Positions 1 to 64,000 of a DNA stretch of 64,000 bases are shown here, piece by piece. Positions within the stretch are counted from its first letter, which is position 1, and the number at the start of each line of letters is the position of its first letter. Below the pieces are notes generated by a model. That model did not search any database. It saw only the letters and a program-made list of their open reading frames with translations, and was not told the origin of the DNA. Made by a program: the position numbers and the translations under genes. The stretch spans positions 5,298 to 69,297 of the forward strand of contig JBDREN010000083.1 of the NCBI GenBank assembly GCA_043819795.1. Direction: 5' to 3'. The stretch comes from Elusimicrobiota bacterium. GTDB taxonomy: Bacteria; Elusimicrobiota; Elusimicrobia; UBA1565.

Positions 1-714
1 CCCCTTCAGGAAATCCCCGTCTCCCGGACGGGAGCGGTCGAGCGCCGCGTGCTCCGTCTTCATGAGGTCCACCACGAGGCGGGGCGGATCCTTCGCGACG
101 AAGGCGCTGTACGGGACCGGCCGGTCCAGCTTGAGCCGCACCTGGTCGGCGCCGACCTCGACGCCGCGCAGCGAGGCGACCCTCGCGGGCACGGGCGGCA
201 GGGGCGAGAGGATCCCGAGGGCCCGTCTAGCCGGGGAGCTCTCCGAAGCCGGGCCCGACAGCGGCCCCAGAGCGTCCTTCAGGTCGCCGGGGACGTCGGG
301 CACGAGGCGCAGCGACATCTCGGACCCGAGCCAATAAGTCCAATAGCGCGCCTCGGCGCTCAGGTCGAGTACGATCCGCGTCACCGGCACGGGATCGGTC
401 TCGAACTGACCGCTGCGGACGGCGCGGAACGGCGCGCCCCGCCCTTCCCACAAGCGCGGCGCCGCGTCGTGGACGGTATCGAAGAGGTCGACCACAAGGC
501 GCGGCGGGTCGTGGAGGAGGAAGGTCGCGTGCCGCGCGGGGTTGTCCAGCGAGATCTGAATCCCGTCCGAGAAGACCTGCACGCCCTGGAGGACGCTTTC
601 CGCCAGCGCCTGCCGGGGCGGCAGCGCGGACGCGACGACGAACGCGGCCAGCAGAGCCCCGGCGGCCGTGCGGGTGCCGCACCGGCAGACGTCTAGGTTT
701 TTCGGTTTCATCAT
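1..714 (-). CDS. AMIN-domain secreted protein, N-terminal part (gene runs off window start); signal peptide MMKPKNLDVCRCGTRTAAGALLAAFVVASALPPRQALA followed by three AMIN-like repeats (..PPRLVVDLFDT.., ..VTRIVLDLS.., ..PPRLVVDLMKT..); amidase AmiC-type or secretin-type N-terminus
   Basis: Hand translation of minus strand from ATG 714; open to position 1 in frame (no tta/cta/tca at positions =1 mod 3); start abuts OMP stop (TAAATGATG). Not in the supplied ORF track because it is truncated. Confidence 0.6.
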   Translation of the reverse strand, partial: MMKPKNLDVCRCGTRTAAGALLAAFVVASALPPRQALAESVLQGVQVFSDGIQISLDNPARHATFLLHDPPRLVVDLFDTVHDAAPRLWEGRGAPFRAVRSGQFETDPVPVTRIVLDLSAEARYWTYWLGSEMSLRLVPDVPGDLKDALGPLSGPASESSPARRALGILSPLPPVPARVASLRGVEVGADQVRLKLDRPVPYSAFVAKDPPRLVVDLMKTEHAALDRSRPGDGDFLKG

Positions 715-2379
715 TTAGAACATTACCCTCAGGTTGAAGGATGTACGGTCGTCTTTGTAGTTGAACTGGCCGCTGAAGCGCGAATGGCGCTGCCGCCGGC
801 CGTAGGCGATCCCGGTGGACAGCCAGCGCCGGACCGCGTAGTCGGCGCTCAGGGTCCCGCCGTAGAGATCGTCGCGCCGGTTGGCCGACTCCCCGGACAC
901 GGTGGACGACTCCGGGTAGCGGTCGGTCTGGAGGCTCCCGTCGATGGACACCTTCAGCTTGTGGTACGTATGGCTGGCGCCCAGGCTGGCCCCCGTCGCG
1001 ACGTAATAACGGTTGCTGGAGAAGGTCGCCTCGTTGATCCTGCGGAACGCGCCGATCCGCACATTGGTGCGGCTTCCCGGGGCGTAGACCAGCTGGACGG
1101 AGGTCAGCAGATTCCGAACGTCCCTGTCGCCGCCGGCGGGGGCGTAGTCGTAGCGGCGCAGCTGCGCGTCGGCCTGGACTCGCCCCGAGAGCTTCGCCGT
1201 CAGGCGCCCGTCCACCCCCAGCCCGAAGCGGTGGGACTTCGAATGCTTCCGCGCTCCCGCGGAGTAGTGGATGATCTGGCGGCCGTAGGCGGCGAACAGG
1301 CGCGTCTTCGGCTGCAGCCGTATGCCCGCCTCGCCTTCTATCGAAAGCTCGAAGCGGTTGAGGTTAGAGGAAAGAGACGGGTCGAGGTACTTGTGCAGCA
1401 CGTGCAGCCCGGAAAGCTTGTAGACGAAGCGCCGGCTGCGGGCGTGATCGACGCTCACGCCGAGATCGGCCTTCGTGCGCCGCTTCCGGGCGACGAGCTC
1501 GCTGAAGGCCGGGTCCTCCGTGTTGAGATAGGTCTCCCACGCGCGCATCGAGACGCCCCTGCGCCCCTTGTGGGCGAAAGCCACCTTGATGAGCTGATCC
1601 ACGGAGTTGTTGGCCTTCGGCTGCCGGGAGTACGTGGTCAGCTTCGAGTCGTAGACCACGTCCAGGCGGTTGCGCCGGTTGAACGGGACGGCGAAGTCCG
1701 CTCCCAGGTTGTTCTGGGTGATCCAGGAGCTCCTCACTCCTCCGCCGGTGCGAGCCCCGTTCGCCCTGTCGGGCGGGACGAGATAGATGTTCGAGTCGTA
1801 TGTCTGCCTCAGGCCGTAGTACGGATGCACCTCGATGACCAGGCGCAGCTCCGGCTTCTTGAAGCGCGCCATCTTGTCGAAGGCCCTGGCCAGCCCGGCG
1901 AGCGGGTCCCAGGCGGCGGGTGGAGCGGGCTCCTCGGGGAGCGGGGGCCTGAGGGGAGCGGGCAGCTCTCCGGCCTTGGGCCCGGTCAGAGGCACGAACT
2001 GCCCGGCTCCGACACCGACGGCGGCCGCGCCGCGGGGGGTGACCTCGACCTCCCCGGCGTGGACGAGCATATGCCCCTCCCCTTCCGCGATCAGGAACGT
2101 GAACGAGTCGCCCTTGTCCGCGCGGACCAGCGTCTCCTCCACCAGCAGCAGAGCGTCACCCTCGACGATGGACGCGCGCGCGCCGGAAGGCAGAGAATAG
2201 CCGGAAGAACCGGGAGCGAGGCGGACCGGCCGCTTGTCCACCTCCAGGAGCAGCTTGTCCGAAAAACCGATGACCTGCAGCTTCAGGTCCGCCTTCGTTT
2301 GAGCCAAGCAGGTGTTCGCCGCGATGAGAAGGCCGGCAGCCGCTATACAAGCGCGGATACTCCGGTCCCAGTCAATCAT
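715..2379 (-). CDS. outer-membrane beta-barrel protein (554 aa from MIDWDRSIRACIAAAGLLIAANTCLAQT signal peptide; C-terminal ...FNLRVMF aromatic terminus typical of OMPs)
   Basis: ORF 715..2553; internal Met at 2379 followed by signal peptide; alternating beta-strand pattern and C-terminal F. Confidence 0.6.
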   Translation of the reverse strand: MIDWDRSIRACIAAAGLLIAANTCLAQTKADLKLQVIGFSDKLLLEVDKRPVRLAPGSSGYSLPSGARASIVEGDALLLVEETLVRADKGDSFTFLIAEGEGHMLVHAGEVEVTPRGAAAVGVGAGQFVPLTGPKAGELPAPLRPPLPEEPAPPAAWDPLAGLARAFDKMARFKKPELRLVIEVHPYYGLRQTYDSNIYLVPPDRANGARTGGGVRSSWITQNNLGADFAVPFNRRNRLDVVYDSKLTTYSRQPKANNSVDQLIKVAFAHKGRRGVSMRAWETYLNTEDPAFSELVARKRRTKADLGVSVDHARSRRFVYKLSGLHVLHKYLDPSLSSNLNRFELSIEGEAGIRLQPKTRLFAAYGRQIIHYSAGARKHSKSHRFGLGVDGRLTAKLSGRVQADAQLRRYDYAPAGGDRDVRNLLTSVQLVYAPGSRTNVRIGAFRRINEATFSSNRYYVATGASLGASHTYHKLKVSIDGSLQTDRYPESSTVSGESANRRDDLYGGTLSADYAVRRWLSTGIAYGRRQRHSRFSGQFNYKDDRTSFNLRVMF

Positions 2380-2439
2380 CCTGGACGATGGGCGCGCCGC
2401 ATCCGATAGCGATTCCTCCTTACGACGACAATCCGGCAA

Positions 2440-2480
2440 GAAAAACGCCGCGGCGCCCCCCGCGGGGGGGTTTGTCGCGG
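2440..2480 (-). terminator. GC hairpin (CCCCCCCGCGGGGGG / CGCCGCGGCG) followed by TTTTTCTT on minus strand between LysM gene and OMP gene; terminator or attenuator
   Basis: Palindrome plus T-run read on minus strand; sits between a TTGACA-17-TATCCT promoter-like sequence and the AAGGAGG of the OMP leader. Confidence 0.3.
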
Positions 2481-2604
2481 CGTCAATGGTCCTAAAGTCC
2501 TTATAGGACTTTTGGGAACATCGAAGGATAACCGAAATTACGCGATTTGTCAAGACTCTACACGCTCTTTTCGCAAAGTAGCCTTACTGTGGCGGAGCCT
2601 GCCC

Positions 2605-3378
2605 TCACCTCTTGACCACCGGCACCAGCAGCTTCTGGCCCGGCGTCAGCTCCCCTCCGCGCTGGATCCTGTCGTGATTGGCCTGATACAGCTCGATCCA
2701 GCGCTCGGCGCTCCCGTAAAGCTTGGTCGCGATGCTGCGCAGCGTGTCTCCCCGCCGGACCACGTAGATCCGCGCCCGCGACTCCTCGGAGGGAAGGCCC
2801 CCGTCGCGGAGCGTGGCCTCGATGACGTCGAGGCGCTTGCGCGACTCCTCGGCCTCGCGCTTGGCGCGGCGCGCCTCCGCCTGGGCCTCTTCGACCTCCC
2901 TCTTGAGTTTGTCGAGCTCCTCGGACGACGGAGCGGGGACCTCGACAGAATCCCCCGCCTGCCCCGGATCCGGCGCGGCGGCCGCCGGCGCCTCGACCTG
3001 GATCACCTCCGGGGGACGCGAAGCCTTGGCCGCCCAGCCTGTTCCCGGCGGGGCCTCCACCGTCAAGCGGTAAGCCGCCGAGAGCGCCTCTTCGGGGATC
3101 GCGGAATCCTCTCCCAGGGTCGCGATGAAACGCCCCTTCTCGGCCAGAACGTAGCGGGACTCTCTCCAGACCTCCTTGCCACCGGCGAATTCGTTCCAAA
3201 GGCGGAAGTGCAGCAGGAAGGTCCCGTTCTGCGGTTGGCCTCCGGAATCGGTGAGCTCCCCGGAATATCGCAGGGTCGTCCTGCCCGCGGATGCCGGCAG
3301 ACACAGGATCATGACCGCCAGGGCCGCCAAAGCGCACGGACGAACGCCGGATGTGGATGTGTCGCGCGTCGTTCTCAT
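2605..3378 (-). CDS. LysM-domain periplasmic protein with signal peptide and central coiled coil (257 aa)
   Basis: Start MRTTRD at 3378 with GGAGGA SD; ATGA overlap with upstream response-regulator stop; C-terminal LysM motif YVVRRGDTLRSIATKLYG...YQANHDRI...L.PGQKL. Confidence 0.8.
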   Translation of the reverse strand: MRTTRDTSTSGVRPCALAALAVMILCLPASAGRTTLRYSGELTDSGGQPQNGTFLLHFRLWNEFAGGKEVWRESRYVLAEKGRFIATLGEDSAIPEEALSAAYRLTVEAPPGTGWAAKASRPPEVIQVEAPAAAAPDPGQAGDSVEVPAPSSEELDKLKREVEEAQAEARRAKREAEESRKRLDVIEATLRDGGLPSEESRARIYVVRRGDTLRSIATKLYGSAERWIELYQANHDRIQRGGELTPGQKLLVPVVKR

Positions 3379-4625
3379 GGGATCTCCTCCCGTATTCGTT
3401 CTTCGAAGGCCGACAAGGGCCGGACATGGACGGTGCCGGAGCCGTCCCGGCCCATCCATACGTCGTCGCCCCGCAGCGTGAAGCCGGACAGCGGCGCCCC
3501 CCCCTCGTTCAAGAGCGGGAGGCTGTAGACGGCCAGGACGCCCAGCCTGGCGTCGAGCCGGTGCCTGTAGATCATCCGCGTCTCCGAGTCGGCCGACCAG
3601 AAATACGAGCCGTCCTTGAAGATGGAGGAGGGGGCCCTGCCCGGGGCCGGATAGCTCTCGAGCACCGTCAAGCCGGCGTCGATCCCATGCTGATAGAACC
3701 GCCGCTCCGAGGCGTCGCTGGACCACAAGTAGCGACCGTCGAAATAGACCCCGGCGGGGTTCGGTCCCGGGCTCCGATAGGCGCGCACGAGAGAGAAACG
3801 CTCGTCGAGGCGGCGCTTCTGGATCTCGCGCTTCCAGGAGTCGCATACGTAGAGATGCTCGCCCGAAACGGCGATCCCCGTGATATGCGTCTCCGGCAGG
3901 TGAACGGAGCGGACGACCTCGAGGCGGTTGCCCCGGCGCTCGTACTCGTAGACGCTCTGCGTGACCCAGTCGGCGCTCCAGAGCCGGTCCCCGCGCCAGA
4001 CAAGCGCCGTGGCGTTCTCGTGGGGGATGGCGAAATCCCTGCCCGCCTGCCGTCCGTAGAGCGTCCAGAGGATCCAGGCGCAGAACGCTCCCGCGATGAG
4101 CGCGCCCGCCAGCAGCCACGGCCACCCGGACGCTTCGCGCTTCGCCGGCCCGGCGGACCGGCCGCGCGCCGGCAGAGGCGCGGGACGGGCGTCCAGCGGC
4201 GCGATGACCCCGCGGACCTTCTCCGCGAGACGGCGTCCGAGGACTCCCATCCCTTCCGGAGCCTTGCCGCCGGTGAGAACGCGGTCCACGGTCTCCCTCA
4301 GCTCCCGGTTGCTGAAAGGCTTGGCCAGATAGTGGCTCGCGCCCAGCTGCATGACTTCCACGGCCGACTCCACGCTGCCGTAGCCGGTCACCATCACGAC
4401 CGGCGTCGTCCCATCGACCTCCCGAAGCTTGCGCAGGATCTGCACGCCGTCCATCCCCGGCAGGCGCATGTCCAGCAAGACGAGGTCCGCGCCCTCGCGG
4501 GACAAAAACTGCAGCGCGGTGGGGCCGTCCCCGGCCTCGTAGACCTGGTGACCCAGCCGGCTAAGGACGTTCGCGAGCGCCATCCGCATGTCCGCTTCGT
4601 CGTCTACCACCAGGATGCGTGCCAT
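3375..4625 (-). CDS. response regulator with N-terminal REC domain, one TM helix and a C-terminal extracytoplasmic repeat (beta-propeller-like) domain
   Basis: MARILVVDDEADMRMALANVLSRLGHQVYEAGDG..LVLLDMRLPGMDG = CheY-like receiver; TM WPWLLAGALIAGAFCAWILWTLY; 5 repeats with (L/F)(W/Y)xxD(W/S) motifs. Confidence 0.85.
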   Translation of the reverse strand: MARILVVDDEADMRMALANVLSRLGHQVYEAGDGPTALQFLSREGADLVLLDMRLPGMDGVQILRKLREVDGTTPVVMVTGYGSVESAVEVMQLGASHYLAKPFSNRELRETVDRVLTGGKAPEGMGVLGRRLAEKVRGVIAPLDARPAPLPARGRSAGPAKREASGWPWLLAGALIAGAFCAWILWTLYGRQAGRDFAIPHENATALVWRGDRLWSADWVTQSVYEYERRGNRLEVVRSVHLPETHITGIAVSGEHLYVCDSWKREIQKRRLDERFSLVRAYRSPGPNPAGVYFDGRYLWSSDASERRFYQHGIDAGLTVLESYPAPGRAPSSIFKDGSYFWSADSETRMIYRHRLDARLGVLAVYSLPLLNEGGAPLSGFTLRGDDVWMGRDGSGTVHVRPLSAFEERIREEIP

Positions 4626-4626
4626 G

Positions 4627-7600
4627 TCATCCTCTCTTCGCTTCGACCGAAAGCGTCACAGTCGAGGTGCTGCCCGCGTCCTTCTTGCTCCGGAACTCGA
4701 AGGAACCGCCGTGCGCCGCGACGATCCGTTTCGCGATCGCCACGCCCAGCCCCAGGCCGCCGGCCTTCATGGTGTAGAACGGCCGGCCCACATCCTTGAC
4801 GTGCTCCGGCGCCACTCCGGCGCCGGTGTCGGAGACCTCGACGCGGACGGTCCCGCGCGCCGCCTGATAGCGGGCCCTGATCGTCAGAGTGCCTCCCTCC
4901 GGCATCGCCTCGATCGAGTTGAGCAGCAGGTGCAGCAACGCCTCCTTGAGCCGCTCCGAATCGCCGCGAAGCTCCGGGACACCCTCCGCGACATCCGCCA
5001 CGATCCTGATATGCTTCTCGTCGCACTGCCGGGCGACCTCCGCGACGGCCGAGTCGATCCACGCCTCGACCTCGAGCGCCTGCGGCTTCAGGCCCAGGGG
5101 GCGAGTGAAGTCCGTGAGCTGCTCCAGACGCTCCCGCAGGTTCCCGATCGCCCGGAGGATGGCGTCCATGGTCGCGCGCTCCTTGCCGCCGACCCACAAT
5201 CCGGAGAGCCGGTCCTCCGCCAGGCTCTGGATGATGCCCAGCGGGTTGCGGATCTGATGGGCGATCCCGAAGACGAGATCGGTGAGCTCGGTCTCGAAGG
5301 CCACCTGCGGCAGGCGCCCCGTCTCCGCCTCGGGCTTCAGCCCGGAGAGCAGCCGGTCGCGCAGCTGACGGAGCTCCCTCTGCCGCCGCTCGATGTCGAC
5401 CTCCGCCCCGGCAAGCTTGTCCTCGCGCCCCTGGGACTGCCTTTCCCTGGCCGTCATCTCCTCATCGAGCTTCCGGCGACGACGCTCGAGCTCGGCCTCC
5501 TCATTCTTGAGCCGCTCGCGCAGCTTCTTGTCCGTCCCCCGCAAGAGCTCCTCGACTTCCTCGCGGCGCCGCTCGACCTCCGCTTCCTTCTGAGCGGACT
5601 CGTCCATGAGGCGCTTCTCGCCGGACTGCTCGCGCTCCTTGAGCGCCTTATCGCGAGCGTCGAGCTCCGCCTCCCTCTTGTGAAGCTCGGACGACGCGGT
5701 TTCCTGCTGCTTCTGCAGGCGCTCGCCTTGGAGCCGCGCGGTCTGCTCGACCTGGACGGCGCTCTGCTCTTCGAGCTCCTTGCGGCGCTCATCGAACTCA
5801 GCCTCGAGCCTGGTGCGCTCCACCACGAGCCTCTTGCGGTTGGCGGCCAAGAGGGCCGACTCCTTCTCGGCCAGGACGGTCCGCATCTCGCGCTCGAGCT
5901 CCTCGCGACGCCGCGCCTGGTCCTCATCCGCCGCCCTCTGCGACTCGCGCAGCAGACGGCGCTCGTGCTCGAGCTGCGCGTCAAGGTCCCGCTCGTGCGC
6001 CAAACGGCGCTCCTCCCCCTGCTTCTCCAGGAGGTCCTCGCGCTTGCGCAGCTGATCCTCCAGGCTCTCCGCGTGCAGGCGGAACTCCTCCTCCTTCTCC
6101 TTGAGCTGCGCGCGGAGATCGTCCTCTTTGGTCTGCAGATCCCGGTCGTAACGCGCGCGCTCCTCGCGCCGGATGCCGCGACGCGCCTCCTCGACCTTGT
6201 GCAGGAACTCCTTCTGAAGCGCGGCGCGCTCGGCGTCGAGGCCCTCCTCGCGCCTGGCCATCTCATCGCGCAGAGCGACGTGCATCTCCTCGGACGACTT
6301 GCGCAGCTCCGCGCGGTTGCGCTCCTGAGCCTCGCTGACCTCATTGAGCAGCGCCTCCTCCCGCTTCTTCCACGCGCGCTGAAGCTCCTCTTCCCTGCCC
6401 AGATGCTCCCGCTGCAGGGCCGTCTCGCGCTCGCGGAAGTCGCGCTCGAGCTCGGCGCGGCGGGCGTCGAGCCCCGCACGGGCGCGCTCGAGCGCCTCGC
6501 GCTCCGCCGCGACGGACTGCCGCAGGTCGCTGCGCTCCCGCTCCAGCTCGGCCTCGCGTTCCTCGACCGACTCGCGCATGGCCGTCTCCTTGCGCGCGTA
6601 GGCTTCCCGCAGCTCCGTCTCCCGGGCCTTCAGCTTCCGGCGACTCTCCTCGACCTCGACCTCGAGCTCGGCCTTGGCCTTCGCCCAATCCTCCCGCAAC
6701 GCCTCCCGCTGCGCATCGAGATGACCCGAGACCTCCGCCTCGGCCTCCTCGCGCGCGCGCCGCAGCTCGGCCTCCTTCTCGCTGACCGCCTTCTCCAGAG
6801 CCCGCTCCCTCTCGCGGTACTCCCGGGCCACTCCGCTCTTAAACGACTCCAGCTCCCGGGACCGCCGCACCTCCTCGGCCGCGAGCTCGGCGCGCTCCCG
6901 CTCGAGCTCCCCGTGACGCGCCTGGTAGGCGGCCTGCAACTCCTCCTGCCGGTTGCGATACTCGGCCTCCAGGCCGGCCCGGGCCTTTTCGACGTCCCGA
7001 CTTCGCTCCGCCAGCGCGGCGCTCTTGCTCTCGATCTCCCGGACCTGCTCCTGCCGCTCCCGCTCGAAGCGCGCGGCCAGCTCGGTTCTCTGGTCGGCCA
7101 GCTCCTTGCGAAGCTCGGCCTCGCGATGAACGAAGGACTCCTCAAGAGCCTGCTCGCGCTTCCGGAGCGAATCCTCCACACGCTTTTGGGCCGCCCCCAG
7201 CCCCTCGGTCTGGCGTTCGAGCTCGGCCTGACGCGCGCGAACGCCCTGCTCCTGCTTCTGCTGCTCCATGGCCAGAGCATCGCGAAGCTCGGCCTCGCTC
7301 TGCGCGAACGACTCCTCAAGAGCCTGCTCGCGTTTCCGGAGCGAGTCCTCCACGCGCTTGCGGGCCGACTCCAACTCCTCGGTCTTACGTTCGAGCTCGG
7401 CCTGACGCGCGCGAACGGCCTGCTCCAGCGTCTGCTGCTCCGCGGCCAGCGTCTCGCGGTCGCGCTCGAAGCCGGCGCGCAGCTCCCGTTCGCGCAACGC
7501 CGAGGCGGAACGCACCCCCTCCTCCCGCGCCCGGAAGGCGTTCTCGAGCTGCGTCTCGCGCTCACGCAGGCTTTTCTCAACCTGTAATTTGGACGCGTCG

Positions 7601-10600
7601 AGTTCCCGCATCCGCCGCGCCAGCTCCGCCTCGAGGCGCTCGCGCTCAGCGGCGAGCTCCTCCTCTTTCTGCCGGACCGCCGATTCCACCTCGGCCGCGC
7701 GGTCGCCGTGCTCGCTCTCCAGCAGCGACCGCCGGTGCGCGAGCTCTTCTTGGAAAGCCTTGCGCTCCCGCTGCGTCCGGGCGGAAAGCTCCGCGTCCCG
7801 CTTGGCGAACCCCGCGCGCAGCTGTTCCTCCCGCGCCGAGTAGGCGCGCTGCAGATCGGCCTCACCCTCCCGCGCGCGCTCCTCGAGCGCGAGGCGAGCC
7901 TCCTCGAGCGCCTTTTCCTTGCGCGCGAGCTCGTCCTGTCGCTGCTCGGCGGCCTGATCGAGCTGCTTTTCCTTATATATGAGCTCGGCCTGGCGCTCGG
8001 CAAGGACGCGCTCGTGCTCCTCGTACGTCTCCTGAAGCCGCCGGCGCTCCTCGACGAGCGCGGCGCGCAGCTCGCTCTCTCGAGCCGCCAACGCCGAGCG
8101 CGACTCCTCCTTCCGCTTCTCGAACTCGCGCTCGAGCCGCGCCTCGCGTTCCTGCAGCCTCTTTTCCTCGTCCATCCGGGACGTCTCCAGCTCGCGCTTC
8201 TTGCGCCCCGTCTCGTCCTCGATGCGGGTGCGCTCGCGCTCGATGGCCTCCTCCCTCCCGCGCAACACCAGGTCCATCTCACGCTGACGGTCCTCGAACG
8301 CCCGGTGCATCTCGGCGCGCTCGCTCTCCGACTCCACCTTGCGCCGCTCAAGACGCTCCATGGCCTGGGCGCGCTCGTTGTTCGCGGCGTCCTCGCGCTT
8401 CCGGAAGTCCGACTCGAGCTCCGATAGACGCTGCTGGTGGGCCTTCTCCAGATCAGCCTCCTGGGACCGGATCGCCTTCTCCAGCTCGAAACGCAGGCGG
8501 TCCAGCTCACCCTCCCTTCGGTCGTACTCGGCCTCAAGCGCGGCGCGCTGCTTCTCAAGAGCCGCCTCGAGCTTCCGTCGAGACTCGTCCTCCCAGCGGG
8601 CCTCGCGCTCGTTGAGACGCTCCGTGAAGGACCTGAGCTCGGCCGCCAGGCGGTCCTCGGCCTCGCGCTTCGAAAGATCCTGCTTATGCTCCCATTCGGC
8701 CTTCAACTCGGCCTCGAGCTGGAGGAAGTTCTTCTGAAGCGCATCTTCGCGCTCCCGGTAGAGAGCGTCGAGAGCGGCCCGCTCGCGGGACTGATTGTCC
8801 TGCATCTCGGAGACCATCGCCTGCTCGCGCCGACGCAGATCCTCGCCAAGAGACTCGTCCTTGGACTTGTACTCAGCCTCGAGGGCCTGCCTCCGCGAGT
8901 CAAGGTCCTTGACGCGCGACTCCAGCTCGGCGGCCTGCGCCGCCATCGCCTTGCGATGCTCCTCCTGGAAGTGCTGGTACTCCTTCGCGATCTCCCTGCG
9001 CTGATGGTCCAGCCAGGCGTCGTTGCGCTTCTTCATCTCCGCGCGGGACTCCGCGAGGCGGCGCTTGTACTCGCGCTCGAGATTGTCCTGCTGGTTCTTC
9101 AGCTCGGCTTCCCGCTGGGCGATCGCCTCGCGCATCTCGCCTGCGATGCGCTCGGTCTCGTAGCGTATGCGAGCGCGATAGCTCTCGCGCTCCTCGTCGA
9201 CCTTCTGCAGCAGCTCGCTCTCACGCTGGCTCCACCGCTTCTCGAGCTCAGCCTCGCGCTCGAGATAGGACTTATCCAGCCTCGTCTCCTTCTCCCGCAT
9301 CTCCTTTTGGAGCTGCGCCTGCAGCTTCTCCAGCTCCAGCTGCTTGCGCTCGTATTCCTCCTCCAGGACCGCACGTTGCGACTCGAGCTGCGCCGCCCTC
9401 TTGACCTCGAACTCGGCCTCCGACTGGCGGACCTTGCGCTGGATCCCGTCCTCCTGCTCCTTGAGCGAGCGTTTGAGCTTCTCGGCGGACTCCTCCTCCA
9501 GGAGTTGGGCCTTGTGCGCCCGGTCATCCTTCAGCTGCTTCTCGAGGCTCACATAGTTCGAATGCAGGGTCTCCTCGCGGCTCCGGTAAAGCTCGTCGAG
9601 GGACTGACGCTCCCGCGTCAGGACGACCTGCTGCTCCTCGATGAAGCGTCTCTCCCTGAGACGCCACTCGTCGGCGAGCTCCTCCTCCCGCTTCCGGTGG
9701 TAAGCCTGGAGGGCGTCGCGCCGCTTGGCCAGCTCACCCTCCCGCTCGTTCGACTCGGCGTTGAGCGCCTCGAGGTGGGCGCGGGCGTGCTCCTTCTGCT
9801 GCTCCCGTTCGCGGATGGTCATGCGGCGCTGGCGCTCCAGCCACTGCTCCTTCTCCTTCTCGGACTCGGCCAGGGCGTCTCTCTTCCAAGCTTCGAACCG
9901 CACCGCCAGCTGCGAGTCCGCCTCCGCGAGGGCCGCGGCGTGCTGCTCCCGCTCCTTCTGACGCTCGGCCTCGAGCGCCTGCACGGTCTCCGCGAAGCGC
10001 TGCGCCTGCGCCTGGAGGGCTTCCTGCCGCCGCGAGAGGTATTCCCTCTCCTTGCCCGTCCATAGCTCCTGAAGGCCGCGCTCCATCTCGATGTACTTCT
10101 CCTCGCGCTGGGCTTCTCGGCGCTTCTGGGCCTCCTGAATGGAGACGCGCTCCGCCTCGTGCCGGCGCTCGCGCGACTGCAGGTCCTCCCAGAGCGCCCG
10201 CTTCTCCGCATCCAACTTCTCGAACTCTTCGCGGACGCGGCTCAGCTCCAGATCCTTCTCCGAAAGCTGCTTCTCGCGCTCCAGGAGCTCGCTCTGATGC
10301 CCTTCCTTCAGGTTCTTGACCCGAAGCTTCCACTCGGCCTCGCGCCGCTCGTACTCGGCGTCCAGGTGCCTGGCCTGCTGGAGCAGATGCCGGCCCTGCG
10401 CCTCCTTGAGCGCCCGGACCTCCGCGGCGTGAGCGTCCTTGGCTTCGGCCTCCCGGCGATCGTAGCGGTCCTCGAGGTCCCGCTCCAGGCGCGCGTAATC
10501 CTGCTTCATCTTCTCGGACCGGCCGAAGAGATCGGCCTCATCGCGCTGGCGCCGCTGGTCGTGCTCCTCCTTCGTCTTCTCCATCTCCATGCGGGCCGCG

Positions 10601-12225
10601 CGGCGCACCTGCTCCAGCGCGATCTCGTAGCGGCGCACCAGCTCGGCCTCCCGCAGGTGCCACTGCTTATCGAGGTTCTTCTCCTTCTGGATGTACTCCG
10701 AGATCACGGTCTGCTTCCACGTCCGGAACTGCTCCTCGATCGTCTGCTGGGTCCTCTCCAGCTCGGCGACCCGGGCCTGGTAGGCCTCCTCGAGCGTCCG
10801 GTCGCGCTGCTCGAACTGCGACTTCAGGGAAGCCCGCTCGGCCTCGACGGCCTTCTCATGCTCCTCGAGGAGCTCCATCTTGCGGCGCGTCCACTCCTCG
10901 CGCAGCGCGTTCTCCTTCGCCAAGTACTGCTCCTGCATCTCCACGTGCTTGTGCTGGGAGGCCTCCTCGAGCGCCTTCTCGCGCTCTTGCACGCGGTTCT
11001 CGGCCTCCGCCCAGCGGGCGTTGAACTCGGCTTCGAGGGCGGTGCGTTGGCGGTCCCCGTCGCGCTGGACCTCGGCCTCCCGCCGCTCGAGGTCCCGGGA
11101 CCGCGCCTGATACTCCTCCTCGAGGGCCTTGGCGCGCTGTCGCGCCCGCTCGGCGGCTTCCGCCTTTTCCTTCTCGAGCTCGTCCTCGACGCGCTTGAGC
11201 AGCTGCGCCTCCTTACGGATGTGGCTCTGCTGCTGCTGGGTCTCCATCTCGGCGTAACGCGTCTCCACGCTCTTCACACGCTTCTGGAAGTCCTCCTCCA
11301 GCTCCCGACGCCGGCGCTCGAGAAGCCCTTCGATCTCGCGCGAGCGGTCGGCCAGCGCGCGGGCACGCTCCTCGAACTGCTCCTGCACGGCCGTATCCAG
11401 CTTCTCACGCGCATCCTTCGCGCGCTGCCACAAGCCGTTCTCGAGCTCCGCCCAGGCGGCCTGCAGCTCGGCCTCGCGCTTGCCGTACTTCTCCTGCAGG
11501 GCGAGCTCCTTGGACCGGAACTCCCCGAAGAGCTTCTCCTCGCGCTCCTGGAGCTTGAGCTCGCCCTCCTTCGCGGCGGCGGCCAGCACCCGCTGGAACT
11601 CCTCGTTCTTGCGCCTAAGATCGAGTATCTCGCGCTCCTTGAGCTCGAGCTCCGCCTCGCGGTTCTTCAGCGTGTTGAGGATCTCCTCGTCGCGTTTCTG
11701 GCGCAGCCGCTGCACCATATCCTGGTCGCGGTGGAAACGGTTGACGAGCTCGGCCTTCTCGCGCTGGGAGGCCATCAGCTCGGCGTCGCGCTGCTCGAGA
11801 ATGCGCCTGAGCTCCCGCCACTGCTCCTCCTTGGAGCGGTGCGTGCCCTTCCACTGCTGGACCTCTGCCGTCAGGCGGGACAGCTCCTCGTCCATGTGCC
11901 CGCGGTCGCGCTCCACGCGCGTCCGTTCCTCTTCGCGGACCTCGAGACGCACACGGTCGCGCCAGCGCTGCTCCTGATCCCGATGATTCTTGCGCTCCTC
12001 CTCCCAGCCTTTGGACTCGTCCTTCCATGCGGCGACCTGTCTCGTCAACTCCTCCTTCTCCTGCTGGAGCATCTGCTGTCCGTTCTGGGCTTCCTGGAGG
12101 TTCCCCTTGAGGCGCACATTCATATCCTGGAGGTCACGGATCGTGGCCACGGCCCCCCGGATCGCAAGTCGCGCAGCTTCCAGATCGGTTATCTCTCGAT
12201 ATGCCTCTTCATCCCATGGGTTCAT
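4627..12225 (-). CDS. giant (~2530 aa) coiled-coil sensor histidine kinase: ~2250 aa of E/R/K/A/L/Q-rich heptad sequence then HisKA (IAHQIRNPL) + HATPase_c (GTGLGLGVA)
   Basis: Single ORF 4627..12309; real start MNPWDEEAYRE at 12225 supplied by upstream repeat unit (GGGAGGcgaccATGA); no TM segments evident; internal 58-codon tandem duplication. Confidence 0.85.
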   Translation of the reverse strand: MNPWDEEAYREITDLEAARLAIRGAVATIRDLQDMNVRLKGNLQEAQNGQQMLQQEKEELTRQVAAWKDESKGWEEERKNHRDQEQRWRDRVRLEVREEERTRVERDRGHMDEELSRLTAEVQQWKGTHRSKEEQWRELRRILEQRDAELMASQREKAELVNRFHRDQDMVQRLRQKRDEEILNTLKNREAELELKEREILDLRRKNEEFQRVLAAAAKEGELKLQEREEKLFGEFRSKELALQEKYGKREAELQAAWAELENGLWQRAKDAREKLDTAVQEQFEERARALADRSREIEGLLERRRRELEEDFQKRVKSVETRYAEMETQQQQSHIRKEAQLLKRVEDELEKEKAEAAERARQRAKALEEEYQARSRDLERREAEVQRDGDRQRTALEAEFNARWAEAENRVQEREKALEEASQHKHVEMQEQYLAKENALREEWTRRKMELLEEHEKAVEAERASLKSQFEQRDRTLEEAYQARVAELERTQQTIEEQFRTWKQTVISEYIQKEKNLDKQWHLREAELVRRYEIALEQVRRAARMEMEKTKEEHDQRRQRDEADLFGRSEKMKQDYARLERDLEDRYDRREAEAKDAHAAEVRALKEAQGRHLLQQARHLDAEYERREAEWKLRVKNLKEGHQSELLEREKQLSEKDLELSRVREEFEKLDAEKRALWEDLQSRERRHEAERVSIQEAQKRREAQREEKYIEMERGLQELWTGKEREYLSRRQEALQAQAQRFAETVQALEAERQKEREQHAAALAEADSQLAVRFEAWKRDALAESEKEKEQWLERQRRMTIREREQQKEHARAHLEALNAESNEREGELAKRRDALQAYHRKREEELADEWRLRERRFIEEQQVVLTRERQSLDELYRSREETLHSNYVSLEKQLKDDRAHKAQLLEEESAEKLKRSLKEQEDGIQRKVRQSEAEFEVKRAAQLESQRAVLEEEYERKQLELEKLQAQLQKEMREKETRLDKSYLEREAELEKRWSQRESELLQKVDEERESYRARIRYETERIAGEMREAIAQREAELKNQQDNLEREYKRRLAESRAEMKKRNDAWLDHQRREIAKEYQHFQEEHRKAMAAQAAELESRVKDLDSRRQALEAEYKSKDESLGEDLRRREQAMVSEMQDNQSRERAALDALYREREDALQKNFLQLEAELKAEWEHKQDLSKREAEDRLAAELRSFTERLNEREARWEDESRRKLEAALEKQRAALEAEYDRREGELDRLRFELEKAIRSQEADLEKAHQQRLSELESDFRKREDAANNERAQAMERLERRKVESESERAEMHRAFEDRQREMDLVLRGREEAIERERTRIEDETGRKKRELETSRMDEEKRLQEREARLEREFEKRKEESRSALAARESELRAALVEERRRLQETYEEHERVLAERQAELIYKEKQLDQAAEQRQDELARKEKALEEARLALEERAREGEADLQRAYSAREEQLRAGFAKRDAELSARTQRERKAFQEELAHRRSLLESEHGDRAAEVESAVRQKEEELAAERERLEAELARRMRELDASKLQVEKSLRERETQLENAFRAREEGVRSASALRERELRAGFERDRETLAAEQQTLEQAVRARQAELERKTEELESARKRVEDSLRKREQALEESFAQSEAELRDALAMEQQKQEQGVRARQAELERQTEGLGAAQKRVEDSLRKREQALEESFVHREAELRKELADQRTELAARFERERQEQVREIESKSAALAERSRDVEKARAGLEAEYRNRQEELQAAYQARHGELERERAELAAEEVRRSRELESFKSGVAREYRERERALEKAVSEKEAELRRAREEAEAEVSGHLDAQREALREDWAKAKAELEVEVEESRRKLKARETELREAYARKETAMRESVEEREAELERERSDLRQSVAAEREALERARAGLDARRAELERDFRERETALQREHLGREEELQRAWKKREEALLNEVSEAQERNRAELRKSSEEMHVALRDEMARREEGLDAERAALQKEFLHKVEEARRGIRREERARYDRDLQTKEDDLRAQLKEKEEEFRLHAESLEDQLRKREDLLEKQGEERRLAHERDLDAQLEHERRLLRESQRAADEDQARRREELEREMRTVLAEKESALLAANRKRLVVERTRLEAEFDERRKELEEQSAVQVEQTARLQGERLQKQQETASSELHKREAELDARDKALKEREQSGEKRLMDESAQKEAEVERRREEVEELLRGTDKKLRERLKNEEAELERRRRKLDEEMTARERQSQGREDKLAGAEVDIERRQRELRQLRDRLLSGLKPEAETGRLPQVAFETELTDLVFGIAHQIRNPLGIIQSLAEDRLSGLWVGGKERATMDAILRAIGNLRERLEQLTDFTRPLGLKPQALEVEAWIDSAVAEVARQCDEKHIRIVADVAEGVPELRGDSERLKEALLHLLLNSIEAMPEGGTLTIRARYQAARGTVRVEVSDTGAGVAPEHVKDVGRPFYTMKAGGLGLGVAIAKRIVAAHGGSFEFRSKKDAGSTSTVTLSVEAKRG

Positions 12226-12348
12226 GGTCGCCTCCCATGGAGATGGACGCGGCCATCCCCTGCGCGATGCTCGGTCATGGTCGCCTCCCACGGCAGTCGA
12301 CGCGACCATTTCCTGCGCTATGCTCGGTCATAACACTGCCTCCAGGTA
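12222..12348 (-). repeat. two tandem 57-nt copies of SD/start-codon-bearing intergenic repeat (mini-ORFs MTEHSAGNGRVDCRGRRP* and MTEHRAGDGRVHLHGRRP*), with own GGAGG SD, ATGA-coupled to each other and to the giant HK start
   Basis: Reverse complement matches repeat at 50606-50719 and 59231-59397; internal 8-bp inverted repeat ATGGTCGC/GCGACCAT; GGGAGG 6 nt before terminal ATG. Confidence 0.7.
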
Positions 12349-12547
12349 GATACGTCCGCCCCCCACGATGGGGCGATGCCCTATAGCACGAACTCTCTCT
12401 TCAACGTTAGTGTATAGCCGCAACCGGAAAAATCAAGCACTCTCAGCCATTACTTGGCCGAGCCTCGGCGGGTTCCCAGATCCGACTCCTAGCCTAGGGA
12501 AAGGATAACGGGGGGTAATTACAGATTCTTTAACGAAAATCGGGGCC

Positions 12548-12774
12548 TAACAGTCCGTGGCAAAAGTCTTCCGGGGCCTGCGATCGCCTGGATGCGGCCT
12601 GCGCCCGCGTTGCTCCTCGGTCACACCGGGCCCCGGCAGGGGCCCAGTGCCGCACGACCTCAGGAAATGCTTCGGAGCGCTGTCATCCCGTAGAGGGATG
12701 CTACCTCGTCGCGCCTTGGCTCGGCTCGCCCCGGACGATTTCGCCATCCGAAATACTTTTGCCACGGACTGTTA
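12548..12774. mobile_element. MITE-like element: 20-bp perfect terminal inverted repeats TAACAGTCCGTGGCAAAAGT flanking ~187 bp, in intergenic region between two HK genes
   Basis: Left IR 12548-12567, right IR 12755-12774 (exact reverse complement); right IR overlaps stop codon of PAS-HK gene; symmetric spurious ORFs MAKVFR on both strands. Confidence 0.45.
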
Positions 12775-13839
12775 AGGCCGCGATCGAGCGGGGAAGACAA
12801 CGGTGACGGCCGTCCCTCGGCCGGCCTCGCTGTCGAAGGAGATGGTCGCCTCGTGCTCGGCCAGGACGCGCTTGGCGAGATAGAGCCCCAGACCCGTGCC
12901 GTCCTCTTTGGTCGTGAAGAAGGGCGCGCTGACCTTCGCCAACACCTCGGGCGCCATCCCCGCGCCCGAGTCCCCCACGACGAGACGCGCCCCCCCCCGC
13001 TCCGGGACGTCCGTGACGACGCGCAGGCGCCCCCCTTTCGGCATGGCCTCGATCGCGTTGACCAGCAGGTTATGGACCACGGCGCGGACATGCTGCTCGT
13101 CGAGGAGCAGTCTCGGGATGTCGCCGAGCCGCACATCGAGCTCGATCCGCTGCTTCTGGCACATCTTCTCGACGAGACGGACGACGCCGCGCGCCACCTC
13201 GTTGAGCGAGCCCTCGCGCAAGAGAGACTTCCCCACCTTGGCGAAGTCCAGAAGGGCCCGTATCGAAAGCGACCCGTGCCGGGCGTTGCGGAGGATCATC
13301 TCGAGGTTCTCTTTCATCTTGGAGTCGGGGGAGAGGGACTCGAGCCCGAACTCGGCCGTGCTGGCGATGACGTGCAGCGGCGTGCGCATCTCGTGAGCGA
13401 AGGTCGCCGCCATTCGCCCGACAGCGCTGAAGCGCTCCATCCTGACCAACGCCTCCTGGACGGCCTTGTGCTCGGGGGCCGTCTCGAAGTCGGCCACGGG
13501 GGGGCTGATCATGACGAGGAAGGCCTCGGGGCCCTTCCCCAGCGAGCGGACGGTCAAGAACACCCTTTCCGGGCTCCCGTCGCGGCGCGTCATCCGCGCC
13601 TCGTAGTTTTTGAGCACCTTCACGTTGCAGGCCGCCTTGAGCAATCCGACGCATTCCTCCCGCCTCGGGAAGAACTCCGCGAAGTCGCGATCGACAGCCT
13701 CCTCGAGGGGGACGCCAAGGAGCTCGGCGGCTCCGCGGGACCACGTCCGGACCACGCGGGAACCGTCGAGCCCGACGAGCGCATCCTCGGACTCGTCGAA
13801 CATGCAGGCGAAAAGGCGGTCTTTCAACCGTTCTTCCAT
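12772..13839 (-). CDS. PAS-domain sensor histidine kinase (PAS + HisKA FAHEMRTPL + HATPase_c)
   Basis: Motifs FAHEMRTPLHVI, NLLVNAIEAM, GDSGAGM, GTGLGLYLAKR. Confidence 0.85.
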   Translation of the reverse strand: MEERLKDRLFACMFDESEDALVGLDGSRVVRTWSRGAAELLGVPLEEAVDRDFAEFFPRREECVGLLKAACNVKVLKNYEARMTRRDGSPERVFLTVRSLGKGPEAFLVMISPPVADFETAPEHKAVQEALVRMERFSAVGRMAATFAHEMRTPLHVIASTAEFGLESLSPDSKMKENLEMILRNARHGSLSIRALLDFAKVGKSLLREGSLNEVARGVVRLVEKMCQKQRIELDVRLGDIPRLLLDEQHVRAVVHNLLVNAIEAMPKGGRLRVVTDVPERGGARLVVGDSGAGMAPEVLAKVSAPFFTTKEDGTGLGLYLAKRVLAEHEATISFDSEAGRGTAVTVVFPARSRP

Positions 13840-13979
13840 AGCTTTCCAGCGCCCCGGCGACGACCCCGGGACCGCGCTTCGCCGGTCCTGGCGCCGACGA
13901 CGGCAAGTATACCGCCTCCCCCGCGAAAAATCAATGACCGCTTCGCGACGTGACCGCTTCGTGACCGCCGTCGTGGGTC

Positions 13980-14008
13980 TTGCGAGGCTTCGACTTTTAC
14001 TTTACAAT
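13980..14008 (+). promoter_or_regulatory. sigma70-like promoter TTGCGA-17-TACAAT upstream of orphan gene 14029; preceded by three TGACCGC(TTCG) direct repeats (13935-13969)
   Basis: Near-consensus hexamers with 17-nt spacer; AGGAG SD 9 nt before ATG 14029. Confidence 0.45.
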
Positions 14009-14028
14009 TACGGACAGGAGCCCGACGC

Positions 14029-14919
14029 ATGAAGCCCGAGTCACCAACCGCAGCGCAGAAGCCGGCCGAGATCCGCGAGGGCCTGTGGAAGATCAAGCTG
14101 CCCAATCCGAAGTCCTTCTTCAAGATCGGGGTCGGCAAGAAGCACGCCCAGGCGAACTCTCTGTTCCTGGAGATCGACGGCAAGCGCCGCTTCGAGATCG
14201 GAAACGACTGCGACACCTGCCACTTCTGGTTCAAATGCCTGCAGGATCCTAAGATCTTCGCCCAGAAGAAAGTCGTCAACCTCCCGAAGTCCTTATCGGT
14301 GCCGCGCCCCCTCGACGCAAAGCTCATCCGCGAGATCCTCCCGGTGATCGAGCTCATGGACAAGGGGGATCACTACATATTCAACACGAAGCTCCAGCTC
14401 GCCGGACCGTACCGTTCCGACGACGAGTCCTCCTACTTCTACAACAGCGAGTTCATGGAGATATGGGACATCGAGGACCCCGCCTCCGAGGACCTCCTCT
14501 CCGGCTGGGAGCATTACGAGGGCAAGACCCCGCGCGTCTTTCGGCACGACGGTGTGATCGAAAAGCAGTTCGACTTCGTGATCCCTCTCGTCCCCCAACA
14601 ACGTCTCAAGCAGGAGAACATACGCGTCTACCAGCAGATGATCGCGGGCGGGGACCGGCCGCGGGTCCTGCTGCTGGGCATGCTCCACCGCCCCGTCCCC
14701 GGGAGCGTCTCCTCCGGACAGACGAAGAACCTGCATTCGTACTTCGCGGGCTTCGTGCTCGACGGGCACCACAAGCTGGCCGCCTATCAGCGCGCCGGGG
14801 TCCCGGTGAACTCCCTCGTAGTCTTGTCCCAGAAGGCCAGCAAGTACTTCCTGCTCGAGGGCGAATCCGCCCCTCAACGGACGCGCCTCGAGGACCGCCT
14901 GGCCTCGATGGCGACCTGA
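14029..14919 (+). CDS. hypothetical cytoplasmic protein (296 aa), lower GC than surroundings, no recognisable domain
   Basis: ORF with AGGAG SD and strong promoter; codon composition less GC-skewed. Confidence 0.6.
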   Translation: MKPESPTAAQKPAEIREGLWKIKLPNPKSFFKIGVGKKHAQANSLFLEIDGKRRFEIGNDCDTCHFWFKCLQDPKIFAQKKVVNLPKSLSVPRPLDAKLIREILPVIELMDKGDHYIFNTKLQLAGPYRSDDESSYFYNSEFMEIWDIEDPASEDLLSGWEHYEGKTPRVFRHDGVIEKQFDFVIPLVPQQRLKQENIRVYQQMIAGGDRPRVLLLGMLHRPVPGSVSSGQTKNLHSYFAGFVLDGHHKLAAYQRAGVPVNSLVVLSQKASKYFLLEGESAPQRTRLEDRLASMAT

Positions 14920-15167
14920 CCCGCCTCTTACACGAGCCCCTGTGGCGGAGCGTGGATCGTGCTGGGCCCTCCGGCCCTTTCGATCTCGCCACCCGGGACC
15001 AAGCGGCGGTGCCGGCGGCTTGGGTCCGGGCCTCAGCCGCCTCGGCCCACGCGCTCCTCCGAAAACGCTCCCGACGGGGACCCCCGATCCGCCTTAGGCC
15101 CTAAGTCCCGAGAAAGCATGGGCCCCCCGGCACTGGCCTTCTAGGACTTTTCCCCTATCCTATCGGT

Positions 15168-18100
15168 ATGCGGCGGACCAATGGGCCCAGGTGGGTTCTA
15201 CTCGCGGCCTGCGCGTTGAGCCTCCAGGGCGCCGCCCGCGCCGGGACCGGTCCCCGTCCCTCTCCGAAGAGACTCCAGGAAGAGAAGCTGCCCGGCGCCA
15301 TCGTCGCGAGGCTCCCTGTTCCCGCCGCCTTCGCGTCTCCGGGGGCCCCGGCTTCGACGCTCTCCTCTCCGGCGGTCCTGCTCGCGCGGGAGATCGATGA
15401 GCTGTTCGCCGGCCTGAGCAGTGAGACCAACGACGGCACGCGGGCTCTCCGCCAGCCGGCTCCGGAAAAAGCCCCGCCCCGGGGAACCGGCTCCGGACGG
15501 CTTTCGTCGCGATCGTCTCCCGCGGCGGGAACGCGCGAGCCCGCCGAGGTTTTCGCCGCCCTGGACCGACGGCTCTCCGACATCCGCGCCCGGATCATCG
15601 ATACGATCGACGATCCCGAGGAGGTCGCGATCCTCCTGGCCCGCGTCGACCGGATCCGTGGCGTCCTGGCCAAGCTCCGGAGGGCCGGGGAAACGGGCCA
15701 AGCCCGTTCCCTGTCCGGGGCGATGGCCGGACTGGCGCGGGCCCTCGGGCGGGGGACCGATGACGAGAACCTCTCCAGGTTCGAGACCCTGGTCGACCGC
15801 CTGATGCAAGCGCGGTCGCTGCCCCCCGACCGGCTCGGAACGATCTTCGACAACACGCCCGAGTTCCCGGACAGCGATGTTCTCGCCCCCGTCCCGGCGG
15901 AGGGCTTCAAGGCCCGGGCCCCGCGAGCAAGGGCGAGCGGAGCGGGCGTTTCGCAAGCGGCCCTGTTGGACATCGACCGCTACCCACGGCCCCTGACCGG
16001 GATCCGTGTCGACGGCGGCGTCGTTCCGAAGCCGAGAGGGCCGGGAACCTCGGCCAAGGCCGAGCCGGAGTCCGAGGTCGGCCGCCCACAGCGACGAGCG
16101 GTCACCGCTTCGCAGGGGCTTGAGCGCTCGGCTGTCGCGGCGCTCTCGCCCTTCGCGGGACTGAGCCCGAAAGGCCGCCAGGACCTGTTCCGAAAGGACC
16201 GGGCCGCTCTCAGGCGGGAGCTGCTCGCCGTCGGACTCCGGGCGCTCGAGGAGGGCGACGCGGAGCTCGAGCCGTATCGGGAGGATCTGGACGCCGCGGA
16301 CGGAAGGCTCTCCGGGATGCGTAAAGCGCTGCTGGCCCGGCTCGGGTTCGATGCGCCCCCGCACAACGACCAGGAGCGCAGCGGGCGGTTCGCGACTCTC
16401 ACGAAAGAAGCCCCCCATCTGTCTCTCTATTTCGCGCGGCGCGGGATTTACCAGATGCGCATGCGGCAGGCCCACGGCGAGCATGCCGTGCCGCCGGAGA
16501 CGCGCTTCGCACCCTGGGAACTCGGCATCGAGGACGGCAGCGAGAAAGCCGTCGTCTACGCTACGGCCAAGGACGGCGACCGCACGTTCTACGGGCTGCG
16601 CCGGGAGTTCCAGGACGGCTCCTCGCGCTTCGCGGCGACCGACGGAGCGGAGGGGCTGGTCGTCGTGGTGTCCCCCTCCGATAGCCGCGAGATCCGCACG
16701 CGTATCCGTTTCGACGACCAGGGCCGGCCGGATCGCACCCGGACCTCGATCATCGACACGGGGACCGGCAAGAGGATCCGGGAGGAGATCGCCGACATCG
16801 CGCGGGCGCTCACGCGCTTCGTCGATTACGATCAAGCCGGCGACGCGGTGAGGGTCCTGACCCTGGACAGCGGCACCGGCGAGCAGGTGGTGGAGGACCG
16901 CCGGCAGGGCCGCCGCGTCGCGACCGACAAAGACGGAAAGGTCACGATCACGCCGATCCGAGGCGGAGCCCAAGCCTGGCAGCAGCAGGGCCGGCTCGAT
17001 GAGAGCGGCCGCTTCATCCTCGACCGCCTGGTGCGCGAAGACGGCAGCGTCGTCGAGCGCGTCAGCCCGCACGTCCTGAAGATATCGCGAGACGGCAAGG
17101 CGCAGGGCTATGAGATCGTCGTCGACTCCATCTTCCATGGCGCCCGGGGGCCTGAGCGCGAAGCGGAGTCCTCCAGGATCGCCCGCGAGATCATCGCGGC
17201 GCTCGGCTACCAGGACAAAGACGACCGGCGCTCGCGCCCCCTTAGCAACTGGCTCTCCGACACCTGGACGAAGGACGAGCGGACGCGCGGCGTCGCGATG
17301 ACGGTCGATCCGCGCGGAAGGTTCCAGGTCGTCTACAGCTACAAAGACGGGACCAAGCGCATCGAGCGCGCCAAGTACGGCCTTTCGACCTCGTACGGCG
17401 ACGGGAAGCGGGAGCTCGCGCTCGTGACGCTGAGGCCGGTCCATACCGACCGCCAGGGCCGGGCGCGGCTGGACCCCCGGCGCTACCGCGAGTACCTGGC
17501 CGGCGGCGGCTACAACCAGTGGCATTCCACTTTCGAGTTCAAGAAGGCCGGCTGGTTCTCGAACGCGAAGACGATCGAGCACGTCTCCCTCATCCGCTAC
17601 GGCCGGGACGGAAGCCTTCCACGCCTGGGTCCCGGGAGCGGGGGCGAGCGGGACGGAGACTCCGGCAGCGGCCGCTGGACGGAACGCGGCCGGGAGAAGA
17701 AGGACGAATTCGTCAATGAGGTCGGCGGGACATCGACCTTCGGCATCGTGGGGACCGCGATCCATGAGGCGCCGGTGGTCGGGGACGTCCTGCAGGCCGG
17801 CGGAGCGGTCGGAAAGACGCTCTGGACGGGCATCATGGCGGCTCCGCCCACCTTCATCTATGCGGTCACCAAGGACACGGATTACGGCCTCGCCATGTCG
17901 GGAAGCTACGCGAAGAACCCCCTGGTGAACCGTCTGGTGGGAGACCAGGGACACCTCGACCGCATGGACGGCAAGATGTGGGAGGTCGTCCTTATCGAGG
18001 CCCGCGAAAACCGCCGAAAAGACCTCGATCAGATGGGCTACACCGAGGGGAATACGGACCCGGAGGAGCATCAGCGTTTGCTCTCCCAATGGCGCGGAGA

Positions 18101-20408
18101 CCGCTTCGTGTCCCCCGAGGATTGCCTCAAATCACATCCGCGCGGCTATTGCGATCGGTTCCGGTACAGCAGAGAGGAGCTCATGCGCGCGGTGCGCGGC
18201 TACGGCGCCCTGACCTGGGGCGACCGCCTGATCGAATCGGCCGAGGGCAAGAAGGGCGCGGCCTACTGCGCCACGGCCGGCGCGGGGTGGGGGCTCAAGG
18301 TGTTCGAGAACGTGGGCGAGACGCTCTTCAATCCCGTCATCTGGGCCACTTTCGGCGTGGGCAAGGGAGTGCAGGCCATGACGGCCATGCGCGCCGCGGG
18401 CAACAGCTCGCTCGCGGTCTCCGGCGCGCTCTCCACCGCTCGCGTCACGCACGCGCTCTTGAGCACGACGCTCTACAGCACGTGGGTCGTGGGCGGGGTG
18501 GACAACCTCGGCCAGACCGTGGTCGCGCTCCAGGAAGGCGACAGAGAACAGGCATTGAAGAAGTCGGCCGACCTCGGCACCGATCTCTTCTTCGTCTGGA
18601 TGATGGCCCGCGAGTCTCGCAGCCACAAGCTCCGCCAGAAGGCCCGACAGGCGCTCCTAAAGGAGCAAAGGCTGATCACAAAAGAATACAAGGCCGCTTC
18701 CAAAGCGGTCCGCACTAAGTCCGCGCACGCGACGAACGGCAAAGCCCCGGTCAAGAGCGCCGAGAAGGCGCTCCAGTCCAAGGCCGCGCACGCGACGAAC
18801 GGCAAAGCCCCGGTCAAGAGCGCCGAGAAGGCGCTCCAGTCCAAGGCCGCTCACGCGACGAACGGCAAAGCCCCGGTCAAGAGCGCCGAGAAGGCGATCC
18901 GTTCCAAGGCCGCGCACGCGCAGAAGCCCGCGAAGCCGGCCCCCGAGCCAAAAACGGAGGCCGCACGGGGCAAGACGACGGGCAAGGGCGAGACGCGGGC
19001 CACGAGCGGAGCCCCCAAGAAGCCGGCGCCGAGGACGATCAGGGAGCGCATGCACGAGTGGAAGGCCCGCCTGGTGGAGAACAAGCCCAGGGTCATGGAC
19101 TTTCTGAAGAAGCGTATGCCTAAGCTCAAGTCCTCTCAAGCATCCAAGGCCAAAGCGCTCAAGGCGCGCCAGACCGCAAGGCACACCAAGGCGAACCGGG
19201 CGAAGAAGACGGAATCCAAGTCCGGCAAGAATGCGAAGAGGGGAGGCGAGTCGCCGCTCCGGAATCTCGGCGAACGAGTCGTGGCGGTCGCCAAATCCTT
19301 GATCTCGAAGGGCAAGACGACGGGAAGGAAAGCCCGCAACGCCGGCAAGCTCAAGAAGGCCGCTGTCGCGCCCCGCGCAATCCTGAGTCCCGAGCTCAAC
19401 AGGTTCGCCTCCGAGACGGAGCCCGTACCCGCACCGGACCCGGCGGACTCGGACGCGCGATACACCGCCGATGAGGAGCCTGGAGAAGAGGCCGGCGTGG
19501 ATCCCGGGCAGCGCGGAGAAGACGACGGCCGCGCCGCCCGGGATGCCGCGAAGCCCCGGGCCGAGCCCTTGATCGGAGCCGGCCGCGCGGCGGATTCTCC
19601 CGCCGGCGCCCCGGATTCCGGCGGGGATCAGGCGAGCCCAGGCTCAGGCGGCGATTCCGGAAGCGAAGCCGGCGGCGGCGAGACCGGTTCGGGCACGGGA
19701 AGCGGCGCTCTGGGCGGCGGAAGTCTCGCGAGCGGATCGGGGAGCGGAGGCTCGGGCGGCGGCCGCAAGGGTGCGGGGCGGAATCCCCGCGTGCATGGGC
19801 GGGCGGGACAGAAGTTCGACGGTGGACGGACTACCGTCGCTCGCCTGACCCCGACTTCCCCCCGGCCGTTGCCCTCCCTGCAACCGGAGCGGCCCCGAAT
19901 CATGCCGAGAGCCCCCGAGCCCATAGATCCTTACCGCCAAGCGCACGCTTCGCCGGAGCGCCGGTCCGTCCCGCCAGTCGAGGAGAAACCCGCGCCCCGG
20001 GTGTCCAGGAAGAGTTCGCCGCCCGGGTTCAACGCGACGGGCGGGTCGGGCGGGTCTCTAGCGCCCGGCGGCCCGGAGTTCAAACCGCGGGACCCGTTCC
20101 CCGAGGGCAGGAAGGCGGCTCCGCCGGCGACACCTTCCCCGCCCCGAACCGAGGCGCGCAGCGGCGCTCCCGCCGCCGCGGCCGCCTCTCCCGCCGCGCA
20201 CGACGGCTTCTTCGAGATCCCGCGACACCGCCTCCGCCCGGCCGGCCACCTCCCCAACGGCCGCCTTCCCGAACGGGGGCAAGAGAGCCCCTACCGCGCG
20301 CACGCGCTCAGCCTCCTGCTGGAGCTGGCCGGGCTGGGGGCCGCGATCTACCTTTTTAGGCTCTCAAGATTCCCGTTCCTTATCGGCATCGCGCGCAAAC
20401 GTCTCTGA
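15168..20408 (+). CDS. giant secreted/membrane-anchored protein (1746 aa): signal peptide, large unknown domain, 3x21-aa tandem repeats, lysine/alanine-rich histone-H1-like basic region, G/S-rich and P-rich low-complexity region, C-terminal TM anchor
   Basis: Single long ORF; N-terminal MRRTNGPRWVLLAACALSLQGAARA; C-terminal LSLLLELAGLGAAIYLF; contains two in-frame copies of the 45-nt GC palindromic repeat. Confidence 0.7.
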   Translation: MRRTNGPRWVLLAACALSLQGAARAGTGPRPSPKRLQEEKLPGAIVARLPVPAAFASPGAPASTLSSPAVLLAREIDELFAGLSSETNDGTRALRQPAPEKAPPRGTGSGRLSSRSSPAAGTREPAEVFAALDRRLSDIRARIIDTIDDPEEVAILLARVDRIRGVLAKLRRAGETGQARSLSGAMAGLARALGRGTDDENLSRFETLVDRLMQARSLPPDRLGTIFDNTPEFPDSDVLAPVPAEGFKARAPRARASGAGVSQAALLDIDRYPRPLTGIRVDGGVVPKPRGPGTSAKAEPESEVGRPQRRAVTASQGLERSAVAALSPFAGLSPKGRQDLFRKDRAALRRELLAVGLRALEEGDAELEPYREDLDAADGRLSGMRKALLARLGFDAPPHNDQERSGRFATLTKEAPHLSLYFARRGIYQMRMRQAHGEHAVPPETRFAPWELGIEDGSEKAVVYATAKDGDRTFYGLRREFQDGSSRFAATDGAEGLVVVVSPSDSREIRTRIRFDDQGRPDRTRTSIIDTGTGKRIREEIADIARALTRFVDYDQAGDAVRVLTLDSGTGEQVVEDRRQGRRVATDKDGKVTITPIRGGAQAWQQQGRLDESGRFILDRLVREDGSVVERVSPHVLKISRDGKAQGYEIVVDSIFHGARGPEREAESSRIAREIIAALGYQDKDDRRSRPLSNWLSDTWTKDERTRGVAMTVDPRGRFQVVYSYKDGTKRIERAKYGLSTSYGDGKRELALVTLRPVHTDRQGRARLDPRRYREYLAGGGYNQWHSTFEFKKAGWFSNAKTIEHVSLIRYGRDGSLPRLGPGSGGERDGDSGSGRWTERGREKKDEFVNEVGGTSTFGIVGTAIHEAPVVGDVLQAGGAVGKTLWTGIMAAPPTFIYAVTKDTDYGLAMSGSYAKNPLVNRLVGDQGHLDRMDGKMWEVVLIEARENRRKDLDQMGYTEGNTDPEEHQRLLSQWRGDRFVSPEDCLKSHPRGYCDRFRYSREELMRAVRGYGALTWGDRLIESAEGKKGAAYCATAGAGWGLKVFENVGETLFNPVIWATFGVGKGVQAMTAMRAAGNSSLAVSGALSTARVTHALLSTTLYSTWVVGGVDNLGQTVVALQEGDREQALKKSADLGTDLFFVWMMARESRSHKLRQKARQALLKEQRLITKEYKAASKAVRTKSAHATNGKAPVKSAEKALQSKAAHATNGKAPVKSAEKALQSKAAHATNGKAPVKSAEKAIRSKAAHAQKPAKPAPEPKTEAARGKTTGKGETRATSGAPKKPAPRTIRERMHEWKARLVENKPRVMDFLKKRMPKLKSSQASKAKALKARQTARHTKANRAKKTESKSGKNAKRGGESPLRNLGERVVAVAKSLISKGKTTGRKARNAGKLKKAAVAPRAILSPELNRFASETEPVPAPDPADSDARYTADEEPGEEAGVDPGQRGEDDGRAARDAAKPRAEPLIGAGRAADSPAGAPDSGGDQASPGSGGDSGSEAGGGETGSGTGSGALGGGSLASGSGSGGSGGGRKGAGRNPRVHGRAGQKFDGGRTTVARLTPTSPRPLPSLQPERPRIMPRAPEPIDPYRQAHASPERRSVPPVEEKPAPRVSRKSSPPGFNATGGSGGSLAPGGPEFKPRDPFPEGRKAAPPATPSPPRTEARSGAPAAAAASPAAHDGFFEIPRHRLRPAGHLPNGRLPERGQESPYRAHALSLLLELAGLGAAIYLFRLSRFPFLIGIARKRL
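15899..15946 (+). repeat. 45-nt GC-rich palindromic repeat copy, in-frame inside giant secreted protein (EGFKARAPRARASGAG)
   Basis: Match to consensus GGAAGCCTTCAACGCCTGGGCCCCGCGAGCGAGGGCGAGCGGGAC. Confidence 0.6.
17606..17657 (+). repeat. 45-nt GC-rich palindromic repeat copy, in-frame inside giant secreted protein (GSLPRLGPGSGGERDG), flanked by GGACGGA direct repeats
   Basis: ggacggaagccttccacgcctgggtcccgggagcgggggcgagcgggacgga. Confidence 0.6.
18717..18905 (+). repeat. 3 x 63-bp perfect/near-perfect tandem repeats encoding KAAHATNGKAPVKSAEKALQS
   Basis: Units start 18717, 18780, 18843; partial fourth unit. Confidence 0.8.
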
Positions 20409-20450
20409 TGGTTCCGCAATTTGCTACACTCGGCAGGTAAACGCCCTGCC

Positions 20451-21470
20451 ATGAAGTGCCCGAACTGCCAGTTCGACATCAAAGAGTCCGTAGAGACATG
20501 CCCCTTCTGCAGCTTCGTGCTCCCCGTCGACGAGGAAGCGGAGCAGGACAATAAACCGCCCGATCTCCCATCGAGAACCGAGCAGACGGACCCCGCCGCG
20601 CCCAGCCTGATAGACCTGGACGGCGCGGATGTGGACCCCGAGGTCGGCCGGATCCCCAAGCGTCCGGAGGACGCGGCGGGCGCCGCACCGGAGCCGGTCC
20701 AAGCCCCGGAGCCGAAGCCCTCGGCTATGAAGTCAATCCTCACGTTGCTGGTCGCCGCCGCGATAGGCTTCGGCGGCTATCATCTGGGCCTGTTCGACAA
20801 CCTGCTGTCTTTGGCCGGCATCACGAGTGCGGCCCCGCAGCCCGAGGCGCAGACGGCCCGGCCCGGCCCGGACGCCCCCCGGCCCGCGCCGCCCTCTCCC
20901 GCCGCGCTCCCGACCTCATCGCCGGCCTCGGCGGGCGGCCCCATCGAGGAAGAGCCGCATCAGGGTCCGGCGGGCTCGGCGCTCGTCGACCCGCGCATGG
21001 CGGCGCTGCTGCAGGATCAGACCGCAGCGATCCAAGTCGAGCAGCCGCCTCCCCCCGAGCCCGAAGGAGACTGGGTATTCCTGGGGACGGTCTACGACAT
21101 GATCACGCTGAAGCCGATCCGCGACGCGCAGATGTTGTTCTTAAGCGGCAGCGCGCAGACCGACTACGACACGACCACGGATGCCAAGGGCCGCTACCGA
21201 ATCCGCCTGCCGGCGTCGACGCGCGACGACTACCGTTTGATCATCGACCATCCGGACTATCTGGCCGATTACTTCGACGAGAAGAGCCCCAGCTACCGGA
21301 CGGTCTCCCTCGCCGTCCGCCAACAGCTGCGCTCGGCCAAGCCGAAACTGGAGGCGTGGAAGGGCGTCGTGGGCAAGAACGCCCGCCGAGACATCGTCCT
21401 GTTCCCCGAGATCCCGGACCGGAACCTGCCCCCGGGAGAGTCCCACGGCGATTCCTTCCCGGCGCAATGA
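20451..21470 (+). CDS. zinc-ribbon (CPNC..CPFC) - TM - proline-rich linker - carboxypeptidase-regulatory-like domain protein
   Basis: MKCPNCQFDIKESVETCPFCSF; TM ILTLLVAAAIGFGGYHLGLF; C-terminal GTVYD..KPIRDAQ..TDAKGRYRIRLP. Confidence 0.6.
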   Translation: MKCPNCQFDIKESVETCPFCSFVLPVDEEAEQDNKPPDLPSRTEQTDPAAPSLIDLDGADVDPEVGRIPKRPEDAAGAAPEPVQAPEPKPSAMKSILTLLVAAAIGFGGYHLGLFDNLLSLAGITSAAPQPEAQTARPGPDAPRPAPPSPAALPTSSPASAGGPIEEEPHQGPAGSALVDPRMAALLQDQTAAIQVEQPPPPEPEGDWVFLGTVYDMITLKPIRDAQMLFLSGSAQTDYDTTTDAKGRYRIRLPASTRDDYRLIIDHPDYLADYFDEKSPSYRTVSLAVRQQLRSAKPKLEAWKGVVGKNARRDIVLFPEIPDRNLPPGESHGDSFPAQ

Positions 21471-22234
21471 CCGCGATGAATCTCGCGGGCTGCGCCCTGC
21501 TGATGCCGATCCTGCTGGCCGCCGCGCCCCCAGGAGCCGCCGCTCCCGGAATCCTCCCCGCTGAAAGCGCCGAAGCCGGCCCGGGCGAAGAGACTCTCGC
21601 CACCGGACAGTTCGGCAGCGTGCGCCGGCTCCTGGAACGGACATGGAAGATGGCCCGAGAGTGGTCGGAGGACGCCGCTCTCTACTCCGTCCTCGGGAAA
21701 ACGCCGCGTAATTCGGCGCGTTGGGAGCCTGAACAGTGGCAGTTCATCTTCGGAGACTCCAACGGCAAGGACGGCGCGTTCCTGGTTGTCTATGTCGATG
21801 GGGTCCTGCACGGCCGCGAGGGGATCAAGGGACAGGTCAGACTCACCGAGTTCTTCAAAGACGGGCATTTCGTGAATCGGAGTGCCCGGATCGTGGACTG
21901 GACGACGAACGACTACCGGGACTGCCGCCCGGTTTCGCCGAAATTCGCCGACACGCCGGTCCTCGAGGAGAAGATCCGCGACCTCAAGCTCGTCCCCAAC
22001 GAGCTCAGCCAGTTCCGCGTGGCGCTATTGCACCCCAGCAACAACAACTGCGACGGGCTCGGACACTTGAGCCTGTTCCTGCCCGAAAAACCGATCCCGC
22101 GCAAGCTGCTCAAGAGAAGCCTCTGGATCGTCACCGGCTCGAAGGCGACGACTTTCTTCGACGCGCGCACCGGCAAGAAGCTTTGGCGCCGCGCTCGGGA
22201 CCGATCCGGGAACGACCCGGCTCCAACAAAATAG
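21467..22234 (+). CDS. secreted hypothetical protein (signal peptide MTAMNLAGCALLMPILLAAAPPGAAA), start ATGA-overlaps upstream stop
   Basis: In-frame Met at 21467 overlapping TGA of preceding gene. Confidence 0.6.
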   Translation: MTAMNLAGCALLMPILLAAAPPGAAAPGILPAESAEAGPGEETLATGQFGSVRRLLERTWKMAREWSEDAALYSVLGKTPRNSARWEPEQWQFIFGDSNGKDGAFLVVYVDGVLHGREGIKGQVRLTEFFKDGHFVNRSARIVDWTTNDYRDCRPVSPKFADTPVLEEKIRDLKLVPNELSQFRVALLHPSNNNCDGLGHLSLFLPEKPIPRKLLKRSLWIVTGSKATTFFDARTGKKLWRRARDRSGNDPAPTK

Positions 22235-22287
22235 CTGGCGTCATCACGCCGGAATTGTGTATACTTTTATCCCGTTGACGCCGATTT

Positions 22288-22342
22288 AGAAAGCCACCGA
22301 CCCACTCCCCGTACGGCAACTCGCAGGTGGCTTTCTTCTTTT
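22288..22342 (+). terminator. stem (AAAGCCACC/GGTGGCTTT) with T-rich 3' tail TTTCTTCTTTT downstream of gene 21467..22234
   Basis: 9-bp stem, large loop, T-run. Confidence 0.35.
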
Positions 22343-22543
22343 CCCCCAAACCGAAGCGCCCCTACGACCTCATCGGCTTCGACTGCTGCGAAACGCTCAA
22401 TCAATATCGAGTTCGGGCTGGAGCAGGCCGGATACCGCCCCTACCGCCGGATCGTGGCCGCCGGTCCGCCGCCCGCCGCTGAATTTGCTATATAAGGGAA
22501 GCCGGCCGGAGCGGGAGGTACCCGTCACGCCGGAGCTTCACCC

Positions 22544-23572
22544 ATGAGCCCGGATTCGCCGAAGAAAATCCTCGTGATCGTCCTGGACAATCTGGGCGAC
22601 GTCGTCATGGGAAGCTCGCTGTTCGGACCTTTGCGGACGGCGTTCCCGCGAGCCGCCATCGGGATCTGGGTCAAGAAATACGCGGCCGGGGTATTCGACC
22701 TTCAGGGCTCCTCGATACGGGTGCACGCCGCCGACCTTTTCTGGGACAAGTCCCCGGGCCGCGGGAAAGGAGGCTGGAGACCGTTCCTGAGGACCCTGGG
22801 AGAGATCCGGGCGGAAGGCTACGATCTGGCTTTCGTTCTGAACGCCGAATGGAGGCGCTCGCTGGCCTGTCGGTGGGCGGGGATCCGCAACCGGGTGGGC
22901 CACGGGAAGAGGAAAGCCGGGATATTCCTCTCCCGCGCCGTCCCCGCGACGGGCGGGCGCAAGCACGTGGTCGAGGAGCACGCCGAGCTCTTCGCCGCTT
23001 GGACCGGCGCGCGCCTTCCGCTCTCCCGCTTCAAGCCGCAGATCGGCTTGTCCGACGGGCAGAGAAGGCGCGGAGAGGAGTGGGAATCGGGCCTGCGGTG
23101 GTCGGACAAGACCATCGTGGTGCTCCACGCCTTAACGGGCGATCCCGGGAAGGATTGGCCTCTGCGCAAGTGGACCCGGCTCGTCCGGCTCCTGTCCCGA
23201 CGGTCGGATGATTTCCGCTTCGTCGTCCTCAGCTCCCCGAAAGAAGCGAGCGTCCTTAACGGCGTCTTCGAGGCGTTTCCCAAGAGCGCCCTGCGGGTCT
23301 CGGTGGGTTCCGTGTCCGAGATCAAGCCGATCGTCTCCCGGGGCGACATATTCATCGGCGGGGACTCGGGCCCGGGCCATCTGGCCGCCGCGCTGGGGGT
23401 CCCGGTCGTCTCCCTCTTCGGTCCGACCGATCCGGACCGCTACAGGCCGATCGGGGACGCCCCCATCAAGGTCATCCGCCGCGATCCTTTGAGCGAGCTC
23501 TCCGTCGACGAGGTCATTGAGACCGTACTGGCGAGCAAGGCCTCGAATTTCCTAAGCTTCGCTACTCCGTGA
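22544..23572 (+). CDS. glycosyltransferase family 9 (LPS heptosyltransferase-like)
   Basis: KILVIVLDNLGDVVM N-terminal GT9 motif; GGDSGPGHLAAALGVPVVSLFGPTDP C-terminal motif. Confidence 0.8.
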   Translation: MSPDSPKKILVIVLDNLGDVVMGSSLFGPLRTAFPRAAIGIWVKKYAAGVFDLQGSSIRVHAADLFWDKSPGRGKGGWRPFLRTLGEIRAEGYDLAFVLNAEWRRSLACRWAGIRNRVGHGKRKAGIFLSRAVPATGGRKHVVEEHAELFAAWTGARLPLSRFKPQIGLSDGQRRRGEEWESGLRWSDKTIVVLHALTGDPGKDWPLRKWTRLVRLLSRRSDDFRFVVLSSPKEASVLNGVFEAFPKSALRVSVGSVSEIKPIVSRGDIFIGGDSGPGHLAAALGVPVVSLFGPTDPDRYRPIGDAPIKVIRRDPLSELSVDEVIETVLASKASNFLSFATP

Positions 23573-23597
23573 AGCCGGAGGCCAAGCGAGACATCCC

Positions 23598-24293
23598 ATG
23601 AACACACCCGCCGCCAAGCGCGAACTTCGCGATTTCAGGTCCCCCCGAGTGATCCGAGCCCAGAGCAACGTGGTCCGCCTTTGGCACGCTCGTGAAGGGC
23701 GGATCCGCACCTGGCAGGACGCCCGCCGGAGGATCCCGACGGCAAGGGGCCGGCTGCGCGAACTGGCGTCCTCGATCGCCAGGATCAACAGCTACCAGTG
23801 GCACGAGGAGGACAAGGCTCGGGCCACCGGCGTCCGCGATGGCGTGATCGCCCGGATCAAGCGGAACATCGACGCGTCCAACCAGCGCCGGGTGGACGAG
23901 ATCGAGAGGCTGGATTCGTGCCTGGAGACGTCTCTGAAGGAGCTGGGACTCCTTGGTGATCCGCGACTACCCTTGAGCTCCGAGACGCCGGGCAGCATCG
24001 CGGACAGGATATCGATCCTTATCCTCAAGATCTATCACATGAGCGAGCAGCGTCGCAGGAAGGACGCCACTGCCGCCCAGAGGCGGAGGTTTTCCGGCAA
24101 GGTCCGGATATTGAAGGAACAGCTGGCCGATCTCTCATCCTGTCTGGACGCCCTGATGGAGGACATCCTCGGGAAGAGTCGGCGGTTCAAGACCTATTTC
24201 CAGCTCAAGATGTACAACGACCCGGAGACCAACCCTTACATGAGAACCGCCCGGCGAGGTCAGGGCTCGCGCAAGCCGACCGCCCATCGCTGA
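23598..24293 (+). CDS. hypothetical protein conserved next to LPS-core glycosyltransferases (possibly DUF4254-like)
   Basis: ORF with ATG; family assignment from memory only. Confidence 0.55.
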   Translation: MNTPAAKRELRDFRSPRVIRAQSNVVRLWHAREGRIRTWQDARRRIPTARGRLRELASSIARINSYQWHEEDKARATGVRDGVIARIKRNIDASNQRRVDEIERLDSCLETSLKELGLLGDPRLPLSSETPGSIADRISILILKIYHMSEQRRRKDATAAQRRRFSGKVRILKEQLADLSSCLDALMEDILGKSRRFKTYFQLKMYNDPETNPYMRTARRGQGSRKPTAHR

Positions 24294-24305
24294 CGGTACG
24301 GCTCC

Positions 24306-25730
24306 GTGCCGAAGCCGGAACCGACACCGCGGCCGGAGACCCCGCCCATAGCGGGACGGAAGCCTTCAACGCCTGGGCCCCGCGAGCGAGGGCGAGCGGG
24401 ACGGACGCGCCGGCTGCTGGCCTTCGCGTTGCTCGCCGGGGCGTTGGCGCGCTTCGCAACGGCATTCCTCTATTGGGAAGCGCCGCTCAGCCCGGGCGGC
24501 GATGACCTCCAGTACCATGAGCTGGCCTCCGGGATCGCTTCCGGGCGGGGATACCTCCTGCAGGACGAGCCGAGCGCCTACCGCGGCCCTCTCTACCCCC
24601 TCTTTCTGGCGGCGGCCATGCGGGTGACGGCCAGCGACGCGCCCGGCGTCCTCCGGCTCATCCAGGCGATCCTGGGCCTGCTGGCCCTCTGGCTCGTCTA
24701 CCGTCTAGGCGCGGCCATCCATTCCCCCGAGGCGGGCGCCTGGGCGGCGATGCTCATGGCTCTCTATCCGGAGCAAGTCCTGCTCCCGACGTCGCTCTAC
24801 ACCGAATGCTTCTACGCCTTGATCCTGCTCGTCGTGGCGTGGGCGCTCGCATGCTGGCGGCAAGACCCCCGGCCGGCGCGGCTCGCGGGGCTCGGCGCCG
24901 CGATCGGCCTGAGCCTGCTGACGCGTTCGACGCTGGCGGCCTTGCCCGTCCTGCTCGCGGCTTGGCGGCTCGCGGAGCTCCGCGCCGGACGACGGTGGCT
25001 GCGGGAAACCGCCCTTCTCGCCGTGACCGTTCTGCTGCCGCTCACGCCCTGGATCGTCCGCAACTACGCGCGTTTCGGCAGGGTCATCCCCATGGAGACC
25101 GGCGTCGCCGGTCCCGCGTTATGGTACGCCTCCAAGGGCTGGGTCACGGCGCCCTCGGACATGTCCAGCGTGGAGCCGATGAGGACGATGTACCGGAGGC
25201 TTCCGCATACCGAGTGGGACCGCTTCGCGACGCCGCGAGCCCTGCGCAACATGCGGGCCCGCCCGATGGCGTATCTTCTCGGATGCGCGAAGAGGGCTCT
25301 CTACCTTTGGACCACCGCATACACCCCCTACCTGCTCTACTACCACCACCGCCTCTCGGCGTGGATGCAGAGCGGCGGCCGCTGGAGCTGGATCGCCCTG
25401 GGCGACTGGCTCCTTCGGCTCTGCCTGATCCTGCCGGGGGCCTGGGTACTGCTCCGCAGCGCGCGAAAACGCGGCGGAAGCCTTCAGCGCCTGGGCCCCG
25501 CACCGGCCTCCAACGCAAATCCAAAGGGAGGCCGGCACGGCGCCCCTACCGGGGTGGACGCCGCGAGCACGGGCGAGCGGGGGCTTTGGGCGGTGGCCGG
25601 TTTGGTCCTATACTTCCACATCCACGTCTTCGCGACGGTCTTCGTCCGCTACATGGCGCCGGTGACGCCCCTGCTGTGCGTCCTGGCCGGGGCGGGGTGG
25701 GCCGAGTGGCGAGCCTCGCGCCGAGGCTAA
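24306..25730 (+). CDS. GT-C family membrane glycosyltransferase (ArnT/PMT-like, GT83-type); start uncertain (GTG), N- and C-terminal regions each carry a copy of the 45-nt repeat
   Basis: Multiple TM helices, motif LSPGGDDLQYHELASGIASGRGY; repeat copies at 24353-24406 and 25474-25583 in frame. Confidence 0.7.
   Translation: MPKPEPTPRPETPPIAGRKPSTPGPRERGRAGRTRRLLAFALLAGALARFATAFLYWEAPLSPGGDDLQYHELASGIASGRGYLLQDEPSAYRGPLYPLFLAAAMRVTASDAPGVLRLIQAILGLLALWLVYRLGAAIHSPEAGAWAAMLMALYPEQVLLPTSLYTECFYALILLVVAWALACWRQDPRPARLAGLGAAIGLSLLTRSTLAALPVLLAAWRLAELRAGRRWLRETALLAVTVLLPLTPWIVRNYARFGRVIPMETGVAGPALWYASKGWVTAPSDMSSVEPMRTMYRRLPHTEWDRFATPRALRNMRARPMAYLLGCAKRALYLWTTAYTPYLLYYHHRLSAWMQSGGRWSWIALGDWLLRLCLILPGAWVLLRSARKRGGSLQRLGPAPASNANPKGGRHGAPTGVDAASTGERGLWAVAGLVLYFHIHVFATVFVRYMAPVTPLLCVLAGAGWAEWRASRRG
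24353..24406 (+). repeat. 45-nt GC-rich palindromic repeat copy (gggacggaAGCCTTCAACGCCTGGGCCCCGCGAGCGAGGGCGAGCgggacgga), translated as [15 protein letters not shown]
   Basis: Best-conserved exemplar; 8-bp flanking direct repeat GGGACGGA. Confidence 0.65.
25474..25583 (+). repeat. 45-nt repeat copy split by a ~62-nt nested hairpin insertion (CCGGCCTCC..GGAGGCCGG)
   Basis: 5' half ggaagccttcagcgcctgggccccgca and 3' half cgcgagcacgggcgagcggggg separated by insertion. Confidence 0.5.
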
Positions 25731-26563
25731 TAATAGACGCTTCGCGTGTCGGGCTGACGCTCCGATACGCCCCGGCGCCAGAGAAGGACGCCCGCGACCA
25801 GCAGTCCCGCCGACGAAAACCACTGGGAGGGAGAAAGGGCCGGCCACAAGAAAACGCCGCGGTCGTCGCCGCGAAAGAACTCGATAACGAAGCGCATCAA
25901 TGAATACAAGAATATGTAGCCGAGGAACGACGTGCCGTGGGTGAAACGCTTGCGCTCGATGTTCGGCAGCACGTAGTAGAGGAGAAAGAGCAGCAAAGCC
26001 AGCTCCCCCGCAGCCTCGTAGAGCTGGGTCGGATGAAGCGGCACCCCCATCAGCCCTTCGGACACGCTGCAGCCGGGATGGCTGAACGTCACGCCCCACG
26101 GCAGCGCCGTCGGCCGTCCGTGACAGCAACCCTGAGCGAAGCATCCGAGCCTGCCGAAAACATGCCCCATGGGAAGCGCGACGATCAGATAGTCGGCCAG
26201 GGGTAGGTACCGCCGCTTCTCCCGGCGTCCGCGGTTGAACACCCGCTGGAACGCCCAGCCGGCCAGCATCGCCCCGCCCAAGGAGGTCCAGAACACCCAG
26301 CCGATCTTCCAGCTCGACAGCATCTCCCGGGGCTCGGCGAGAAAGTCGCGCCATTCGACGACGAGGAACCCGATCTTCCCCCCCGCCAACCCCCCGAGAA
26401 CGAGGCTGTAGATCAGGGCCCAGAACTGGCCGGGGGTCTCTCCCGGAGCCTTTCCCCGAGGCCGCTCGACCCAGAGCCAGAGGATCCCCAGAGCGGCGCC
26501 GAAGACGACGAGCAGGCCGTAGAGCTCGAGGCGAAAAGGACCGGCGGTGAAGAAAGGCAGCAT
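25727..26563 (-). CDS. lgt: prolipoprotein diacylglyceryl transferase
   Basis: Motifs GRLGCFAQGCCHG, HPTQLYE; convergent 4-nt overlap with GT-C gene. Confidence 0.85.
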   Translation of the reverse strand: MLPFFTAGPFRLELYGLLVVFGAALGILWLWVERPRGKAPGETPGQFWALIYSLVLGGLAGGKIGFLVVEWRDFLAEPREMLSSWKIGWVFWTSLGGAMLAGWAFQRVFNRGRREKRRYLPLADYLIVALPMGHVFGRLGCFAQGCCHGRPTALPWGVTFSHPGCSVSEGLMGVPLHPTQLYEAAGELALLLFLLYYVLPNIERKRFTHGTSFLGYIFLYSLMRFVIEFFRGDDRGVFLWPALSPSQWFSSAGLLVAGVLLWRRGVSERQPDTRSVYY

Positions 26564-26576
26564 AAAACGAGACGCG

Positions 26577-27116
26577 TCAGTCCATCATGCGCAGGACCCC
26601 CAGCTTGGGCTGGGGAATCAGAGACTTGCTGAGGGAGCTGACCCCCTGCTGCATGAACATGGCGACGATGAGGATCACTGCCCCCATGATGAGCGCGACG
26701 CCCGTATTGCCCCTGCCGATCTCGACCTCCTCGTCGAGGTCGCGGGTCAGCACCTGGAAGAGCTTCAGCGCGATCTGGACGCACCCGACCGAGAGCAGGA
26801 AGCCCAAGACCAGGTGGCCGAGAGCGTAAGCGGCCAGCGCGAGCACTCCGTGCTCGGCCCCTCCGCGCCCCATGACGCCGACGGTGATGATGCTGACGAC
26901 GGGATAGATCGATTGGCGCATGATCAGCGCGGCGCCGGCCATCAGCGAGGCCATCAGCACCGAGACGGCGACGTTCCCCTTCCGGATCTCGGCCTCGGCG
27001 TCGAAGGCCGTGTTGAACCGGACGAAACTCTTGTAGCTCCAGAATACGATGAAGACCGACAGGACGATCGAGAGACCGAATTCCGCCAGACTAATCAAAA
27101 GACGCGTCCAGAACAT
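26577..27116 (-). CDS. DUF350-type membrane protein (two repeats ..AEIRKGNVAVSVL.. / ..VEIGRGNTGVALI..)
   Basis: Start MFWTRLL with GGGAGG SD; supplied ORF start is a GC-rich artefact extension. Confidence 0.7.
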   Translation of the reverse strand: MFWTRLLISLAEFGLSIVLSVFIVFWSYKSFVRFNTAFDAEAEIRKGNVAVSVLMASLMAGAALIMRQSIYPVVSIITVGVMGRGGAEHGVLALAAYALGHLVLGFLLSVGCVQIALKLFQVLTRDLDEEVEIGRGNTGVALIMGAVILIVAMFMQQGVSSLSKSLIPQPKLGVLRMMD

Positions 27117-27130
27117 CGAACCTCCCGTGT

Positions 27131-28222
27131 CTAAAGGTCGAGCGGCTGGATCCCGAACGAGTTGCCCGCCTCGAGATAGGCCCTCGTCGTGTCCCCGACC
27201 CGGCCCGGCGGCAGCCAAGCCGGACCCGCCGATTCGATCATCACGAAGGGGAACCCCTCGTGCTCGATGAATACGTCTCCGCTGCGCGGCACGCGCTGGA
27301 CGGCCATCAGGTAATGCCCGGGGATGGACAGTCCCACCATGCGCAGATTGGGCCAGCTCATGAGGATGCTCGCCAGGACCGCGGTCTTCGTGTCGCAGTC
27401 GCCCTGCCCGAGGGCCAGGGCCTTGGGCGGCGGCAGCATGCCCGCGATGACGCGGGAGCCTTCGCTCCTCCCGGGGACCTCGTAGCGCATGGCGGTCTGC
27501 ACCATGGCGGACGCCGCCCCCACGAGGTCCTCGGCGTCGTACCCGCGGCGACGCGAGAGGTCCGCGAAGCTCAAGGCCACGGGCCGCACCCGTTTCCAGT
27601 TGCGCCGCACCATGGCCGGGATATCCACCTCGAGGATGCCCTTTCCCTTCAAGCGGAAACCGGAGCGATCGAAGACCTCCAGCCGCCGCCGGCGGTACTC
27701 GCGGGCGAGGTCGGCGATCGTCCGATCCAGCTCCTGCTCGATCCGCGCGTTCTGGGCCTTGAGCCTCTCCATCTTGCGGGCGAGCTCCGCCCGGGTCTTG
27801 GCCGTCACCTTTCCGCTGACGTATCTCCCCTTGGCGGCGGCGATCGCGCTCTCCTGCGACCTTTTGTACCAAGCGTCGAGATCATCGAGCTCGTCCTGGC
27901 TGTAGCCGAACTCGCGGACCGAATCGGAGACCGTCCCGGAGTCCAGGCTCGCCTTGACCGACAGGACGTCCCCGTTGAAGTTCTTGAAACCGAACTCGAG
28001 GGAATAGCCATCCGGACCCTGGAGGATCCGGCGGTACGGGGGCGTCCTTTGGCGCGCGTCGCCGGAACCCATCGGCTCGAAGGGCCCGAAGCGGCGGGGC
28101 TCGAGCCGCTCGGCCGCGTGCGCTCCTCCCTGGTGGATCACCCAGGTAAAGCCCGCCAGATAGAGATATACCGACAGGGCCGAGAGGGCCCACCAACGCC
28201 CGCCGCGGGCTAGGCCGAGCAT
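27131..28222 (-). CDS. membrane-anchored protein with possible transglutaminase-like Cys-His fold (GQGDCDTKTAVLASIL...GLSIPGHY)
   Basis: N-terminal TM, coiled-coil segment, C-terminal C...H motif; weak assignment. Confidence 0.5.
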   Translation of the reverse strand: MLGLARGGRWWALSALSVYLYLAGFTWVIHQGGAHAAERLEPRRFGPFEPMGSGDARQRTPPYRRILQGPDGYSLEFGFKNFNGDVLSVKASLDSGTVSDSVREFGYSQDELDDLDAWYKRSQESAIAAAKGRYVSGKVTAKTRAELARKMERLKAQNARIEQELDRTIADLAREYRRRRLEVFDRSGFRLKGKGILEVDIPAMVRRNWKRVRPVALSFADLSRRRGYDAEDLVGAASAMVQTAMRYEVPGRSEGSRVIAGMLPPPKALALGQGDCDTKTAVLASILMSWPNLRMVGLSIPGHYLMAVQRVPRSGDVFIEHEGFPFVMIESAGPAWLPPGRVGDTTRAYLEAGNSFGIQPLDL

Positions 28223-28432
28223 GTCCGGATTGTATTCGCATTGGGAGCCCCTGGCAAGGGGTAGAACGCGAGGGTAGAACGCGAGGATGGGGATTCGCGA
28301 CGCGAATCTTCAGCCTTGCGCGACCTCACCGGTCCTTTAAGTCGGGCGCAAAGCGCCCGACGTCTCAAGTATCTTTGCGGAGCTAGGCGGCGATCGCGTA
28401 GAAATTCCGGTTCAGGACCTGGCTCATGCCGG

Positions 28433-29623
28433 TCAGTAGATCCATCCGGGAGCGGTGCGTCGCTTCTCCGGGACCCGGCGTCGGGGACGCCGCGCAGGCT
28501 CGAGGGTGCGAGGGACCTCCTCCTCGATATCCTCGAGCTCCTCCCTCTCGGGCATGCTCTCGATGAAGGGACGCCGCCGGGACTCCCGCTGCCGCGCCGA
28601 GACCCAACCGAACCGGTAGGTGAATCCGATGCGGTGGGTGTCGCTGAAGGTCTCCGTCATCCCCCAGGCGTAGTCGATGCCGATACCCCGCCAGGAAGCC
28701 CCGAATCCTATGGTCAGCCCCACCACGTCGCGGTTGAGCCGGTAGCCGAGCCGGAGCGCGTGCTGCTGGAGCACGGAGTACTCCATGCCGAGATTCACGT
28801 ACCACTGCCGCTCGAAGGTGAGGTACTCCCCGTCTGCGGCGAGCAGCAAGGCCCTGCTCTCTCCCAGCGTCACCGCGCCCGGGAGGGCCGGCCTGTAGGC
28901 GAACCCGCCGCGCACGGTCAGCGGCAGGGGATCGCCCTCCTCGATGAACCGCATATCGCTGCCCAGGTTCAGGACGGAGGCCCCCGCGGTGACGCCCACG
29001 TCGGGAACGTCGAGGAAATAGCCGATGTCGCTGGCGAAAGCGGTGGCCGAGTACGTCTGCGCCAAAGTCGACCGGACGAGCTTGCCGCTGACACCCAGGA
29101 AATGGTGCAGGCCGACGGGGCCGCGCTTGGTGTCGATATCGAAGCGCCCGAGACGCTCGGAGTAGCCCACGGAGAGGACCAGATCCCCCCCGGCGCTGAG
29201 GGACTCCGATCCCAGGAAAGAGCCGTCGGAAGCCGTCCGGTTGACCTCGATGGAGCCGTGCTGCGCGAAGAGCAGGCTCGCTCCCAGCGAGGCGTATCCG
29301 GAGCCGATGATCCCGGGCAGCGCAAGCGGAGTGCCGGCCGAGATATGCTCGATGGTCTGGTCCTCGATGCCCTTGAGGTACATGAAGCTGACCTCGCTGT
29401 GGTCGAGGTTGCTCAAGCCCGCGGGGTTGTAGAAGAGGGCCGACGCGTCCGAGGCGACGCCCGTGAACGCCCCGCCCATTCCCACCGCCCGCGCGCCCAC
29501 CGGCAGCTGCAGCACCGGCGCGGCCGTCACCCCGGGGTTCTCCGCTGCGAAGCACGGCGCCCCCGCGGCGGCTCCCGCCGCCCAGGCCGCCGCGAAAAGA
29601 ACCGTCGGCCGCATTCTCAGCAT
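28433..29623 (-). CDS. PorV/PorQ-like (UPF0164-type) outer-membrane beta-barrel protein
   Basis: Signal peptide; hallmark N-terminal motif GARAVGMGGAFTGVASDASALFYNPAGL; beta-barrel periodicity. Confidence 0.6.
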   Translation of the reverse strand: MLRMRPTVLFAAAWAAGAAAGAPCFAAENPGVTAAPVLQLPVGARAVGMGGAFTGVASDASALFYNPAGLSNLDHSEVSFMYLKGIEDQTIEHISAGTPLALPGIIGSGYASLGASLLFAQHGSIEVNRTASDGSFLGSESLSAGGDLVLSVGYSERLGRFDIDTKRGPVGLHHFLGVSGKLVRSTLAQTYSATAFASDIGYFLDVPDVGVTAGASVLNLGSDMRFIEEGDPLPLTVRGGFAYRPALPGAVTLGESRALLLAADGEYLTFERQWYVNLGMEYSVLQQHALRLGYRLNRDVVGLTIGFGASWRGIGIDYAWGMTETFSDTHRIGFTYRFGWVSARQRESRRRPFIESMPEREELEDIEEEVPRTLEPARRPRRRVPEKRRTAPGWIY

Positions 29624-29636
29624 CGCGTTCAGGCGT

Positions 29637-32600
29637 CTACTTGACGACGATCACCTTCTTCGTCTCCCGGATACCCGGAGCCTCCAGGTTCAGCAGATAG
29701 ATGCCGCTCGCCACGCGGCTGCCCAGCCGGTTCGCCCCGGACCAGTCGACCGAGCCCTTCCCGGCCGGCTTGAACTCGTCGATGAGCGTCAGCACGTGCC
29801 GTCCCGTGCGCGTGAACAGGCGCAGGCGCACGTGGCCCGCGCTCTGGATCTCGTAGCGGATGGTCGTGAACTCGCCCCGACTCGGATTGAAGACGTTGTT
29901 GAACGGCGTCAGCGCCGTCCTGTCGGCCGTCAGGTTGATCGCCGGCGAGAACCCGAGAGACTGCACGTGTCCGAGCGGGTTCCCCCCGAAGACCTCGAGG
30001 TGGACCGTCCCGACGGCCCGGAAGCGCTCGTTGAAGCCCGAAGCGAGCGCCAACGTCCCGCTGACCCTCCCGAGCCCGTTGCTCGAGGAGACGAACGTCA
30101 AGAAGGGAGAGGCTCCGTCGGTCGCCGTCCCCGGCAACACCCGGAGCGCATGGTCGCGCAGTCGCGCATGATGGAACATGTAGTTCTGCGACGTCACGAA
30201 GGTGGCCACGCGGACCTCGAAGCTTATGACGTCGTTGTCGAACGACGCCGCGACGATGCTCGACGCGACCGGGCCGGCCCGGCTGTACTCGGCCTCCAGC
30301 CCGTAGAACTCGGTGGAGTTGTTGTTCGTGACCAGAGCGTACTCGTCCCCCTCCGGCGCCGAGACCACGAGGAAGTACTGATCGGAGCGGGGGCTGACGT
30401 ACTCGAGCACGACCTTCCGGCTGCTCGTCCGGCAGCCCGTGTCGGGACAATAGCCCCCGAGCGTCGGATTGATATCGATCACGGGCCCGGCCTTCCGCAC
30501 GATCTCGTAGCGCGAGTCGATGAGCGACATCGAGTAGGCGCGGTAGGTCCCCGGAAAGCCCGGGTCCTGGGGGAGCGTCAGCGTGAGCCGGATGAGCCCC
30601 TCGGCGGCTCCGAAGGCGTAATAATCCAGATCGGCCGCCGGATAGATGCGGGCGCTGATGACCGGCGCGGTCGTGATGTCCGTCGCGGACTGGATCCCGT
30701 TGTTCGGCTCGTAGACGTCCTCGTCCGGCGGGTTGAGCACGATGTTGTGCAGCGCGAAGGCGTTCACGATGTCGCCGCCGCGGAGGTTGTCCCCCCCGCA
30801 GGCCGCCACGAGGGCCGCGGCGCGCTTATCGACCTCCAGCATCGCCTCCAGGAAATCCTCAAAACTGTCCGGAAAGAAGAACAGCGCCTGGAACACGAGC
30901 CCGTCGGCGCAGGCCTGGCCGTTGGCCGCGCCCAGCTGGGTCATGAGCTGTCCGCGCAGCCCCCACACAGCCTGGCTGATCATGCGGCTGTCGTCGTGGA
31001 TCGCGCCGGTCCAGTGGGCCGGGAAGATCACACAGGCCGTCTCAGACGGGCAGTCCAGCTCGCGCAGGGCTCCCTCGCTCTGGAACCCGACGTTGGCGTA
31101 CGTTCCTATGGCGCTGTTCCCCAGCGAGCTCGCGGCGAAGTAGTCGGCGAGGGCCTCCGAGATCGCTCCGAACTGGCCGAAGTTGATGATCGGATAGATC
31201 TGGTCCACGACGAAGTGGACGTACTCGTGTCGCACCACGCTCGCGTCCAGCGCCAGGCTGTTGCCGACGTCCCCGAACATGAGGTTCTCGTGCAGCGGGT
31301 CGTAGAAAGCGTTGGAAAGCCCCGGCCCCGCTCGAGCCATGACGGGCACCGGCTTGTCGATATCGGCGCCATCCGCGCTGTTCGGCCCGTCGGCGAAATA
31401 GTCGTGCATCCTATTGATGTGGTAGAAGAGGTTTATCTCGTCTTCGGTCCCGTCGAAAGTGCGGGCCGTGGTCCACGTGAAGGTCGCCGTCGCGTTGTCG
31501 CTGGAGCCGGGGCTGTTCGTCAGATAAAGGTAGCTGGAGTGGCTGATGTCGAAGCCGTTGCGCGTGCCGCTCTCGTTGGACTTCAGCCGCAGGCGCAGCT
31601 GCGTGCCCGCCACGGCCGCGCCGTTGAACGGGCCCCGATTGCCCAGGTAGCCGGCCACCGGGTAGCCGTCGGCGTCCAGGATGGCGACTTGGTCGTCGTC
31701 GGTGATTTCGAGATCACCCGCGAAAAACTCGATGCCTCCCACGTCGAAAGAGCTGAATACCGGCAGGAGCTTCACGGCTCCGGGGGCATCCTGCGGCGTC
31801 GCGTTGATCGTCGAGATGAGGACGGCGTCGTTCGAGTAGGGGTGCGGCGAGGACAGCGGCGTGGAGAAGGTCTTCCATTTCCCCCCGCCGTTGTCGTAGT
31901 GGGCGTTGGGGACGTTGAAGTTGGCCACATGGACGTACGGTCCCTGAAGGGAGGTGAAGATCTTCCCCGCGGTCTGGCTGCAGAAGAACCCGTTCGCGTC
32001 GGTCAGGGCGAAGGTGCTCGAATCGACCACGTAGACGCGCTGGTTCTTGAACGGCCGGACGGACAACGGCGAGGTGCCCGCGTCTATGTCGTAAACGTTC
32101 CCGGTCACGGTCCCCGAGCTCGCGCACGCGGCCTGGAACCGGAGGTCGTTGTAGCGCAAGAGGATCTCGCCCGAGCCCGCGTCCACGTAGTAGATCCAGC
32201 CGCCGCCGCGGCCCGAAACGCGGAACCTCCACGCCAGACGCACGGCATCGGAGCCGCGCAGAGGGAAGAACACCAGACGCCCTCCCCGAGGCCGCGGCGC
32301 CGCGCCGCCCAGGTCCGCCGCGGCGCGCAGCGCGGCCGCGGCCTCGTCGAGGCGAGGCACGGGGGATTCCCGGACGCCCGGGCGGTAGCTCGACTGGAGG
32401 CTCAGGATGGCGCCGGCCTCGTCGAGGTGCACCTTGACCCGCGAGAACTCGACGGGGACTCCCTCGACCACCTGCTCGAACAGAAGGTGATGGATCCCGC
32501 CCGCGGTGCGCCCCAGCTCCAGGCGAAGCTCGTCGGCGCGCAGACCCAGCTCCGGGCCGTATTCCCGCAGGAAGGCCACCGCCACCTCGCGCGCCTCCAC

Positions 32601-32927
32601 TCGGGCCCGCGGCGTCCCCCCGGGACCGACGCCCTTCGGACCGAAGCGCAGGCTGTGACGCCCCCGGCGGGCGCCGTTGAAGCGCCGTACCGCGGCGCGC
32701 GCCCGCCGAGACCTCCCCACCGCGCGCGTGCGGGGCGGCTCGGGCCGGTCCAGGCCGAAGCGTCCGGCGTCGTCGCGATGATGCGGCTCCGGACGCACGG
32801 CGAACGCGGCGCGGGCGCCGCCCGCCATGAGCAGCGCGGCCAACGCCCCGGAAGTCATCAACACACGGGCCCCGCGAGCCGGGGCTCGCGGGGAGACCGC
32901 CGGAGGCCTGGATACCCGGCGCATCAC
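29637..32927 (-). CDS. secreted zinc metalloprotease (fungalysin/thermolysin-like, HEYVHFV) with C-terminal T9SS-type sorting domain (ends KKVIVVK)
   Basis: HExxH motif VRHEYVHFV; propeptide-like N-terminus; C-terminal ~80 aa matches Por secretion CTD pattern (FNPSRGEFTTIRYEI...GIYLLNLEAPG...KKVIVVK). Alternative start 32858. Confidence 0.75.
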   Translation of the reverse strand: MMRRVSRPPAVSPRAPARGARVLMTSGALAALLMAGGARAAFAVRPEPHHRDDAGRFGLDRPEPPRTRAVGRSRRARAAVRRFNGARRGRHSLRFGPKGVGPGGTPRARVEAREVAVAFLREYGPELGLRADELRLELGRTAGGIHHLLFEQVVEGVPVEFSRVKVHLDEAGAILSLQSSYRPGVRESPVPRLDEAAAALRAAADLGGAAPRPRGGRLVFFPLRGSDAVRLAWRFRVSGRGGGWIYYVDAGSGEILLRYNDLRFQAACASSGTVTGNVYDIDAGTSPLSVRPFKNQRVYVVDSSTFALTDANGFFCSQTAGKIFTSLQGPYVHVANFNVPNAHYDNGGGKWKTFSTPLSSPHPYSNDAVLISTINATPQDAPGAVKLLPVFSSFDVGGIEFFAGDLEITDDDQVAILDADGYPVAGYLGNRGPFNGAAVAGTQLRLRLKSNESGTRNGFDISHSSYLYLTNSPGSSDNATATFTWTTARTFDGTEDEINLFYHINRMHDYFADGPNSADGADIDKPVPVMARAGPGLSNAFYDPLHENLMFGDVGNSLALDASVVRHEYVHFVVDQIYPIINFGQFGAISEALADYFAASSLGNSAIGTYANVGFQSEGALRELDCPSETACVIFPAHWTGAIHDDSRMISQAVWGLRGQLMTQLGAANGQACADGLVFQALFFFPDSFEDFLEAMLEVDKRAAALVAACGGDNLRGGDIVNAFALHNIVLNPPDEDVYEPNNGIQSATDITTAPVISARIYPAADLDYYAFGAAEGLIRLTLTLPQDPGFPGTYRAYSMSLIDSRYEIVRKAGPVIDINPTLGGYCPDTGCRTSSRKVVLEYVSPRSDQYFLVVSAPEGDEYALVTNNNSTEFYGLEAEYSRAGPVASSIVAASFDNDVISFEVRVATFVTSQNYMFHHARLRDHALRVLPGTATDGASPFLTFVSSSNGLGRVSGTLALASGFNERFRAVGTVHLEVFGGNPLGHVQSLGFSPAINLTADRTALTPFNNVFNPSRGEFTTIRYEIQSAGHVRLRLFTRTGRHVLTLIDEFKPAGKGSVDWSGANRLGSRVASGIYLLNLEAPGIRETKKVIVVK

Positions 32928-34039
32928 TTCTTCCTGGACCCCCCCGCCCGCTGCAGGAGGTTCACAAGGGCCGCGGCCGCCCGCACCCGCACGCGCATCT
33001 CGCGGTCATCGAGCGCGCTCTCGAGCTCCTCGATCGCCGCGTCCCCCCCGACCGTCTCGAGCACCTCGACGGCGAGCACGCGGGTGTCGACGTCATGCTG
33101 ATAGAGGGCACGCCGGGCGGCGGAAAGGTCCACCTTCTCGCCCGCGCGCGCCAGGCCGGCGATCGCGAGAAGCTCGATGAAGACGTTCGCGGAGGTCCGC
33201 CGCGCCTTCTCCAGATGCTGCACGGCGCCTCCGGCCCCGAGACGCCCCATCGCCGCCACGGCCTTCGAACGCACGAGCTCGTTCTGATCCTCGGCGCCGG
33301 CGGACAGCTCCTCGATGCCCAGGACGCTGCCGGACTCGCCCAGCGCCTCCATCGCGGCCGCGCGGACCTGGTGGCTCGGGTCCTTGGCCAGCGCCTTGAG
33401 ATACCGGACCGCCTCCGGCGCCGCCGAGACCGACGCGACCTCTCCTAGAGCGCGCGCGGCCTTCACCCGGATCTGGGTATTGTCGCTGCCGACGGCATCC
33501 ATGATACTGCCCATCTCCCGGTCGCTTCCGAGCCTCGCCAGCGCGACCGCGGCCGCGTCCCGCACCGCTCCGTCCCGGTCGGAAAGCGCGCCCTCCAAGA
33601 CCTTCACCGACGACGGCTCGGCCATGCGCCCCAGCGCCCGCGAGGCGACGACGCGGACCTTGTTGCGGGCGATGTAGCGCAACTCCTGAACCGCGCTGAG
33701 GGACGCGCCCTCCTCGGGGGGGTCCGGAGCCGCCTCGACGATCTTCTCCACCTCGACCACGCCGCTCTTGTCCCCCAGCTGATACAGGCTCCCCGCGGCC
33801 GCGATCCGCACGTTGGCGTTCCGGTCCTTCAAGGCGCGCTTGAGGACCCGCGCGGAGGCCCGGTTGCCGATCGGCCCCCATTGCTCGGCGGCCAGCACCC
33901 GGATATCGGAATCATCGTTCAGCATCGCCGAATAGAGGATCTCGAGGGCCTTCGCCCCGAGGGCGGCCTTCGGGTCCTTCCCGCCCGCGGGCCCGGCCAG
34001 CGGCGCGCGGGGAAGAGCCCCGACAAGGACGCCCACCAT
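32924..34039 (-). CDS. HEAT/PBS-lyase-type repeat protein with N-terminal hydrophobic segment; start uncertain (alternative ATG 34186)
   Basis: Repeated ..VR..AA.ALG.. HEAT-like units; stop abuts protease start. Confidence 0.55.
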   Translation of the reverse strand: MVGVLVGALPRAPLAGPAGGKDPKAALGAKALEILYSAMLNDDSDIRVLAAEQWGPIGNRASARVLKRALKDRNANVRIAAAGSLYQLGDKSGVVEVEKIVEAAPDPPEEGASLSAVQELRYIARNKVRVVASRALGRMAEPSSVKVLEGALSDRDGAVRDAAAVALARLGSDREMGSIMDAVGSDNTQIRVKAARALGEVASVSAAPEAVRYLKALAKDPSHQVRAAAMEALGESGSVLGIEELSAGAEDQNELVRSKAVAAMGRLGAGGAVQHLEKARRTSANVFIELLAIAGLARAGEKVDLSAARRALYQHDVDTRVLAVEVLETVGGDAAIEELESALDDREMRVRVRAAAALVNLLQRAGGSRKK

Positions 34040-34196
34040 AAAGGTTACGACGACGCATTTAGGAAAAGATTGCGCGGATGTTGCCGGAAGATGAACAACC
34101 GGGGCCCGGCGGCCGGCCTCCCGGACCGGGGCCTCGCGGCGCGGGAGCTTTTTGGCGGGGCGCCGATGCGGGATAGGGGTGAGCATGGCCAAGAAG

Positions 34197-34268
34197 TGCG
34201 CCCGGCAGGAATCGAACCTGCACCAGCGGTTCCGAAGACCGCTACTCTATCCGTTGAGCTACGGGCGC
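34197..34268 (-). tRNA. tRNA-Arg (anticodon TCG), 72 nt
   Basis: Hand-folded cloverleaf: acceptor GCGCCCG/CGGGCGC, D-stem GCTC/GAGT, anticodon stem GCGGT/ACCGC, loop CTTCGGA, T-stem GCAGG/CCTGC, T-loop TTCGATT. Confidence 0.9.
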
Positions 34269-34364
34269 CAGCCCTAAGTTTAAGAGGCCTCCGTCATACT
34301 GTCAATACCAAGAAAAACCCGCGGCCGCGGCGAGCCGGCGAACTTCCCCGCGCCGTCGATAATT

Positions 34365-34373
34365 TGCTAGAAT
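34365..34373 (+). promoter_or_regulatory. extended -10 element TGcTAGAAT upstream of yebC
   Basis: 30 nt upstream of ATG 34403; GGAGGGG SD follows. Confidence 0.3.
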
Positions 34374-34402
34374 ATCTCAACATTATTTCGGAGGGGCGAG
34401 AA

Positions 34403-35155
34403 ATGTCCGGGCATTCGAAATGGGCCAGCATCAAGCACAAAAAAGCGGTCGTGGACGCCAAGAAAGGCAAGGTGTGGACCAAACTCGTGCGCGAAATAAC
34501 GATCGCCGCCAAGCTCGGGGGCGGCAACCCGGACAATAACCCCCGCCTGCGCAAGGCCATCGACGACGGCCGCGCCTCGAACATGCCCGCCGACAACGTC
34601 AAGCGCGCGATCCAGAAAGGGACGGGGGAGCTCCCGGGCGCCCTCTACGAGGAGCTGACGTTCGAAGGGTACGCCCCGGGCGGCGTCGCGGTCTATTGCG
34701 AGGGCAGCACCGATAATCGCAACCGGACCACCAACCAAGTCCGCAAGATATACGAGGACAACGGCGGGAACATGGGCAGCACCGGCTGCGTCTCCTTCCT
34801 GTTCGAGCGCAAGGGCTACCTGAGGGTCAAGAAGGAGCGGACCTCCGAGGAAGCGCTCATGGACATGGTCCTGGAGCTCGGCGCCGACGACCTCAAGGCG
34901 GATAGCGCCGACGATTTCGAGGTGCTCACCGCCCCGGAAAGCTTCGAGAAAGTCCGCGACGGCCTCAAGGAGAAAGGAATCCCGTTCGAGTCGGCGGAGA
35001 TCACGATGATGCCGAAGACCACGGTCGTCCTCGACGAGGCCAAAGCCGCCAAGAACCTGAAGCTGATCGAGGCCCTCGAGGAACACGACGACATCTCGCA
35101 CGTCTACGCGAACTTCGACATCCCCGACGAGATTTTTGCCGCCCTTGAGAAATAA
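34403..35155 (+). CDS. yebC: YebC/PmpR family transcriptional regulator
   Basis: MSGHSKWASIKHKKAVVDAKKGKVWTKL... canonical family N-terminus. Confidence 0.9.
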   Translation: MSGHSKWASIKHKKAVVDAKKGKVWTKLVREITIAAKLGGGNPDNNPRLRKAIDDGRASNMPADNVKRAIQKGTGELPGALYEELTFEGYAPGGVAVYCEGSTDNRNRTTNQVRKIYEDNGGNMGSTGCVSFLFERKGYLRVKKERTSEEALMDMVLELGADDLKADSADDFEVLTAPESFEKVRDGLKEKGIPFESAEITMMPKTTVVLDEAKAAKNLKLIEALEEHDDISHVYANFDIPDEIFAALEK

Positions 35156-35245
35156 CCGGCCTGGACAAGGCGACCCCGGCGTGAACCGCGTCCTGGGGGC
35201 GGTCCCCCCGGCGGCGGAGCCGCGTCAATGAAGAAAGACCCCGGA

Positions 35246-35767
35246 ATGGACCGTGTTCTTGGAGTCGACCCCGGGCTCTCCGAGACGGGCTGGGCGGTGC
35301 TGGAAGGGCCGGGGAGCCGGCAGGCCCGTCTGGTCGCAAGCGGCTGCATCCGCACCTCGCCCCGGACCCCCCTGCCGCTGCGCCTGCGGGAGATCCACGG
35401 AGAGGTCGCCCGCCTCCTGCGGGCGCACCGGCCCGGCCACATGGCGGTCGAAGAGATGTTCTTCCTCAAGGCCGCGCACACGATCCGCGCGACGCTGCAG
35501 GCCCGCGGCGTGGTCCTGCTCGCGGCCTCCCAGTCCGGCACGCCCGTCACGGAGTACAACCCGCGCCAGGTGAAGATATCGCTCACCGGCTCCGGCAACG
35601 CGGCGAAACCCCAGATGCAGCGCATGGTCCAGGCGGCGCTTGGCCTGGCCGACAGGCTGACACCCGACGACGTGGCCGACGCGGCCGCGATCGCCCTGTG
35701 CCAACTGCGCTCGAGCCGCCTGAAGAGCCTCGTCGTCCTCGACCGCGTCGGCGGGAGGAAGGCATGA
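35246..35767 (+). CDS. ruvC: crossover junction endodeoxyribonuclease RuvC
   Basis: [19 protein letters not shown]...; alternative upstream ATG 35228. Confidence 0.85.
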
Positions 35768-36384
35768 TCGCCAGCCTCCGCGGGACCATCCTCGAGAACG
35801 ACGCCGGTCACGTGATCATCGAGTCCAACGGAGTCGGCTACGAGCTCGTCGTCAACCCTTCCACGGCCGCGCGGCTGCCCGGCGAGTCCCACGAGGCCGT
35901 GCTTTACGTGTCCGAGTCGTTCGGCATGTACGGGGGAGGCACGACGCTGTACGGATTCGCGAGCCGCGAGGACAAGCAGATGTTCCTCTGCTTCAAGGAC
36001 CTCCCCTCCACCGGAGCCAAGAAGGCCCTCGATCATCTCGAGAAGGCCTCCCGCTCGCTGCCCGATTTCCGCCGCGCGATCATCGACGGGGACGCGCGCA
36101 TCCTGACCGCCATGTTCGGCTTCACGCGCAAGACGGCCGAAAGGCTGATCAGCGGCCTCAAGGACAAGCTCGGCGCCGTATCGGTCGCGGCGGGAGGCGG
36201 GCGCATCCGGCACGACGCCGGCCGGGCGACCGCCGGCCCCTTGTCCCAAGCGCTGGAGGCGCTCTCCGCGCTCGGGTACCGCCCCGCCGAGACCCGCTCG
36301 GCGCTCGATGCCGTCCGGCACGACCTGGAGGGACGCGAGGCGGCCGTGGAAGAGATCGTCCGCATGGCCCTGCGCAAGCTTTGA
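35764..36384 (+). CDS. ruvA: Holliday junction DNA helicase RuvA
   Basis: [11 protein letters not shown]...GVGYEL; ATGA overlap with ruvC. Confidence 0.9.
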
Positions 36385-36386
36385 TC

Positions 36387-37415
36387 ATGAGCGAAGCCGG
36401 GGATTCCATCACCACCAACGAAGCGCTCAAGGAAGATGAGCGCTTCGACCGGGCTTTGCGCCCGAAGACCCTGGACGAGTTCATCGGCCAGGAAAAGCTT
36501 AAGGACAACCTCCGGGTATTCATCGAGGCCGCGCGAAACCGCCGGGAACCCCTGGATCATTCCCTCTTTTACTCCCCGCCGGGCCTGGGCAAGACGACGC
36601 TCGCCTCGATCCTGGCCCGCGAGATGGGCGTCAACCTGCGCACGACCTCGGGCCCCATCCTCGAGCGCGTCGGCGACCTGGCGGCCATCCTGACGGACCT
36701 GAGCGAGGGCGACGTCCTGTTCATCGACGAGATCCACCGGCTGAGCAGGCTCGTCGAGGAAGCGCTCTATCCGGTGATGGAGGACTCCACCTTCTACATC
36801 TCGACAGGCAAGGGGCCGATGGCGGCGACCGTCAAGCTGGCGATCCCGGGGTTCACCCTCGTGGGCGCCACGACGCGCGCCGGACTCCTGACGGGGCCGC
36901 TCCGCAACCGCTTCGGCATCGTCGGGCACCTGGGATTCTACGACGAGGCGGACCTCCGCCGGATCGTCAAGCGCTCGGCCGGTCTCCTCGGGGTAGAGAC
37001 GAAGCCGGCCGGCGCGGCGGAGATCGCGCGACGCAGCCGCGGCACGCCCCGTATAGCCAACCGCCTCTTGCGCCGGGTGCGGGATTTCGCCGAGGTCAAG
37101 GCCGACGGGACCATCACCGAATCCGTCGCCAAGGGAGCGCTCGAGGCGCTCGAGGTCGACGGGCTCGGGCTAGACCACATGGACCGGAAGTTCCTGCGCG
37201 CCCTCATCGAGAAGTTCTCGGGCGGGCCGGTCGGCATCGACACCCTGGCTATGGCCGTGTCGGAGGAGGTGGACACGATCACCGAGGTCCTCGAGCCCTA
37301 CCTGATCCAGGCGGGCCTTCTCCAGCATACCCCCCGCGGGCGCATGGCGACCCGCTTGGGCTTCGAGCACATGGGCGTCAAGCCCCCTCCCAAGCGCGGC
37401 GAGCTTTTCCCATGA
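36387..37415 (+). CDS. ruvB: Holliday junction DNA helicase RuvB
   Basis: Walker [12 protein letters not shown]; alternative TTG start 36381 overlapping ruvA stop. Confidence 0.9.
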
Positions 37416-38773
37416 GCCGCGGCGTCCTGCTCGCGGCGTCGTGCGCCTTGGCCGCCGTGGCCGCCGCGGCGCCCCTATCGGGGAGCCGCCCGGAGGGCCC
37501 GCCGGCACGCTCACGCGCTTTTGTGGCAAGCGCGGTACTGCACACTCCGGCGCCGGAAACACCCTCGGCACCGGCCGGTCCCGGCGTCGTTCCGGGGCCG
37601 GGTCCTGTGCCGGGCTCGCCGCCGCGCGCGGCCGCGGCGGAGTCCCTCACCCCCGCGAGCCCGTCGGAACCGATCATCGCGGTGGGCATCGCCCACAGGG
37701 TCCCGAAGATCACGGTGCGTCCGGAGGGCCGATTCTCGGTCATAGACGAGACGACCGGCGAGATGAAGCGGCTCGAGCGCGGACGCGCCTACACGGTCGA
37801 AGCCGACGAGGGAGAGCGCCTCATCCTGGGGCCCTTCCTCTTCTTCGGCCCGACGCGGCTCCTGCCCGGCCGGCCCGAGGAGTATGTCCTGATCGGGGAG
37901 CGCAAGTACCGCGGGAATCTGGTTTTCCGCCCGAATAAAGACGAGACGATCACCGTCATCGATGAGTTGGGCCTCGAAGAATACCTCTACGGGGTCCTGC
38001 CGACGGAGATGAGTCCCGAATGGCCGCTCGAGGCTCTCAAGGCCCAGGCCGTCGTCGCGCGCACCTTCGCGCTCAACAACCTCGGCAAGTACTCTTCCTC
38101 GGGCTACGACCTGACCGACGACTCCCGCAGCCAGATCTACACCGGGATCACGATCGAATCCGTCCGGGTCCGGCGAGCGGTGAAGGAGACGGCCGGCCAA
38201 GTGATCTATTGGCGCGGGAAACGCCTCCCGGTCCACTTTCATTCCTGCTGCGGAGGCCGCACGACCGATCCGGCCTCGGTCTGGGGCCCGTTGCGGACCG
38301 CCGACGCCGGAGAGCGGGGCGCGGCCGAGAGCCCGCGCCCCCTGCGCGGCGTGCGCGATCGCTACTGCCAGGACACGCCGCACTACGGCTGGACGGCGTA
38401 CTTCAGGAAAGACGACATGCTCCGGGCGCTCCAGCGCGGCGGCCACAACGTGGCCACCCTCACGGCGATCAAGCCCGGGCGCCGGACCTCTTCGGGCTAC
38501 CTCCGGTACCTCCGCCTCAAGCTCGACGGCGCCTGGAGACGCGTGGCGGCCAACGACCTGAGGATGTGGCTCGGCCCCGCCGAGCTAAAGAGCACGCGGA
38601 TACGACGGGTGACCCGCCGGCGCAAGGGCTTCGAGTTCGCCGGGCGCGGCTACGGGCACGGCGTCGGCCTGTGCCAGTGGGGAGCCCGCGTCCAGGCCGA
38701 GCGAGGCGGCGGATACCGCGATATCCTGGGATTCTATTTCCCCGGAGCGGAAATCGGCCCGCGGGAGCGCTAG
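37412..38773 (+). CDS. SpoIID/LytB-domain protein (amidase enhancer-like)
   Basis: Signal peptide, proline-rich linker, SpoIID motifs [39 protein letters not shown]. Confidence 0.75.
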
Positions 38774-38774
38774 C

Positions 38775-38825
38775 CACGGAAACCTTCAACGAGCGGACCC
38801 CGCGAGCGAAGGCCGGCGAGACGGA
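38775..38825 (+). repeat. 45-nt GC palindromic repeat, divergent copy 1 of tandem pair in spoIID-queA spacer
   Basis: cacggaaaccttcaacgagcggaccccgcgagcgaaggccggcgagacgga. Confidence 0.5.
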
Positions 38826-38829
38826 GGCC

Positions 38830-38888
38830 GGGACGGAAGCCTTCAACGCCTGGGTCCCGCGAGCAAGGGCCAGCGAAGCGCGGTCCCG
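38830..38888 (+). repeat. 45-nt GC palindromic repeat, copy 2 of tandem pair
   Basis: gggacggaagccttcaacgcctgggtcccgcgagcaagggccagcgaagcg. Confidence 0.6.
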
Positions 38889-38890
38889 GT

Positions 38891-39960
38891 ATGGGGAATC
38901 CGTTCCCGGGGCGAGCGGTTTTCGCCTCGAAGACTACGAATTCGCCTATCCCCGATCACTCATCGCCACGGCTCCCGCGACCCCGCGCGACGCGGCGCGC
39001 ATGCTGGTGCTCGACCGGACGACGGGCCGGATCGAGCATCGCCGCTTCCTCGACCTGCCCCAATACCTGCGGCCCGGGGACTGCCTCGTCCTCAATCGCA
39101 GCAAGGTCCTCCCCGCCCGCCTGGTAGGGCGCAAACCGACCGGCGGCAAGGTCGAGCTCAACCTCGTCCGCCGGCTCGCGCCGGACCGCTGGACCGCGCT
39201 CTCGGCGAACCTCAAGCCCGGCGTCGAGGTGCTCTTCCCCGGCGGGATCCGCGCCTCCGTCGAGAGCCTCGACCCCGAAGGCGAGTGGATACTCAGGTTC
39301 TCGGTCGGGGAGGTGGAGCTCCTCATGCTCCGCCACGGTCACGCGCCGCTTCCCCCCTATATCCAGAAGCGGCGCAAGCGGCTGCCGCCGGCCGCGGTCG
39401 AGGACCGGGACCGCTACCAGACCGTCTATGCCCGCGAGGAAGGCTCGGTCGCGGCGCCGACGGCCGGCCTGCACTTCACTCCCGAGCTGCTCGAAGCGCT
39501 GCGGCGGCAGGGCGTGCGCGTCGCGGAGGTGGTGCTCCATGTGGGCCGCGGCACGTTCCGGCCGGTCACCGCCCGCGACATCCGGGCTCATCGCATGCTG
39601 CCCGAGAGGTTCTACATCCCGGACGGGACGGCCGCCGCGCTCCGAGAGGCCCGCCGCGACGGAGGCCGCGTCATCGCGGTCGGAACGAGCAGCGTCCGCA
39701 CCCTGGAGACGATAGCCCGCCGCGGAGGCGGGGCCAACGGGGCGCACTCCCCCATCGAGGAGACCGAGCTCTTCATCCTGCCCGGCCACCGCTTCCTTTC
39801 CGTCGACGCCTTGATCACCAACTTCCATCAGCCGGCCTCCACGCCCCTTCTGCTGACATCCTCCTTCGCCGGACGCGAGCGTCTGCTCGAAGCCTACCAC
39901 GCGGCCATCGCCCGGGAGTACCGCCTCTTCTCCTACGGCGACTCGATGCTCATCGTTTGA
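38891..39960 (+). CDS. queA: S-adenosylmethionine:tRNA ribosyltransferase-isomerase QueA; N-terminus unresolved (conserved frame has no in-frame start after spoIID stop; ATG 38891 is in the -1 frame, possible 1-nt indel in G-run 38905-38912)
   Basis: GFRLEDYEFAYPRSLIA..LVLNRSKVLPARL..GRKPTGGKVE aligns with E. coli QueA from residue ~4. Confidence 0.75.
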
Positions 39961-39967
39961 GGCTCCC

Positions 39968-41131
39968 ATGAGCGGACAGCCCGCCTTCGAGGTGACCGCC
40001 AAGGACCGCGCCAGCCGGGCGCGGACCGGGACGCTCCGCACGGAGCATGGCCGCGTCGAAACGCCGGTGTTCATGCCGGTCGCGACGCAGGGATCCGTGA
40101 AGGCCCTCAGCTCCCAGGACCTTTCGGATCTCGGCATCCATGCGATCCTCTCCAACGCCTACCACCTCGCCTTGCGCCCCGGCGCCGACGTGATCGAGGC
40201 GGCGGGGGGCCTCAACGCCTTCATGGACTATCCGGGGACGATCCTGACCGACTCGGGCGGCTACCAGATATTCAGCCTGGCGGACCTCAGACGCCTCAGC
40301 GACGACGGCGTGACCTTCCAGTCGCATATCGACGGCTCGCTCCATACGCTGACGCCGGAGGGCGTGATCGGCCTGCAGGCCCGGCTCGGCTCCGACATCT
40401 GGACCTCGCTCGACGAGTGCCCCGCGTATCCCTGCACCGAGGCGGAGGCCCGCCGCGCGCTCGAGCGAACGATGCGCTGGACCGAACGTTCCCATCGCGC
40501 GTTCACGCAAGAGAACGGCAAAAAGGCCCTGTTCTTTCCCGTCATCCAAGGCTCGGTCTACCCCGAGCTGCGCCGCCGCGCATGCGAGCACCTGCTGGAG
40601 ATCCGGCCCGACGGGGTCAGCCTCGGCGGATTCTCCGTCGGCGAGCCCAAGGAGAAGACGTGGGAGGCCCTGGAAAGGACCGTGGAGCGCCTCCCGGACG
40701 GCATGCCCCGCTACCTGATGGGGATGGGCGCGCCCGACGATCTGTGGGAGGCGGTCCGTCTCGGCGTGGACATGCTGGACTGCGTCTGGCCGACGCGCAC
40801 CGCGCGCAACGGGGTCGTCATGACGGCGGCCGGGCGCTTGAACATCAAGAACGCGCCGATGCGCAAGGACTTTTCCCCCCTCGATAAGGAGTGCGACTGC
40901 GCGACCTGCGGCCGCTACAGCCGGGCGTACCTGTCCCACCTCTTCCGCGCGCGCGAGCTCTCGGCCTACCGGCTGCTGAGCGTCCACAACCTGCACTTCA
41001 GCCTGCGGATCATGCGGAGGATCCGCGCGGCCATCCGCGAGGGCAGGTTCCTCGAGGAGCGAAAGCTGTTCCTGGAGCGGTATAGGGGAGATGCGCGCGT
41101 CCCTCCCCCGCGGGGAGGGACGCGGAAGTAG
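39968..41131 (+). CDS. tgt: queuine tRNA-ribosyltransferase
   Basis: TPVFMPV, DSGGYQ, zinc site CDCATCGRYSRAYLSHL. Confidence 0.9.
   Translation: MSGQPAFEVTAKDRASRARTGTLRTEHGRVETPVFMPVATQGSVKALSSQDLSDLGIHAILSNAYHLALRPGADVIEAAGGLNAFMDYPGTILTDSGGYQIFSLADLRRLSDDGVTFQSHIDGSLHTLTPEGVIGLQARLGSDIWTSLDECPAYPCTEAEARRALERTMRWTERSHRAFTQENGKKALFFPVIQGSVYPELRRRACEHLLEIRPDGVSLGGFSVGEPKEKTWEALERTVERLPDGMPRYLMGMGAPDDLWEAVRLGVDMLDCVWPTRTARNGVVMTAAGRLNIKNAPMRKDFSPLDKECDCATCGRYSRAYLSHLFRARELSAYRLLSVHNLHFSLRIMRRIRAAIREGRFLEERKLFLERYRGDARVPPPRGGTRK
41095..41125 (+). terminator. perfect 13-bp-stem hairpin CGCGTCCCTCCCC-cgc-GGGGAGGGACGCG inside last codons of tgt, followed by second G/C hairpin at 41140-41165; candidate terminator/attenuator
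   Basis: Exact palindrome read directly. Confidence 0.35.
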
Positions 41132-41268
41132 GAGGGGGACAGATGCCGTGTCGCCCCCCCCCGCAGGGGGGCCGCATACTCCAGCGCTTGAGGGGCTGAC
41201 GCGTTATTTAGTAGGATTATCCGACTTTATCTGCATAAGTCCGCAAGTTCCGCGCACAGGAGCAGAAC

Positions 41269-41580
41269 ATGAACGGGGCATCGCCGTCTCCTCTCGCCGG
41301 GTTCATCCCGATCCTCTTCATCATCGGGATCTTCTACTTCCTCGTCATCCGCCCCCAGCAGAAGCAGATGAAGGAACAGCGCAGGATGCTGGAGCTCTTA
41401 AAGAAGGGAGACCGCATCCTGACCGGCGGCGGCGTCTACGGCACGATCGTCTCCCTCCGGGGCCCGGACCTCGAGCTCAAGATCGCCGACAACGTCAAAG
41501 TGCTCGTCACTCGCTCGTCGGTCAGCAAGCTGGCGAACCACCCGGAACTGGCTTCGGACGGCGGCCCCAAGGACGGATAA
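41269..41580 (+). CDS. yajC: preprotein translocase subunit YajC
   Basis: PILFIIGIFYFLVIRPQQKQMKEQ...; AGGAG SD. Confidence 0.85.
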   Translation: MNGASPSPLAGFIPILFIIGIFYFLVIRPQQKQMKEQRRMLELLKKGDRILTGGGVYGTIVSLRGPDLELKIADNVKVLVTRSSVSKLANHPELASDGGPKDG

Positions 41581-41626
41581 GAGGCCTGCGCGGATCCATC
41601 GCGGGGCCCGGAAACAGGCTGACAAC

Positions 41627-43075
41627 ATGACGAAACTGCAGATGAAATGGGCGGGAGTCGGCGTGCTGATCGCGCTGGCCCTGCTGTTGCTCTATCCCAC
41701 GGTCGACTGGTACACCAAGGAGGCCGGCCAGCGCCAGCGCCTGGAGGCCAGCCGCATGCGCCCGAAACGGCTGCTCAACCTCGGCCTCGACCTCAAGGGC
41801 GGGACCCACCTGCTCATGCAGCTCGACATCGAGCGCCTGCCGCCCGACGCCGATGTCTTGGACGCGCTGAGCCGGGCCATCGAGATCATCCGCAACCGGG
41901 TGGACCAGCTCGGCGTCGCCGAGCCCCTGATCGCCCGTCAGGGCGAGCGCTGGATCGTCGTCCAACTGCCCGGGATCCGGAACTCGCGCCTGGCCAAGGA
42001 GGTGATCGGCCAGACGGCGATGCTCGAGTTCCGCATGGTGGATTCCTCCGAAGCGGCTCAGGAGGCGTCCCAGAAGATGTACGAGCTCGGCGAACCGTTC
42101 CTCAAAGACGACAACGGGCAGTACGTCAAGATGGACGACGGCAAGTTCGCTATCTCGACCGCCGCCGCCGCCCTGCTTCCCAAGGGCGACTGGATCTTCC
42201 CGGCTCGTGAGGGTGGGTACTACATCGTCCGCGACACCGTGCCGGTGACCGGGGCCCAGCTGGACTCGGCCCGCGTCGAGACCGGCAACAACGGGCTTCC
42301 GATCGTGGCGTTCAAGTTCAAACCCGAAGGCGGAAAGATCTTCGGCGATCTCACGTCGGCCAACGTCGGCAAGAACCTGGCCGTCGTGCTGGACGGGCTG
42401 GTCCAGTCCGCCCCGGTCATCCGCAGCGCCATCCGCGGCGGCAGCGGGATCATCGAGGGGAACTTCCAGATGGAGGAGGCGCGCAAGCTGGCCATCGTCC
42501 TGCGGGCCGGCGCGCTGCCGGCGCCGCTGCGGATCATCGAGGAGAGGACCGTGGGCGCGACGCTCGGCGAGGACTCGATCCGCAAGGGCCTGCGGGCCTG
42601 TCTCGTCGGCGGGCTGCTCGTGCTCCTTTTTATTGCCGTCTACTACAAGATGGCCGGCGTATTCGCCGACGCCGCGATGATCCTCAACCTCTTGTTCGTC
42701 CTGGCGATGATGTCCTATTTCGGGGCGACTTTGACGCTGCCCGGCATCGCCGGCATCGTGCTGGTCGTGGGCATGGCCATCGACGCGAACGTACTCATCT
42801 TCGAGCGCATCCGCGAAGAACTGCAACTGGGCAAACCCACGCGCATCGCCGTGGACACCGGCTACGACAAGGCCTTCTCGGCGATCCTGGACGCGAACGT
42901 GACGACGCTGGTGGCGGCGCTCTTCCTGTTCCAGTTCGGGACCGGGCCGATCAAGGGATTCGCCCTGACCCTGACGCTCGGCATCCTCTGCAGCATGTTC
43001 ACGGCGATCGTCGTGACCCGGCTCATGTTCCAGGCGTACCTCTCGGCCGGCCCGGTGGATCGGCTGAGCATCTGA
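41627..43075 (+). CDS. secD: protein translocase subunit SecD
   Basis: Conserved SecD periplasmic and TM regions. Confidence 0.9.
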   Translation: MTKLQMKWAGVGVLIALALLLLYPTVDWYTKEAGQRQRLEASRMRPKRLLNLGLDLKGGTHLLMQLDIERLPPDADVLDALSRAIEIIRNRVDQLGVAEPLIARQGERWIVVQLPGIRNSRLAKEVIGQTAMLEFRMVDSSEAAQEASQKMYELGEPFLKDDNGQYVKMDDGKFAISTAAAALLPKGDWIFPAREGGYYIVRDTVPVTGAQLDSARVETGNNGLPIVAFKFKPEGGKIFGDLTSANVGKNLAVVLDGLVQSAPVIRSAIRGGSGIIEGNFQMEEARKLAIVLRAGALPAPLRIIEERTVGATLGEDSIRKGLRACLVGGLLVLLFIAVYYKMAGVFADAAMILNLLFVLAMMSYFGATLTLPGIAGIVLVVGMAIDANVLIFERIREELQLGKPTRIAVDTGYDKAFSAILDANVTTLVAALFLFQFGTGPIKGFALTLTLGILCSMFTAIVVTRLMFQAYLSAGPVDRLSI

Positions 43076-43108
43076 ATCTCATGAACGACAACACTTAACG
43101 AGACCCGC

Positions 43109-44089
43109 ATGAAAATATTCAAAAAGACCCCGACGATCGAATTCGTCGACAAACGCGCCCTCTACTTCGCCTTCTCCGGCGTCCTCCTGGCCGCGAGCCT
43201 CGCCCTGATCGTCACGCGGGGACTCAACTTCGGGATCGACTTCACCGGCGGCAGCCTCGTCCAGATCACCTTCGAGCAGCCTGTCGAGCTGGCCGAGCTG
43301 CGGGAGATGACGACGCGGGCCGGCTATCCCGACGCCATCCCACAGCACTTCAGCGGCACGGACTCATTCGCGATCCGCGTCAAGTCCCAGGGCGGCGCCG
43401 ATGAGTCGGCGGACACCGCCGAGAAGTTCCTCGGCGCCCTCGAGAAGGCCGATCCCGGGCGGCCCTTCACCGTGGACCAGAAGGAGTTCGTCGGCCCCAC
43501 CGTGGGGCGCCATCTCTACAAGCAGGCGCTCTTCGCGGTCGTCTTCTCGCTTTTGGGCATCGTCGGCTACGTGGCGTTCCGCTTCTCCAACCCCCTTTGG
43601 GGCTTCGCGGGCGTGTTCGCGCTGGCGCATGACGTCCTCGCCACCCTCGGCCTCTTCGCGGCCCTGCAGTTGGAGGTGGACCTCGTCCTCGTGGCCGCCG
43701 TCCTGACGATCGCCGGCTACTCTATCAACGACTCGATCGTCGTATTCGACCGCCTGCGCGAGAAGATGCGCGTCATGCGCCGCGAGAGCTTCGACACGGT
43801 CGCCAACACCAGCATCAACGAGACCCTGTCCCGGACGCTGATCACGTCCATGACGACGCTGTTCACGGTCGTCGTGCTGCAGCTCCTCGGCGGGACCGTC
43901 ATCCACGATTTCGCCGTGACGCTCACGTTCGGCATCGTCGTGGGGACATACTCCAGCATCGCGATCGCCGTCCCGGTCGTCTGCCAGTGGGAGGCCTCGC
44001 GAACCCGGAGAGTCGAGAAGGGCCGGACCGCGGCCGCTCCGGAGGCGACTCCCGAGAGCGCCCGCGGCGCCCGCCGCCGCAGGAGGTAG
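43109..44089 (+). CDS. secF: protein translocase subunit SecF
   Basis: NFGIDFTGGS..., C-terminal TM bundle. Confidence 0.9.
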   Translation: MKIFKKTPTIEFVDKRALYFAFSGVLLAASLALIVTRGLNFGIDFTGGSLVQITFEQPVELAELREMTTRAGYPDAIPQHFSGTDSFAIRVKSQGGADESADTAEKFLGALEKADPGRPFTVDQKEFVGPTVGRHLYKQALFAVVFSLLGIVGYVAFRFSNPLWGFAGVFALAHDVLATLGLFAALQLEVDLVLVAAVLTIAGYSINDSIVVFDRLREKMRVMRRESFDTVANTSINETLSRTLITSMTTLFTVVVLQLLGGTVIHDFAVTLTFGIVVGTYSSIAIAVPVVCQWEASRTRRVEKGRTAAAPEATPESARGARRRRR

Positions 44090-44092
44090 CCG

Positions 44093-44692
44093 ATGAGGAA
44101 GATCCGCGAATTCAACCTCCGTCTCCCGTTCAAGGAGATCCGGCGCCGCGCCCGGCAGGCGGCCGACCTGAACGCCATGGGCCTCGATGACCCGAAGCTG
44201 CAGCTGCTCATCGAGGTCGTCCAGCGCCGCCTGCGGCCGGCCGTGATCTTCGCCTCCTTCGGCCCCGAATCCCGCGAGACGGCCGCCCTCGCCCCGATAC
44301 CCGGTCTCGCCCACACGCTGGGGCTGGCGACCCTCGGCCCCGACATCGCGCCCCTGATCGCCGAAACACGGACCGAGAACGAGCAGCGCGGCGGCCTCCT
44401 CGAGCTGGTCGCCGCGGTCGCCCTGGAGCGCGCCGTCCAGTTCGTCACCGGGCTGCTCCGAGACGAGGTGGAGTCCGAGCGGTGCGAGCTCAGCCCGATC
44501 CAGCATCTCGACGAGGCGGAGGCCGTCTCGGCCGTGCTCGAACGCCTCGGGGGCGGGAAGATCGGCCTCAAGCTCGAGGCCGGACGCCTCTCCCCCGAGC
44601 ATTCGACGGCATTCTGCCTCAGCTGGATCGCCAGGAAGGGCCGCCGGAGAAAGTCCAAGACCAGGGCTTCGTCGGGAAGCCGCGACAGATAG
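44093..44692 (+). CDS. hypothetical protein (possibly methionine-synthase-activation-domain-like); C-terminal basic tail may be spurious
   Basis: AGGAGG SD; no firm family recognised. Confidence 0.45.
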   Translation: MRKIREFNLRLPFKEIRRRARQAADLNAMGLDDPKLQLLIEVVQRRLRPAVIFASFGPESRETAALAPIPGLAHTLGLATLGPDIAPLIAETRTENEQRGGLLELVAAVALERAVQFVTGLLRDEVESERCELSPIQHLDEAEAVSAVLERLGGGKIGLKLEAGRLSPEHSTAFCLSWIARKGRRRKSKTRASSGSRDR

Positions 44693-44697
44693 CGTTG

Positions 44698-45330
44698 GAC
44701 GTCCTGCGCGCCGCGGCCCCCTATCTCGCCTACGGCTTCGCCACGATAGTCGGGGGGACCTCCAGGATCCGCTGGGAAGGCGCCGAACACCTGCGCGCCG
44801 TCAAGAAGGGGGGCAAGGGCTTCATTTACGCCTTCTGGCACCAGCGGCAGATACTGTTCACCTACACCCACCGGAGCCAAGGCGCCCACGTGATGGTCAG
44901 CCGCAGCCGCGACGGAGAGATCATCGCCCGGACCATGCGCCTTTCGGGGATCGGAGCCGTCCGCGGCTCTTCGTCCCGGGGAGCGTCCGCGGCCACGCGG
45001 GAGATGCTGGATCTGCTCGCCCGCGGCCGGCCCATCGGGATCACTCCCGACGGGCCCCGCGGGCCCGCGCGCACCGTCAAGACGGGCGTGTTGTACCTCG
45101 CGCTCAAATCCGGCTGCCCCATCCTCCCGATCACCAATGCCGTGAGCCGCCGCATCGTATTCCGCAAGGCATGGGACGATTGCCATCTGCCTCTCCCGTT
45201 AAGCACGGCATGCGTGGCGCACGGCGCCCCCATGAGGGTCCGAGCCGGCGACGATATCCAAAGGAAGGCAGCCGAGCTCAAGGAAACCCTCGACCGGATC
45301 ACCGCGGAAGCGGACCGGCTCGTCTCGTGA
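44698..45330 (+). CDS. DUF374-type lysophospholipid-acyltransferase-like protein (commonly paired with Kdo transferase); TTG start inferred
   Basis: AFWHQRQILFTYTH...VMVSRSRDGEIIAR...ITPDGPRGP. Confidence 0.55.
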   Translation, partial: DVLRAAAPYLAYGFATIVGGTSRIRWEGAEHLRAVKKGGKGFIYAFWHQRQILFTYTHRSQGAHVMVSRSRDGEIIARTMRLSGIGAVRGSSSRGASAATREMLDLLARGRPIGITPDGPRGPARTVKTGVLYLALKSGCPILPITNAVSRRIVFRKAWDDCHLPLPLSTACVAHGAPMRVRAGDDIQRKAAELKETLDRITAEADRLVS

Positions 45331-45337
45331 ACGGACC

Positions 45338-46642
45338 ATGAGCCTGCTGCTCTACCAGATCGTATTCCCGCTGATCGGGCTCATGATCCTCGCGAGGATG
45401 CTGCTGGCGGGCAGAGGCGGCGCCATCAGGGAAGGGGCTCCGGACATCCGCCAGCGCCTCGGCCTGCTCTCGCCCGAGGAGCGGGCCCGCCTGGGCGACG
45501 GCCCCGTCGCGTGGTTCCACGCCGCCTCCGTCGGAGAGGTCCGGGCCGCGGCCCCCCTCCTGCGGATGCTCGCCGCGGCCGCGGACCGTCCCCGCATACT
45601 CGTGACGACGTCGACCGTCTCCGGGCGCGAGCACGCCCGGAAGCTCCCGGAGGTGGACCTCGCGGTCCTGGCGCCGATGGACTTTTTCCCCGCGGTGTCC
45701 GCCTTCCTGCGCCGCGCGCGGCCGCGCTCGCTCGTCCTCATCGAGACGGAGCTCTGGCCGATGACGCTGTGGGCCGCGCGCCGTCGCGGCATCCGCCTCG
45801 GCATCGCCAACGGACGCATCACGGAGCGGGCGTTCTCCCGCTACCGATGGATACGGGGCATCATGGCCCGCCTGCTCTCCGGTTTCGAGCGCGCCGCCGT
45901 GCAGACCGGCGCGGACGCCGAGCGCTACAAGGCCCTGGGATTGCCGCCGGCGGCGACGAAGCGGACCGGAAACTTGAAATACGACCAGCAGCTTCCCTCC
46001 GAAGAGGCCGTCGCCAAAGCCCGAGAGCGGCTCGCGGGCCTCGGCTGGGCCGAGGACCCGTGCTGGGTCGCCGGCAGCACGCGCCGCGGCGAGGAGGCCA
46101 TCGTGCTCGAGGCGCACAAGAAGGCCGTTCGCGAGATCCCCCGCCTGCGCCTCATCCTCGCCCCGCGGCATCCCGAACGCAGCCAGGAGGTCGAGAGCCT
46201 GCTGCGCGCCGGAGGCCTGCGCTGCGTGCGTTGGTCGCAGCTGCTCCCCTTCCAGGCGGACCCGGAATGCATCCTCATCGACGCCCTGGGCGTCCTCGGA
46301 TCCCTGTATCCGGTGGGGCGGGCGGCCTTCGTCGGCGGCACGCTGGTCCCGGTGGGCGGCCACAACCTGCTCGAGCCGGCCCTCGCGGGCGTCCCGGTCC
46401 TCTTCGGGCCCCACACCGCGTCCGTCCGAAAGGTCGCCCAGGAACTGGAGCGGTCCGGCGGCGGCCGGGTGGCCCAAGACGCCGCGGGGCTCGCGACGGC
46501 CCTCACGGACCTGCTCTTGAACGAGTCGGACCGCCGCGTCGCGGGAACGCGGGCCCGGCGGGCGGCCATGCGCTTCAGCGGGGCCACGGAGCGGACTTTC
46601 GAGCACCTCCGTCCCCTCCTCCTGCCGGAGAAAATGGTATAA
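45338..46642 (+). CDS. waaA: 3-deoxy-D-manno-octulosonic acid (Kdo) transferase
   Basis: WFHAASVGE motif, GT30 C-terminal domain. Confidence 0.85.
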   Translation: MSLLLYQIVFPLIGLMILARMLLAGRGGAIREGAPDIRQRLGLLSPEERARLGDGPVAWFHAASVGEVRAAAPLLRMLAAAADRPRILVTTSTVSGREHARKLPEVDLAVLAPMDFFPAVSAFLRRARPRSLVLIETELWPMTLWAARRRGIRLGIANGRITERAFSRYRWIRGIMARLLSGFERAAVQTGADAERYKALGLPPAATKRTGNLKYDQQLPSEEAVAKARERLAGLGWAEDPCWVAGSTRRGEEAIVLEAHKKAVREIPRLRLILAPRHPERSQEVESLLRAGGLRCVRWSQLLPFQADPECILIDALGVLGSLYPVGRAAFVGGTLVPVGGHNLLEPALAGVPVLFGPHTASVRKVAQELERSGGGRVAQDAAGLATALTDLLLNESDRRVAGTRARRAAMRFSGATERTFEHLRPLLLPEKMV

Positions 46643-46709
46643 TTCATCAGGTTTCTCCGTACGCGCGCCCGTACGCGAGCGTAGCGGCGGGGAATCTCGG
46701 CAGAAATCG

Positions 46710-48356
46710 ATGGCACGCCGCATCCTGGTCCTGCGTCTTTCCTCGCTGGGAGACGTGGTCCTTACCGCTCCGGTATACAAGAACCTCAAGGCGCACTGGC
46801 CGGAGGCACGCGTCTGCGTCCTCGTCAAGCCGCAGTTCGCTCCCGTCCTCGAGAACAACCCCTGCATCGACGAGGTTCTTCCGTATCGCGGCCTGCTGAA
46901 GACCCTGCGCGAGATCCGCCGCCGGGGATTCACCCATCTGCTCGACCTGCACGCCACGTGGCGCACTTTCTGGATCCGCCATCTGAGCGGCATCGCGAAC
47001 GTCTCGGTCTACCGCAAGAACGCGCTGGCCCGACGGCTCTACGTCCTTTTCCGCCGCTCCTCTCCCGTCCTCTTCAAGCACTCGCTCGACCGCTACCTCG
47101 AGAGCCTCGCGGCGTGGGGCGTCCCCGTCCGCCACCGCGACCTGGCCCTCGGCGATTACGGGAGCGTCCATGCGGGCAACGGAGCGCGCCCGAAGCCCGA
47201 CGCACAGCCCGAGACGCCCGGGGAAACGACTGAACGGCAAGAAAGAACACCCCCAGAAACAGAAACACGGACCCCCCGATCCCTCGCGCCCCCCCGCGGG
47301 GGGGGCGCGTATCGTGTCCTCATCGTGCAGACTTCGTTCCTCGGCGACGCCCTGTTGACGCTGCCCTTGGCGCGCCGCGTGGCCGAGATCATCGGCGGGT
47401 GCCGCATCAGCGTCCTGACCCGGCCCGAGACGGTCTCCGTCTTCCAGCGATCCCCCTGGATCGACGAGGTCATCGAAGACGACAAGCGCGGCGCCAGCGC
47501 GAGCGCGGCCGGACTGCTGAGGCTTGCGAGAGACCTGCGCGGGCGCGGGTTCGATCTGGCCCTCGTCGCCCACCGGAGCTTCCGCAGCGCGCTCCTGGCG
47601 TGGCTCGCCGGCATCCCCCACCGCATCGGCTTCACCTCCAGCGCGGGCTCGTTCCTTTTTCACCAGAAGGTGTTCTTCCCCTGGGGCATGCCGGATCTGG
47701 AGCGCAACCTCGCGCTGCTCCTTCCGCTCAAACCGGACCTGCGCGCCGACCGAGAGGATTCCCTCTACCTCGCCTCCGCGAAAAACTCTCGGGCCATCGC
47801 CGCCCGTCTGGCCGAGAGCGGCATCGGCCCCGGAGACCGGCTCGTCGGCATCCACCCCGGCTCGGTATGGCCGACGAAACGGTGGCTGCCCGAGCGCTAC
47901 GCTCTCCTCGTCAATCGTCTGGTCAGGGAGGCCGGCGTCCGCGTCGTCATCGTGGGGGGCCCCGGAGACCGTGAGCTCGCCGGGCGCATCGCCCGAGCGG
48001 CGGACGTCGCGGCCCTCGACTGGACCGGAAAGACGACGCTGCCCGAGCTGCTCGAGCTGGCCGGACGCCTGAGCCTGCTCGTGACCAACGACTCCGGTCC
48101 GATGCATATCACGGCCGCCCACGGCGTTGCGACCCTCGCGATCTTCGGACCGACGACCCGCGAGCTCGGGTTCTTCCCGTACGGGGAAGGGCACCGCGTC
48201 CTGGAGGCCGACCTCGCGTGCCGCCCCTGCGGCCTGCACGGCAGCCGCGCCTGCCCCGAGGGGCATTTCCTCTGCATGGGCCTGATCAGCGTGGACGAAG
48301 CCTATCGCAACGCCGTCGAGCTCCTCGAAGGCGTCGCGGCGAAAGAACCGGCATGA
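46710..48356 (+). CDS. GT9 heptosyltransferase-like protein with duplicated N-terminal domain (aa 1-170 = extra N-domain; 190-548 = complete GT9), joined by T/E/P-rich linker
   Basis: RILVLRLSSLGDVVLTAPVYK and RVLIVQTSFLGDALLTLPLAR both match GT9 N-domain start; single C-domain GPTTRELGFFP. Confidence 0.75.
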   Translation: MARRILVLRLSSLGDVVLTAPVYKNLKAHWPEARVCVLVKPQFAPVLENNPCIDEVLPYRGLLKTLREIRRRGFTHLLDLHATWRTFWIRHLSGIANVSVYRKNALARRLYVLFRRSSPVLFKHSLDRYLESLAAWGVPVRHRDLALGDYGSVHAGNGARPKPDAQPETPGETTERQERTPPETETRTPRSLAPPRGGGAYRVLIVQTSFLGDALLTLPLARRVAEIIGGCRISVLTRPETVSVFQRSPWIDEVIEDDKRGASASAAGLLRLARDLRGRGFDLALVAHRSFRSALLAWLAGIPHRIGFTSSAGSFLFHQKVFFPWGMPDLERNLALLLPLKPDLRADREDSLYLASAKNSRAIAARLAESGIGPGDRLVGIHPGSVWPTKRWLPERYALLVNRLVREAGVRVVIVGGPGDRELAGRIARAADVAALDWTGKTTLPELLELAGRLSLLVTNDSGPMHITAAHGVATLAIFGPTTRELGFFPYGEGHRVLEADLACRPCGLHGSRACPEGHFLCMGLISVDEAYRNAVELLEGVAAKEPA

Positions 48357-49495
48357 GGATCCTGCACATCATCGACGAACCCTACGATAGCGGGATCGTG
48401 CAGTACGCGCTCAAGGCCGCCGAGGGCCTGATGCGGCGGGGCCACGCCTGCCGCGTCTGGGGCCTGAAGGGATGCTATCCGCTTCTGGAAGCGCGGCGTC
48501 GCGGCATAGGGGCCGACGGCTACTCGCACCCCTGGCTGAACCTGGCGGTCCTGCGCCGGTCGCTCCGCATCCAGGGGCTGGACCTCGTCGTCGCGCATAC
48601 GGGCTCCGCCCACACGCTGGCCGTCGCGGCGGCCGCCTGGCACCGGGGCCCCGGGACGCGCCGGAGCTCCGCCGCCTCGTCCTCGGCGAGCGGACCGGTC
48701 CCGGCGGACGGAGGCGGAGGCTACCTCCCCGTCGTACGCACGCGCGGTGACGCCCGGCCGCAGAGCAGGCGTCCCGGTGGGCGCCTGCTCTGGAGCCGGA
48801 CATCCGGGTTCGTGGCGGCCAACCGCCGCATCCTCGATGAGCACTCCCGGCTCTACGGACGCCCGGACCTGCACGCGGCCGTCGTGTACGAGGGGCGCGA
48901 GGATCCCGGCCCGCCACGCCCGCCGGCGCGGGGCGCGCCGACCGTCGGCATCGTGGCCCGGCTCGACCCCGTCAAGGGCCACCGCTGCTTTCTCGAGGCG
49001 GCAGCCCGCGTCCTCAGGGAGTGCCCCGACGCGCGGTTCCTCGTCGTCGGGCGCCAGGAGAACGTGCGCGCGGCGGACCTGCTCGGCCACGCCCGGCGCC
49101 TCGGGCTCGCGGACCGCCTGGACCTGACCGGACACGTCCCCGACGCGCTCGAATTCATGCGGCGCTGCCACGTGGGGGTCGTGGCCTCGACCGGCTCCGA
49201 AGCCGTCTCTCGCTCCGCCGTCGAGTGGATGGCGGTGGGGAGGCCGCTGGTCGCGACGAAGGTCGGCTGCCTTCCCGAATACGTGATCGAAGGCGAGACC
49301 GGCTTTCTCGTGCCGCCGGGGGACGCGCCGGCGCTGGCGCGCGCGACCGGCCGTCTGGTGCGCGACGCGTTCCTGCGCGAGCGCATGGGACAGGCCGGGC
49401 GCCGGCGCTACGAGTCCCGCTTCACGCTGGAGCGATTCCTGGATGAGACGGAGCGCCTCTATGGCGAAACGATTCACGCTGTTCCATCTCGATAG
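48353..49495 (+). CDS. glycosyltransferase family 4 (with low-complexity insertion in N-domain)
   Basis: ATGA overlap with upstream stop; C-terminal E..G.PLVATKVGCLPEYV GT4 motif. Confidence 0.75.
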   Translation: MRILHIIDEPYDSGIVQYALKAAEGLMRRGHACRVWGLKGCYPLLEARRRGIGADGYSHPWLNLAVLRRSLRIQGLDLVVAHTGSAHTLAVAAAAWHRGPGTRRSSAASSSASGPVPADGGGGYLPVVRTRGDARPQSRRPGGRLLWSRTSGFVAANRRILDEHSRLYGRPDLHAAVVYEGREDPGPPRPPARGAPTVGIVARLDPVKGHRCFLEAAARVLRECPDARFLVVGRQENVRAADLLGHARRLGLADRLDLTGHVPDALEFMRRCHVGVVASTGSEAVSRSAVEWMAVGRPLVATKVGCLPEYVIEGETGFLVPPGDAPALARATGRLVRDAFLRERMGQAGRRRYESRFTLERFLDETERLYGETIHAVPSR

Positions 49496-50609
49496 CGAAC
49501 GCGGCTTCCGCGGCGGCGAGCGCCAGCTCCTGTATCTGGCCGCTCATCTGCGCGCCCGGGGTCACGAGAACGTCGTGGTCTGCCGGGGACGCGAGGCCCT
49601 CGAGGCCGAGGCCCGCCGCCAGCGCTTCCGAACGATGCGCCTACCCTTCCTCGGCGAATGGGACCCGGTCTCCGCGTGGCGGCTCCGGAGGGCGTCCCGG
49701 TCGGCGCGGCACGCCCCCGTGCTCCACGCCCACACCGCTCACGCCGCCGCCCTCGCCTACCTGGCGTCGCGCTTCGGAGGTCCCCCGTGGGTGGCGCACC
49801 GCCGCGTCGACTTCCACCTCAACGGCTCGCTCAGCCGCCGTCTCAAATACGACACCGCGCCCCGCGTGATCGCCGTCTCCGAGAGCATCCGCCGCATCCT
49901 GGTCGCCGACGGAATGGAGGGCTCGCGCATCACGGTCGTCCCGGACTGCATTCCTCTCACTGACGATGAGGCGCGCCTCGCGGGTCTCGACGCCGGTCCG
50001 ATGCGCCGGGCCACCCGCTCGGAAACCGCCGCCATACGCCGTCCCCTCGCCGAGAACCTGGGCCTTCCCGAGACCGGGCCCTGGATCGGCAACCTGGCGG
50101 CCCACGTTCCGCACAAGGACCAGGCGACCCTGATACGAAGCCTGCCTTCTGTGCTGAAGGCGCTGCCGAAAGCGCGCCTGCTGCTCGTGGGCGACGGCCC
50201 TCTCCGGACGGAGCTCGAGGCGCTGGCTCGGTCGCTGGGCGTCGAATCGGCCGTCCGCTTCGCCGGCCACCAGAGCGATCCGGCGCCGTGGCTGAGCTGC
50301 CTCGACGTCTACGTCCAGTCGTCCTGGGGAGAGGGGATGGGATCGGTGCTTCTCGAGGCGATGGCCTGCGGCGTCCCGATCGTCGCGACGACGGCGGGAG
50401 GGATACCCGAGGTGATCGAGCACGGGCGCAGCGGGCTCCTCGTGCCCCCGCGCGATCCGGAGCGAATGGCGGGTGCGATCGTCGACTCCTTGCTCGATCC
50501 CGAAAGCGCCCGGCGCAGGGCGGACGCGGCGGCCGAGGATCTGAAGTCTTTCGGCCTCAGCCGCGTCGGTGACCGCATGATCGCGCTCTATCGCGAGGTG
50601 ACGGAGTGA
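49461..50609 (+). CDS. glycosyltransferase family 4
   Basis: GEGMGSVLLEAMACGVPIVATTAGGIPEVI. Confidence 0.75.
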   Translation: MAKRFTLFHLDSERGFRGGERQLLYLAAHLRARGHENVVVCRGREALEAEARRQRFRTMRLPFLGEWDPVSAWRLRRASRSARHAPVLHAHTAHAAALAYLASRFGGPPWVAHRRVDFHLNGSLSRRLKYDTAPRVIAVSESIRRILVADGMEGSRITVVPDCIPLTDDEARLAGLDAGPMRRATRSETAAIRRPLAENLGLPETGPWIGNLAAHVPHKDQATLIRSLPSVLKALPKARLLLVGDGPLRTELEALARSLGVESAVRFAGHQSDPAPWLSCLDVYVQSSWGEGMGSVLLEAMACGVPIVATTAGGIPEVIEHGRSGLLVPPRDPERMAGAIVDSLLDPESARRRADAAAEDLKSFGLSRVGDRMIALYREVTE

Positions 50610-50719
50610 CCGAGCATAGCGCGGTTTCGGCTGCGTGCCTCAGCCATTCCCTCGCGTTTGGCCGCAAACGCTTCGGTCACAGGAATGGTCGCGTCGATCG
50701 CCGCGGGAGGCGACCATGA
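50606..50719 (+). repeat. 114-nt long form of SD/start-bearing intergenic repeat: mini-ORF GTG..TGA (37 codons) whose GTG overlaps upstream GT4 stop (GTGA) and whose TGA overlaps downstream GT2 ATG (ATGA)
   Basis: Near-identical to 59231-59344; internal hairpins GCGTTTG-gccg-CAAACGC and ATGGTCGC..GCGACCAT; GGGAGG 6 nt before ATG 50716. Confidence 0.7.
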
Positions 50720-51519
50720 AGCCGAAGCTGAGCGTCATCGTCATCGCCCGCGACGAGGAGCGAGACCTGCCGGCCTGCCTCGAGAGCGTGCGGGGCCTCG
50801 ACGCCGAGATCATCGTCCTGGACAGCGGCTCGACCGACCGCACGCGCGAGATCGCCCGCCGGTTCACGCCCCATGTCTTCCAGCAGCCCTTCCGGGACTT
50901 CGGCTCCCAGAAACAGTCGGCCTTGGAACGCGCCTCGGGCGAATGGGTCCTCTCTATCGACGCCGACGAACGCCTGAGCGGCGAGCTGCGCCTGGAGATC
51001 GCCCGCCTGATCGAGTCCCCCCCGGGCGGCGTCTCCGGCTACGACATCCCTTTCGAGGTCCACTTCATGGGCCGCCGCCTCCGGTTCGGCGGCCTGGGCC
51101 GGGAGCGGCACCTGCGCCTGTTCCGGCGCGGGGCCGGGGTCTTCACCGGAAACCACCTTCACGAGGGCGTCTCCGTCACGGGGGCGACGGCGCGCGCGGG
51201 CGCGCCGATCCGGCACATCCCCTACCGGGACCTCGACGACTATCTGGGGAAGCTGCGCGTCTACACGACCCGGGCCGCCCGCAAGAGATTCGACCAGGGG
51301 CGGAGGTTCCACCCGCTCCACCACCTGCTGCCGCTTTGGGAGTTCTTCCTGCGCGTCGTGGTGAGGCTCGGGATGCTGGACGGGACCCCCGGCCTGCTTT
51401 GGGCGGGGCTCTCTTCGTTCCATACGTGGATCAAATACGTGAAGCTGCGCGAGATCGCGGAGGAGCCCGGAAGCCTTCCACGCCTGGGTCCCGCGAGCAA
51501 GGGCGAGAGGAAGCGGTGA
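50716..51519 (+). CDS. glycosyltransferase family 2; C-terminal 15 aa encoded by a copy of the 45-nt repeat (51468-51514)
   Basis: SVIVIARDEERDLPACLESV...DADE; C-terminus PGSLPRLGPASKGERKR. Confidence 0.8.
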   Translation: MKPKLSVIVIARDEERDLPACLESVRGLDAEIIVLDSGSTDRTREIARRFTPHVFQQPFRDFGSQKQSALERASGEWVLSIDADERLSGELRLEIARLIESPPGGVSGYDIPFEVHFMGRRLRFGGLGRERHLRLFRRGAGVFTGNHLHEGVSVTGATARAGAPIRHIPYRDLDDYLGKLRVYTTRAARKRFDQGRRFHPLHHLLPLWEFFLRVVVRLGMLDGTPGLLWAGLSSFHTWIKYVKLREIAEEPGSLPRLGPASKGERKR

Positions 51520-52334
51520 CCGGCCTTTATCTGGTGGCCGGCGGCATCGGAGCCATCTCGGCGGCGGCGGTCTCGGCCCGCTGGAACTGGTGGCGGCCGC
51601 GCGCGCACGGCCTTCCGGTGCTGATGTACCATAGGATCGGAGACCCCCCCGCGGGCAGCCGGCTGAAGAAGCTCTGGGTCCGCCTCGCGGATTTCCGCTG
51701 GCAGATGGAGCACCTGCTTCGCGACGGCTACACGCCGCTGCTCTTCTCCGAGCTGGAGGCCCTGGAGGCCGGGAAGAGCCCGAAGCCGCCCCGGCCGGTC
51801 ATCATCACCTTCGACGACGGCACGGCCGACAACTACGAGCTCGCCTTTCCGGCGCTGCGGGAGCTCGACGTCAAGGCGAACATCTTCCTGGTCTGCGACG
51901 CGGTCGGCGGACACAACTCCTGGGAGGACCCGGCCGTGGGCCCTTGGCAGCGGATGCTGAGCTGGGGACGGGTCCTGGAGATGCAGGAGTCGGGACTCGT
52001 CGAGTTCGGCTCCCATACCATGAGCCACCGCGACCTGGCGCGGCTGCCTGTGGAGGAAGCCCGCTGGGAGGTCCGTGAATCGAAAAAGCGGCTGGAGGAC
52101 CGGCTCGGCCGGCCGGTGACGGCGTTCGCTTATCCCTACGGCTCCGGCGCCCGCGTCCCGGAGCTGCGCGCCGCGGTCCGCGAGGCCGGCTATCGCTACG
52201 ACTACGGGATCCGGCAGGGGATATCCCCATGGCCCGACGGCCGGGATGAGGCCGCCAAACGCCTGCTGATCCGCGGCGACGATCTCCGGATCGACTTCCG
52301 CCTCAACCTGACCCGCGGGAGGGCACGCCTCTGA
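51516..52334 (+). CDS. polysaccharide deacetylase (NodB-homology) family protein with N-terminal TM; GTG start overlapping GT2 stop (GTGA)
   Basis: VIITFDDGTADNYELAFPAL, SHTMSHRDL, FAYPYG motifs. Confidence 0.75.
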   Translation: MTGLYLVAGGIGAISAAAVSARWNWWRPRAHGLPVLMYHRIGDPPAGSRLKKLWVRLADFRWQMEHLLRDGYTPLLFSELEALEAGKSPKPPRPVIITFDDGTADNYELAFPALRELDVKANIFLVCDAVGGHNSWEDPAVGPWQRMLSWGRVLEMQESGLVEFGSHTMSHRDLARLPVEEARWEVRESKKRLEDRLGRPVTAFAYPYGSGARVPELRAAVREAGYRYDYGIRQGISPWPDGRDEAAKRLLIRGDDLRIDFRLNLTRGRARL

Positions 52335-53413
52335 TGCATCCTCCCCGCAGGATACTCGTCATCATGCTTCGCCGCATCGGCGACGTGATCCTCACGACCC
52401 CCGCGGTCCGCGCCCTGCGCCGGCTTTATCCCGACGCCGTCATCGACTTCCTCGTCGAGCCCCCCGCGCACGAGCTGCTGGCCGGCGATCCGGACATCTC
52501 GAACGTCCTCGTCTACGGAGGCGCGGATCTTCCGTTAAGGAGAGGGCTTCCTCGCACGCTGCGTGCGCTTTGGGATTACGTATACTGGCCGTGGCGCGTA
52601 TTCCGCTCGCGATACGACTGGGTCATCGATTTCATGGGCAATCCCCGCACCGCGGTGCTGACGTTCCTGAGCCGGGCCGGGGTCCGGGCCGGGCCGGGGC
52701 GCGTCTCGCACCGATGGGCGTACACTCATCGGCTCCGGCAGCCCTCCGAAGCGTGCTACGGCGCCCTCGAGAAGATCCGCATGCTGCGCTCGCTCGGGCT
52801 CGACCCGGACGAGTCGGACGCCCTTCCGCGCCTGAGCCCGGACCCGAGTTCCGAGGAGTTCGCGCGCGCCACGCTCAACCGCCTGCCGGAACCCGCGGGG
52901 CCGCTGATCGGCGTCGTCCCCGCCTCCCGCCGCGTCACCCGCCGGTGGCCGGCCGAATCCTTCGCGCGGCTCGGCCGGATGCTGCGCGACCGGCACGGGG
53001 CGAGCCTGCTGGTATTCTGGGGGCCCGGCGAGCGGGAGCTCGCGCGCAGGGTCCGCGACGGGATCGGCGAGGGGGCGCACCTTTCCCCGGAGACGAAGAG
53101 CCTGCGGGAGCTCGCCGCGCTCGTCGGACGTTGCCGGTTGGTGGTGACGAACTGCAACGGCCCCAAGCACATCGCGGTCGGCCGCGGCGTGCCCACGCTC
53201 ACGATCCACGGATCCAGCGACCCCGTGTCCTGGACGCCCATGGGCGATGTCCGCCATCGCGCGTCCCGGCTCGACCTGCTCCACTGCATCGGCTGCAGGC
53301 GCAACCGCTGCCCGTATTCGCTTGAATGCATGACGGAGCTGACGGCCGAGCAGGTCTGCACGACCGCCGAGAATCTCCTGAGATTGACCGGCAACGGAAG
53401 GCTGCCCGGATGA
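52334..53413 (+). CDS. glycosyltransferase family 9 (heptosyltransferase-like)
   Basis: RILVIMLRRIGDVILTTPAVRAL; NCNGPKHIAVGRGVPTLTIHG. Confidence 0.8.
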   Translation: MHPPRRILVIMLRRIGDVILTTPAVRALRRLYPDAVIDFLVEPPAHELLAGDPDISNVLVYGGADLPLRRGLPRTLRALWDYVYWPWRVFRSRYDWVIDFMGNPRTAVLTFLSRAGVRAGPGRVSHRWAYTHRLRQPSEACYGALEKIRMLRSLGLDPDESDALPRLSPDPSSEEFARATLNRLPEPAGPLIGVVPASRRVTRRWPAESFARLGRMLRDRHGASLLVFWGPGERELARRVRDGIGEGAHLSPETKSLRELAALVGRCRLVVTNCNGPKHIAVGRGVPTLTIHGSSDPVSWTPMGDVRHRASRLDLLHCIGCRRNRCPYSLECMTELTAEQVCTTAENLLRLTGNGRLPG

Positions 53414-54558
53414 GGCCCGAGGCGCTCCGCAATCGGATCCAGGCCCACGCCGCGGGAAGGCTATTGCTCGGCGCGCTCGCGCTCCTCTACGGCGCGGCGG
53501 TCCTGCTGCGCAACATCCTGTACTGGCTCCGCCTGCTTCCGAGCAGGAAGCTGCCGGTCAGGACGGTCTGCGTCGGCAACCTGACGACCGGCGGGACCGG
53601 GAAGACGAGCGCCGTGCTCCTGGCGGCGCAGACGCTGCACAAGAAACAGGTGAGTACGGCCATCCTCAGCCGGGGCTACGGCCGCCGGCGCAAGGCGCGC
53701 GACGTCCAGGTCCTGCTCAACACGCAAAGCGCGCGCTGGGAGGAGACCGGGGACGAGCCCTGGATGATGCACCGCGCCCTGAAGGGCACCGCCATCCCGA
53801 TCCTCATCTCGTCGGACCGCTGTCGCGCCGGCGACACGGCCCTGACCTACTACAAGCCGCAGGTGCTCCTGCTCGACGACGGCTTCCAGCACCGCAAGCT
53901 GCGGCGGGACCTCGACATCGTCCTCATCAACGCCATCAACCCCTTCGGGGGAGGCAAGCTGCTGCCGGCCGGGAACCTGCGCGAACCCCTGCGCGCCCTG
54001 CGGCGCGCCGGGCTGGCCGTCATCACCCACGCGGATCAGGTCCCGTCGCGGCGTCTCGCCGAGATCCGCGAGACGATCAATGGGTACAATCCCAAGCTCC
54101 CGGTGCTCGAGGCGATCCACCGCGCCGACTTCCTTCTCGACCTGAAGCGCGACCGCAGACGGCGGCTCTCCCACATCAAGAAGAAGGCGGTGGCCTGTTT
54201 CTCCGGGATCGGGGACCCCCGCCCCTTCGAGGAACAGCTGCGCCGTATCGGGTCCCGCCTGATCCAGACATGGCGCTATCCCGACCACCACCCGTACACC
54301 CTCGACGAGCTTCGCTCGATCGAGAGCCTCCGCCGCGGGCTCCCGGTCCTCACCACGTTCAAGGACTTCCCCCGGCTGCCGCCCGGCTGGCAGGAGATCC
54401 TGCGCGGAGAGGTCCTGGCGCTGGGCATACGCATGGAGATCACGAAGGGGCGGCCCTTGTGGGAGGAGGCCCTCTGGCCCCCCCCCGCGAGCGCGAAGCG
54501 CCCGCAAGATCACAAGCCCGCTAGCGAAAAAGGCCGGGAAAAGGATAAGACATCATGA
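53410..54558 (+). CDS. lpxK: tetraacyldisaccharide 4'-kinase
   Basis: VGNLTTGGTGKT P-loop; ATGA overlap. Confidence 0.85.
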   Translation: MRPEALRNRIQAHAAGRLLLGALALLYGAAVLLRNILYWLRLLPSRKLPVRTVCVGNLTTGGTGKTSAVLLAAQTLHKKQVSTAILSRGYGRRRKARDVQVLLNTQSARWEETGDEPWMMHRALKGTAIPILISSDRCRAGDTALTYYKPQVLLLDDGFQHRKLRRDLDIVLINAINPFGGGKLLPAGNLREPLRALRRAGLAVITHADQVPSRRLAEIRETINGYNPKLPVLEAIHRADFLLDLKRDRRRRLSHIKKKAVACFSGIGDPRPFEEQLRRIGSRLIQTWRYPDHHPYTLDELRSIESLRRGLPVLTTFKDFPRLPPGWQEILRGEVLALGIRMEITKGRPLWEEALWPPPASAKRPQDHKPASEKGREKDKTS

Positions 54559-55169
54559 GACCCAGATCACCCCGAAAGCCGTCCCCCCGTACCGGGGCCG
54601 CGCCCCGCTCGCCCGTGGTATTCCTGGACCGCGACGGCACAATCATCCACGACCGGCCGGGGTTCTACCTCAAGCGGCCGGAGCAGTTGCGCCTCTACGC
54701 CAGCACCCCGCCGGCGCTGCGACTGCTTCGCGACGCCGGTTACCGCCTCGTCGTGCTCTCCAATCAGAGCGGCATCGGCCGCGGCTTCCTCGACCACGCG
54801 ACGCTGGCGCGCATCCATCGCCGGTTGCTGAGCGCGTTGCGCCGCCGCGGAGCGGACCTCGACGCGATCTACTTCTGCCCGCACCATCCCGCCGACGGGT
54901 GCCGCTGCCGCAAGCCCTCGCCGGTGCTGGCCCGACGGGCCCTCCGGGAGAACCACATCACGCTCAGGGGTTCCGTCGTCGTCGGCGACAAGAAGGCGGA
55001 CATCGACCTGGCGCGCGCGATCGGCATCCCGTCGGTGCTGCTCAAGACCGGCCACGGCCGGGAGCAGCGCGCCATGTTCGGGCGAAGACTGAGGCCGACC
55101 CACGTGGCGCGCGACATCCTAGGCGCCGCTCGATGGATATTGAAGTCCGTGCCGAGGCCCCCGCGGTGA
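54555..55169 (+). CDS. gmhB: D-glycero-D-manno-heptose 1,7-bisphosphate phosphatase
   Basis: FLDRDGTI, HAD motifs, zinc site CRCRKP; ATGA overlap. Confidence 0.85.
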   Translation: MRPRSPRKPSPRTGAAPRSPVVFLDRDGTIIHDRPGFYLKRPEQLRLYASTPPALRLLRDAGYRLVVLSNQSGIGRGFLDHATLARIHRRLLSALRRRGADLDAIYFCPHHPADGCRCRKPSPVLARRALRENHITLRGSVVVGDKKADIDLARAIGIPSVLLKTGHGREQRAMFGRRLRPTHVARDILGAARWILKSVPRPPR

Positions 55170-55197
55170 CGCCCCGCATTCGAACGGTCCGCCCGCG

Positions 55198-56037
55198 ATG
55201 AGGCTTGGCTGGCTGGGACTGGCTCTGCTGATCCCCTCGGCGGCCGGGGCCGAGCCCTCATTGCCCCACGGCGAGCCGGTGCGGATCACGAGCGACACGG
55301 TCCCGTCCCCATACGCCCTCATCGCCGGCACCCTGCCCTACTCGTCGGAGTACGCCCAGGTCCCCTGGTTCCCCGAGTCCCTCGAGTTCGAGGTCAAATG
55401 GGGCGTGTTCTCCATGGGGTTCGCGACCATGGAGTCCAAGAGGATCGTGGATTTCGGGGGCCAGCCCGCCTTCGAGATCGTGTCCACGGCGAGATCGAAC
55501 CGGTTCGCGGACAGCTTCTACCAGGTCCGCGACATCAACGAATCCTGGATCCGAGCACGCGACCTGAGCTCTCTGGGATACTCGAAGAAGCTGCGCGAAG
55601 GGAAGTTCTTCCGCGACGAGTGGGTCCTCTTCGACTACGGCCGCAAGAGCTTCCTGTCCAAGCGCGTCAACCGCGACGGCAGCTTCAGCCATAGCGCGGG
55701 GGACATACCCGGCACGGTCCAGGACATCCTTTCGAGCATGTACTATATCCGCCCCCGCCGCCTCGAAGTGGGCGATGAGATCACGCTGGACGTCAACACG
55801 AAGGAGAACTGGCCGCTGGTGATCAAGGTCCTGCGCAAGGCCACGGTCCAGGTCCCGGCCGGACGCTTCCGGACTGTCGTCGTCGAGCCGTTCCTCCGGA
55901 AGGAGGGCATCTTCATCCAGAAGGGCAAGAGGATGCGCGTCTGGGTCACCGACGACGAGCGCCACATCCCGGTCCTCCTGAAGGTGGAGATCGTCTTCGG
56001 CCACATCTCCGCTTATCTCACCAAGATCGACCGCTGA
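55198..56037 (+). CDS. DUF3108-like secreted protein (frequent in LPS clusters)
   Basis: Signal peptide; family call from memory of architecture. Confidence 0.55.
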   Translation: MRLGWLGLALLIPSAAGAEPSLPHGEPVRITSDTVPSPYALIAGTLPYSSEYAQVPWFPESLEFEVKWGVFSMGFATMESKRIVDFGGQPAFEIVSTARSNRFADSFYQVRDINESWIRARDLSSLGYSKKLREGKFFRDEWVLFDYGRKSFLSKRVNRDGSFSHSAGDIPGTVQDILSSMYYIRPRRLEVGDEITLDVNTKENWPLVIKVLRKATVQVPAGRFRTVVVEPFLRKEGIFIQKGKRMRVWVTDDERHIPVLLKVEIVFGHISAYLTKIDR

Positions 56038-58094
56038 TGCCGCCCGCGGCCCTCCGGCGCCTGAAAGAGCCGGCGATCGTGCTCCTGATCCTGGCGGCGG
56101 CGATCGCCGTCGTCTACGCCGTCGTCCTGGGAGCGCCCGTCGTATACGACGACGACGTCCTGGTCCGGGGGAACCCGGCGTTCCTCCTCCCGCCGGCGGA
56201 GTTCTGGAGCCGCCTTTGGTCGCTCGACTATTTCGCGTTCACGCAGGAGCGCTCTTACCAGCCGCTCGTGACGCTGCTGCACTACCCGCTCTTCCGGCTG
56301 CCCTGGGCGTACCGGAGCCTGGGACTGGCTCTGCACGCGGCCAACGGCCTGCTCGTCTACGCGATCGGCCGCCGGCTCGCGTTCGGCTCCGGCCAAGCGC
56401 TGGCCGCGGCGCTCCTGTTCGCGCTGTTCCCGGCGTCCACTGAGGCCCTCAACATCTCGTCGTTCAAGGGCCACCCGCTCGCGCTCGCGTTCTCCCTGAG
56501 CACGCTGCTCGCCTGGATGCGAACCGGCGAACGGCCTTCGGCCCCGGCCCCGCTCGCCCCCGCTCGCGGGGCCCAGAAATTGAAGGCTTCCGCCCCGCTT
56601 CTCCTCGCCCATCTTTCGCTCGTCTTCGCCCTGCTGTCCAAAGAGACCGGGCTCATCGCCCCGGCGCTCGTCGTCGTCCACGCGCTGTGCTATCTGCGCG
56701 GGCGGCCGCGGGCGGCTCTCTGGCGCGCTTCGGGCCTGCTGGCGCTCAGCGCCCTCTATCTTTGGTTCCGCTTCGGGCTGCTCCCGCCGCCCCCTTCCCT
56801 GGCGCCCGGGGAACGTGCCGTCGCGACGCTCTGGCTCCCCTGGGAGTCCTTCGGCTGGTACTTAAAGACCCTGATCGCGCCGCTGCCCCTCTGCCTGGAG
56901 CATTCCCTGGACCACGGGCCCTCGGCGACGGCCCGTGCCGGGGCCGCCTTCCGCATGCTCTTGCCCGCGCTCTACGCCTTGCTGCTGTGGCGCTGGCGGC
57001 GCCGGTCCGACAGGCTCTTTTTGCTGCTCTGGATACTCGCCGCCACGCTCCCCTTCCTGCACCTGATCCCGTTCTCCAACTACAGCCCGGTCGCCGACCG
57101 CTACCTCTACGCGGCCTCGGCCGGTCTCTCGCTTCTGGCGGTCCGCGGTCTCTGGGACACGCGCATGAGGGCCGCCCTCCTGGCCGTCGCGCTCGCCTGG
57201 GGCGCGCTTTCCATCGCCCGCAACGCCCTGTATAGGGACACCCGCGCCCTCTACGAGCAGACCGCCGCGTGCGCTCCCGGCAACCCGCGCGCGCACGCCC
57301 TGCTGGCGGGCTGGCACTACAGCGCGGGGCGCGATTATCCCGCGGCGCTCGAGGGCTTCCGCCGGGCCTTCGCCTTGGCCCCGGAGCTCTTGTCCCACTT
57401 CCGCGACCCGGGACTCGTGCATGCGCAGCGCCCCTCGTATATCCTCGGGCTGATCCATCACCGGATGGGCGACGAAGACCGGGCCGCCGAGCTGCTCGAG
57501 CGGGCGCTGGGAGCCGAAAGCCGGCCCCTCGCCCGCGCCGCCCTCCATGAGAAGCTGGGCGACGTCCACGGGGCGCGGGGGGACCTCTCCCGGGCGCTGG
57601 CCGAATACCGGGCCGCGCGCGCCATCCTGCCGCACTGGGGATTGCCGTACCTCAAAGAGGGCCTCGCGCTCCAGACGAGCCAGCCCGCGCGTGCTCTGGC
57701 TCTCATGGAGCGCTCCCGCGCCCTGACCCCGGACCACGACGAGCCCCACCGCCGCCTGCAGGCCAGGATCGACCGGCTGCTCGGGGACGCCTATCTGGCG
57801 CAAGGGATGCCCGAGAGGGCCGTTCGCGCCTGGGAGTCGGCCGAAGCCAAGGTCCCGGGCCGACTGGACCTCCTGCTCCACCTAGCCGACACCTACCGGA
57901 GCATCGGGGATCGATCGGCTTCCGCTTCGGCCTACCGCCGCGCCCTGGCCGCGGCGGACCGGACCCTCGCCCGGCTTCGCCGGCTTCCGGAGGCCGGCGC
58001 CGGCACGGCTGAGTCGGAGAGGCTCATCTCCTCCGTGCGCCGGCAGGCGCGGAAGGCGGAGGCGGCGCTCCGAGAGCTCGAATCGGCCCCCTGA
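56037..58094 (+). CDS. TMTC/PMT_2-like GT-C membrane glycosyltransferase with C-terminal TPR repeats; carries in-frame inverted copy of 45-nt repeat (56546-56596)
   Basis: N-terminal VVYDDDVLVRGNP motif, ~10 TM helices, TPR-like C-terminal half. Confidence 0.65.
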   Translation: MPPAALRRLKEPAIVLLILAAAIAVVYAVVLGAPVVYDDDVLVRGNPAFLLPPAEFWSRLWSLDYFAFTQERSYQPLVTLLHYPLFRLPWAYRSLGLALHAANGLLVYAIGRRLAFGSGQALAAALLFALFPASTEALNISSFKGHPLALAFSLSTLLAWMRTGERPSAPAPLAPARGAQKLKASAPLLLAHLSLVFALLSKETGLIAPALVVVHALCYLRGRPRAALWRASGLLALSALYLWFRFGLLPPPPSLAPGERAVATLWLPWESFGWYLKTLIAPLPLCLEHSLDHGPSATARAGAAFRMLLPALYALLLWRWRRRSDRLFLLLWILAATLPFLHLIPFSNYSPVADRYLYAASAGLSLLAVRGLWDTRMRAALLAVALAWGALSIARNALYRDTRALYEQTAACAPGNPRAHALLAGWHYSAGRDYPAALEGFRRAFALAPELLSHFRDPGLVHAQRPSYILGLIHHRMGDEDRAAELLERALGAESRPLARAALHEKLGDVHGARGDLSRALAEYRAARAILPHWGLPYLKEGLALQTSQPARALALMERSRALTPDHDEPHRRLQARIDRLLGDAYLAQGMPERAVRAWESAEAKVPGRLDLLLHLADTYRSIGDRSASASAYRRALAAADRTLARLRRLPEAGAGTAESERLISSVRRQARKAEAALRELESAP
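56546..56596 (-). repeat. 45-nt GC palindromic repeat copy (inverted orientation), in-frame within TMTC-like gene ([17 protein letters not shown])
   Basis: ccgctcgcccccgctcgcggggcccagaaattgaaggcttccg. Confidence 0.6.
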
Positions 58095-58127
58095 TGATTC
58101 CTATTTGATATAATTTTGCTGGAAAAC

Positions 58128-59234
58128 ACGATGAAACCCTCCCGCCCGTCGCTCAAACGCCTGCTTTCCATCCTGGCGCGATTCCGCCGGAGACGAGTGC
58201 TCGTTCTCGGCGATCTGATGCTCGACCATTTCGTTCGGGGACGCGTGAACCGCCTCTCGCCCGAGGCGCCGGTGCCGGTCGTCGCCGTCGACGAGGAGAC
58301 CCATATGCCGGGAGGGGCCGGCAACGTCTGCAGCAACCTTAGCGCCCTCGGCGCGGCCGTCTCGGTGTTCGGCGTGCTCGGCGACGACGCGGCCGGCGGC
58401 CAGCTGATCCGGGACCTCCAGGCCAGAGGCGTGGACACCGGAGGCGTCGTGCTCGACGCCTTGCGCGTGACGACGCAGAAGTGCCGCATCGTCGCGGAGC
58501 ACCAGCAGGTGGTCCGGTTCGACCGGGAGACCCCTCGCGTGCTCTCCGCGCAGACGCAGTCGAAGCTCCTCCGGAAGCTGAGCGAGGCGATGAGCGGGGC
58601 CGACGCGGTGGTGGTTTCCGATTACGGAAAAGGCGTCGTCACGGCGAACGCCGTGCGTAAGGCGCTGCGGGCGGCGCACCGCGCCCGGCTGCCGGTCGTC
58701 GTCGACCCGAAGGTGGAGCACTTCCGCCGCTATAAGGGAGTCGACTGCATCACGCCGAACCTCCAGGAGGCGTGGGGCGGCATGGGACTGCACCCCTCCC
58801 AGGACGAGGCCGCCATCCACCGGCTCGGCCGCCGCATCCTGGCGGCCCTCCGCGTGCGCTCCGTGCTGATTACCCGGGCGGAGAAGGGCATGACCCTCTT
58901 CGCGGCGAACGATCCGGGGCCGATCTTGCCGTCGCGCACGCGCGGGGCGGAAGCCCTCGACACCCGGGCCCCGCGAGCAAGGGCGCGCGGGGCGGGCAAG
59001 ATCGTCGTCGACCACATCCCGACCCAAGCCAAGGAGGTCTACGACGTGACCGGAGCCGGGGACACCGTCGTCAGCGTGCTGTCTCTGGCGCTCGCCTCAG
59101 GCGCCCGCCTCTATGAGGCGGCCGTTCTGGCGAACCTGGCGGCGAGCATCGTCGTGGGCAAGCTAGGGACCGCCACCATCTCCGCCGACGAGATCAAGCG
59201 GGCGGTCCGCGAATCCGGCCGGAGGCGCTCGTGA
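58128..59234 (+). CDS. hldA: D-glycero-beta-D-manno-heptose-7-phosphate kinase (RfaE/HldE domain I type, stand-alone) with in-frame 45-nt repeat insertion (58945-58995)
   Basis: RVLVLGDLMLD, PGGAGNV, DPK, VTGAGDTV ribokinase-family motifs. Confidence 0.85.
   Translation, partial: TMKPSRPSLKRLLSILARFRRRRVLVLGDLMLDHFVRGRVNRLSPEAPVPVVAVDEETHMPGGAGNVCSNLSALGAAVSVFGVLGDDAAGGQLIRDLQARGVDTGGVVLDALRVTTQKCRIVAEHQQVVRFDRETPRVLSAQTQSKLLRKLSEAMSGADAVVVSDYGKGVVTANAVRKALRAAHRARLPVVVDPKVEHFRRYKGVDCITPNLQEAWGGMGLHPSQDEAAIHRLGRRILAALRVRSVLITRAEKGMTLFAANDPGPILPSRTRGAEALDTRAPRARARGAGKIVVDHIPTQAKEVYDVTGAGDTVVSVLSLALASGARLYEAAVLANLAASIVVGKLGTATISADEIKRAVRESGRRRS
58945..58995 (+). repeat. 45-nt GC palindromic repeat copy inserted in-frame into heptose kinase (EALDTRAPRARARGAG)
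   Basis: ggcggaagccctcgacacccgggccccgcgagcaagggcgcgcggggcggg. Confidence 0.6.
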
Positions 59235-59397
59235 CCGAGCATAGCGTGGTTTCGGCTGCGTGCCTCAACCATTCCCTCGCGTTTGGCCGCAAACGCTTCG
59301 GTCACAGCAATGGTCGCGTCGATCGCCGTGGGAGGCGACCATGACCGAGCATAGCGCAGGAAATGGTCGCGTCGATCGCCGTGGGAGGCGACCATGA
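59231..59397 (+). repeat. long (114 nt) + short (57 nt) tandem units of SD/start-bearing repeat between hldA and kdsB; GTGA overlap with hldA stop, ATGA between units, ATGA into kdsB
   Basis: Direct comparison with 50606-50719 (4 substitutions) and 12222-12335. Confidence 0.7.
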
Positions 59398-60164
59398 TCC
59401 TAAGGCGCAGCCGCTCGAGAACGCTCGTCGTGATCCCGGCGCGTCACGCCTCGACGCGCCTGCCCGGCAAGGTGCTCAAGCCCCTCGGCGGCATCCCGGT
59501 GGTCGAGTGGGTGCGGCGGTCCGCGATCCGGGCCGACCGCGGACCCGTCGTCGTCGCGACCGACCACCCGGACGTCCTGCACGCCGTCGAGCGTTTCGGC
59601 GGCTCGGCGGTACTCACCTCGGAGCGCTGCTCCTCCGGGACCGATCGCGTCGCCGAGGCGCTGCGGATCGTCGAGGCCGCCCGCGGGCTCCGCTTCCGCG
59701 CCGTCATCAATCTGCAGGGCGACGAGCCGTTCATCCGTCCGGCCACGATCCGCAGGGTCGCGGCCCTGATCGAGAAAGGGGCGGACATCTCGACCGCGGT
59801 CGTCCCGCTCTCCTCGCGGCGCGCGGCCGCCGATCCGAACGTCGTCAAAGCGGCCGTCGCGGCCGACGGACGCTGCCTCTATTTCTCCCGCTCGGCCATC
59901 CCCTTCGCCAACGGCGTGGACCGCCGCCTTTCCTTCCGCCATATCGGCATATACGGCTTCACTCGCGAGGCGCTACGGCGCTTCGTGCGCCTGCGCCCTT
60001 CGCCTCTCGAGCGCGCCGAGCGCCTCGAGCAGCTGCGCGCCCTCGAGGACGGCATGACGATCGTAGCCGCGCGCGTCGCCGATCCCGGCATCGCGATCGA
60101 CACCCCGGCCGATCTTGCGCGCGCGCGCCGGCGATGCCGAGGCAGGACCAAGACACATGGCTAA
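59394..60164 (+). CDS. kdsB: 3-deoxy-manno-octulosonate cytidylyltransferase
   Basis: [17 protein letters not shown]..., LQGDEP. Confidence 0.9.
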
Positions 60165-61785
60165 GTTCATCTTCGTCACCGGCGGCGTCGTCAGCTCCCT
60201 AGGGAAGGGCATCAGCGCGGCCTCGCTGGCCAAGCTCCTGCAGGCCCGGGGCATCAAGGTCACCTGCCTAAAATGCGACCCCTACATAAACGTGGACCCC
60301 GGGACCATGAACCCCTATCAGCACGGGGAGGTCTTCGTGACCGAGGACGGCGCCGAGACCGACCTCGACCTGGGCCATTACGAGCGCTTCCTCAACACCG
60401 ACCTGCACCACACGAACAATTTCACGGCCGGGCAGGTCTACGAGACCGTGATCGCCAAGGAGCGCGCCGGGGAGTTCCTGGGGAACACCGTCCAGGTCAT
60501 CCCGCACATCACCGACGAGATCAAGCATCGCTACCGCCTCGTGGCCAAAGGCCGGGACGTCGTCATCATCGAGGTCGGCGGGACGGTGGGCGACATCGAG
60601 AGCCTCCCCTTCCTGGAGGCGGCGCGGCAGCTCGGCCTCGAAGCCGGGAAAGACAACGTCCTCTACATCCATGTGACGCTTCTGCCGTTCTTGCGCGCCT
60701 CCGAGGAGGTCAAGACGAAGCCGACGCAGCATTCGGTCGGCAAGCTGCGCGAGATCGGCATCAACCCCGACATCATCATCTGCCGGGGCGAAAAGCCCCT
60801 CGCCCCGGAGCTGAAGGCCAAGATCGCGATGTTCTGCAGCGTCCACAAGGATGCCGTCATCGAGGCCCCCGACGTCTCGACGATCTACGAGGTCCCTCTC
60901 GTCTTCCGCCGGCAGGGGCTCGACGAGCAGGTGCTGATGCTGCTGCGGCAGCGCGCCCACACGAAGGATCTCGAGGATTGGAAGAAGCTGGTCGACCGGA
61001 TCAAGAAGCCCGGGGAGGAGGTGCGCATCGCGCTCGCGGGCAAGTACACCGAGATCAAAGACGCCTACAAGTCGGTCCATGAGGCCATCGTTCACGGAGG
61101 CATCGCCAACGACGCCCGGGTGCGCATCCACTACGTCGACACCACCTCCCGGGATCTCGAGGAGACCCTGAAGGATCTCGACGGGGTCCTCGTTCCCGGA
61201 GGCTTCGGCGACCGCGGCATCGACGGCAAGCTGCGCGCGATCCAAATCGCGCGGGAGCGGGAGATCCCGTTCCTCGGGCTCTGTCTCGGGATGCAGCTGG
61301 CCGTCGTCGAGTTCGCCCGGAACGTCCTCAAGCTGGCCGGCGCCAACTCGACCGAATTCGATCCCAAGACGCCCTACCCGGTCATCGACCTGCTCCCCGA
61401 GCAAAAGAACGTCAAAGAGAAGGGCGGGACGATGCGCCTGGGAGCCTACGAGTGCAGCATCAGGAAAGGAAGCTTGGCCCACAAAGCCTACCGGACCGGC
61501 ATGGTCTCGGAGCGCCACCGCCACCGCTTCGAGTTCAATAACAAGTTCCGGAAGCTCGTCGAGGACTCCGGTCTGCTCGTCACCGGGATCTTCGCCTCCA
61601 AGAACCTCGCCGAGATCGTCGAGATGCGCGGGCACCCCTGGTTCCTGGCGTCGCAGTTCCATCCGGAGTTCAAGTCGCGGCCCGAGGAACCCCACCCCCT
61701 ATTCGCCGACTTCGTCGCCGCGGCGCTCGCTCGCTCGCGCGCTCGGCGCCGCCCCGCGCGGAAGGCCCCCCATGCGAAAAGGTAG
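60157..61785 (+). CDS. pyrG: CTP synthase
   Basis: [19 protein letters not shown]..., GATase domain GLCLGMQ, HPEF. Confidence 0.95.
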
Positions 61786-62689
61786 CCCCGCTCGCCCCCG
61801 CTCGCGGGGCCCGGGTGTTGAAGGCTTCCGCCCTGCCCGCGGCGTGCGCATCGGAGCCTTCTCCGTCGGCAACGAACTCCCGCTCTTCTTCATCGCCGGC
61901 GCCTGCGTGCTGGAGTCCAGCGAGCTCCTCTACCGGGTGGGGCGCGCCCTGAAGACCGCTTTCGCCCGCGCCGGAGTCCCCTGGGTGCTGAAATGCAGCT
62001 TCGACAAGGCGAACCGGTCCTCCCTGCGCGGGTTCCGGGGCCCGGGCATGTCGCGGGCGCTCGAGGTATTCGCCCGGGCCAAGAGGGACCTCGGCGTGCC
62101 GTTTCTGACCGATATCCACCAGCCCTCGCAGGCCGAACAGGTGGCGAAGGTCGCCGACATCATCCAGGTCCCGGCGTTCCTCTGCCGGCAGACGGACCTC
62201 CTGGTGGCCGCCGGCAAGACGGGGAAGGCGGTCAACATCAAGAAAGGGCAGTTCCTCTCCCCCTGGGACATGACCAACGCCGTCGAGAAGGTCGCCTCCA
62301 CGGGGAACCGGAAGATCCTGCTCACAGAGCGCGGCACCTCGTTCGGTTACGCCAATCTCGTCGTGGATATGCGCTCGCTCGAGATCATGGGGCGGACAGG
62401 CTGTCCCGTGGTATTCGACGCGACGCACTCCTGCCAGCTTCCCGGCTCGATGGGGACCGCGACCGGCGGGCAACGCCGCTACGCGTGGCTTCTCGCCCGG
62501 GCCGCGGCGGCCGCGGGGGTCGCGGGCATATTCCTGGAGGCCCATCCGGACCCCGCCCGAGCGAAGTCCGACGGGCCGAACTCGCTTTGTCTAAGCGACG
62601 TGCCGGCGTTCGTGCGCAGCGTCACGCCCATAGACCGCCTCGTAAAGACCGGGGCGGCCCGACGCGCGAGGAGGGGCGTCCACCCATGA
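61772..62689 (+). CDS. kdsA: 2-dehydro-3-deoxyphosphooctonate aldolase (Kdo8P synthase); first 24 codons are an inverted 45-nt repeat copy, GTG 61844 may be true start
   Basis: [14 protein letters not shown]...[11 protein letters not shown]...[10 protein letters not shown]. Confidence 0.85.
61786..61836 (-). repeat. 45-nt GC palindromic repeat copy (inverted) at pyrG/kdsA junction
   Basis: ccccgctcgcccccgctcgcggggcccgggtgttgaaggcttccgcc. Confidence 0.6.
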
Positions 62690-62931
62690 AATGCCCGAAT
62701 TGCACTCAGGAGAACAAGGAGAACGCGAAGGCATGCAAGAAATGCGGCCGGGACCTGACTGCCCCCCCCGCGTGGTTCCCGGACTGGAGGTGGCACGCCA
62801 GGACGCTGGCCATCATCTACGCATGCCTCATCGTATTCTACTTCGCGACCTCGTTCGCCCTCAAGCAGCTTCCCGAGCCCTACAACATCCGCAAGATCCC
62901 GGCCGAGTTGACCCCCTGGCTGAAGCGGTGA
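62686..62931 (+). CDS. small zinc-ribbon membrane protein (81 aa), paralogous N-terminus to gene 20451
   Basis: [21 protein letters not shown] + TM LAIIYACLIVFYFATSFAL; ATGA overlap with kdsA stop. Confidence 0.6.
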   Translation: MKCPNCTQENKENAKACKKCGRDLTAPPAWFPDWRWHARTLAIIYACLIVFYFATSFALKQLPEPYNIRKIPAELTPWLKR

Positions 62932-63419
62932 AGGCCCTCGTAGTGCTGCTCGCATTGTGCGTGACGTCCTGCGCGCGCAGTTCCTCGGGGCCTCCCGAGC
63001 AAGCCCGTCAGGTCATGGAGGACTTCACAATGACGCAGACGGTCGCCGGGACGAGGCTGTGGCAGCTGGGCGCTCCGGAAGCCCGCATCACGCTCGAGGG
63101 GGAGGCCCGCCTCGATAGCCCGGAGATCCTCTTCTACCGCCACGGCGAGCATGTGACGACGGCCCGCGCCCGGGAGGCGTCCGTCGACGGGGAGACGAAA
63201 GACGTTTCGCTGAAGGAGAACGTCGTCATCACCGCTCACGGAGAGCGGACCACGCTCTACACCTCGCGCCTCGACTATTCCTCCCGCGACCAACGCTTTC
63301 GCACCAAGGCGGCCGTCACCGTGGAGCGTCCCGGAGCGCGCGTCCGGGGACGCGGCCTCGAAGCCGACGCCGCCCTCACGGACATTACCGTCTACCATCA
63401 GGAGACCGTCCTCCGGTGA
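62928..63419 (+). CDS. lptC: LPS export protein LptC-like (lipobox VTSC)
   Basis: GTGA overlap start; OstA-like beta-jellyroll pattern, position before lptA. Confidence 0.65.
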   Translation: MKALVVLLALCVTSCARSSSGPPEQARQVMEDFTMTQTVAGTRLWQLGAPEARITLEGEARLDSPEILFYRHGEHVTTARAREASVDGETKDVSLKENVVITAHGERTTLYTSRLDYSSRDQRFRTKAAVTVERPGARVRGRGLEADAALTDITVYHQETVLR

Positions 63420-64000
63420 TCAGGATACTCGCCGCCCTCCAGGCCCTTCTGCCGGCGACGGCGCTCCTGGCCGCCGAGCCGCCCGGGGCCGTCGTGGATG
63501 AGTCTTTGATCGGCACCGTCGTGCGAAGCGAGCGATGGAACGTGCGCCGCACCTCCGGCACGGTAGAAGAGCTGAGCGGCAACGTCGTCTATGAGTACGA
63601 GGACCGCATGGCGCGCGCCGAATGGGCGCGATACGATCACGAGAGCGGCGTCCTCGAGGCCAAGACTGACATCCGGGGCCGCCAGAGGCTCCGGGACGGG
63701 ACGACGGCCGCCCTGGAAGGCCAGCTCATGACCTTCGACCGGCGCAACGGGAAGGGGACGCTCCGCGGCGAAAGCGAGGCCGACCCCATCCGCTTCTCGC
63801 TGACCCCTCCGGACGGCGACGGGACCGCGCGCGGGAGCGCGCGCCGCCTGGTCTTCGACGCCTCGAAGGAGACGGTCTCCCTCGAGGGCGACATCCGCCT
63901 CGCCGCGCCCCGCGGCGACGCGCGGGCCGAAGACGCCCTCTTCGAGCGCAGGGCGCGCTCGCTGACGCTGAGCGGACGCCGCCCGGTATTGACCGCCCGC
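63416..64000 (+). CDS. lptA: LPS transport periplasmic protein LptA (OstA-like), 5' partial gene continues past window end
   Basis: Signal peptide ILAALQALLPATALLAAEP; OstA-like repeats; GTGA overlap with lptC. Confidence 0.65.
   Translation, partial: MIRILAALQALLPATALLAAEPPGAVVDESLIGTVVRSERWNVRRTSGTVEELSGNVVYEYEDRMARAEWARYDHESGVLEAKTDIRGRQRLRDGTTAALEGQLMTFDRRNGKGTLRGESEADPIRFSLTPPDGDGTARGSARRLVFDASKETVSLEGDIRLAAPRGDARAEDALFERRARSLTLSGRRPVLTAR

Follow-up and report, generated by a model that had tools for sequence, protein, structure and literature searches.

MIRUs, reportedly described by Supply et al. in 1997, have been treated as a mycobacterial peculiarity and used mainly for strain typing. 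They are dispersed, often tandem repeats of 40-100 bp that lie in operons, co-oriented with the genes, and contain a small ORF that overlaps the preceding stop codon with its start, and the following start codon with its stop, at -4 nt (PMC12548453, PMC3184786, PMC4213456). Tetranucleotide direct repeats and empty versus filled sites have been documented for them, and they are thought to be mobile, inserting at start codons with little effect on expression (PMC12548453, PMC3184786, PMC4213456).

Here we analyse a window (the whole 64-kb stretch of DNA under study) from an uncultured Elusimicrobiota bacterium, in which the junction between the cell-wall sugar genes hldA and kdsB is filled by a 114-nt unit followed in tandem by a 57-nt unit. 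An earlier note on this DNA had reported this arrangement and stated that every junction is GTGA or ATGA; sequence reading and the ORF list bear out both points, with GTGA at 59231-59234 and ATGA at 59341-59344 and 59394-59397. Sequence comparison makes it fairly likely that such units represent a small dispersed repeat, mobile but non-autonomous, which is transparent to translation, ribosomes being relayed through it by termination-reinitiation. This architecture is already on record for mycobacterial MIRUs; the Elusimicrobiota family is a further instance of it, unrelated in sequence. The features concerned are:

58116..59234, plus strand: hldA, D-glycero-beta-D-manno-heptose-7-phosphate kinase (ORF list; NCBIfam TIGR02198)
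59221..59225, plus strand: GGAGG in the 3' end of hldA, 5 nt before GTG 59231 (sequence)
59231..59344, plus strand: long unit, which is mini-ORF1, 114 nt, GTG start, 37 codons, TGA stop (sequence, ORF list)
59247..59304, plus strand: 58-nt insert that makes a short unit long (alignment against the unit)
59310..59342, plus strand: 3' hairpin of the long unit, arms ATGGTCGC (59310-59317) and GCGACCAT (59335-59342) (predicted folds)
59341..59397, plus strand: short unit, which is mini-ORF2, 57 nt, ATG, 18 codons, TGA (sequence, ORF list)
59394..60164, plus strand: kdsB, CMP-Kdo synthetase (NCBIfam kdsB models)
50606..50719, plus strand: second copy of the long unit, between GT4 and GT2 glycosyltransferase genes (sequence, repeat search)
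12222..12331, minus strand: two tandem short units, 12331-12275 and 12278-12222 (module matches, nhmmer)

HldA scores 355 bits against the rfaE_dom_I model TIGR02198 (cut-off 345), and hldA is 69% and 61% identical to the PfkB genes found upstream of kdsB in two relatives, L033 and L035 respectively; KdsB lies above the cut-off for TIGR00466/NF003952 and is 100% identical to protein P0001 of an Elusimicrobiota MAG at NCBI. The stop codon of hldA (59232-59234) falls within the first GTGA, the TGA of mini-ORF1 overlaps the ATG at 59341-59344, and the TGA of mini-ORF2 overlaps the kdsB ATG inside the last 4 nt of the short unit, which thus provides both the start codon and the ribosome-binding site of kdsB. 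In this short unit the Shine-Dalgarno sequence (SD) occupies 59383-59388 and the hairpin arms 59363-59370 and 59388-59395; the unit is identical to one in metagenome contig L026 (nhmmer E = 1.3e-18). The GGAGG at the end of hldA is probably the ancestral SD of kdsB, now positioned for mini-ORF1, and G-rich, SD-like runs occur at the equivalent place in the empty sites of relatives. Since a consensus-site scan found neither promoter-like nor terminator-like sites in the junction (terminators were sought over 58800-59600), co-transcription of hldA and kdsB is plausible.

The window holds six units at three loci, a repetition far beyond chance: the 36-nt 3' module has four matches with at most 3 mismatches, against 0 in 100 dinucleotide shuffles, and the 15-nt 5' module has five, against a mean of 0.22 expected. 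At the second locus the GT4 glycosyltransferase stop lies within GTGA 50606-50609 and the GT2 glycosyltransferase ATG is at 50716. The minus-strand pair forms the 5' leader of a gene for a 2532-codon coiled-coil protein, whose ATG (12225-12223) lies in the second unit; the two units differ from each other at 10 positions, and a GGAGG stands 7 nt upstream of the ATG of the first. This pair was absent from the earlier listing.

The basic, widespread form of the repeat is the 57-nt unit, made of 53 nt plus a shared NTGA, so that the mini-ORF, its start and stop codons included, spans 57 nt; the 114-nt unit was found in this window only. Judged by alignment, the latter is a derivative of the former, through a 58-nt insert and a 1-nt deletion in the GGAAATGG run that together add a net 57 nt and keep the frame. 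The insert resembles an inverted half-unit: its reverse complement aligns with unit nt 2-27 (TGACCGAAGC..GCGAGGGAATGG) with a score of 23, versus a shuffle mean of 13.6 (sd 2.7), a value reached by 21 of 2000 shuffles, and the match is interrupted by a 14-nt hairpin, GTTTGGCCGCAAAC (59281-59294). In the predicted fold of the long unit, an outer stem pairs 59231-59239 with 59297-59305. No further copy of the insert was found at any of the other loci compared, and the same composite structure is common to both long units, at two loci. These two are 96% identical (family D14) and differ at unit nt 17 (C/T), 38 (G/A), 78 (G/C) and 99 (C/T); the earlier count of four differences, three of them nonsynonymous, is exact (A/V, S/N and R/S, plus one synonymous). 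The basic form, the derivative status of the 114-nt unit and the MIRU-like mobile behaviour of the family had been missed in that first reading.

Beyond the window we located about 20 further loci, of which nearly all belong to high-GC Elusimicrobiota MAGs or metagenome contigs. An exact-pattern scan of GTDB species representatives returned 16 true matches, all in Elusimicrobia MAGs, and one chance match elsewhere; more copies lie in groundwater and soil metagenome contigs, and every true match came from Elusimicrobia/Elusimicrobiota MAGs or environmental contigs. Viral contigs gave 0 matches with the 3' module and 0 with the 5' module. On this sequence distribution the family is confined to one clade of high-GC Elusimicrobiota. 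Our search of the literature on MITEs carrying an SD or start codon and on Elusimicrobia repeats found no description of this repeat family.

Comparative counts rest on 26 distinct-context units, comprising units of 51-57 nt and the 111-nt and 114-nt forms, whose 3' module was set by the pattern used in the search, which accounts in part for its invariance. All 26 abut the start of a downstream ORF, in a single orientation and co-oriented with the gene; each copy provides that gene's GGGAGG ribosome-binding site and ATG, and the 3' end is ATGA in 25. Ten downstream proteins that were checked are unrelated housekeeping proteins (HPr, EI, MiaA, NuoD, PanC, FolE, GlyA, Obg, TatC and NuoE). Because the Pfam match starts within the first five residues in eight of the ten (at residues 21-24 in FolE and NuoE), we take the ATG of the unit to be the gene start; where such units occur, start codons may be wrongly placed by annotation pipelines. 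Some ten further loci have a long upstream open frame that is terminated by the TGA of the unit, and some copies are the sole leader of a first gene. Tandems comprise the 114+57 nt array at 59231-59397, the 57+57 nt array at 12331-12222, and partial plus full units in L002 and L029. NTGA overlaps account for more than half of the operon junctions in the loci examined (33/60).

The earlier note had proposed checking whether hldA and kdsB overlap directly in relatives that lack the element: they do, through a bare 4-nt ATGA, GTGA or TTGA, in five of five relatives. The junction orthologous to GT4/GT2 is likewise a plain NTGA overlap in four of four (L033, L035, L038 and L039), and L035 has a unit of its own in front of lptB (14658-14714), at a junction where the genes of L033 and L038 overlap. 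These empty sites, together with the unit of L035 at a different junction, point to insertion into stop/start overlaps. Units in the window are flanked by NTGA..ATGA, a tetranucleotide direct repeat, and no insertion site was shared between two genomes among the loci compared. Identical units stand at two loci of one MAG (L004 and L009), and units differ by a mean of 3.5 nt within a genome versus 6.7 between genomes (permutation p = 0.0006). As far as such comparisons go, the family probably acts as a mobile element of the MIRU kind that inserts into NTGA junctions; transposition and its machinery are what we infer from this pattern. The nearest relatives are distant (KdsB at most 73% identical), and precise loss in relatives is an alternative to insertion. 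No filled/empty polymorphism in one population was seen among the loci compared. High conservation between species could also come from a host-level function.

Across the units compared, the open frame is conserved, but the peptide is not. Lengths of 57, 114, 111 and 51 nt are all multiples of 3, and indels of +57, +54 and -6 keep the frame. The start codon is ATG or GTG in 25 of the 26 units, an A follows the ATG in 25 of 26, and an SD-like core lies upstream of the mini-ORF start at 13 of 26 loci, versus 15% of random positions. Minor alleles fall at codon positions 1, 2 and 3 in the proportions 33/37/16 among the 26 distinct units, and three 56-nt units keep the nucleotide sequence while encoding a completely different peptide (MTEHSEEMVASI..); in 3/3 of these a stop occurs at the second codon after the ATG, versus 3/87 control gene starts (p about 4e-5). 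The claim that the peptide is not under selection had been based on the four differences between the long copies, which is a thin basis, but the 26 distinct units confirm it. The 'function' at the RNA or DNA level that was suggested along with it may be no more than the insertion being harmless. As for serial reinitiation from hldA through two mini-ORFs into kdsB, the layout is real and the frame is preserved on comparison, while translation of the mini-ORFs is something that we infer. The variants of 57, 56, 51, 111 and 114 nt offer natural material for the study of termination-reinitiation.

The element sits at the TGA of NTGA stop/start overlaps in operons, or at the ATGA starts of first genes. 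Under the mobile-repeat reading, three features of its design keep the insertion harmless: the ancestral start codon and its SD now open the mini-ORF within the element, the 3' end of the element supplies a new GGGAGG SD 5 nt before a new ATG, and the mini-ORF TGA overlaps this ATG. Ribosomes coming off hldA would reinitiate at mini-ORF1, then at mini-ORF2, then at kdsB, and a ribosome passing along the mini-ORF would open the 8-bp hairpin in which the new AUG is paired. As each insertion would regenerate ATGA at its end, tandem stacking would be possible, here of a long and a short unit.

In the long unit, the 17-nt loop of the 3' hairpin holds most of the GGGAGG (59330-59335), and its 3' arm reaches over the A and T of the following ATG (59341-59343). 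The hairpin occurs in the minimum-free-energy folds of four of four sequences tested. Its arms are invariant and therefore yield no covariation signal, and the 3' arm was in addition prescribed by the search pattern; instead of compensating changes, two variants and the 51-nt unit have a weakened hairpin. Compared with shuffles, the stability of the short unit is not unusual (z = -0.75), and the long units have z = -2.7 and -1.45. A riboswitch or other Rfam cis-regulatory RNA was rejected for want of a covariance-model match: Rfam returned one tRNA only for the whole window at gathering score, and no match for 59100-59500 at E up to 10. A leader-peptide attenuator was also rejected, as the peptide is not conserved and there is no terminator-like site in 58800-59600.

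The likeness to MIRUs covers several traits at once: units of 51-57 nt and 111/114 nt that each lie directly 5' of a co-oriented gene start; an internal ORF overlapping the upstream stop and the downstream start at -4 nt; two unit sizes within an array (77 and 53 bp for MIRU; a period of 110 and 53 nt here); tandem arrays, empty and filled orthologous sites, and a tetranucleotide direct repeat. When rotated to begin at ATGA, MAP MIRU292 runs from ATGA to ATGA over 57 nt and 18 codons, with the SD GAGGAGGAG ahead of the ATG, and so matches the present unit in length and layout. Homology was tested for MAP MIRU292 only, using the sequence from PMC7977185. In core global alignment, the consensus unit scored 1 (shuffle mean -1.7) and the window unit -4 (mean -1.0), and 1002/3000 and 2115/3000 shuffles, respectively, scored as high; homology to MIRU is rejected for MIRU292, the score falling within the shuffle distribution. 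The two families also differ in host (Elusimicrobiota here, Mycobacterium there), with cores that are not detectably related, in the 8-bp hairpin that the 3' module here forms over the start codon, and in the long form, which here is a short unit plus a nested inverted half-unit and not a 24-nt-longer variant. With an independent family in Elusimicrobiota, inserting into stop/start overlaps and bringing along a relay ORF would seem to be a strategy of general use to small mobile DNA where genomes are gene-dense and high in GC. The family also provides a second system in which to look for the mobilising enzyme by phyletic profiling.

Other known systems share part of this anatomy. Classical MITEs (Correia/NEMIS, ERIC, RU-1/2/3, Nezha) are likewise short, non-autonomous, multi-copy and lineage-specific, with short direct repeats flanking them, and co-transcribed elements with ORFs or expression signals are among them (PMC10969869, PMC3184786). 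A 2024 MITE review makes no mention of a Shine-Dalgarno sequence, start codon or stop codon. The present units differ from MITEs in occurring in one orientation, strictly at start codons, in supplying the SD and ATG of the host gene, and in being without terminal inverted repeats: the 5' end CCGAGCATAAGCG and the reverse complement of the 3' end TCATGGTCGCCTC show no inverted match, and within a short unit only the internal 8-bp hairpin is a strong inverted repeat. Of the roughly 40 window ORFs scanned, none had a transposase Pfam domain, and no other mobilising gene was identified. REPs and REPINs, which RAYT mobilises, have a conserved GTAG head and form extragenic palindromes in both orientations, with a RAYT gene flanked by REPs. 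The present repeat shares with them a GC-rich hairpin as conserved core, and with REPINs a long form in which a unit and an inverted partial unit fold into a long stem; insertion beside a fixed tetranucleotide is compatible with single-strand transposition of the IS200/IS605 type, from which PATEs derive. However, the units here have no GTAG head, are not extragenic in the usual sense, never lie between convergent genes and always keep one orientation; their hairpin abuts the element end and is not subterminal. The Pfam scan of about 40 ORFs found no RAYT or TnpA gene in the window. Finally, synthetic bicistronic design (BCD) and natural uORF-delivery coupling also use a short leader ORF whose stop overlaps the gene start, with the SD of the second cistron embedded in that ORF, and the helicase activity of the ribosome clears structure around the start codon (PMC12548453). 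The repeat described here is instead natural, repeated and apparently self-propagating, not engineered or gene-specific.

Alternative explanations can be weighed against these data. It is unlikely that the repeat is a host-recruited cis-regulatory RNA, in which the hairpin on the start codon and the mini-ORF form a translational control module kept before many genes, and which may act by strict coupling, by using the Arg-rich mini-ORF to sense the availability of ribosomes or arginyl-tRNA, or by protein binding. The blocks TGACCGAGC, GGAAATGGTCGCGTC and GGGAGGCGACCATGA are almost invariant across species, including some columns outside the search pattern, the AUG is occluded by the hairpin in every fold, the frame is preserved and the copies that are the sole leader of a first gene would suit such a module; yet the downstream genes are functionally unrelated, no insertion site is common to genomes and orthologous junctions are empty in relatives. 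Even at E up to 10 Rfam has no match, covariation is lacking and variants break the stem, the 56-nt variants retain neither the peptide nor its Arg codons, and there is no terminator or alternative structure. Quite unlikely, too, is an actively mobile sequence homing to NTGA junctions and ATGA starts by a new mobilisation mechanism, its convergence with the 53-nt period and 18-codon ORF of MIRUs reflecting an optimum for ribosome termination-reinitiation or a very old shared origin of an overlooked class of 'translation-transparent' mobile DNA in high-GC bacteria; this reading cites the lack of inverted terminal repeats, the lack of a recognisable transposase nearby and the strict orientation with translation.

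Two further explanations have far lower probability. We give hardly any credence to the idea that functional small proteins (a basic peptide of 18 aa and a 37-aa form) are made from the mini-ORFs, the repeat being a small multi-copy gene: the ORFs are open in every copy, with start codons and SD-like sequences, and the C-terminal GRRP is constant, but this GRRP is the SD-ATG block GGGAGGCGACCATGA read in frame, substitutions fall mostly at codon positions 1 and 2 (33/37/16), 3/4 differences between the long copies are non-synonymous, and the 56-nt units make an unrelated peptide from nearly the same DNA. Very unlikely, although somewhat less so, is that the long+short tandem is an assembly artefact, in which the 36-nt 3' module common to both units served to join two alleles or loci. 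At 114 and 57 nt, the two units are not alike in structure, the window has another tandem pair (12331-12222) whose units show 10 differences, full units are preceded by partial ones in independent assemblies (the L002 unit at 6511, and L029), tandem arrays are the norm for the analogous MIRUs, and, were the tandem false, the family and the insertion at the hldA-kdsB junction would still stand. On the other side, the units are about as long as an assembler k-mer, and there is a suspicious join elsewhere: from the unit onward, L028 and L003 match at 100% identity for 1276 nt, and upstream of it they are unrelated, a probable case of the mis-joining of contigs to which assemblers may be prone at such repeats.

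Two tandem copies of a small repeat, each carrying a mini-ORF, occupy the junction between hldA and kdsB, and every boundary in the series is a stop/start overlap. The layout described in the earlier note, a 114-nt and a 57-nt unit joined by GTGA and ATGA, matches both the sequence and the ORFs; a third locus of the window carries a similar array.

58116..59234, forward strand: hldA-like ORF, its TGA stop lying within GTGA at 59231-59234
59231..59344, forward strand: long unit of 114 nt, mini-ORF1 of 37 codons, TGA within ATGA at 59341-59344
59341..59397, forward strand: short unit of 57 nt, mini-ORF2, TGA within the ATGA of the kdsB start (59394)
12331..12222, reverse strand: two tandem 57-nt units, ahead of the gene for a 2532-codon coiled-coil protein

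The flanking genes are named by NCBIfam models, hldA by TIGR02198 rfaE_dom_I (355 bits for a cut-off of 345) and kdsB by kdsB models with scores above cut-off. As had been noted, four positions (17, 38, 78 and 99 of the unit) distinguish the 114-nt unit from the copy at 50606..50719, and three of the changes are non-synonymous. A 36-nt 3' module occurs four times in the window and never in 100 shuffles, and a 15-nt 5' module five times for 0.22 expected; the repeat is no chance match.

The basic form of the unit is 57 nt long, with consensus ATGACCGAGCATAAGCGAGGAAATGGTCGCGTCGATCGCCGTGGGAGGCGACCATGA, and successive short units are spaced by 53 nt, sharing the 4-nt ATGA. It comprises three blocks.

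5' block, conserved: TGACCGAGC
Middle block, conserved, leading into an 8-bp hairpin: arms ATGGTCGC and GCGACCAT around a 17-nt loop
3' block: GGGAGGCGACCATGA, with a Shine-Dalgarno (SD) sequence (core GGAGG) 5 nt 5' of the ATG, which the TGA overlaps

In all folds, the hairpin loop holds most of the GGGAGG, and the 3' arm includes a portion of the next AUG; the stability of the short-unit hairpin is not exceptional, and covariation lends it no support. The 114-nt form, found in two copies and in the window only, can be derived from a short unit by insertion of 58 nt after nt 16 and loss of one base in the GGAAATGG run, a net gain of 57 nt. The reverse complement of this insert aligns to nt 2-27 of the unit, with a 14-nt hairpin breaking the alignment (score 23; shuffles average 13.6, and 21 of 2000 score as high). 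The insert being an inverted half-copy, the long unit can fold its 5' end onto it.

We scanned GTDB species representatives with the pattern CGCGTC-N9-GGGAGGCGACCATG, from which the final A was deliberately omitted so that the ATGA ending was left open to later test. Of the 17 stretches retrieved, 16 are true units, and the MAGs that carry them are all of Elusimicrobia, from groundwater or comparable settings; the remaining match, in Kribbibacterium, lacks the 5' module and was discarded as chance. A metagenome scan provided seven more contexts; the viral contigs scanned gave no matches, and the unit matched no Rfam family. The total is 26 short units in distinct contexts, to which the two long units and one 111-nt variant are added, and an nhmmer profile retrieved a further, diverged unit in the related contig L035. 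Because the search pattern imposed the 3' module, the module's lack of variation partly reflects the way in which the copies were retrieved. The 111-nt variant (L019:1511-1621, reverse strand, on another contig) has its 5' hairpin arm interrupted by a nested insert of 54 nt with GGTCG on either side, and its mini-ORF is still open; as 32 nt of the insert recur with 91% identity at another locus (L014:2590-2621), the insert belongs to a third small repeat family.

All units are co-oriented with the downstream ORF, whose start is the ATG of the unit. Ten of these ORFs were identified with Pfam (ptsH, ptsI, miaA, nuoD, panC, folE, glyA, obg, tatC and nuoE), and the Pfam match starts at residues 21-24 in FolE and NuoE and no later than the fifth residue in the other eight proteins. 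These are unrelated housekeeping genes, which makes a common regulon unlikely.

The sites can be compared with those of relatives, here contigs that encode distant KdsB homologues (67-73% identity) and the same LPS-core operon. hldA and kdsB overlap by 4 nt in all five (ATGA, GTGA, ATGA, TTGA and GTGA), which answers the earlier note's question of whether the two genes overlap directly where the element is absent. Likewise, the GT4/GT2 junction, filled in the window by the 50606 unit, is a 4-nt overlap in all four relatives that cover it. The window thus has NTGA-[unit(s)]-ATGA where relatives have NTGA. The reverse case is found in L035, where a 57-nt unit (14658-14714) separates an unnamed gene from lptB; these genes overlap in two other contigs, L033 and L038. 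This diverged unit (ATGACCGAGCATAGCGCAGGGAATGGTCGACCGATGATCCGTAGGAGGCGACCATGA) lies 5' of lptB on a contig where hldA/kdsB and GT4/GT2 are both empty, and lptB may begin earlier than annotated, since its annotated start lies 9 nt 3' of, and in frame with, the ATG of the unit. No insertion site is common to two genomes. Targets are abundant: NTGA overlaps make up 33 of the 60 co-directional junctions at the examined loci.

Units within one genome differ by 3.5 nt on average, against 6.7 between genomes (permutation p = 0.0006), one MAG has identical units at two loci, and the composite long unit is found at two loci of the window; these cases point to copying within lineages. At some sites the likeness between the 5' end of the unit and the beginning of the gene that follows continues past ATGA: over ATGACTGAA on both sides in L007:5784-5850, ATGACT in L006:5842-5905 and [AG]TGACCGAG in L002:6177-6245, all loci outside the window. 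Three of the 26 downstream genes open with MTE, as the mini-ORF does. Behind this likeness could lie a target that is longer or chosen with the aid of homology, or else gene conversion.

The peptide encoded by the mini-ORF does not appear to be under selection, as the earlier note had proposed. Minor-allele counts at codon positions 1, 2 and 3 are 33, 37 and 16, and in the three 56-nt units the encoded peptide (MTEHSEEMVASI...) is quite different. Variation is concentrated in nt 11-18 and the hairpin loop. Unlike the peptide, the open frame is kept: large length variants are of +57, +54 and -6 nt. In all three 56-nt units, the mini-ORF continues through the ATG to a stop exactly two codons beyond it (CAT GAC TAA, CAT GAC TGA, CAT GCC TAA), whereas only 3 of 87 control gene starts have a stop at the same position (p ~ 4e-5). 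The first codon is ATG or GTG in 25 of 26 units, and the ATG at the 3' end is followed by an A in 25 of 26, where the background rate is 66% (p = 2.6e-4). In 13 of 26 cases the mini-ORF start is preceded, at a distance of 4-17 nt, by an SD-like core, compared with 15% of random positions (p = 3e-5); at hldA this core is the GGAGG at 59221-59225, where the kdsB SD sits in relatives. Such patterns of frame, start, A and SD would be expected if the mini-ORFs were translated and termination beside the downstream start were selected.

We infer that, at the DNA level, the unit is a non-autonomous mobile repeat that would insert either at the TGA of an NTGA junction or at an ATGA start codon, with an outcome resembling a 3-4-nt target duplication; no transposase was found among approximately 40 ORFs of the window. 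Each insertion would recreate an ATGA, which would explain tandem stacking. The operon transcript would include the unit, as the junction has no promoter-like or terminator-like site. Ribosomes ending hldA could reinitiate at the overlapping GTG by means of the ancestral SD, translate mini-ORF1, terminate on ATGA, and reinitiate on mini-ORF2 and next on kdsB, each reinitiation being aided by the unit's own GGGAGG. Translation of the mini-ORF may also open the hairpin over the AUG, and insertion would be nearly neutral for operon expression. [quoted passage not shown] The earlier interpretation is supported in part.

That assembly produced the tandem is an unlikely reading. L028 is 100% identical to L003:5895-7170 over 1276 nt from the unit's second base on and wholly different upstream, probably an assembly join through the 57-nt repeat. 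This is a warning for MAGs carrying the family: 57-nt repeats can mislead assemblers, and the exact hldA-kdsB tandem therefore still calls for caution. Tandems are nevertheless natural in this family, as shown by the diverged pair at 12331-12222 and by combinations of a partial and a full unit in other assemblies.

The closest parallel is with mycobacterial MIRUs, whose architecture is that of the Elusimicrobiota unit. MIRUs are 40-100-bp units present in ~40-50 copies per genome and transcribed within polycistrons, with tandem 77-bp and 53-bp forms in senX3-regX3, ORF ends that overlap neighbouring genes, tetranucleotide direct repeats, and empty and filled sites (PMC3184786, PMC4213456). When rotated, MAP MIRU292 (sequence from PMC7977185) spans 57 nt from ATGA to ATGA, has 18 codons and an SD 5' of the ATG, and equals the Elusimicrobiota unit in length and layout; compared with window 59341-59397, both have a period of 53 nt, an 18-codon ORF and an ATGAC start. 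In this single MIRU sequence, similarity of the core to our unit is no greater than with shuffled sequence. With a shared architecture and an unrelated core, the element is therefore classed as MIRU-like in its working, outside the MIRU sequence family. Other classes were set aside: a classical MITE, as terminal inverted repeats are absent, and REP, as the unit lacks a GTAG head and occurs in a single orientation. We found no description of such a repeat family in the literature on Elusimicrobiota, and the unit constitutes a new, sequence-unrelated case of MIRU-like, translationally coupled intercistronic mobile repeats.

A second repeat family in the window, unrelated to the first, is palindromic and GC-rich, with ~11 copies of ~50-66 nt (CGGGACGGAAGCCTTCAACGCCTGGGCCCCGCGAGCGAGGGCGAGCGGG) on both strands.

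58939-59008: copy inside hldA
15893, 17604, 24352, 25470, 32844, 38772, 38829 and 51463, forward strand: other copies
56544 and 61785, reverse strand: other copies

The copy inside hldA coincides with a 30-aa in-frame insertion in HldA (GPILPSRTRGAEALDTRAPRARARGAGKIV), absent from two orthologues, which breaks the TIGR02198 match into two stretches and resembles an RPE-like intragenic insertion, here in an LPS-core enzyme. The 2532-codon gene preceded by the two-unit array (4627-12225, reverse strand) encodes a Glu/Arg/Leu-rich coiled-coil-like protein and is rich in internal repeats, among them a 174-nt tandem (7096-7443). Upstream of its leader, an AT-richer non-coding stretch with no consensus promoter or terminator contains a 32-nt inverted repeat (12543-12574 / 12748-12779; 88% complementary, arms 173 nt apart). 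Finally, a 1767-codon ORF at 15105-20408 (forward strand), with no Pfam match, contains a 111-nt segment that occurs three times, spaced by 63 nt (18689-18925); two of the REP-like palindromic copies (15893 and 17604) fall within its span, and it may represent more than one gene.

Follow-up and report, generated by a model that had tools for sequence, protein, structure and literature searches.

The hldA gene of an Elusimicrobiota bacterium, located in the 64,000-nt stretch of DNA analysed here (the window), probably carries within its coding sequence a copy of a lineage-specific, GC-rich interspersed repeat of about 57 nt, which we call family A. Since the length of the insert is a multiple of three and the insert contains no stop codon in the hldA phase, the gene is intact and reads through the element. 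Further copies of the repeat are scattered over the window, some of them also in frame within unrelated genes (Table 1).

Results

The affected gene is, as judged from its TIGR02198 match, its PfkB fold and its gene neighbourhood, a predicted HldA/RfaE domain I orthologue. Its product was predicted to be a D-glycero-beta-D-manno-heptose-7-phosphate kinase (TIGR02198 rfaE_dom_I, 355.5 bits, curated equivalog-domain cutoff 345), contains the PfkB domain PF00294 (E 3.5e-35), matches HldA of PDB 4e84 with an E value of 5e-51 and is identical to the database protein P0001. NCBI names this protein (MFH1724169.1) merely 'PfkB family carbohydrate kinase'. The translation of 58131-59231 (+) includes GMTLFAANDPGPILPSRTRGAEALDTRAPRARARGAGKIVVDHIPTQAKEVYDVTGAGDT. 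All 95 invariant columns of alignment A1 are kept, D305-T312 included, and the motif DVTGAGDT (anion-hole/catalytic Asp motif, DxTGAGD type) is conserved. The operon has the order waaA, GT9, GT4, GT4, GT2, deacetylase, GT9, lpxK, HAD, DUF3108, hldA, kdsB, pyrG, kdsA, lptC. The LPS inner-core and ADP-heptose genes cluster on the hldA strand (GT9 heptosyltransferases, GmhB-like HAD, lpxK, kdsB, kdsA, waaA and lptC), and the synteny of this LPS-core operon around hldA is common to relatives.

Both the TIGR02198 and the PfkB match of HldA are broken into two by an inserted segment, and the alignments with the profile and with 4e84 are interrupted at residues 260-295. A gap of 28 columns lies opposite the insertion in all 20 nearest homologues (alignment A1), and HldA has 367 aa, compared with 283-351 aa in the other proteins among the best 120 matches (the self-match P0001, 100% and 367 aa, was set aside). 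The insertion comprises about residues 264-290, that is 78-84 nt, a length divisible by three. The empty site was found at the codon level in the syntenic relatives L004, L006 and L008 (GMTLF-EAGNPC-RIHHIPTQA). The closest HldA homologue is 65% identical, and both the insertion event and its edges are read from such distant homologues. The insert shows no codon-position periodicity of GC (0.89/0.83/0.84), which is a non-coding signature, whereas the hldA flank shows the normal GC3 periodicity (0.73/0.51/0.94). Sequence comparison confirmed the insertion as real, and it appears to be unique to this HldA among the homologues compared.

A preliminary description of the window had reported a repeat element of 17 residues at 58945-58995, inserted in frame into the ribokinase-fold kinase. 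The extent of the segment had to be corrected. The segment EALDTRAPRARARGAG consists of 16 residues (274-289, nt 58950-58997), so that the coordinates were off by 2-5 nt, and the insertion relative to homologues in alignment A1 is longer than this segment, with 26-28 residues. The repeat nature and the in-frame position were borne out by the pattern and nhmmer searches described below and by the comparisons with the 20 homologues, the TIGR02198 profile and 4e84. Homologues carrying an equivalent segment had been named as evidence that would speak against the claim; none of the 20 nearest ones carries it, and because the insert is absent from these homologues, from TIGR02198 and from 4e84, the claim is not refuted on this ground.

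Table 1 Features of the hldA locus and copies of family A in the window
Feature	Position	Strand	Description
hldA	58131..59234	+	367 aa, monofunctional RfaE domain I type; NCBI MFH1724169.1
In-frame insertion versus all homologues	58920..59003	+	26-28 codons, PILPSRTRGAEALDTRAPRARARGAG[KI]; edges uncertain by ~6 nt
Family A unit in hldA	58943..58999	+	57 nt, CGGGRCGGAAGCCTTCAACGCCTGGGYCCCGCGAGCRRGGGCGAGCGGGRCGGAGGC; repeat search, blastn, alignment A2, pattern, nhmmer (E 1.8e-11)
Conserved 3' hairpin of family A	58968..58993	+	Stem GCCCCGCG / CGCGGGGC, inner 2 bp, tetraloop
Inserted stretch not attributable to the repeat unit	58916..58942	+	About 24-27 nt, encodes ~PILPSRTR
Perfect 10-bp inverted repeat bracketing the insert	58921..58930 (left arm), 58995-59004 (right arm)	+	CGATCTTGCC (left), GGCAAGATCG (right); inverted-repeat search
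Family A copy	15893..15947	+	In frame, VPAEGFKARAPRARASGAG; variable region of the 1746-aa ORF 15168-20408; phase as in hldA
Family A copy	17604..17658	+	Clean in-frame 15-19-aa insertion RDGSLPRLGPGSGGERDGD; conserved block of the same 1746-aa protein; alignment A6, four homologues
Family A copy	24352..24406	+	Junction of DUF4254 gene (stop 24293) and PMT_2 gene
Split family A copy	25470..25581	+	In frame, near 3' end of PMT_2 gene 24306-25730
Family A copy	32844..32895	+	Perfect hairpin; between two minus-strand genes
Two tandem family A units	38772..38885	+	Period 57 nt; begin at stop codon of SpoIID-like gene, upstream of queA
Family A copy	51463..51515	+	Last ~18 codons of GT2 glycosyltransferase gene (50716-51519); alignment A5
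Family A copy, reverse	56544..56598	-	In frame, within a loop of the membrane/TPR protein 56037-58094 (685 aa); alignment A3
Family A copy, reverse	61785..61839	-	Right after pyrG stop, within 5' end of annotated kdsA (ATG 61772); alignment A4

The tandem pair 38772/38829 gave the length of the family A unit (57 nt). When the 23 bases that are invariant among the copies were used as a pattern, it matched the 64-kb window 10 times and 100 shuffled sequences not once. Searching with nhmmer detected 10 full copies (E 1e-10 to 1e-15) and one split copy, which corresponds to one copy per ~6 kb. The unit has a GC content of ~80%; its 5' head (GGAAGCCTTCAAC) is not palindromic and precedes a GC hairpin of 7-8 bp. 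Over 10 copies, 86.7% of the hairpin cells are paired, compared with 32-51% in slid controls; covariation for either family A hairpin, assessed in 10 sequences, did not exceed the shuffled controls. No stop codon occurs in the phase used in hldA, and five of the six phases are open. The hldA copy is ~15% diverged from the other copies, the differences found by blastn ranging from 7 to 27%. The sequence GCGGGRCGG is present at both unit termini in direct orientation, and terminal inverted repeats were not found. This terminal direct repeat of family A could itself be a site-specific duplication. At 8 of 9 loci the copy edges show no 7-mer direct repeat, and at hldA there is a loose 8/12 match. 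The search for copy-specific flanking repeats, inverted or direct, at the other family A loci yielded just a 9-nt direct repeat, with its arms 87 nt apart, at 17600/17687. No conserved target motif was identified at the copies compared. The Rfam scan of the whole window gave a single tRNA and no family matching the element, and neither a promoter nor a terminator was found in 58000-59500. Among the ~30 ORFs of the window scanned against Pfam, there was neither a transposase family nor a RAYT gene.

The repeat unit accounts for 57 of the 78-84 nt inserted in hldA. Local alignment of the additional stretch at 58916-58942 revealed no significant match to either strand of the element, nor to the right flank. 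Its origin as a partial or inverted copy of the element or as a target duplication was rejected, since the local alignments were no better than those of shuffled sequences. The 10-bp inverted repeat that brackets the insert closes a multibranch fold of 91-96 nt and is absent at every other family A copy. Together with this flanking repeat, the hldA copy folds better than shuffled sequences (z -2.1 as RNA, -2.9 as DNA). The remaining copies (z -1.6 to +1.0) and the consensus unit as DNA (z +0.9) show no such advantage over shuffled sequences.

At least five of the 11 copies lie within coding sequence, and at least three are inserted cleanly and in frame in the interior of conserved proteins (hldA, the 1746-aa protein and the membrane TPR protein). 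The copy at 17604..17658 is read in a different phase from that in hldA. The membrane/TPR insert spans 23 columns that are absent from the nearest homologue P0122 and adds 13-17 residues relative to the others (A3). Four or five copies are located exactly at gene junctions of operons. The copy 51463..51515 lies directly before the GTGA that joins the GT2 stop to the start of the deacetylase gene, and its translation is included as a tail in the NCBI GT2 protein MFH1724162.1. The annotated KdsA has 305 aa, against 281-286 aa in relatives, and the pyrG/kdsA overlap of 14 nt equals that in L004. The split copy consists of model positions 2-32 and 23-49 with ~53 nt between them. The neighbours of the copy 32844..32895 are a HEAT-repeat gene (stop ~32924) and the start of a gene for an FTP-motif protease-like protein. 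In all, the copies occur in both orientations, eight of the 11 being sense relative to local transcription (a bias of 8:3 that is not significant), and in five reading phases. Family A therefore behaves as DNA and not as a protein module.

Family A is, within the sequences searched, apparently lineage-specific. The exact 26-base consensus pattern had zero matches in public genome and metagenome contigs, and the relaxed pattern of 23 invariant bases found there a single unrelated Opitutae sequence in three records. The Opitutae sequence was rejected as a family member, its likeness being confined to the constrained bases. In the closest relatives, an nhmmer search of syntenic loci amounting to ~84 kb gave nothing below E=1. 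A protein search with concatenated element translations returned one match, the tail of NqrC on another contig of the same MAG, which is a further in-frame family A copy. The window's own proteins were missed by this search, so the census is uninformative on copy number.

The AlphaFold model of HldA has an overall pLDDT of 86.4. Residues 260-290 form a coil, with pLDDT below 50 for residues 266-287, and the insert occupies the turn between strands 254-259 and 291-296 at the tip of a beta-hairpin. Its position upstream of the GAGD motif, as described before, was specified as 18 residues ahead of it. Structure prediction had also been proposed earlier as a check on a surface loop, and the modelled coil agrees with this. 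The rest of the protein superposes on HldA of B. cenocepacia (4e8y_A; Foldseek TMt 0.92, rmsd 2.1). That the loop has a low pLDDT is in part to be expected, as it is covered by none of the aligned sequences.

Discussion

We propose that family A entered hldA at the codons for the turn of the beta-hairpin preceding the DVTGAGD anion-hole strand, where the element would be read as a disordered loop of 26-28 residues rich in Arg, Ala, Gly and Pro. Given the ribokinase-fold topology, the loop would project at that end of the central sheet which is distal to the active site. We infer that the kinase probably stays active despite the loop and that the enzyme would tolerate the insertion. Family A would spread at the DNA level as a selfish or structural repeat, with selection removing the disruptive insertions. 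Such DNA-level spread fits the distribution of the copies, which occupy loops, N- and C-terminal tails and stop/start junctions and occur in five phases and either orientation. We conjecture that the hairpin and the absence of terminal inverted repeats favour a REP-like mechanism dependent on single-strand hairpins over that of a classical MITE.

The repeat could instead be a nucleic-acid motif serving the host, for instance a hairpin for mRNA stabilisation or processing, or a protein-binding site of the REP/BIME type, with the hldA copy regulating the LPS operon. The conserved hairpin, the sense orientation of most copies, the placement of four or five of them exactly at operon junctions and the folding of the hldA copy with its inverted repeat would suit this role. 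We nevertheless regard it as unlikely, since the Rfam scan and the search for terminator and promoter signals were negative, the orientation bias is not significant, the other copies and the consensus fold like shuffled sequences, covariation stays at control level, and syntenic relatives with the same operon have no family A. That hldA is inactivated or crippled, either as a young, undegraded pseudogene or with heptose phosphorylation provided by another gene elsewhere, seems to us rather improbable. The insertion is large and lies within the catalytic domain, the TIGR02198 score is just 10 bits over the cutoff, the NCBI family name is generic, and a second gene copy is possible as our view covers 64 kb of the genome. 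On the other hand, the ORF is intact with every alignment-invariant residue retained, its flanks keep their GC3 periodicity, and the gene holds its conserved operon position beside the GT9 heptosyltransferase, the GmhB-like HAD, kdsB and kdsA. The insert is also modelled outside the fold, at the hairpin tip. Moreover, the divergence of the hldA copy from the others indicates that it is not brand new, yet the gene is otherwise free of lesions.

An artefact of assembly or binning, in which the repeat was wrongly threaded into hldA, is very improbable. The sequence is a MAG contig and repeats commonly cause misassembly, but the 57-nt unit is shorter than a sequencing read and 7-27% different from the other copies, and so is not a collapsed repeat. 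The frame is kept exactly between colinear hldA coding sequences on either side, and further frame-preserving copies in unrelated genes are not expected from random error. We consider it scarcely credible that the insert escapes translation by removal from the message or by ribosome bypassing, as with T4 gene 60 or with the GC clusters of yeast mitochondria known as 'byp' elements. Although this is a structured, GC-rich mobile insert within coding sequence, and the 10-bp inverted repeat would bring both edges of the hldA insert together, this flanking repeat is confined to the hldA copy, and neither a take-off/landing codon pair nor a stop codon is present. All intragenic copies are open in the host frame with lengths that are multiples of three, which is required only if the inserts are translated and thus counts against bypass. 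Several known elements were rejected by eye: an attC site (CTTCAAC resembles an inverse core, but the opposite end lacks a core GTT to match it), a DNA uptake sequence (the element is too long), CRISPR or DGR repeats (the architecture does not fit) and an intein (no intein motifs and 28 aa only). Insertion of a translated, interspersed repeat remains our preferred explanation.

Beyond this, family A and a second family of small repeats, family B (see below), might have a specific adaptation that lets them spread through a gene-dense genome while its genes stay unbroken, a possibility that we regard as doubtful. A unit of exactly 19 codons (57 nt), five open phases out of six and preferred sites in loops, at termini and at stop/start junctions could be read in this way. 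If so, housekeeping proteins would continually gain disordered loops and tails rich in Arg, Ala and Gly, the repeats would be the counterpart of Rickettsia palindromic elements (RPEs) in a GC-rich, free-living bacterium, and hairpin-dependent insertion leaving an inverted target copy, as at hldA, would possibly be a new mechanism.

In-frame fusions created by small repeats have been documented before (PMC10969869; PMC3184786). RPEs (Ogata et al. 2000), in the account summarised in PMC10969869, are AT-rich elements of ~105-150 bp confined to Rickettsia, with a conserved peptide per family. The passages on RPEs in PMC10969869 and PMC3184786 describe them as interspersed, palindrome-containing, non-autonomous repeats, with many copies in frame in unrelated housekeeping and metabolic genes; family A is likewise multi-copy, contains a hairpin and occurs in frame. 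According to the same passages, translation of RPE copies adds peptide segments that are considered compatible with the fold of the host protein; for family A, translation is predicted. Family A differs in its unit length and GC content and in its origin from an Elusimicrobiota MAG, and it has no sequence similarity to RPEs. Because it is read in at least five phases or orientations, it has no conserved peptide, unlike RPEs. Family A thus resembles RPEs in the way it works but does not belong to them.

The copy in hldA adds a new example and a new phylum to a known phenomenon whose best descriptions come from Rickettsia, and in-frame colonisation of essential enzyme genes by tiny repeats is accordingly not confined to reduced intracellular genomes. 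The host here is a high-GC Elusimicrobiota genome, in which a copy occurs about every 6 kb within one LPS operon. Inserts of this kind reduce the scores of profile matches and impair automatic annotation, as in the naming of HldA, and they inflate apparent lineage-specific loops in structure prediction. The locus also offers a natural experiment for protein evolution, in which one DNA sequence supplies, in five reading phases, loops and tails to unrelated proteins. The hairpin tip of HldA is, in the model, a putative insertion-tolerant site in an antibiotic-target enzyme family.

REP/REPIN elements are mobilised by RAYT transposases (Y1 HUH). Family A belongs to a size class similar to that of REPs, which have 21-65 bp (PMC3184786), and shares with them the GC-rich imperfect hairpin, the non-palindromic head, the high copy density, the restriction to a lineage and the lack of terminal inverted repeats; REPs are also without target duplications, and no clear one was identified for family A. 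However, REPs are by definition extragenic and typically arranged as inverted doublets (REPINs; PMC3337134), whereas at least five family A copies are intragenic, no inverted pairs occur and the sole doublet consists of two units in direct tandem. Among bacterial MITEs, in-frame copies within genes are found for ERIC, BOX, Correia and the Anabaena MITEs (PMC10969869). Like family A, they are small non-autonomous repeats that occasionally produce in-frame fusions or C-terminal extensions (PMC10969869), but MITEs end in inverted repeats, show target-site duplications and usually are AT-rich and longer than 100 bp, while family A is without terminal inverted repeats.

MIRUs (Supply et al. 1997) are, as outlined in PMC3184786, GC-rich units of 40-100 bp with internal inverted repeats, located within operons and sometimes in tandem; they carry open reading frames, and their ends overlap the stop and start of the neighbouring genes. 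In these outlined traits, just part of family A resembles them, namely the copies 51463, 38772/38829 (tandem), 24352 and 61785. The same outline presents MIRUs as intergenic Mycobacterium minisatellites, for which internal in-frame insertions in enzyme domains are not given as a hallmark (PMC3184786), and by description MIRUs and family A differ in phylum and consensus. As a separate observation, the small repeats of family B are found at ATGA junctions, where the MIRU-like stop/start overlap is even stronger than in family A.

Results

Extent of the insertion in hldA

The hldA product matches Pfam PfkB (E 3.5e-35) and the NCBIfam equivalog domain TIGR02198 (D-glycero-beta-D-manno-heptose-7-phosphate kinase; 355.5 bits, cutoff 345), and the solved structure closest to it is that of Burkholderia cenocepacia HldA (4e84, E 5e-51). 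The identical protein MFH1724169.1 (Elusimicrobiota MAG) is named at NCBI only 'PfkB family carbohydrate kinase'. The gene lies with heptosyltransferases at its conserved position in the LPS-core operon, the order common to the closest relatives being GT2, deacetylase, GT9, lpxK, HAD/DUF3108, hldA, kdsB, pyrG, kdsA, where stops and starts overlap. Directly 5' of hldA, relatives encode a single fused HAD-like phosphatase–DUF3108 protein of 448-458 aa; here the two are separate ORFs, and a membrane/TPR gene with its own repeat copy sits between DUF3108 and hldA.

The Pfam, TIGR02198 and 4e84 matches are each split in two, residues ~260-295 facing ~3 reference residues. In the alignment of HldA with 20 homologues (A1), a 28-column block between strand GMTLF and strand xHIPTQAxEV(Y/F)DVTGAGDT is missing from 20/20 homologues. 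The top-120 database matches besides the 100% self-match P0001 are 283-351 aa long and at best 65% identical. At the codon level, syntenic relatives read GMTLF-EAGNPC-RIH-HIPTQA or shorter and the window reads GMTLF-AANDPG-PILPSRTRGAEALDTRAPRARARGAG-KIVVD-HIPTQA; the insertion therefore comprises 26-28 codons (~58920-59003). It is unique to this HldA among everything searched, and no equivalent segment was observed among the searched homologues from unrelated taxa. The preliminary description of an in-frame repeat insertion in the kinase is thus supported in its interpretation and corrected in its boundaries: the peptide that it gave as 17 residues, EALDTRAPRARARGAG, counts 16 in translation (residues 274-289, nt 58950-58997), and the insertion exceeds it.

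The family A repeat

Repeat search, blastn and nhmmer showed that a ~55-57-nt sequence occurs in the window in 10 full copies plus a split one, and a pattern of 23 invariant bases matched 10 times there vs 0 in 100 dinucleotide shuffles, which bears out the assignment of the insert to a repeat element (family A; Table). The consensus is CGGGRC-GGAAGCCTTCAACGCCTGGGYCCCGCGAGCRRGGGCGAGCGGGRC-GGAGGC, with a unit length of 57 nt taken from the tandem pair 38772/38829. Its 3' half contains a 7-8-bp GC stem, an internal loop, 2 bp and a tetraloop; pairing holds in 86.7% of cells across copies vs 32-51% in slid controls, and covariation among ten sequences was no higher than in shuffles. Both ends of the unit carry GCGGGRCGG in direct, not inverted, orientation. 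The copies showed neither terminal inverted repeats nor consistent target duplications nor a target motif, no Rfam family matched the element, no transposase was found among ~30 window ORFs scanned against Pfam, and promoter and terminator scans of 58000-59500 were negative. GC at the three codon positions is 0.89/0.83/0.84 in the element vs 0.73/0.51/0.94 in the flanking gene, a loss of periodicity consistent with a non-coding origin.

Of the 78-84 inserted nt, 57 belong to the repeat unit; the stretch of ~27 nt on its left side (58916-58942) showed no significant similarity to element or flank. A perfect 10-bp inverted repeat surrounds the insert (CGATCTTGCC, 58921-58930; GGCAAGATCG, 58995-59004), and none of the other family A copies has a bracketing one. 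The insert edges share a loose 8/12 direct match (GGG CCG ATC TTG vs GGC AAG ATC GTC). These features may be traces left by the insertion. Together with the inverted repeat, the 91-96-nt region adopts a single closed multibranch fold (RNA, -57.2 kcal/mol, z -2.1; DNA, -34.6 kcal/mol, z -2.9).

Copies were placed by GC3 frame analysis, Pfam and homologue alignments. KdsA has 305 aa here vs 281-286 aa in relatives, and in NqrC (MFH1724468.1), encoded on a different contig of this assembly, the C-terminal 16 residues are the element in a third phase. Host frames read family A in five phases/orientations, yielding unrelated peptides, and the sole unused phase is the one containing TGA; such a pattern fits not a protein module but a repeat that acts at the DNA level and is filtered by selection.

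Features in the window
Feature	Position	Strand	Context	Basis
hldA ORF	58116/58131-59234	+	367-aa translation	
Family A	15893	+	1746-aa protein, variable region; phase unlike 17604	
Family A	17604	+	1746-aa protein, clean 15-19-aa insertion in well-conserved block	A6 alignment, four homologues
Family A	24352	+	gene junction	GC3 frame analysis, Pfam
Family A (split)	25470-25581	+	in-frame in PMT_2 gene	
Family A	32844	+	between two minus-strand genes	
Family A	38772, 38829	+	tandem pair, begins at a stop codon	GC3 frame analysis
Family A	51463	+	final ~18 codons of GT2 glycosyltransferase, right before GTGA stop/start junction	A5 homologue alignment
Family A	56544-56598	-	+13-23 residues in loop of 685-aa membrane/TPR protein	A3 homologue alignment
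Family A	58943	+	hldA insert	A1 homologue alignment
Family A	61785-61839	-	just past pyrG stop, within annotated kdsA 5' end	A4 homologue alignment
Family B (~114 nt)	50606-50719	+		
Family B	59231-59397	+		
Family B	12219-12331	-		
HAD-like phosphatase	54555-55169			
DUF3108	55198-56037			
685-aa membrane/TPR gene	56037-58094			
2560-aa ORF	4627-12309	-	HATPase_c domain at C-terminus	
Tandem direct repeats	18689-18925		1746-aa protein; 3 copies, 63-nt period	
Tandem direct repeat	7096-7443		2560-aa protein; 2 x 174 nt	
tRNA gene	34197-34268	-		Rfam

In the split copy, model positions 2-32 and 23-49 lie ~53 nt apart, and the spacer has its own hairpin, CCGGCCTCC...GGAGGCCGG, which suggests another small element nested within. 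The copy at 32849-32893 carries a perfect 11-bp hairpin (CCCCGCGAGCC/GGCTCGCGGGG) and a variant head, GGAAGTCATCAAC, that yields an ATG when read on the opposite strand. This is plausibly the start of a minus-strand FTP-motif protein, since it opens the signal-peptide-like MTSGALAALLMAGGARAAFA.

Family A was found neither by an exact 26-base pattern in 185,579 species-representative genomes or JGI metagenome contigs nor in ~84 kb of syntenic DNA of the closest relatives, and a relaxed invariant pattern recovered only one unrelated Opitutae sequence from the same collections. Family A thus seems to be restricted to its lineage. When the literature was searched for interspersed palindromic repeats in Elusimicrobia, the papers retrieved either concerned CRISPR or were unrelated.

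Predicted structure of HldA

The AlphaFold2 model built on A1 (mean pLDDT 86.4, pTM 0.86) has HldA structures as its top PDB matches (4e8y_A, TMt 0.92, rmsd 2.1 Å), and 95/95 A1-invariant columns are retained, including D305-V-T-G-A-G-D-T312. The insert is modelled as coil (residues 260-290) between strands E254-259 and E291-296, in line with the proposed surface loop. Residues 266-287 have pLDDT < 50, partly as expected for a loop outside the coverage of the aligned sequences; an Arg/Ala/Gly/Pro composition, as in the insert, is typical of disorder. The turn lies ~18 residues ahead of GAGD in the sequence, agreeing with the earlier placement just before this motif. In the ribokinase fold, the antiparallel GMTLF strand heads away from the active site and the following strand comes back, which would place the turn on the sheet side distal to the ATP and sugar sites.

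Discussion

We propose that a lineage-specific, hairpin-containing interspersed repeat of ~57 nt entered hldA in-frame at the tip of a hairpin and that it is read through as a disordered surface loop, the enzyme most likely being still functional. Inactivation of hldA by the insertion is quite unlikely, as the ORF is intact, the conserved residues are present and the operon position is kept. That the insert is an assembly artefact is very improbable: the copies are diverged and below read length, and the frame is preserved repeatedly in unrelated genes. Translational bypass or splicing, by which the insert would be skipped, has next to no probability and is unnecessary because all intragenic copies are open and multiples of three.

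The spread of family A would be selfish in our reading. A host-functional RNA or DNA motif could account for the conserved hairpin, the copies at gene junctions and the 8:3 sense bias, but it is unlikely in view of the lack of covariation and the absence of the family from the relatives searched.

Rickettsia palindromic elements are found within many metabolic genes, in-frame and predicted to be structurally compatible (PMC10969869; PMC3184786). Family A resembles them in its in-frame insertion and functions like them but is not a member, being 57 nt instead of 105-150 bp, GC-rich, from another phylum and without a conserved peptide. It is similar to REPs in size, hairpin and lack of inverted termini, but it is not confined to extragenic DNA, at least 5 of 11 copies being within coding sequence, nor is it arranged in inverted doublets (REPINs; PMC3337134). 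The junction and tandem copies of family A resemble MIRUs, ORF-bearing units of 40-100 bp that overlap neighbouring genes (PMC3184786). MITEs have terminal inverted repeats and target duplications, neither of which was found in family A. It is a small interspersed repeat colonising coding sequence in-frame, an already known phenomenon; it overturns nothing but is, beyond Rickettsia, a clear and dense case that has several oddities open to testing.

Family B and other repeats

The second repeat family, B, begins with TGACCGAGCATAGCG and finishes with GGGAGGCGACCATGA, its plus-strand pair being 96% identical. The upstream gene (a GT4 gene; hldA) terminates at the 5' TGA, and the 3' end provides an SD-like GGGAGG and the ATG of the downstream gene (GT2, 50716; kdsB, 59394; the 2560-aa minus-strand ORF, 12309). 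The gene pairs at these sites overlap by 4 nt in relatives, so family B has the appearance of an element that entered ATGA stop/start overlaps. An 8-bp hairpin (ATGGTCGC/GCGACCAT) formed by its final 36 nt would sequester the start codon.

Diverged internal direct repeats (many of the repeat-search families D3-D18) fill the 2560-aa ORF, which looks like a giant coiled-coil-like protein of the histidine kinase type. The tRNA gene was the sole match in the window at the Rfam gathering threshold.

Follow-up and report, generated by a model that had tools for sequence, protein, structure and literature searches.

An in-frame GC-rich repeat at the pyrG/kdsA junction of an Elusimicrobiota bacterium and the probable repeat-encoded leader of its KdsA

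The colonization of genes by small repeats that keep the reading frame is best known from Rickettsia. According to Ogata et al. 2000, as reviewed in PMC10969869 and PMC3184786, Rickettsia palindromic elements (RPEs) measure about 105-150 bp, are AT-rich like their hosts and clearly palindromic, and carry one conserved peptide and frame per family. Mycobacterial MIRUs (Supply et al. 1997, in the summary given by PMC3184786) are GC-rich repeats of 40-100 bp that occupy cistron junctions in a high-GC genome and are co-transcribed with their neighbours. ERIC, Correia/NEMIS and BOX MITEs occasionally have intragenic copies, in frame or fused to gene ends (PMC10969869). Here we describe a repeat of about 54 nt in a free-living, high-GC bacterium of a candidate phylum, the Elusimicrobiota, one copy of which lies at the pyrG/kdsA junction. 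By analogy, it appears to behave like RPEs and MIRUs.

The likeness to RPEs is one of behaviour only, and a relationship in sequence is not expected. Both are small, non-autonomous, dispersed repeats with many in-frame insertions in unrelated housekeeping genes. As with RPEs, we found a diverged multi-copy family and in-frame inserts in conserved genes that are missing from orthologues (HldE, and the C-terminus of a GT2 glycosyltransferase and the kdsA leader when compared with relative L081). The host protein would gain its peptide in a structurally tolerant place: AF2 predictions put the inserted peptides in a loop (HldE, the clearest parallel) or an N-terminal coil (KdsA) and leave the fold intact. 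Unlike RPEs, the element is only about 54 nt long, 75-80% GC and weakly palindromic, roughly half of the copies are found at the start or end of a gene and not inside a domain, and it is read in five frames instead of encoding a single peptide in a single frame.

With MIRUs the element shares its GC richness, a size in the range of 40-100 bp, a high-GC host and occasional tandem copies (here 38773-38882), and it may also share a co-transcribed position at cistron junctions within operons and ORFs whose ends overlap the flanking stop and start codons. A MIRU, however, has its own mini-ORF between genes, whereas the kdsA copy, which begins with the final base of the pyrG stop, is fused to the downstream gene. 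Another five copies lie within genes. REP/BIME/REPIN sequences are likewise short and GC-rich, with hairpin potential, both orientations and hundreds of copies per genome (here 11 were seen in 64 kb). REPs are by definition extragenic, usually have a conserved GTAG-type head and a well-paired palindrome, often form inverted pairs and are accompanied by a RAYT gene, whereas all 11 copies here lie in ORFs, with no GTAG head and no inverted pairs. Like the MITEs, the element creates new peptide segments within genes or at their ends; MITEs, however, have terminal inverted repeats and target-site duplications, while this element has near-identical direct terminal repeats and no variable duplication.

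The repeat family in the window

Our survey covers 64 kb of the genome, the whole stretch of DNA that was analysed and that we call the window. It contains 11 copies detected by nhmmer (E-values 1e-15 to 5e-5), with pairwise identities of 61-93%. The consensus of about 54 nt (75-80% GC) is GCGGGACGGAAGCCTTCAACGCCTGGGCCCCGCGAGCGAGGGCGAGCGGGGCGGA; it is stop-free in five of six frames, the lone stop being the TGA in GTTGAAGG. Host genes in the window read the element in five different frames and never in the one with the TGA. Every copy (11 of 11) lies within a long high-GC3 ORF or its terminal codons, eight in sense and three in antisense orientation relative to transcription. Six are at most about 60 nt from a stop codon at a gene junction. 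The other five are deep inside coding sequences and keep the high-GC3 frame on both sides. Besides the copy at kdsA, the family comprises:

58943-58996, + strand: copy inside hldE, a 28-aa in-frame insert at a beta-hairpin turn (nhmmer, homologue comparison and AF2)
56544-56597, minus strand: in-frame copy within the gene of a TPR membrane protein (56037-58094), where it falls in a loop that precedes a transmembrane helix
51463-51516, + strand: copy forming the last ~17 codons of a GT2 glycosyltransferase gene, just before its GTGA stop/start overlap with the following gene
38773-38882, + strand: two tandem copies between the spoIID stop (38771-38773) and the conserved QueA N-terminus
32844-32897, + strand: copy carried in its 5' part by a minus-strand gene for a secreted peptidase; the TGATG stop/start overlap with the upstream HEAT-repeat gene precedes the copy by 27 nt
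24352-24405, + strand: copy that follows the stop of a DUF4254 gene (24291-24293) and precedes the part of a PMT_2-family gene that encodes its first transmembrane helix
25470-25585, + strand: copy inside the same PMT_2-family gene, split by a unique 60-nt insert (25502-25561) with the frame kept
15893-15946, + strand: copy in frame in a 1767-aa ORF (15105-20408)
17604-17657, + strand: second copy in this 1767-aa ORF, in a different element frame

The host genes differ in how the insertion can be recognized. The 28-aa insert of HldE is missing from 55 homologues, and AF2 models residues 260-290 as a loop between two strands with pLDDT 51-62, against a whole-model mean of 91. Relative L081 keeps an ATGA overlap after its GT2 gene without a copy. 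In the QueA frame, no ATG, GTG or TTG occurs downstream of the tandem copies, so QueA must read through both; NCBI places its start at GTG 38677 (P0121), and the Pfam domain begins at residue 84. Likewise, GTG 24306 is the only in-frame start of the PMT_2-family gene upstream of its first transmembrane helix.

Searches beyond the window returned no further members. The nhmmer family profile was also run on six loci of five related Elusimicrobia genomes, where it detected no copy, and repeat pattern scans gave zero matches in GTDB species genomes, JGI metagenomes (two patterns) and IMG/VR. A concatenate of five element-encoded peptides, searched against 5.8 billion protein sequences, matched nothing at E<=10, since queries this short have no prospect of a significant E-value. 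Our literature search found no account of such repeats in Elusimicrobia.

The pyrG/kdsA junction

The features of the junction are as follows:

60157-61785, + strand: pyrG (CTP synthase), 542 aa, an ORF with TAG stop at 61783-61785
61760-61765, + strand: Shine-Dalgarno (SD)-like GGAAGG within the coding sequence of pyrG; ATG 61772 follows 6 nt downstream
61772-62689, + strand: kdsA in its long form, the favoured product, 305 aa, identical to NCBI protein P0001
61772-61785, + strand: 14-nt overlap of kdsA start and pyrG end, in the geometry of translational coupling, also seen in L001, L081 and L082
61785-61838, minus strand: dispersed-repeat copy, ~18 aa in the kdsA frame (nhmmer and alignments)
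61844-61846, + strand: alternative in-frame GTG start, 281-aa product MRIGAF..., with no SD-like motif 5-10 nt upstream

An nhmmer profile built without the kdsA-site copy recovered it at 61785-61834 on the minus strand (E=1.6e-13), confirming the reverse-orientation repeat that a preliminary description, made from this sequence, had seen as bridging the pyrG stop and the kdsA start. For an exact search with the copy's own 39-nt core, shuffles gave an expectation of zero chance matches. The copy comprises 54 GC-rich bases directly 3' of the pyrG stop and 13 nt past the kdsA ATG. The description had also stated that ATG 61772 overlaps pyrG and that the kdsA frame is open through the repeat. Both observations hold: the ORF runs from this ATG without a stop to 62689 and joins the conserved KdsA N-terminus, and the NCBI annotation is the same 305-aa form. 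Its extent of 24 repeat-derived codons, however, stood only for about 18 (about 61785-61838). The first codons, MRKG, are native, with MRKS as their counterpart in L081, and so are the last codons before the KdsA core, (G)VRIG, which belong to the native start region. In the junction alignment L081 has cccccATGcgaaaaagtaacc where the window has cccccATGcgaaaaggtagcc. The comparison genomes are all distant (KdsA at most 73% identical) and offer no empty site from a close relative; the boundaries of the insertion are approximate, and it may have replaced native codons. The 5' flanks of copies 58943 and 61783 resemble each other (GCGCACGC). We take this for coincidence, since relatives have GTGCGCATCGG (VRIG) natively.

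The basic tail of PyrG had been suspected to be influenced by the element, and here the comparison spoke against the suspicion. The profile match begins only at 61785, where the pyrG stop codon ends, and the tail ...PHAKR* of the window has a counterpart, ...PHAKK*, in the repeat-free L081. The tails of L001 and L082 are similarly basic and variable without a repeat. PyrG itself is 73-76% identical to the proteins of L001 and L003. By the profile boundaries and the relatives' tails, the PyrG C-terminus is native, and the idea of an element-derived tail is not supported.

The start codon of kdsA and rival explanations

The kdsA ATG overlaps pyrG by 14 nt in L001, L081 and L082 and by 11 nt in L003, and none of these four carries the repeat. 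Because repeat-free relatives share the same overlap geometry, ATG 61772 is, as judged by comparison, the ancestral and orthologous kdsA start; one relative has CCCCCATGCGAAAAAGTAACC at this place, against CCCCCATGCGAAAAGGTAGCC in the window. The GGAAGG occupies positions -12 to -7 of ATG 61772, where L082 has AAGGAGG, and the GAAGG nearest to GTG 61844 is 19-23 nt away. SD evidence is nevertheless weak in this clade, because GGAAGG is an imperfect SD sequence and L081 and L003 have none at all. Among the matches listed, KdsA homologues from Elusimicrobia mostly begin with M[PR].. and then have 5-25 variable and in many cases basic residues ahead of VRIG; a longer leader is therefore plausible. 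Pfam DAHP_synth_1 spans residues 31-283 of the 305-aa protein. In the AF2 model (pTM 0.89) the fold starts at residue 25, and coil is predicted for residues 1-20 (pLDDT 56).

From the sequence we infer that ATG 61772 is the start actually used, and translation from it, giving a KdsA with ~18 additional repeat-encoded amino acids, is probably correct. The preliminary description had named the right pair of options, a repeat-encoded extension of KdsA or initiation at GTG 61844, and left the choice between them open; the orthology of the ATG and the position of the SD-like motif now favour the extension.

The reading we prefer begins with a GC-rich repeat of ~54 nt, present at high density in this Elusimicrobiota genome, that would persist only where the reading frame is unbroken: surface loops and the terminal codons, 5' or 3', of tightly packed, overlapping genes. 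A reverse-oriented copy would have entered the variable N-terminal leader of kdsA right behind the pyrG stop, 13 nt past the ancestral ATG, with the frame open. Ribosomes that end pyrG, or that bind the GGAAGG, would then initiate at ATG 61772 and translate the repeat along with kdsA. The product would be a KdsA whose variable, disordered N-terminal leader is ~18 aa longer, with an unaffected TIM-barrel enzyme. Most likely, the kdsA case is one instance of a stop-free 'selfish' repeat that is tolerated inside genes.

Alternatively, initiation could have moved to GTG 61844 after the insertion. The repeat would then be a 58-nt spacer between the cistrons that is not translated, and the long ORF would be an annotation artefact of stop-poor sequence with 68% GC. 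We regard this as unlikely, yet it has points in its favour. The GTG is in frame directly before the conserved VRIG, homologue P0036 starts with MRIG just as the GTG product would, and an open frame through a 54-nt insert is unsurprising in a GC-rich genome since five of six element frames are open. Against such a shift, GTG 61844 lacks an SD-like motif at the usable distance given above, and the ancestral ATG with its GGAAGG is intact and in frame, so that initiation there yields the long form anyway. Moreover, four other junctions in the window have the repeat as part of the coding frame, next to a stop/start overlap or a start that it does not displace. It is rather improbable that the repeat is instead a cis element kept by the host to tune expression at operon junctions, as an mRNA hairpin (stability or processing) or a protein-binding DNA site. 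Such a role would suit the six copies close to junction stop codons and the possible 10-bp GC-rich hairpin of the 3' half (CCCCGCGAGC-N4-GCGAGCGGGG), which is perfect in copy 32844. The hairpin is imperfect across the family, however, with only 74% of cells paired, and two candidate hairpins showed no covariation beyond shuffles. Fold z-scores ranged from -1.5 to +1.75 and were not significant, the kdsA region folding worse than shuffled sequence, and no copy matched Rfam 15 at gathering score or E<=5. On the folds, the covariation and the Rfam result, RNA structure was rejected as the main explanation. In addition, there is no T-run for termination, copies occur in both orientations, and five of them lie deep in coding sequences.

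Two further readings carry very little weight. Ribosomes hop over an untranslated stretch in T4 gene 60 and over the byps of Magnusiomyces mitochondria, and the repeat might similarly escape decoding, by hopping or by removal from the mRNA, with the ~9-nt CGGGRCGGA direct repeats 45 nt apart serving as take-off and landing sites. The best-conserved copies do have a 45-nt core between near-identical direct repeats, and byps are GC-rich mobile inserts in coding DNA (PMC5009743), as this element may be. We nonetheless find bypassing very improbable. All five internal copies are in frame and stop-free, which it does not require (the chance, if length were free, is ~(1/3)^5). The putative take-off codon is followed by neither a stop nor a rare codon, hosts differ in the element frame that they use, and half of the copies, that of kdsA included (5/10 positions), have degenerate direct repeats. 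Finally, the sequence comes from a metagenome-assembled genome, and the repeat could in principle be an artefact of assembly or binning. This is scarcely credible for copies that differ from each other and each occupy a unique, syntenic, ORF-preserving context on a single contig.

Ends, mobility and consequences of the element

The best-conserved copies consist of a 45-nt (15-codon) core between the near-identical CGGGACGGA and CGGGGCGG. Flank alignments of the window copies revealed no terminal inverted repeats, the ends being direct repeats (CGGGRCGGA ... CGGGRCGGA), and no copy-specific target-site duplications. No transposase-like domain was detected among the ~30 window proteins scanned with Pfam. 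The dispersed and diverged copies suggest that the element is or was mobile, and it may be selectively neutral. Speculatively, and with considerable doubt, it could represent an undescribed kind of frame-neutral mobile DNA, with a 45-nt core, ~9-nt direct repeats and neither inverted termini nor a nearby transposase. Such DNA might spread by, e.g., microhomology- or template-switch-mediated copying into CGGGRCGG-like sites. In an Elusimicrobiota lineage it could have reached several hundred copies per genome, in coding sequences and translationally coupled junctions, adding N-terminal, C-terminal and loop segments to essential enzymes. If true, this would be an independent, GC-rich counterpart of the RPE phenomenon of Rickettsia.

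On the preferred reading, KdsA (305 aa), HldE (367 aa) and QueA (427 aa) would be long through repeat insertions and not through new domains, and such repeats would be a source of new disordered protein segments. Recurrence of in-frame colonization in this Elusimicrobiota bacterium suggests that it is a general outcome: in very gene-dense genomes, selfish repeats may survive only as passengers that are translated and frame-neutral. Where such repeats are close by, start-codon calls should be checked by comparison; the NCBI start ATG 32858, for example, falls inside a repeat copy.

The preference of the copies for overlapping stop/start junctions is accompanied, in the same operons, by a second repeat family (59231-59397 and 50606-50719). 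It has a MIRU-like mini-ORF and fits the MIRU architecture far better than the 54-nt element does.

The pyrG–kdsA junction and the kdsA start

The pyrG and kdsA genes lie on a 72 kb contig of an Elusimicrobiota MAG (GC of the window, 68%), in the order DUF3108, TPR membrane protein, hldE, kdsB, pyrG, kdsA, Zn-ribbon and lptC, which is common to related Elusimicrobia contigs. The junction comprises:

60157-61785: pyrG, stop TAG 61783-61785
61772-62689: long kdsA ORF (305 aa) from ATG 61772, overlapping pyrG by 14 nt

The long ORF is identical to NCBI protein P0001, annotated 3-deoxy-8-phosphooctulonate synthase. Its translation reads MRKGS, then a repeat-encoded stretch, then the conserved KdsA N-terminus. 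A repeat search matched the DNA in between to ten other copies, nine on the plus and one on the minus strand. An nhmmer profile built without the kdsA copy recovered it (61785-61834, minus strand) at E=1.6e-13. These results confirm the preliminary description, which had proposed a repeat copy at the junction read in frame by kdsA, although its extent is about 18 codons (61785-61838) and not the 24 originally assigned. The suggestion that the basic PyrG tail is element-influenced did not hold: the profile match starts with the final base of the TAG, PyrG of the relative L081 ends in ...ALPHAKK* where the window has ...KAPHAKR*, and in two further relatives (L001, L082), which have no repeat here, the PyrG tails are basic, variable and about as long.

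We compared kdsA starts in four related genomes lacking the repeat. In L001 (GWA2_69_24), L081 (JACRDO010000139) and L082 (JBDRPD010000002), the two genes overlap by 14 nt, counted from the kdsA ATG to the end of the pyrG stop, the same geometry as at ATG 61772; in L003 they overlap by 11 nt. The junction reads cccccATGcgaaaaagtaaCC... (MRKSNLRRVTPVRIG) in L081 and cccccATGcgaaaaggtagCC... (MRKGS-[repeat]-RGVRIG) in the window. This overlap geometry and the L081 match show that ATG 61772 is the orthologous kdsA start and that the repeat entered kdsA after about codon 5, directly 3' of the pyrG stop. GGAAGG is found at -12 to -7 of ATG 61772, and L082 has a strong AAGGAGG at -13 to -7 of its ATG. 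GTG 61844, by comparison, is an unlikely start, be it the sole or an additional one; the only motif upstream of it is GAAGG, 19-23 nt away and too far. Among the Elusimicrobia KdsA homologues listed, most read M[PR]x, then 5-25 variable, often basic residues, then VRIG, so the N-terminal leader varies naturally in length. AlphaFold predicted residues 1-20 of the 305-aa KdsA as coil (pLDDT 56), with the fold beginning at residue 25. On the strength of the orthologous ATG, the GGAAGG position, the variable leaders and the predicted coil, we consider the long form from ATG 61772 probable.

Copies of the repeat in the window

The kdsA case is a modest point of annotation and biology; the whole family is moderately interesting. 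Its consensus in plus orientation is GCGGGACGGAAGCCTTCAACGCCTGGGCCCCGCGAGCGAGGGCGAGCGGGGCGGA, and the nhmmer profile found 11 copies within the 64-kb window, 61-93% identical pairwise:

Plus strand, starts at 15893, 17604, 24352, 25470, 32844, 38773, 38829, 51463 and 58943
Minus strand, at 56544 and 61785

All 11 lie within long high-GC3 ORFs and none interrupts one. Five are internal insertions, with the coding frame equal on both sides:

15105-20408 (1767-aa ORF): two copies
PMT_2-family membrane protein: one copy, split
TPR membrane protein: one copy
hldE: one copy

HldE is the clearest internal case. Its 28-aa insert occupies the beta-hairpin turn GMTLF...HIPT, which has 5-8 residues (maximum 15) in 55 Elusimicrobia homologues; this segment divides the PfkB Pfam match into two and forms a loop (pLDDT 51-62) in an AlphaFold model with a mean of 91 and pTM of 0.90.

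At 84 nt (58921-59002), the hldE insertion exceeds the 54-nt core. It is flanked by a 10-nt inverted repeat, CGATCTTGCC / GGCAAGATCG, whose pairing closes off the entire insertion in the predicted fold. This could be chance or the sign of a longer composite element. In the copy at 25470, within the PMT_2-family gene, a unique 60-nt insert (25502-25561) interrupts the repeat. This insert leaves the reading frame intact, carries its own 7-9-bp hairpin (CCGGCCTCC...GGAGGCCGG) and has no second occurrence within the window. Three 63-nt (21-aa) repeats (KAAHATNGKAPVKSAEKALQS) stand in tandem at 18689-18925 in the 1767-aa ORF, and a minus-strand ORF of 2566 aa (4627-12327) encodes a giant histidine-kinase-like protein with HATPase_c at its C-terminus and a body full of degenerate internal repeats.

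The six remaining copies are all at gene junctions (GT2, secreted peptidase, PMT_2, QueA with two, and kdsA). In the GT2 glycosyltransferase gene, the copy supplies the last 17 codons, directly before a GTGA stop/start overlap; L081 has an equivalent ATGA overlap and no copy. The peptidase copy lies in the 5' coding part, 27 nt past a TGATG overlap, and that of the PMT_2 gene precedes the first transmembrane helix, upstream of which the sole in-frame start is GTG 24306. At the QueA gene, two copies stand in tandem after the spoIID stop (38771-73). The QueA frame contains no ATG, GTG, TTG, CTG, ATT, ATC or ATA past both copies to the conserved N-terminus, so initiation must read through both. 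NCBI annotates QueA from GTG 38677, its Pfam domain starting at residue 84. Since no canonical or near-cognate in-frame start lies between the spoIID stop and the conserved N-terminus, either QueA has an 83-aa extension with both repeat copies in it, or there is damage here to the gene or to the assembly.

The nearest in-frame queA starts, GTG 38671 and 38677, are about 100 nt inside spoIID, and the only ATG nearby (about 38888) is out of frame. The NCBI start of the minus-strand peptidase gene, ATG 32858, falls inside a mutated copy, with GAAGTCATCAAC in place of GAAGCCTTCAAC. An alternative, ATG 32924, overlaps the stop of the upstream HEAT-repeat gene in the classic TGATG arrangement; with that start, the signal peptide would have the repeat in its n-region.

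Nature of the element

The consensus is open in five of its six frames; the sole stop, a TGA in GTTGAAGG, falls in one reverse frame. Hosts read the element in five different frames, exactly the open ones, the pattern expected from broad insertion with survival of frame-preserving copies only, in a gene-dense genome. The best-supported reading is that the repeat is non-autonomous and probably selfish, and that its copies are translated and tolerated as passengers. The best-conserved copies have near-identical direct repeats, CGGGRCGGA, on both sides of a 45-nt core; flank alignment revealed no terminal inverted repeats in the family, and no transposase domain was found among about 30 window proteins scanned against Pfam.

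The 3' half could form an imperfect 10-bp hairpin, but neither of two candidate hairpins showed covariation beyond shuffles, single-sequence folds gave z-scores of -1.5 to +1.75, and no Rfam family matched at gathering score or at E<=5. With no structural signal found, copies in both orientations relative to transcription and five internal to coding sequence, a role as a cis-regulatory RNA or DNA element is disfavoured. Translational bypassing or excision of the repeat would need neither stop-free copies nor lengths in multiples of three, yet all internal copies have both, which makes it very unlikely. The copies are diverged and their contexts unique, excluding an assembly artefact.

Exact repeat patterns had no matches in 185,579 GTDB species genomes, JGI metagenomes or IMG/VR, the family profile found no copies in six loci of five related Elusimicrobia genomes, and a literature search turned up no account of repeats of this kind in Elusimicrobia. 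Functionally, the family resembles Rickettsia palindromic elements (RPEs), which occupy housekeeping genes as in-frame insertions (PMC10969869), and at gene junctions it resembles mycobacterial interspersed repetitive units (MIRUs), whose ORFs overlap flanking stop/start codons in polycistrons (PMC3184786). It is, however, shorter and more GC-rich than RPEs, and is read in five frames whereas RPEs give one conserved peptide. Unlike MITEs, it has neither inverted termini nor variable target duplications, and, unlike REPs, it is not extragenic.

Mini-ORF cassettes and a probably mislabelled contig

A second, unrelated repeat family consists of mini-ORF cassettes between genes:

59231-59397
50606-50719
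12214-12331, minus strand

The unit is 57 nt (ATGACCGAGCAT...GGGAGGCGACCATGA), and a 114-nt variant encodes VTEHS[AV]VSAACL[NS]HSLAFGRKRFGH[SR].... The start of each mini-ORF overlaps the TGA of the upstream gene (GTGA or ATGA) and its own TGA shares bases with the next ATG, 7 nt upstream of which stands GGGAGG. One chain runs from hldE through mini-ORF1 and mini-ORF2 to kdsB, which hldE directly abuts in L001; another links the gene ending at 50609, via one mini-ORF, to the GT2 gene (ATG 50716). The minus-strand cassettes apparently lie ahead of the point where the giant ORF 4627-12327 begins. The family is a MIRU-like 'portable translational-coupling' cassette.

Another contig, L002 (SCSN01000008.1), labelled 'Patescibacteria group bacterium', has pyrG followed by a kdsA 57-59% identical to the window's KdsA. 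This bin label is probably wrong, since LPS genes would not be expected in Patescibacteria.
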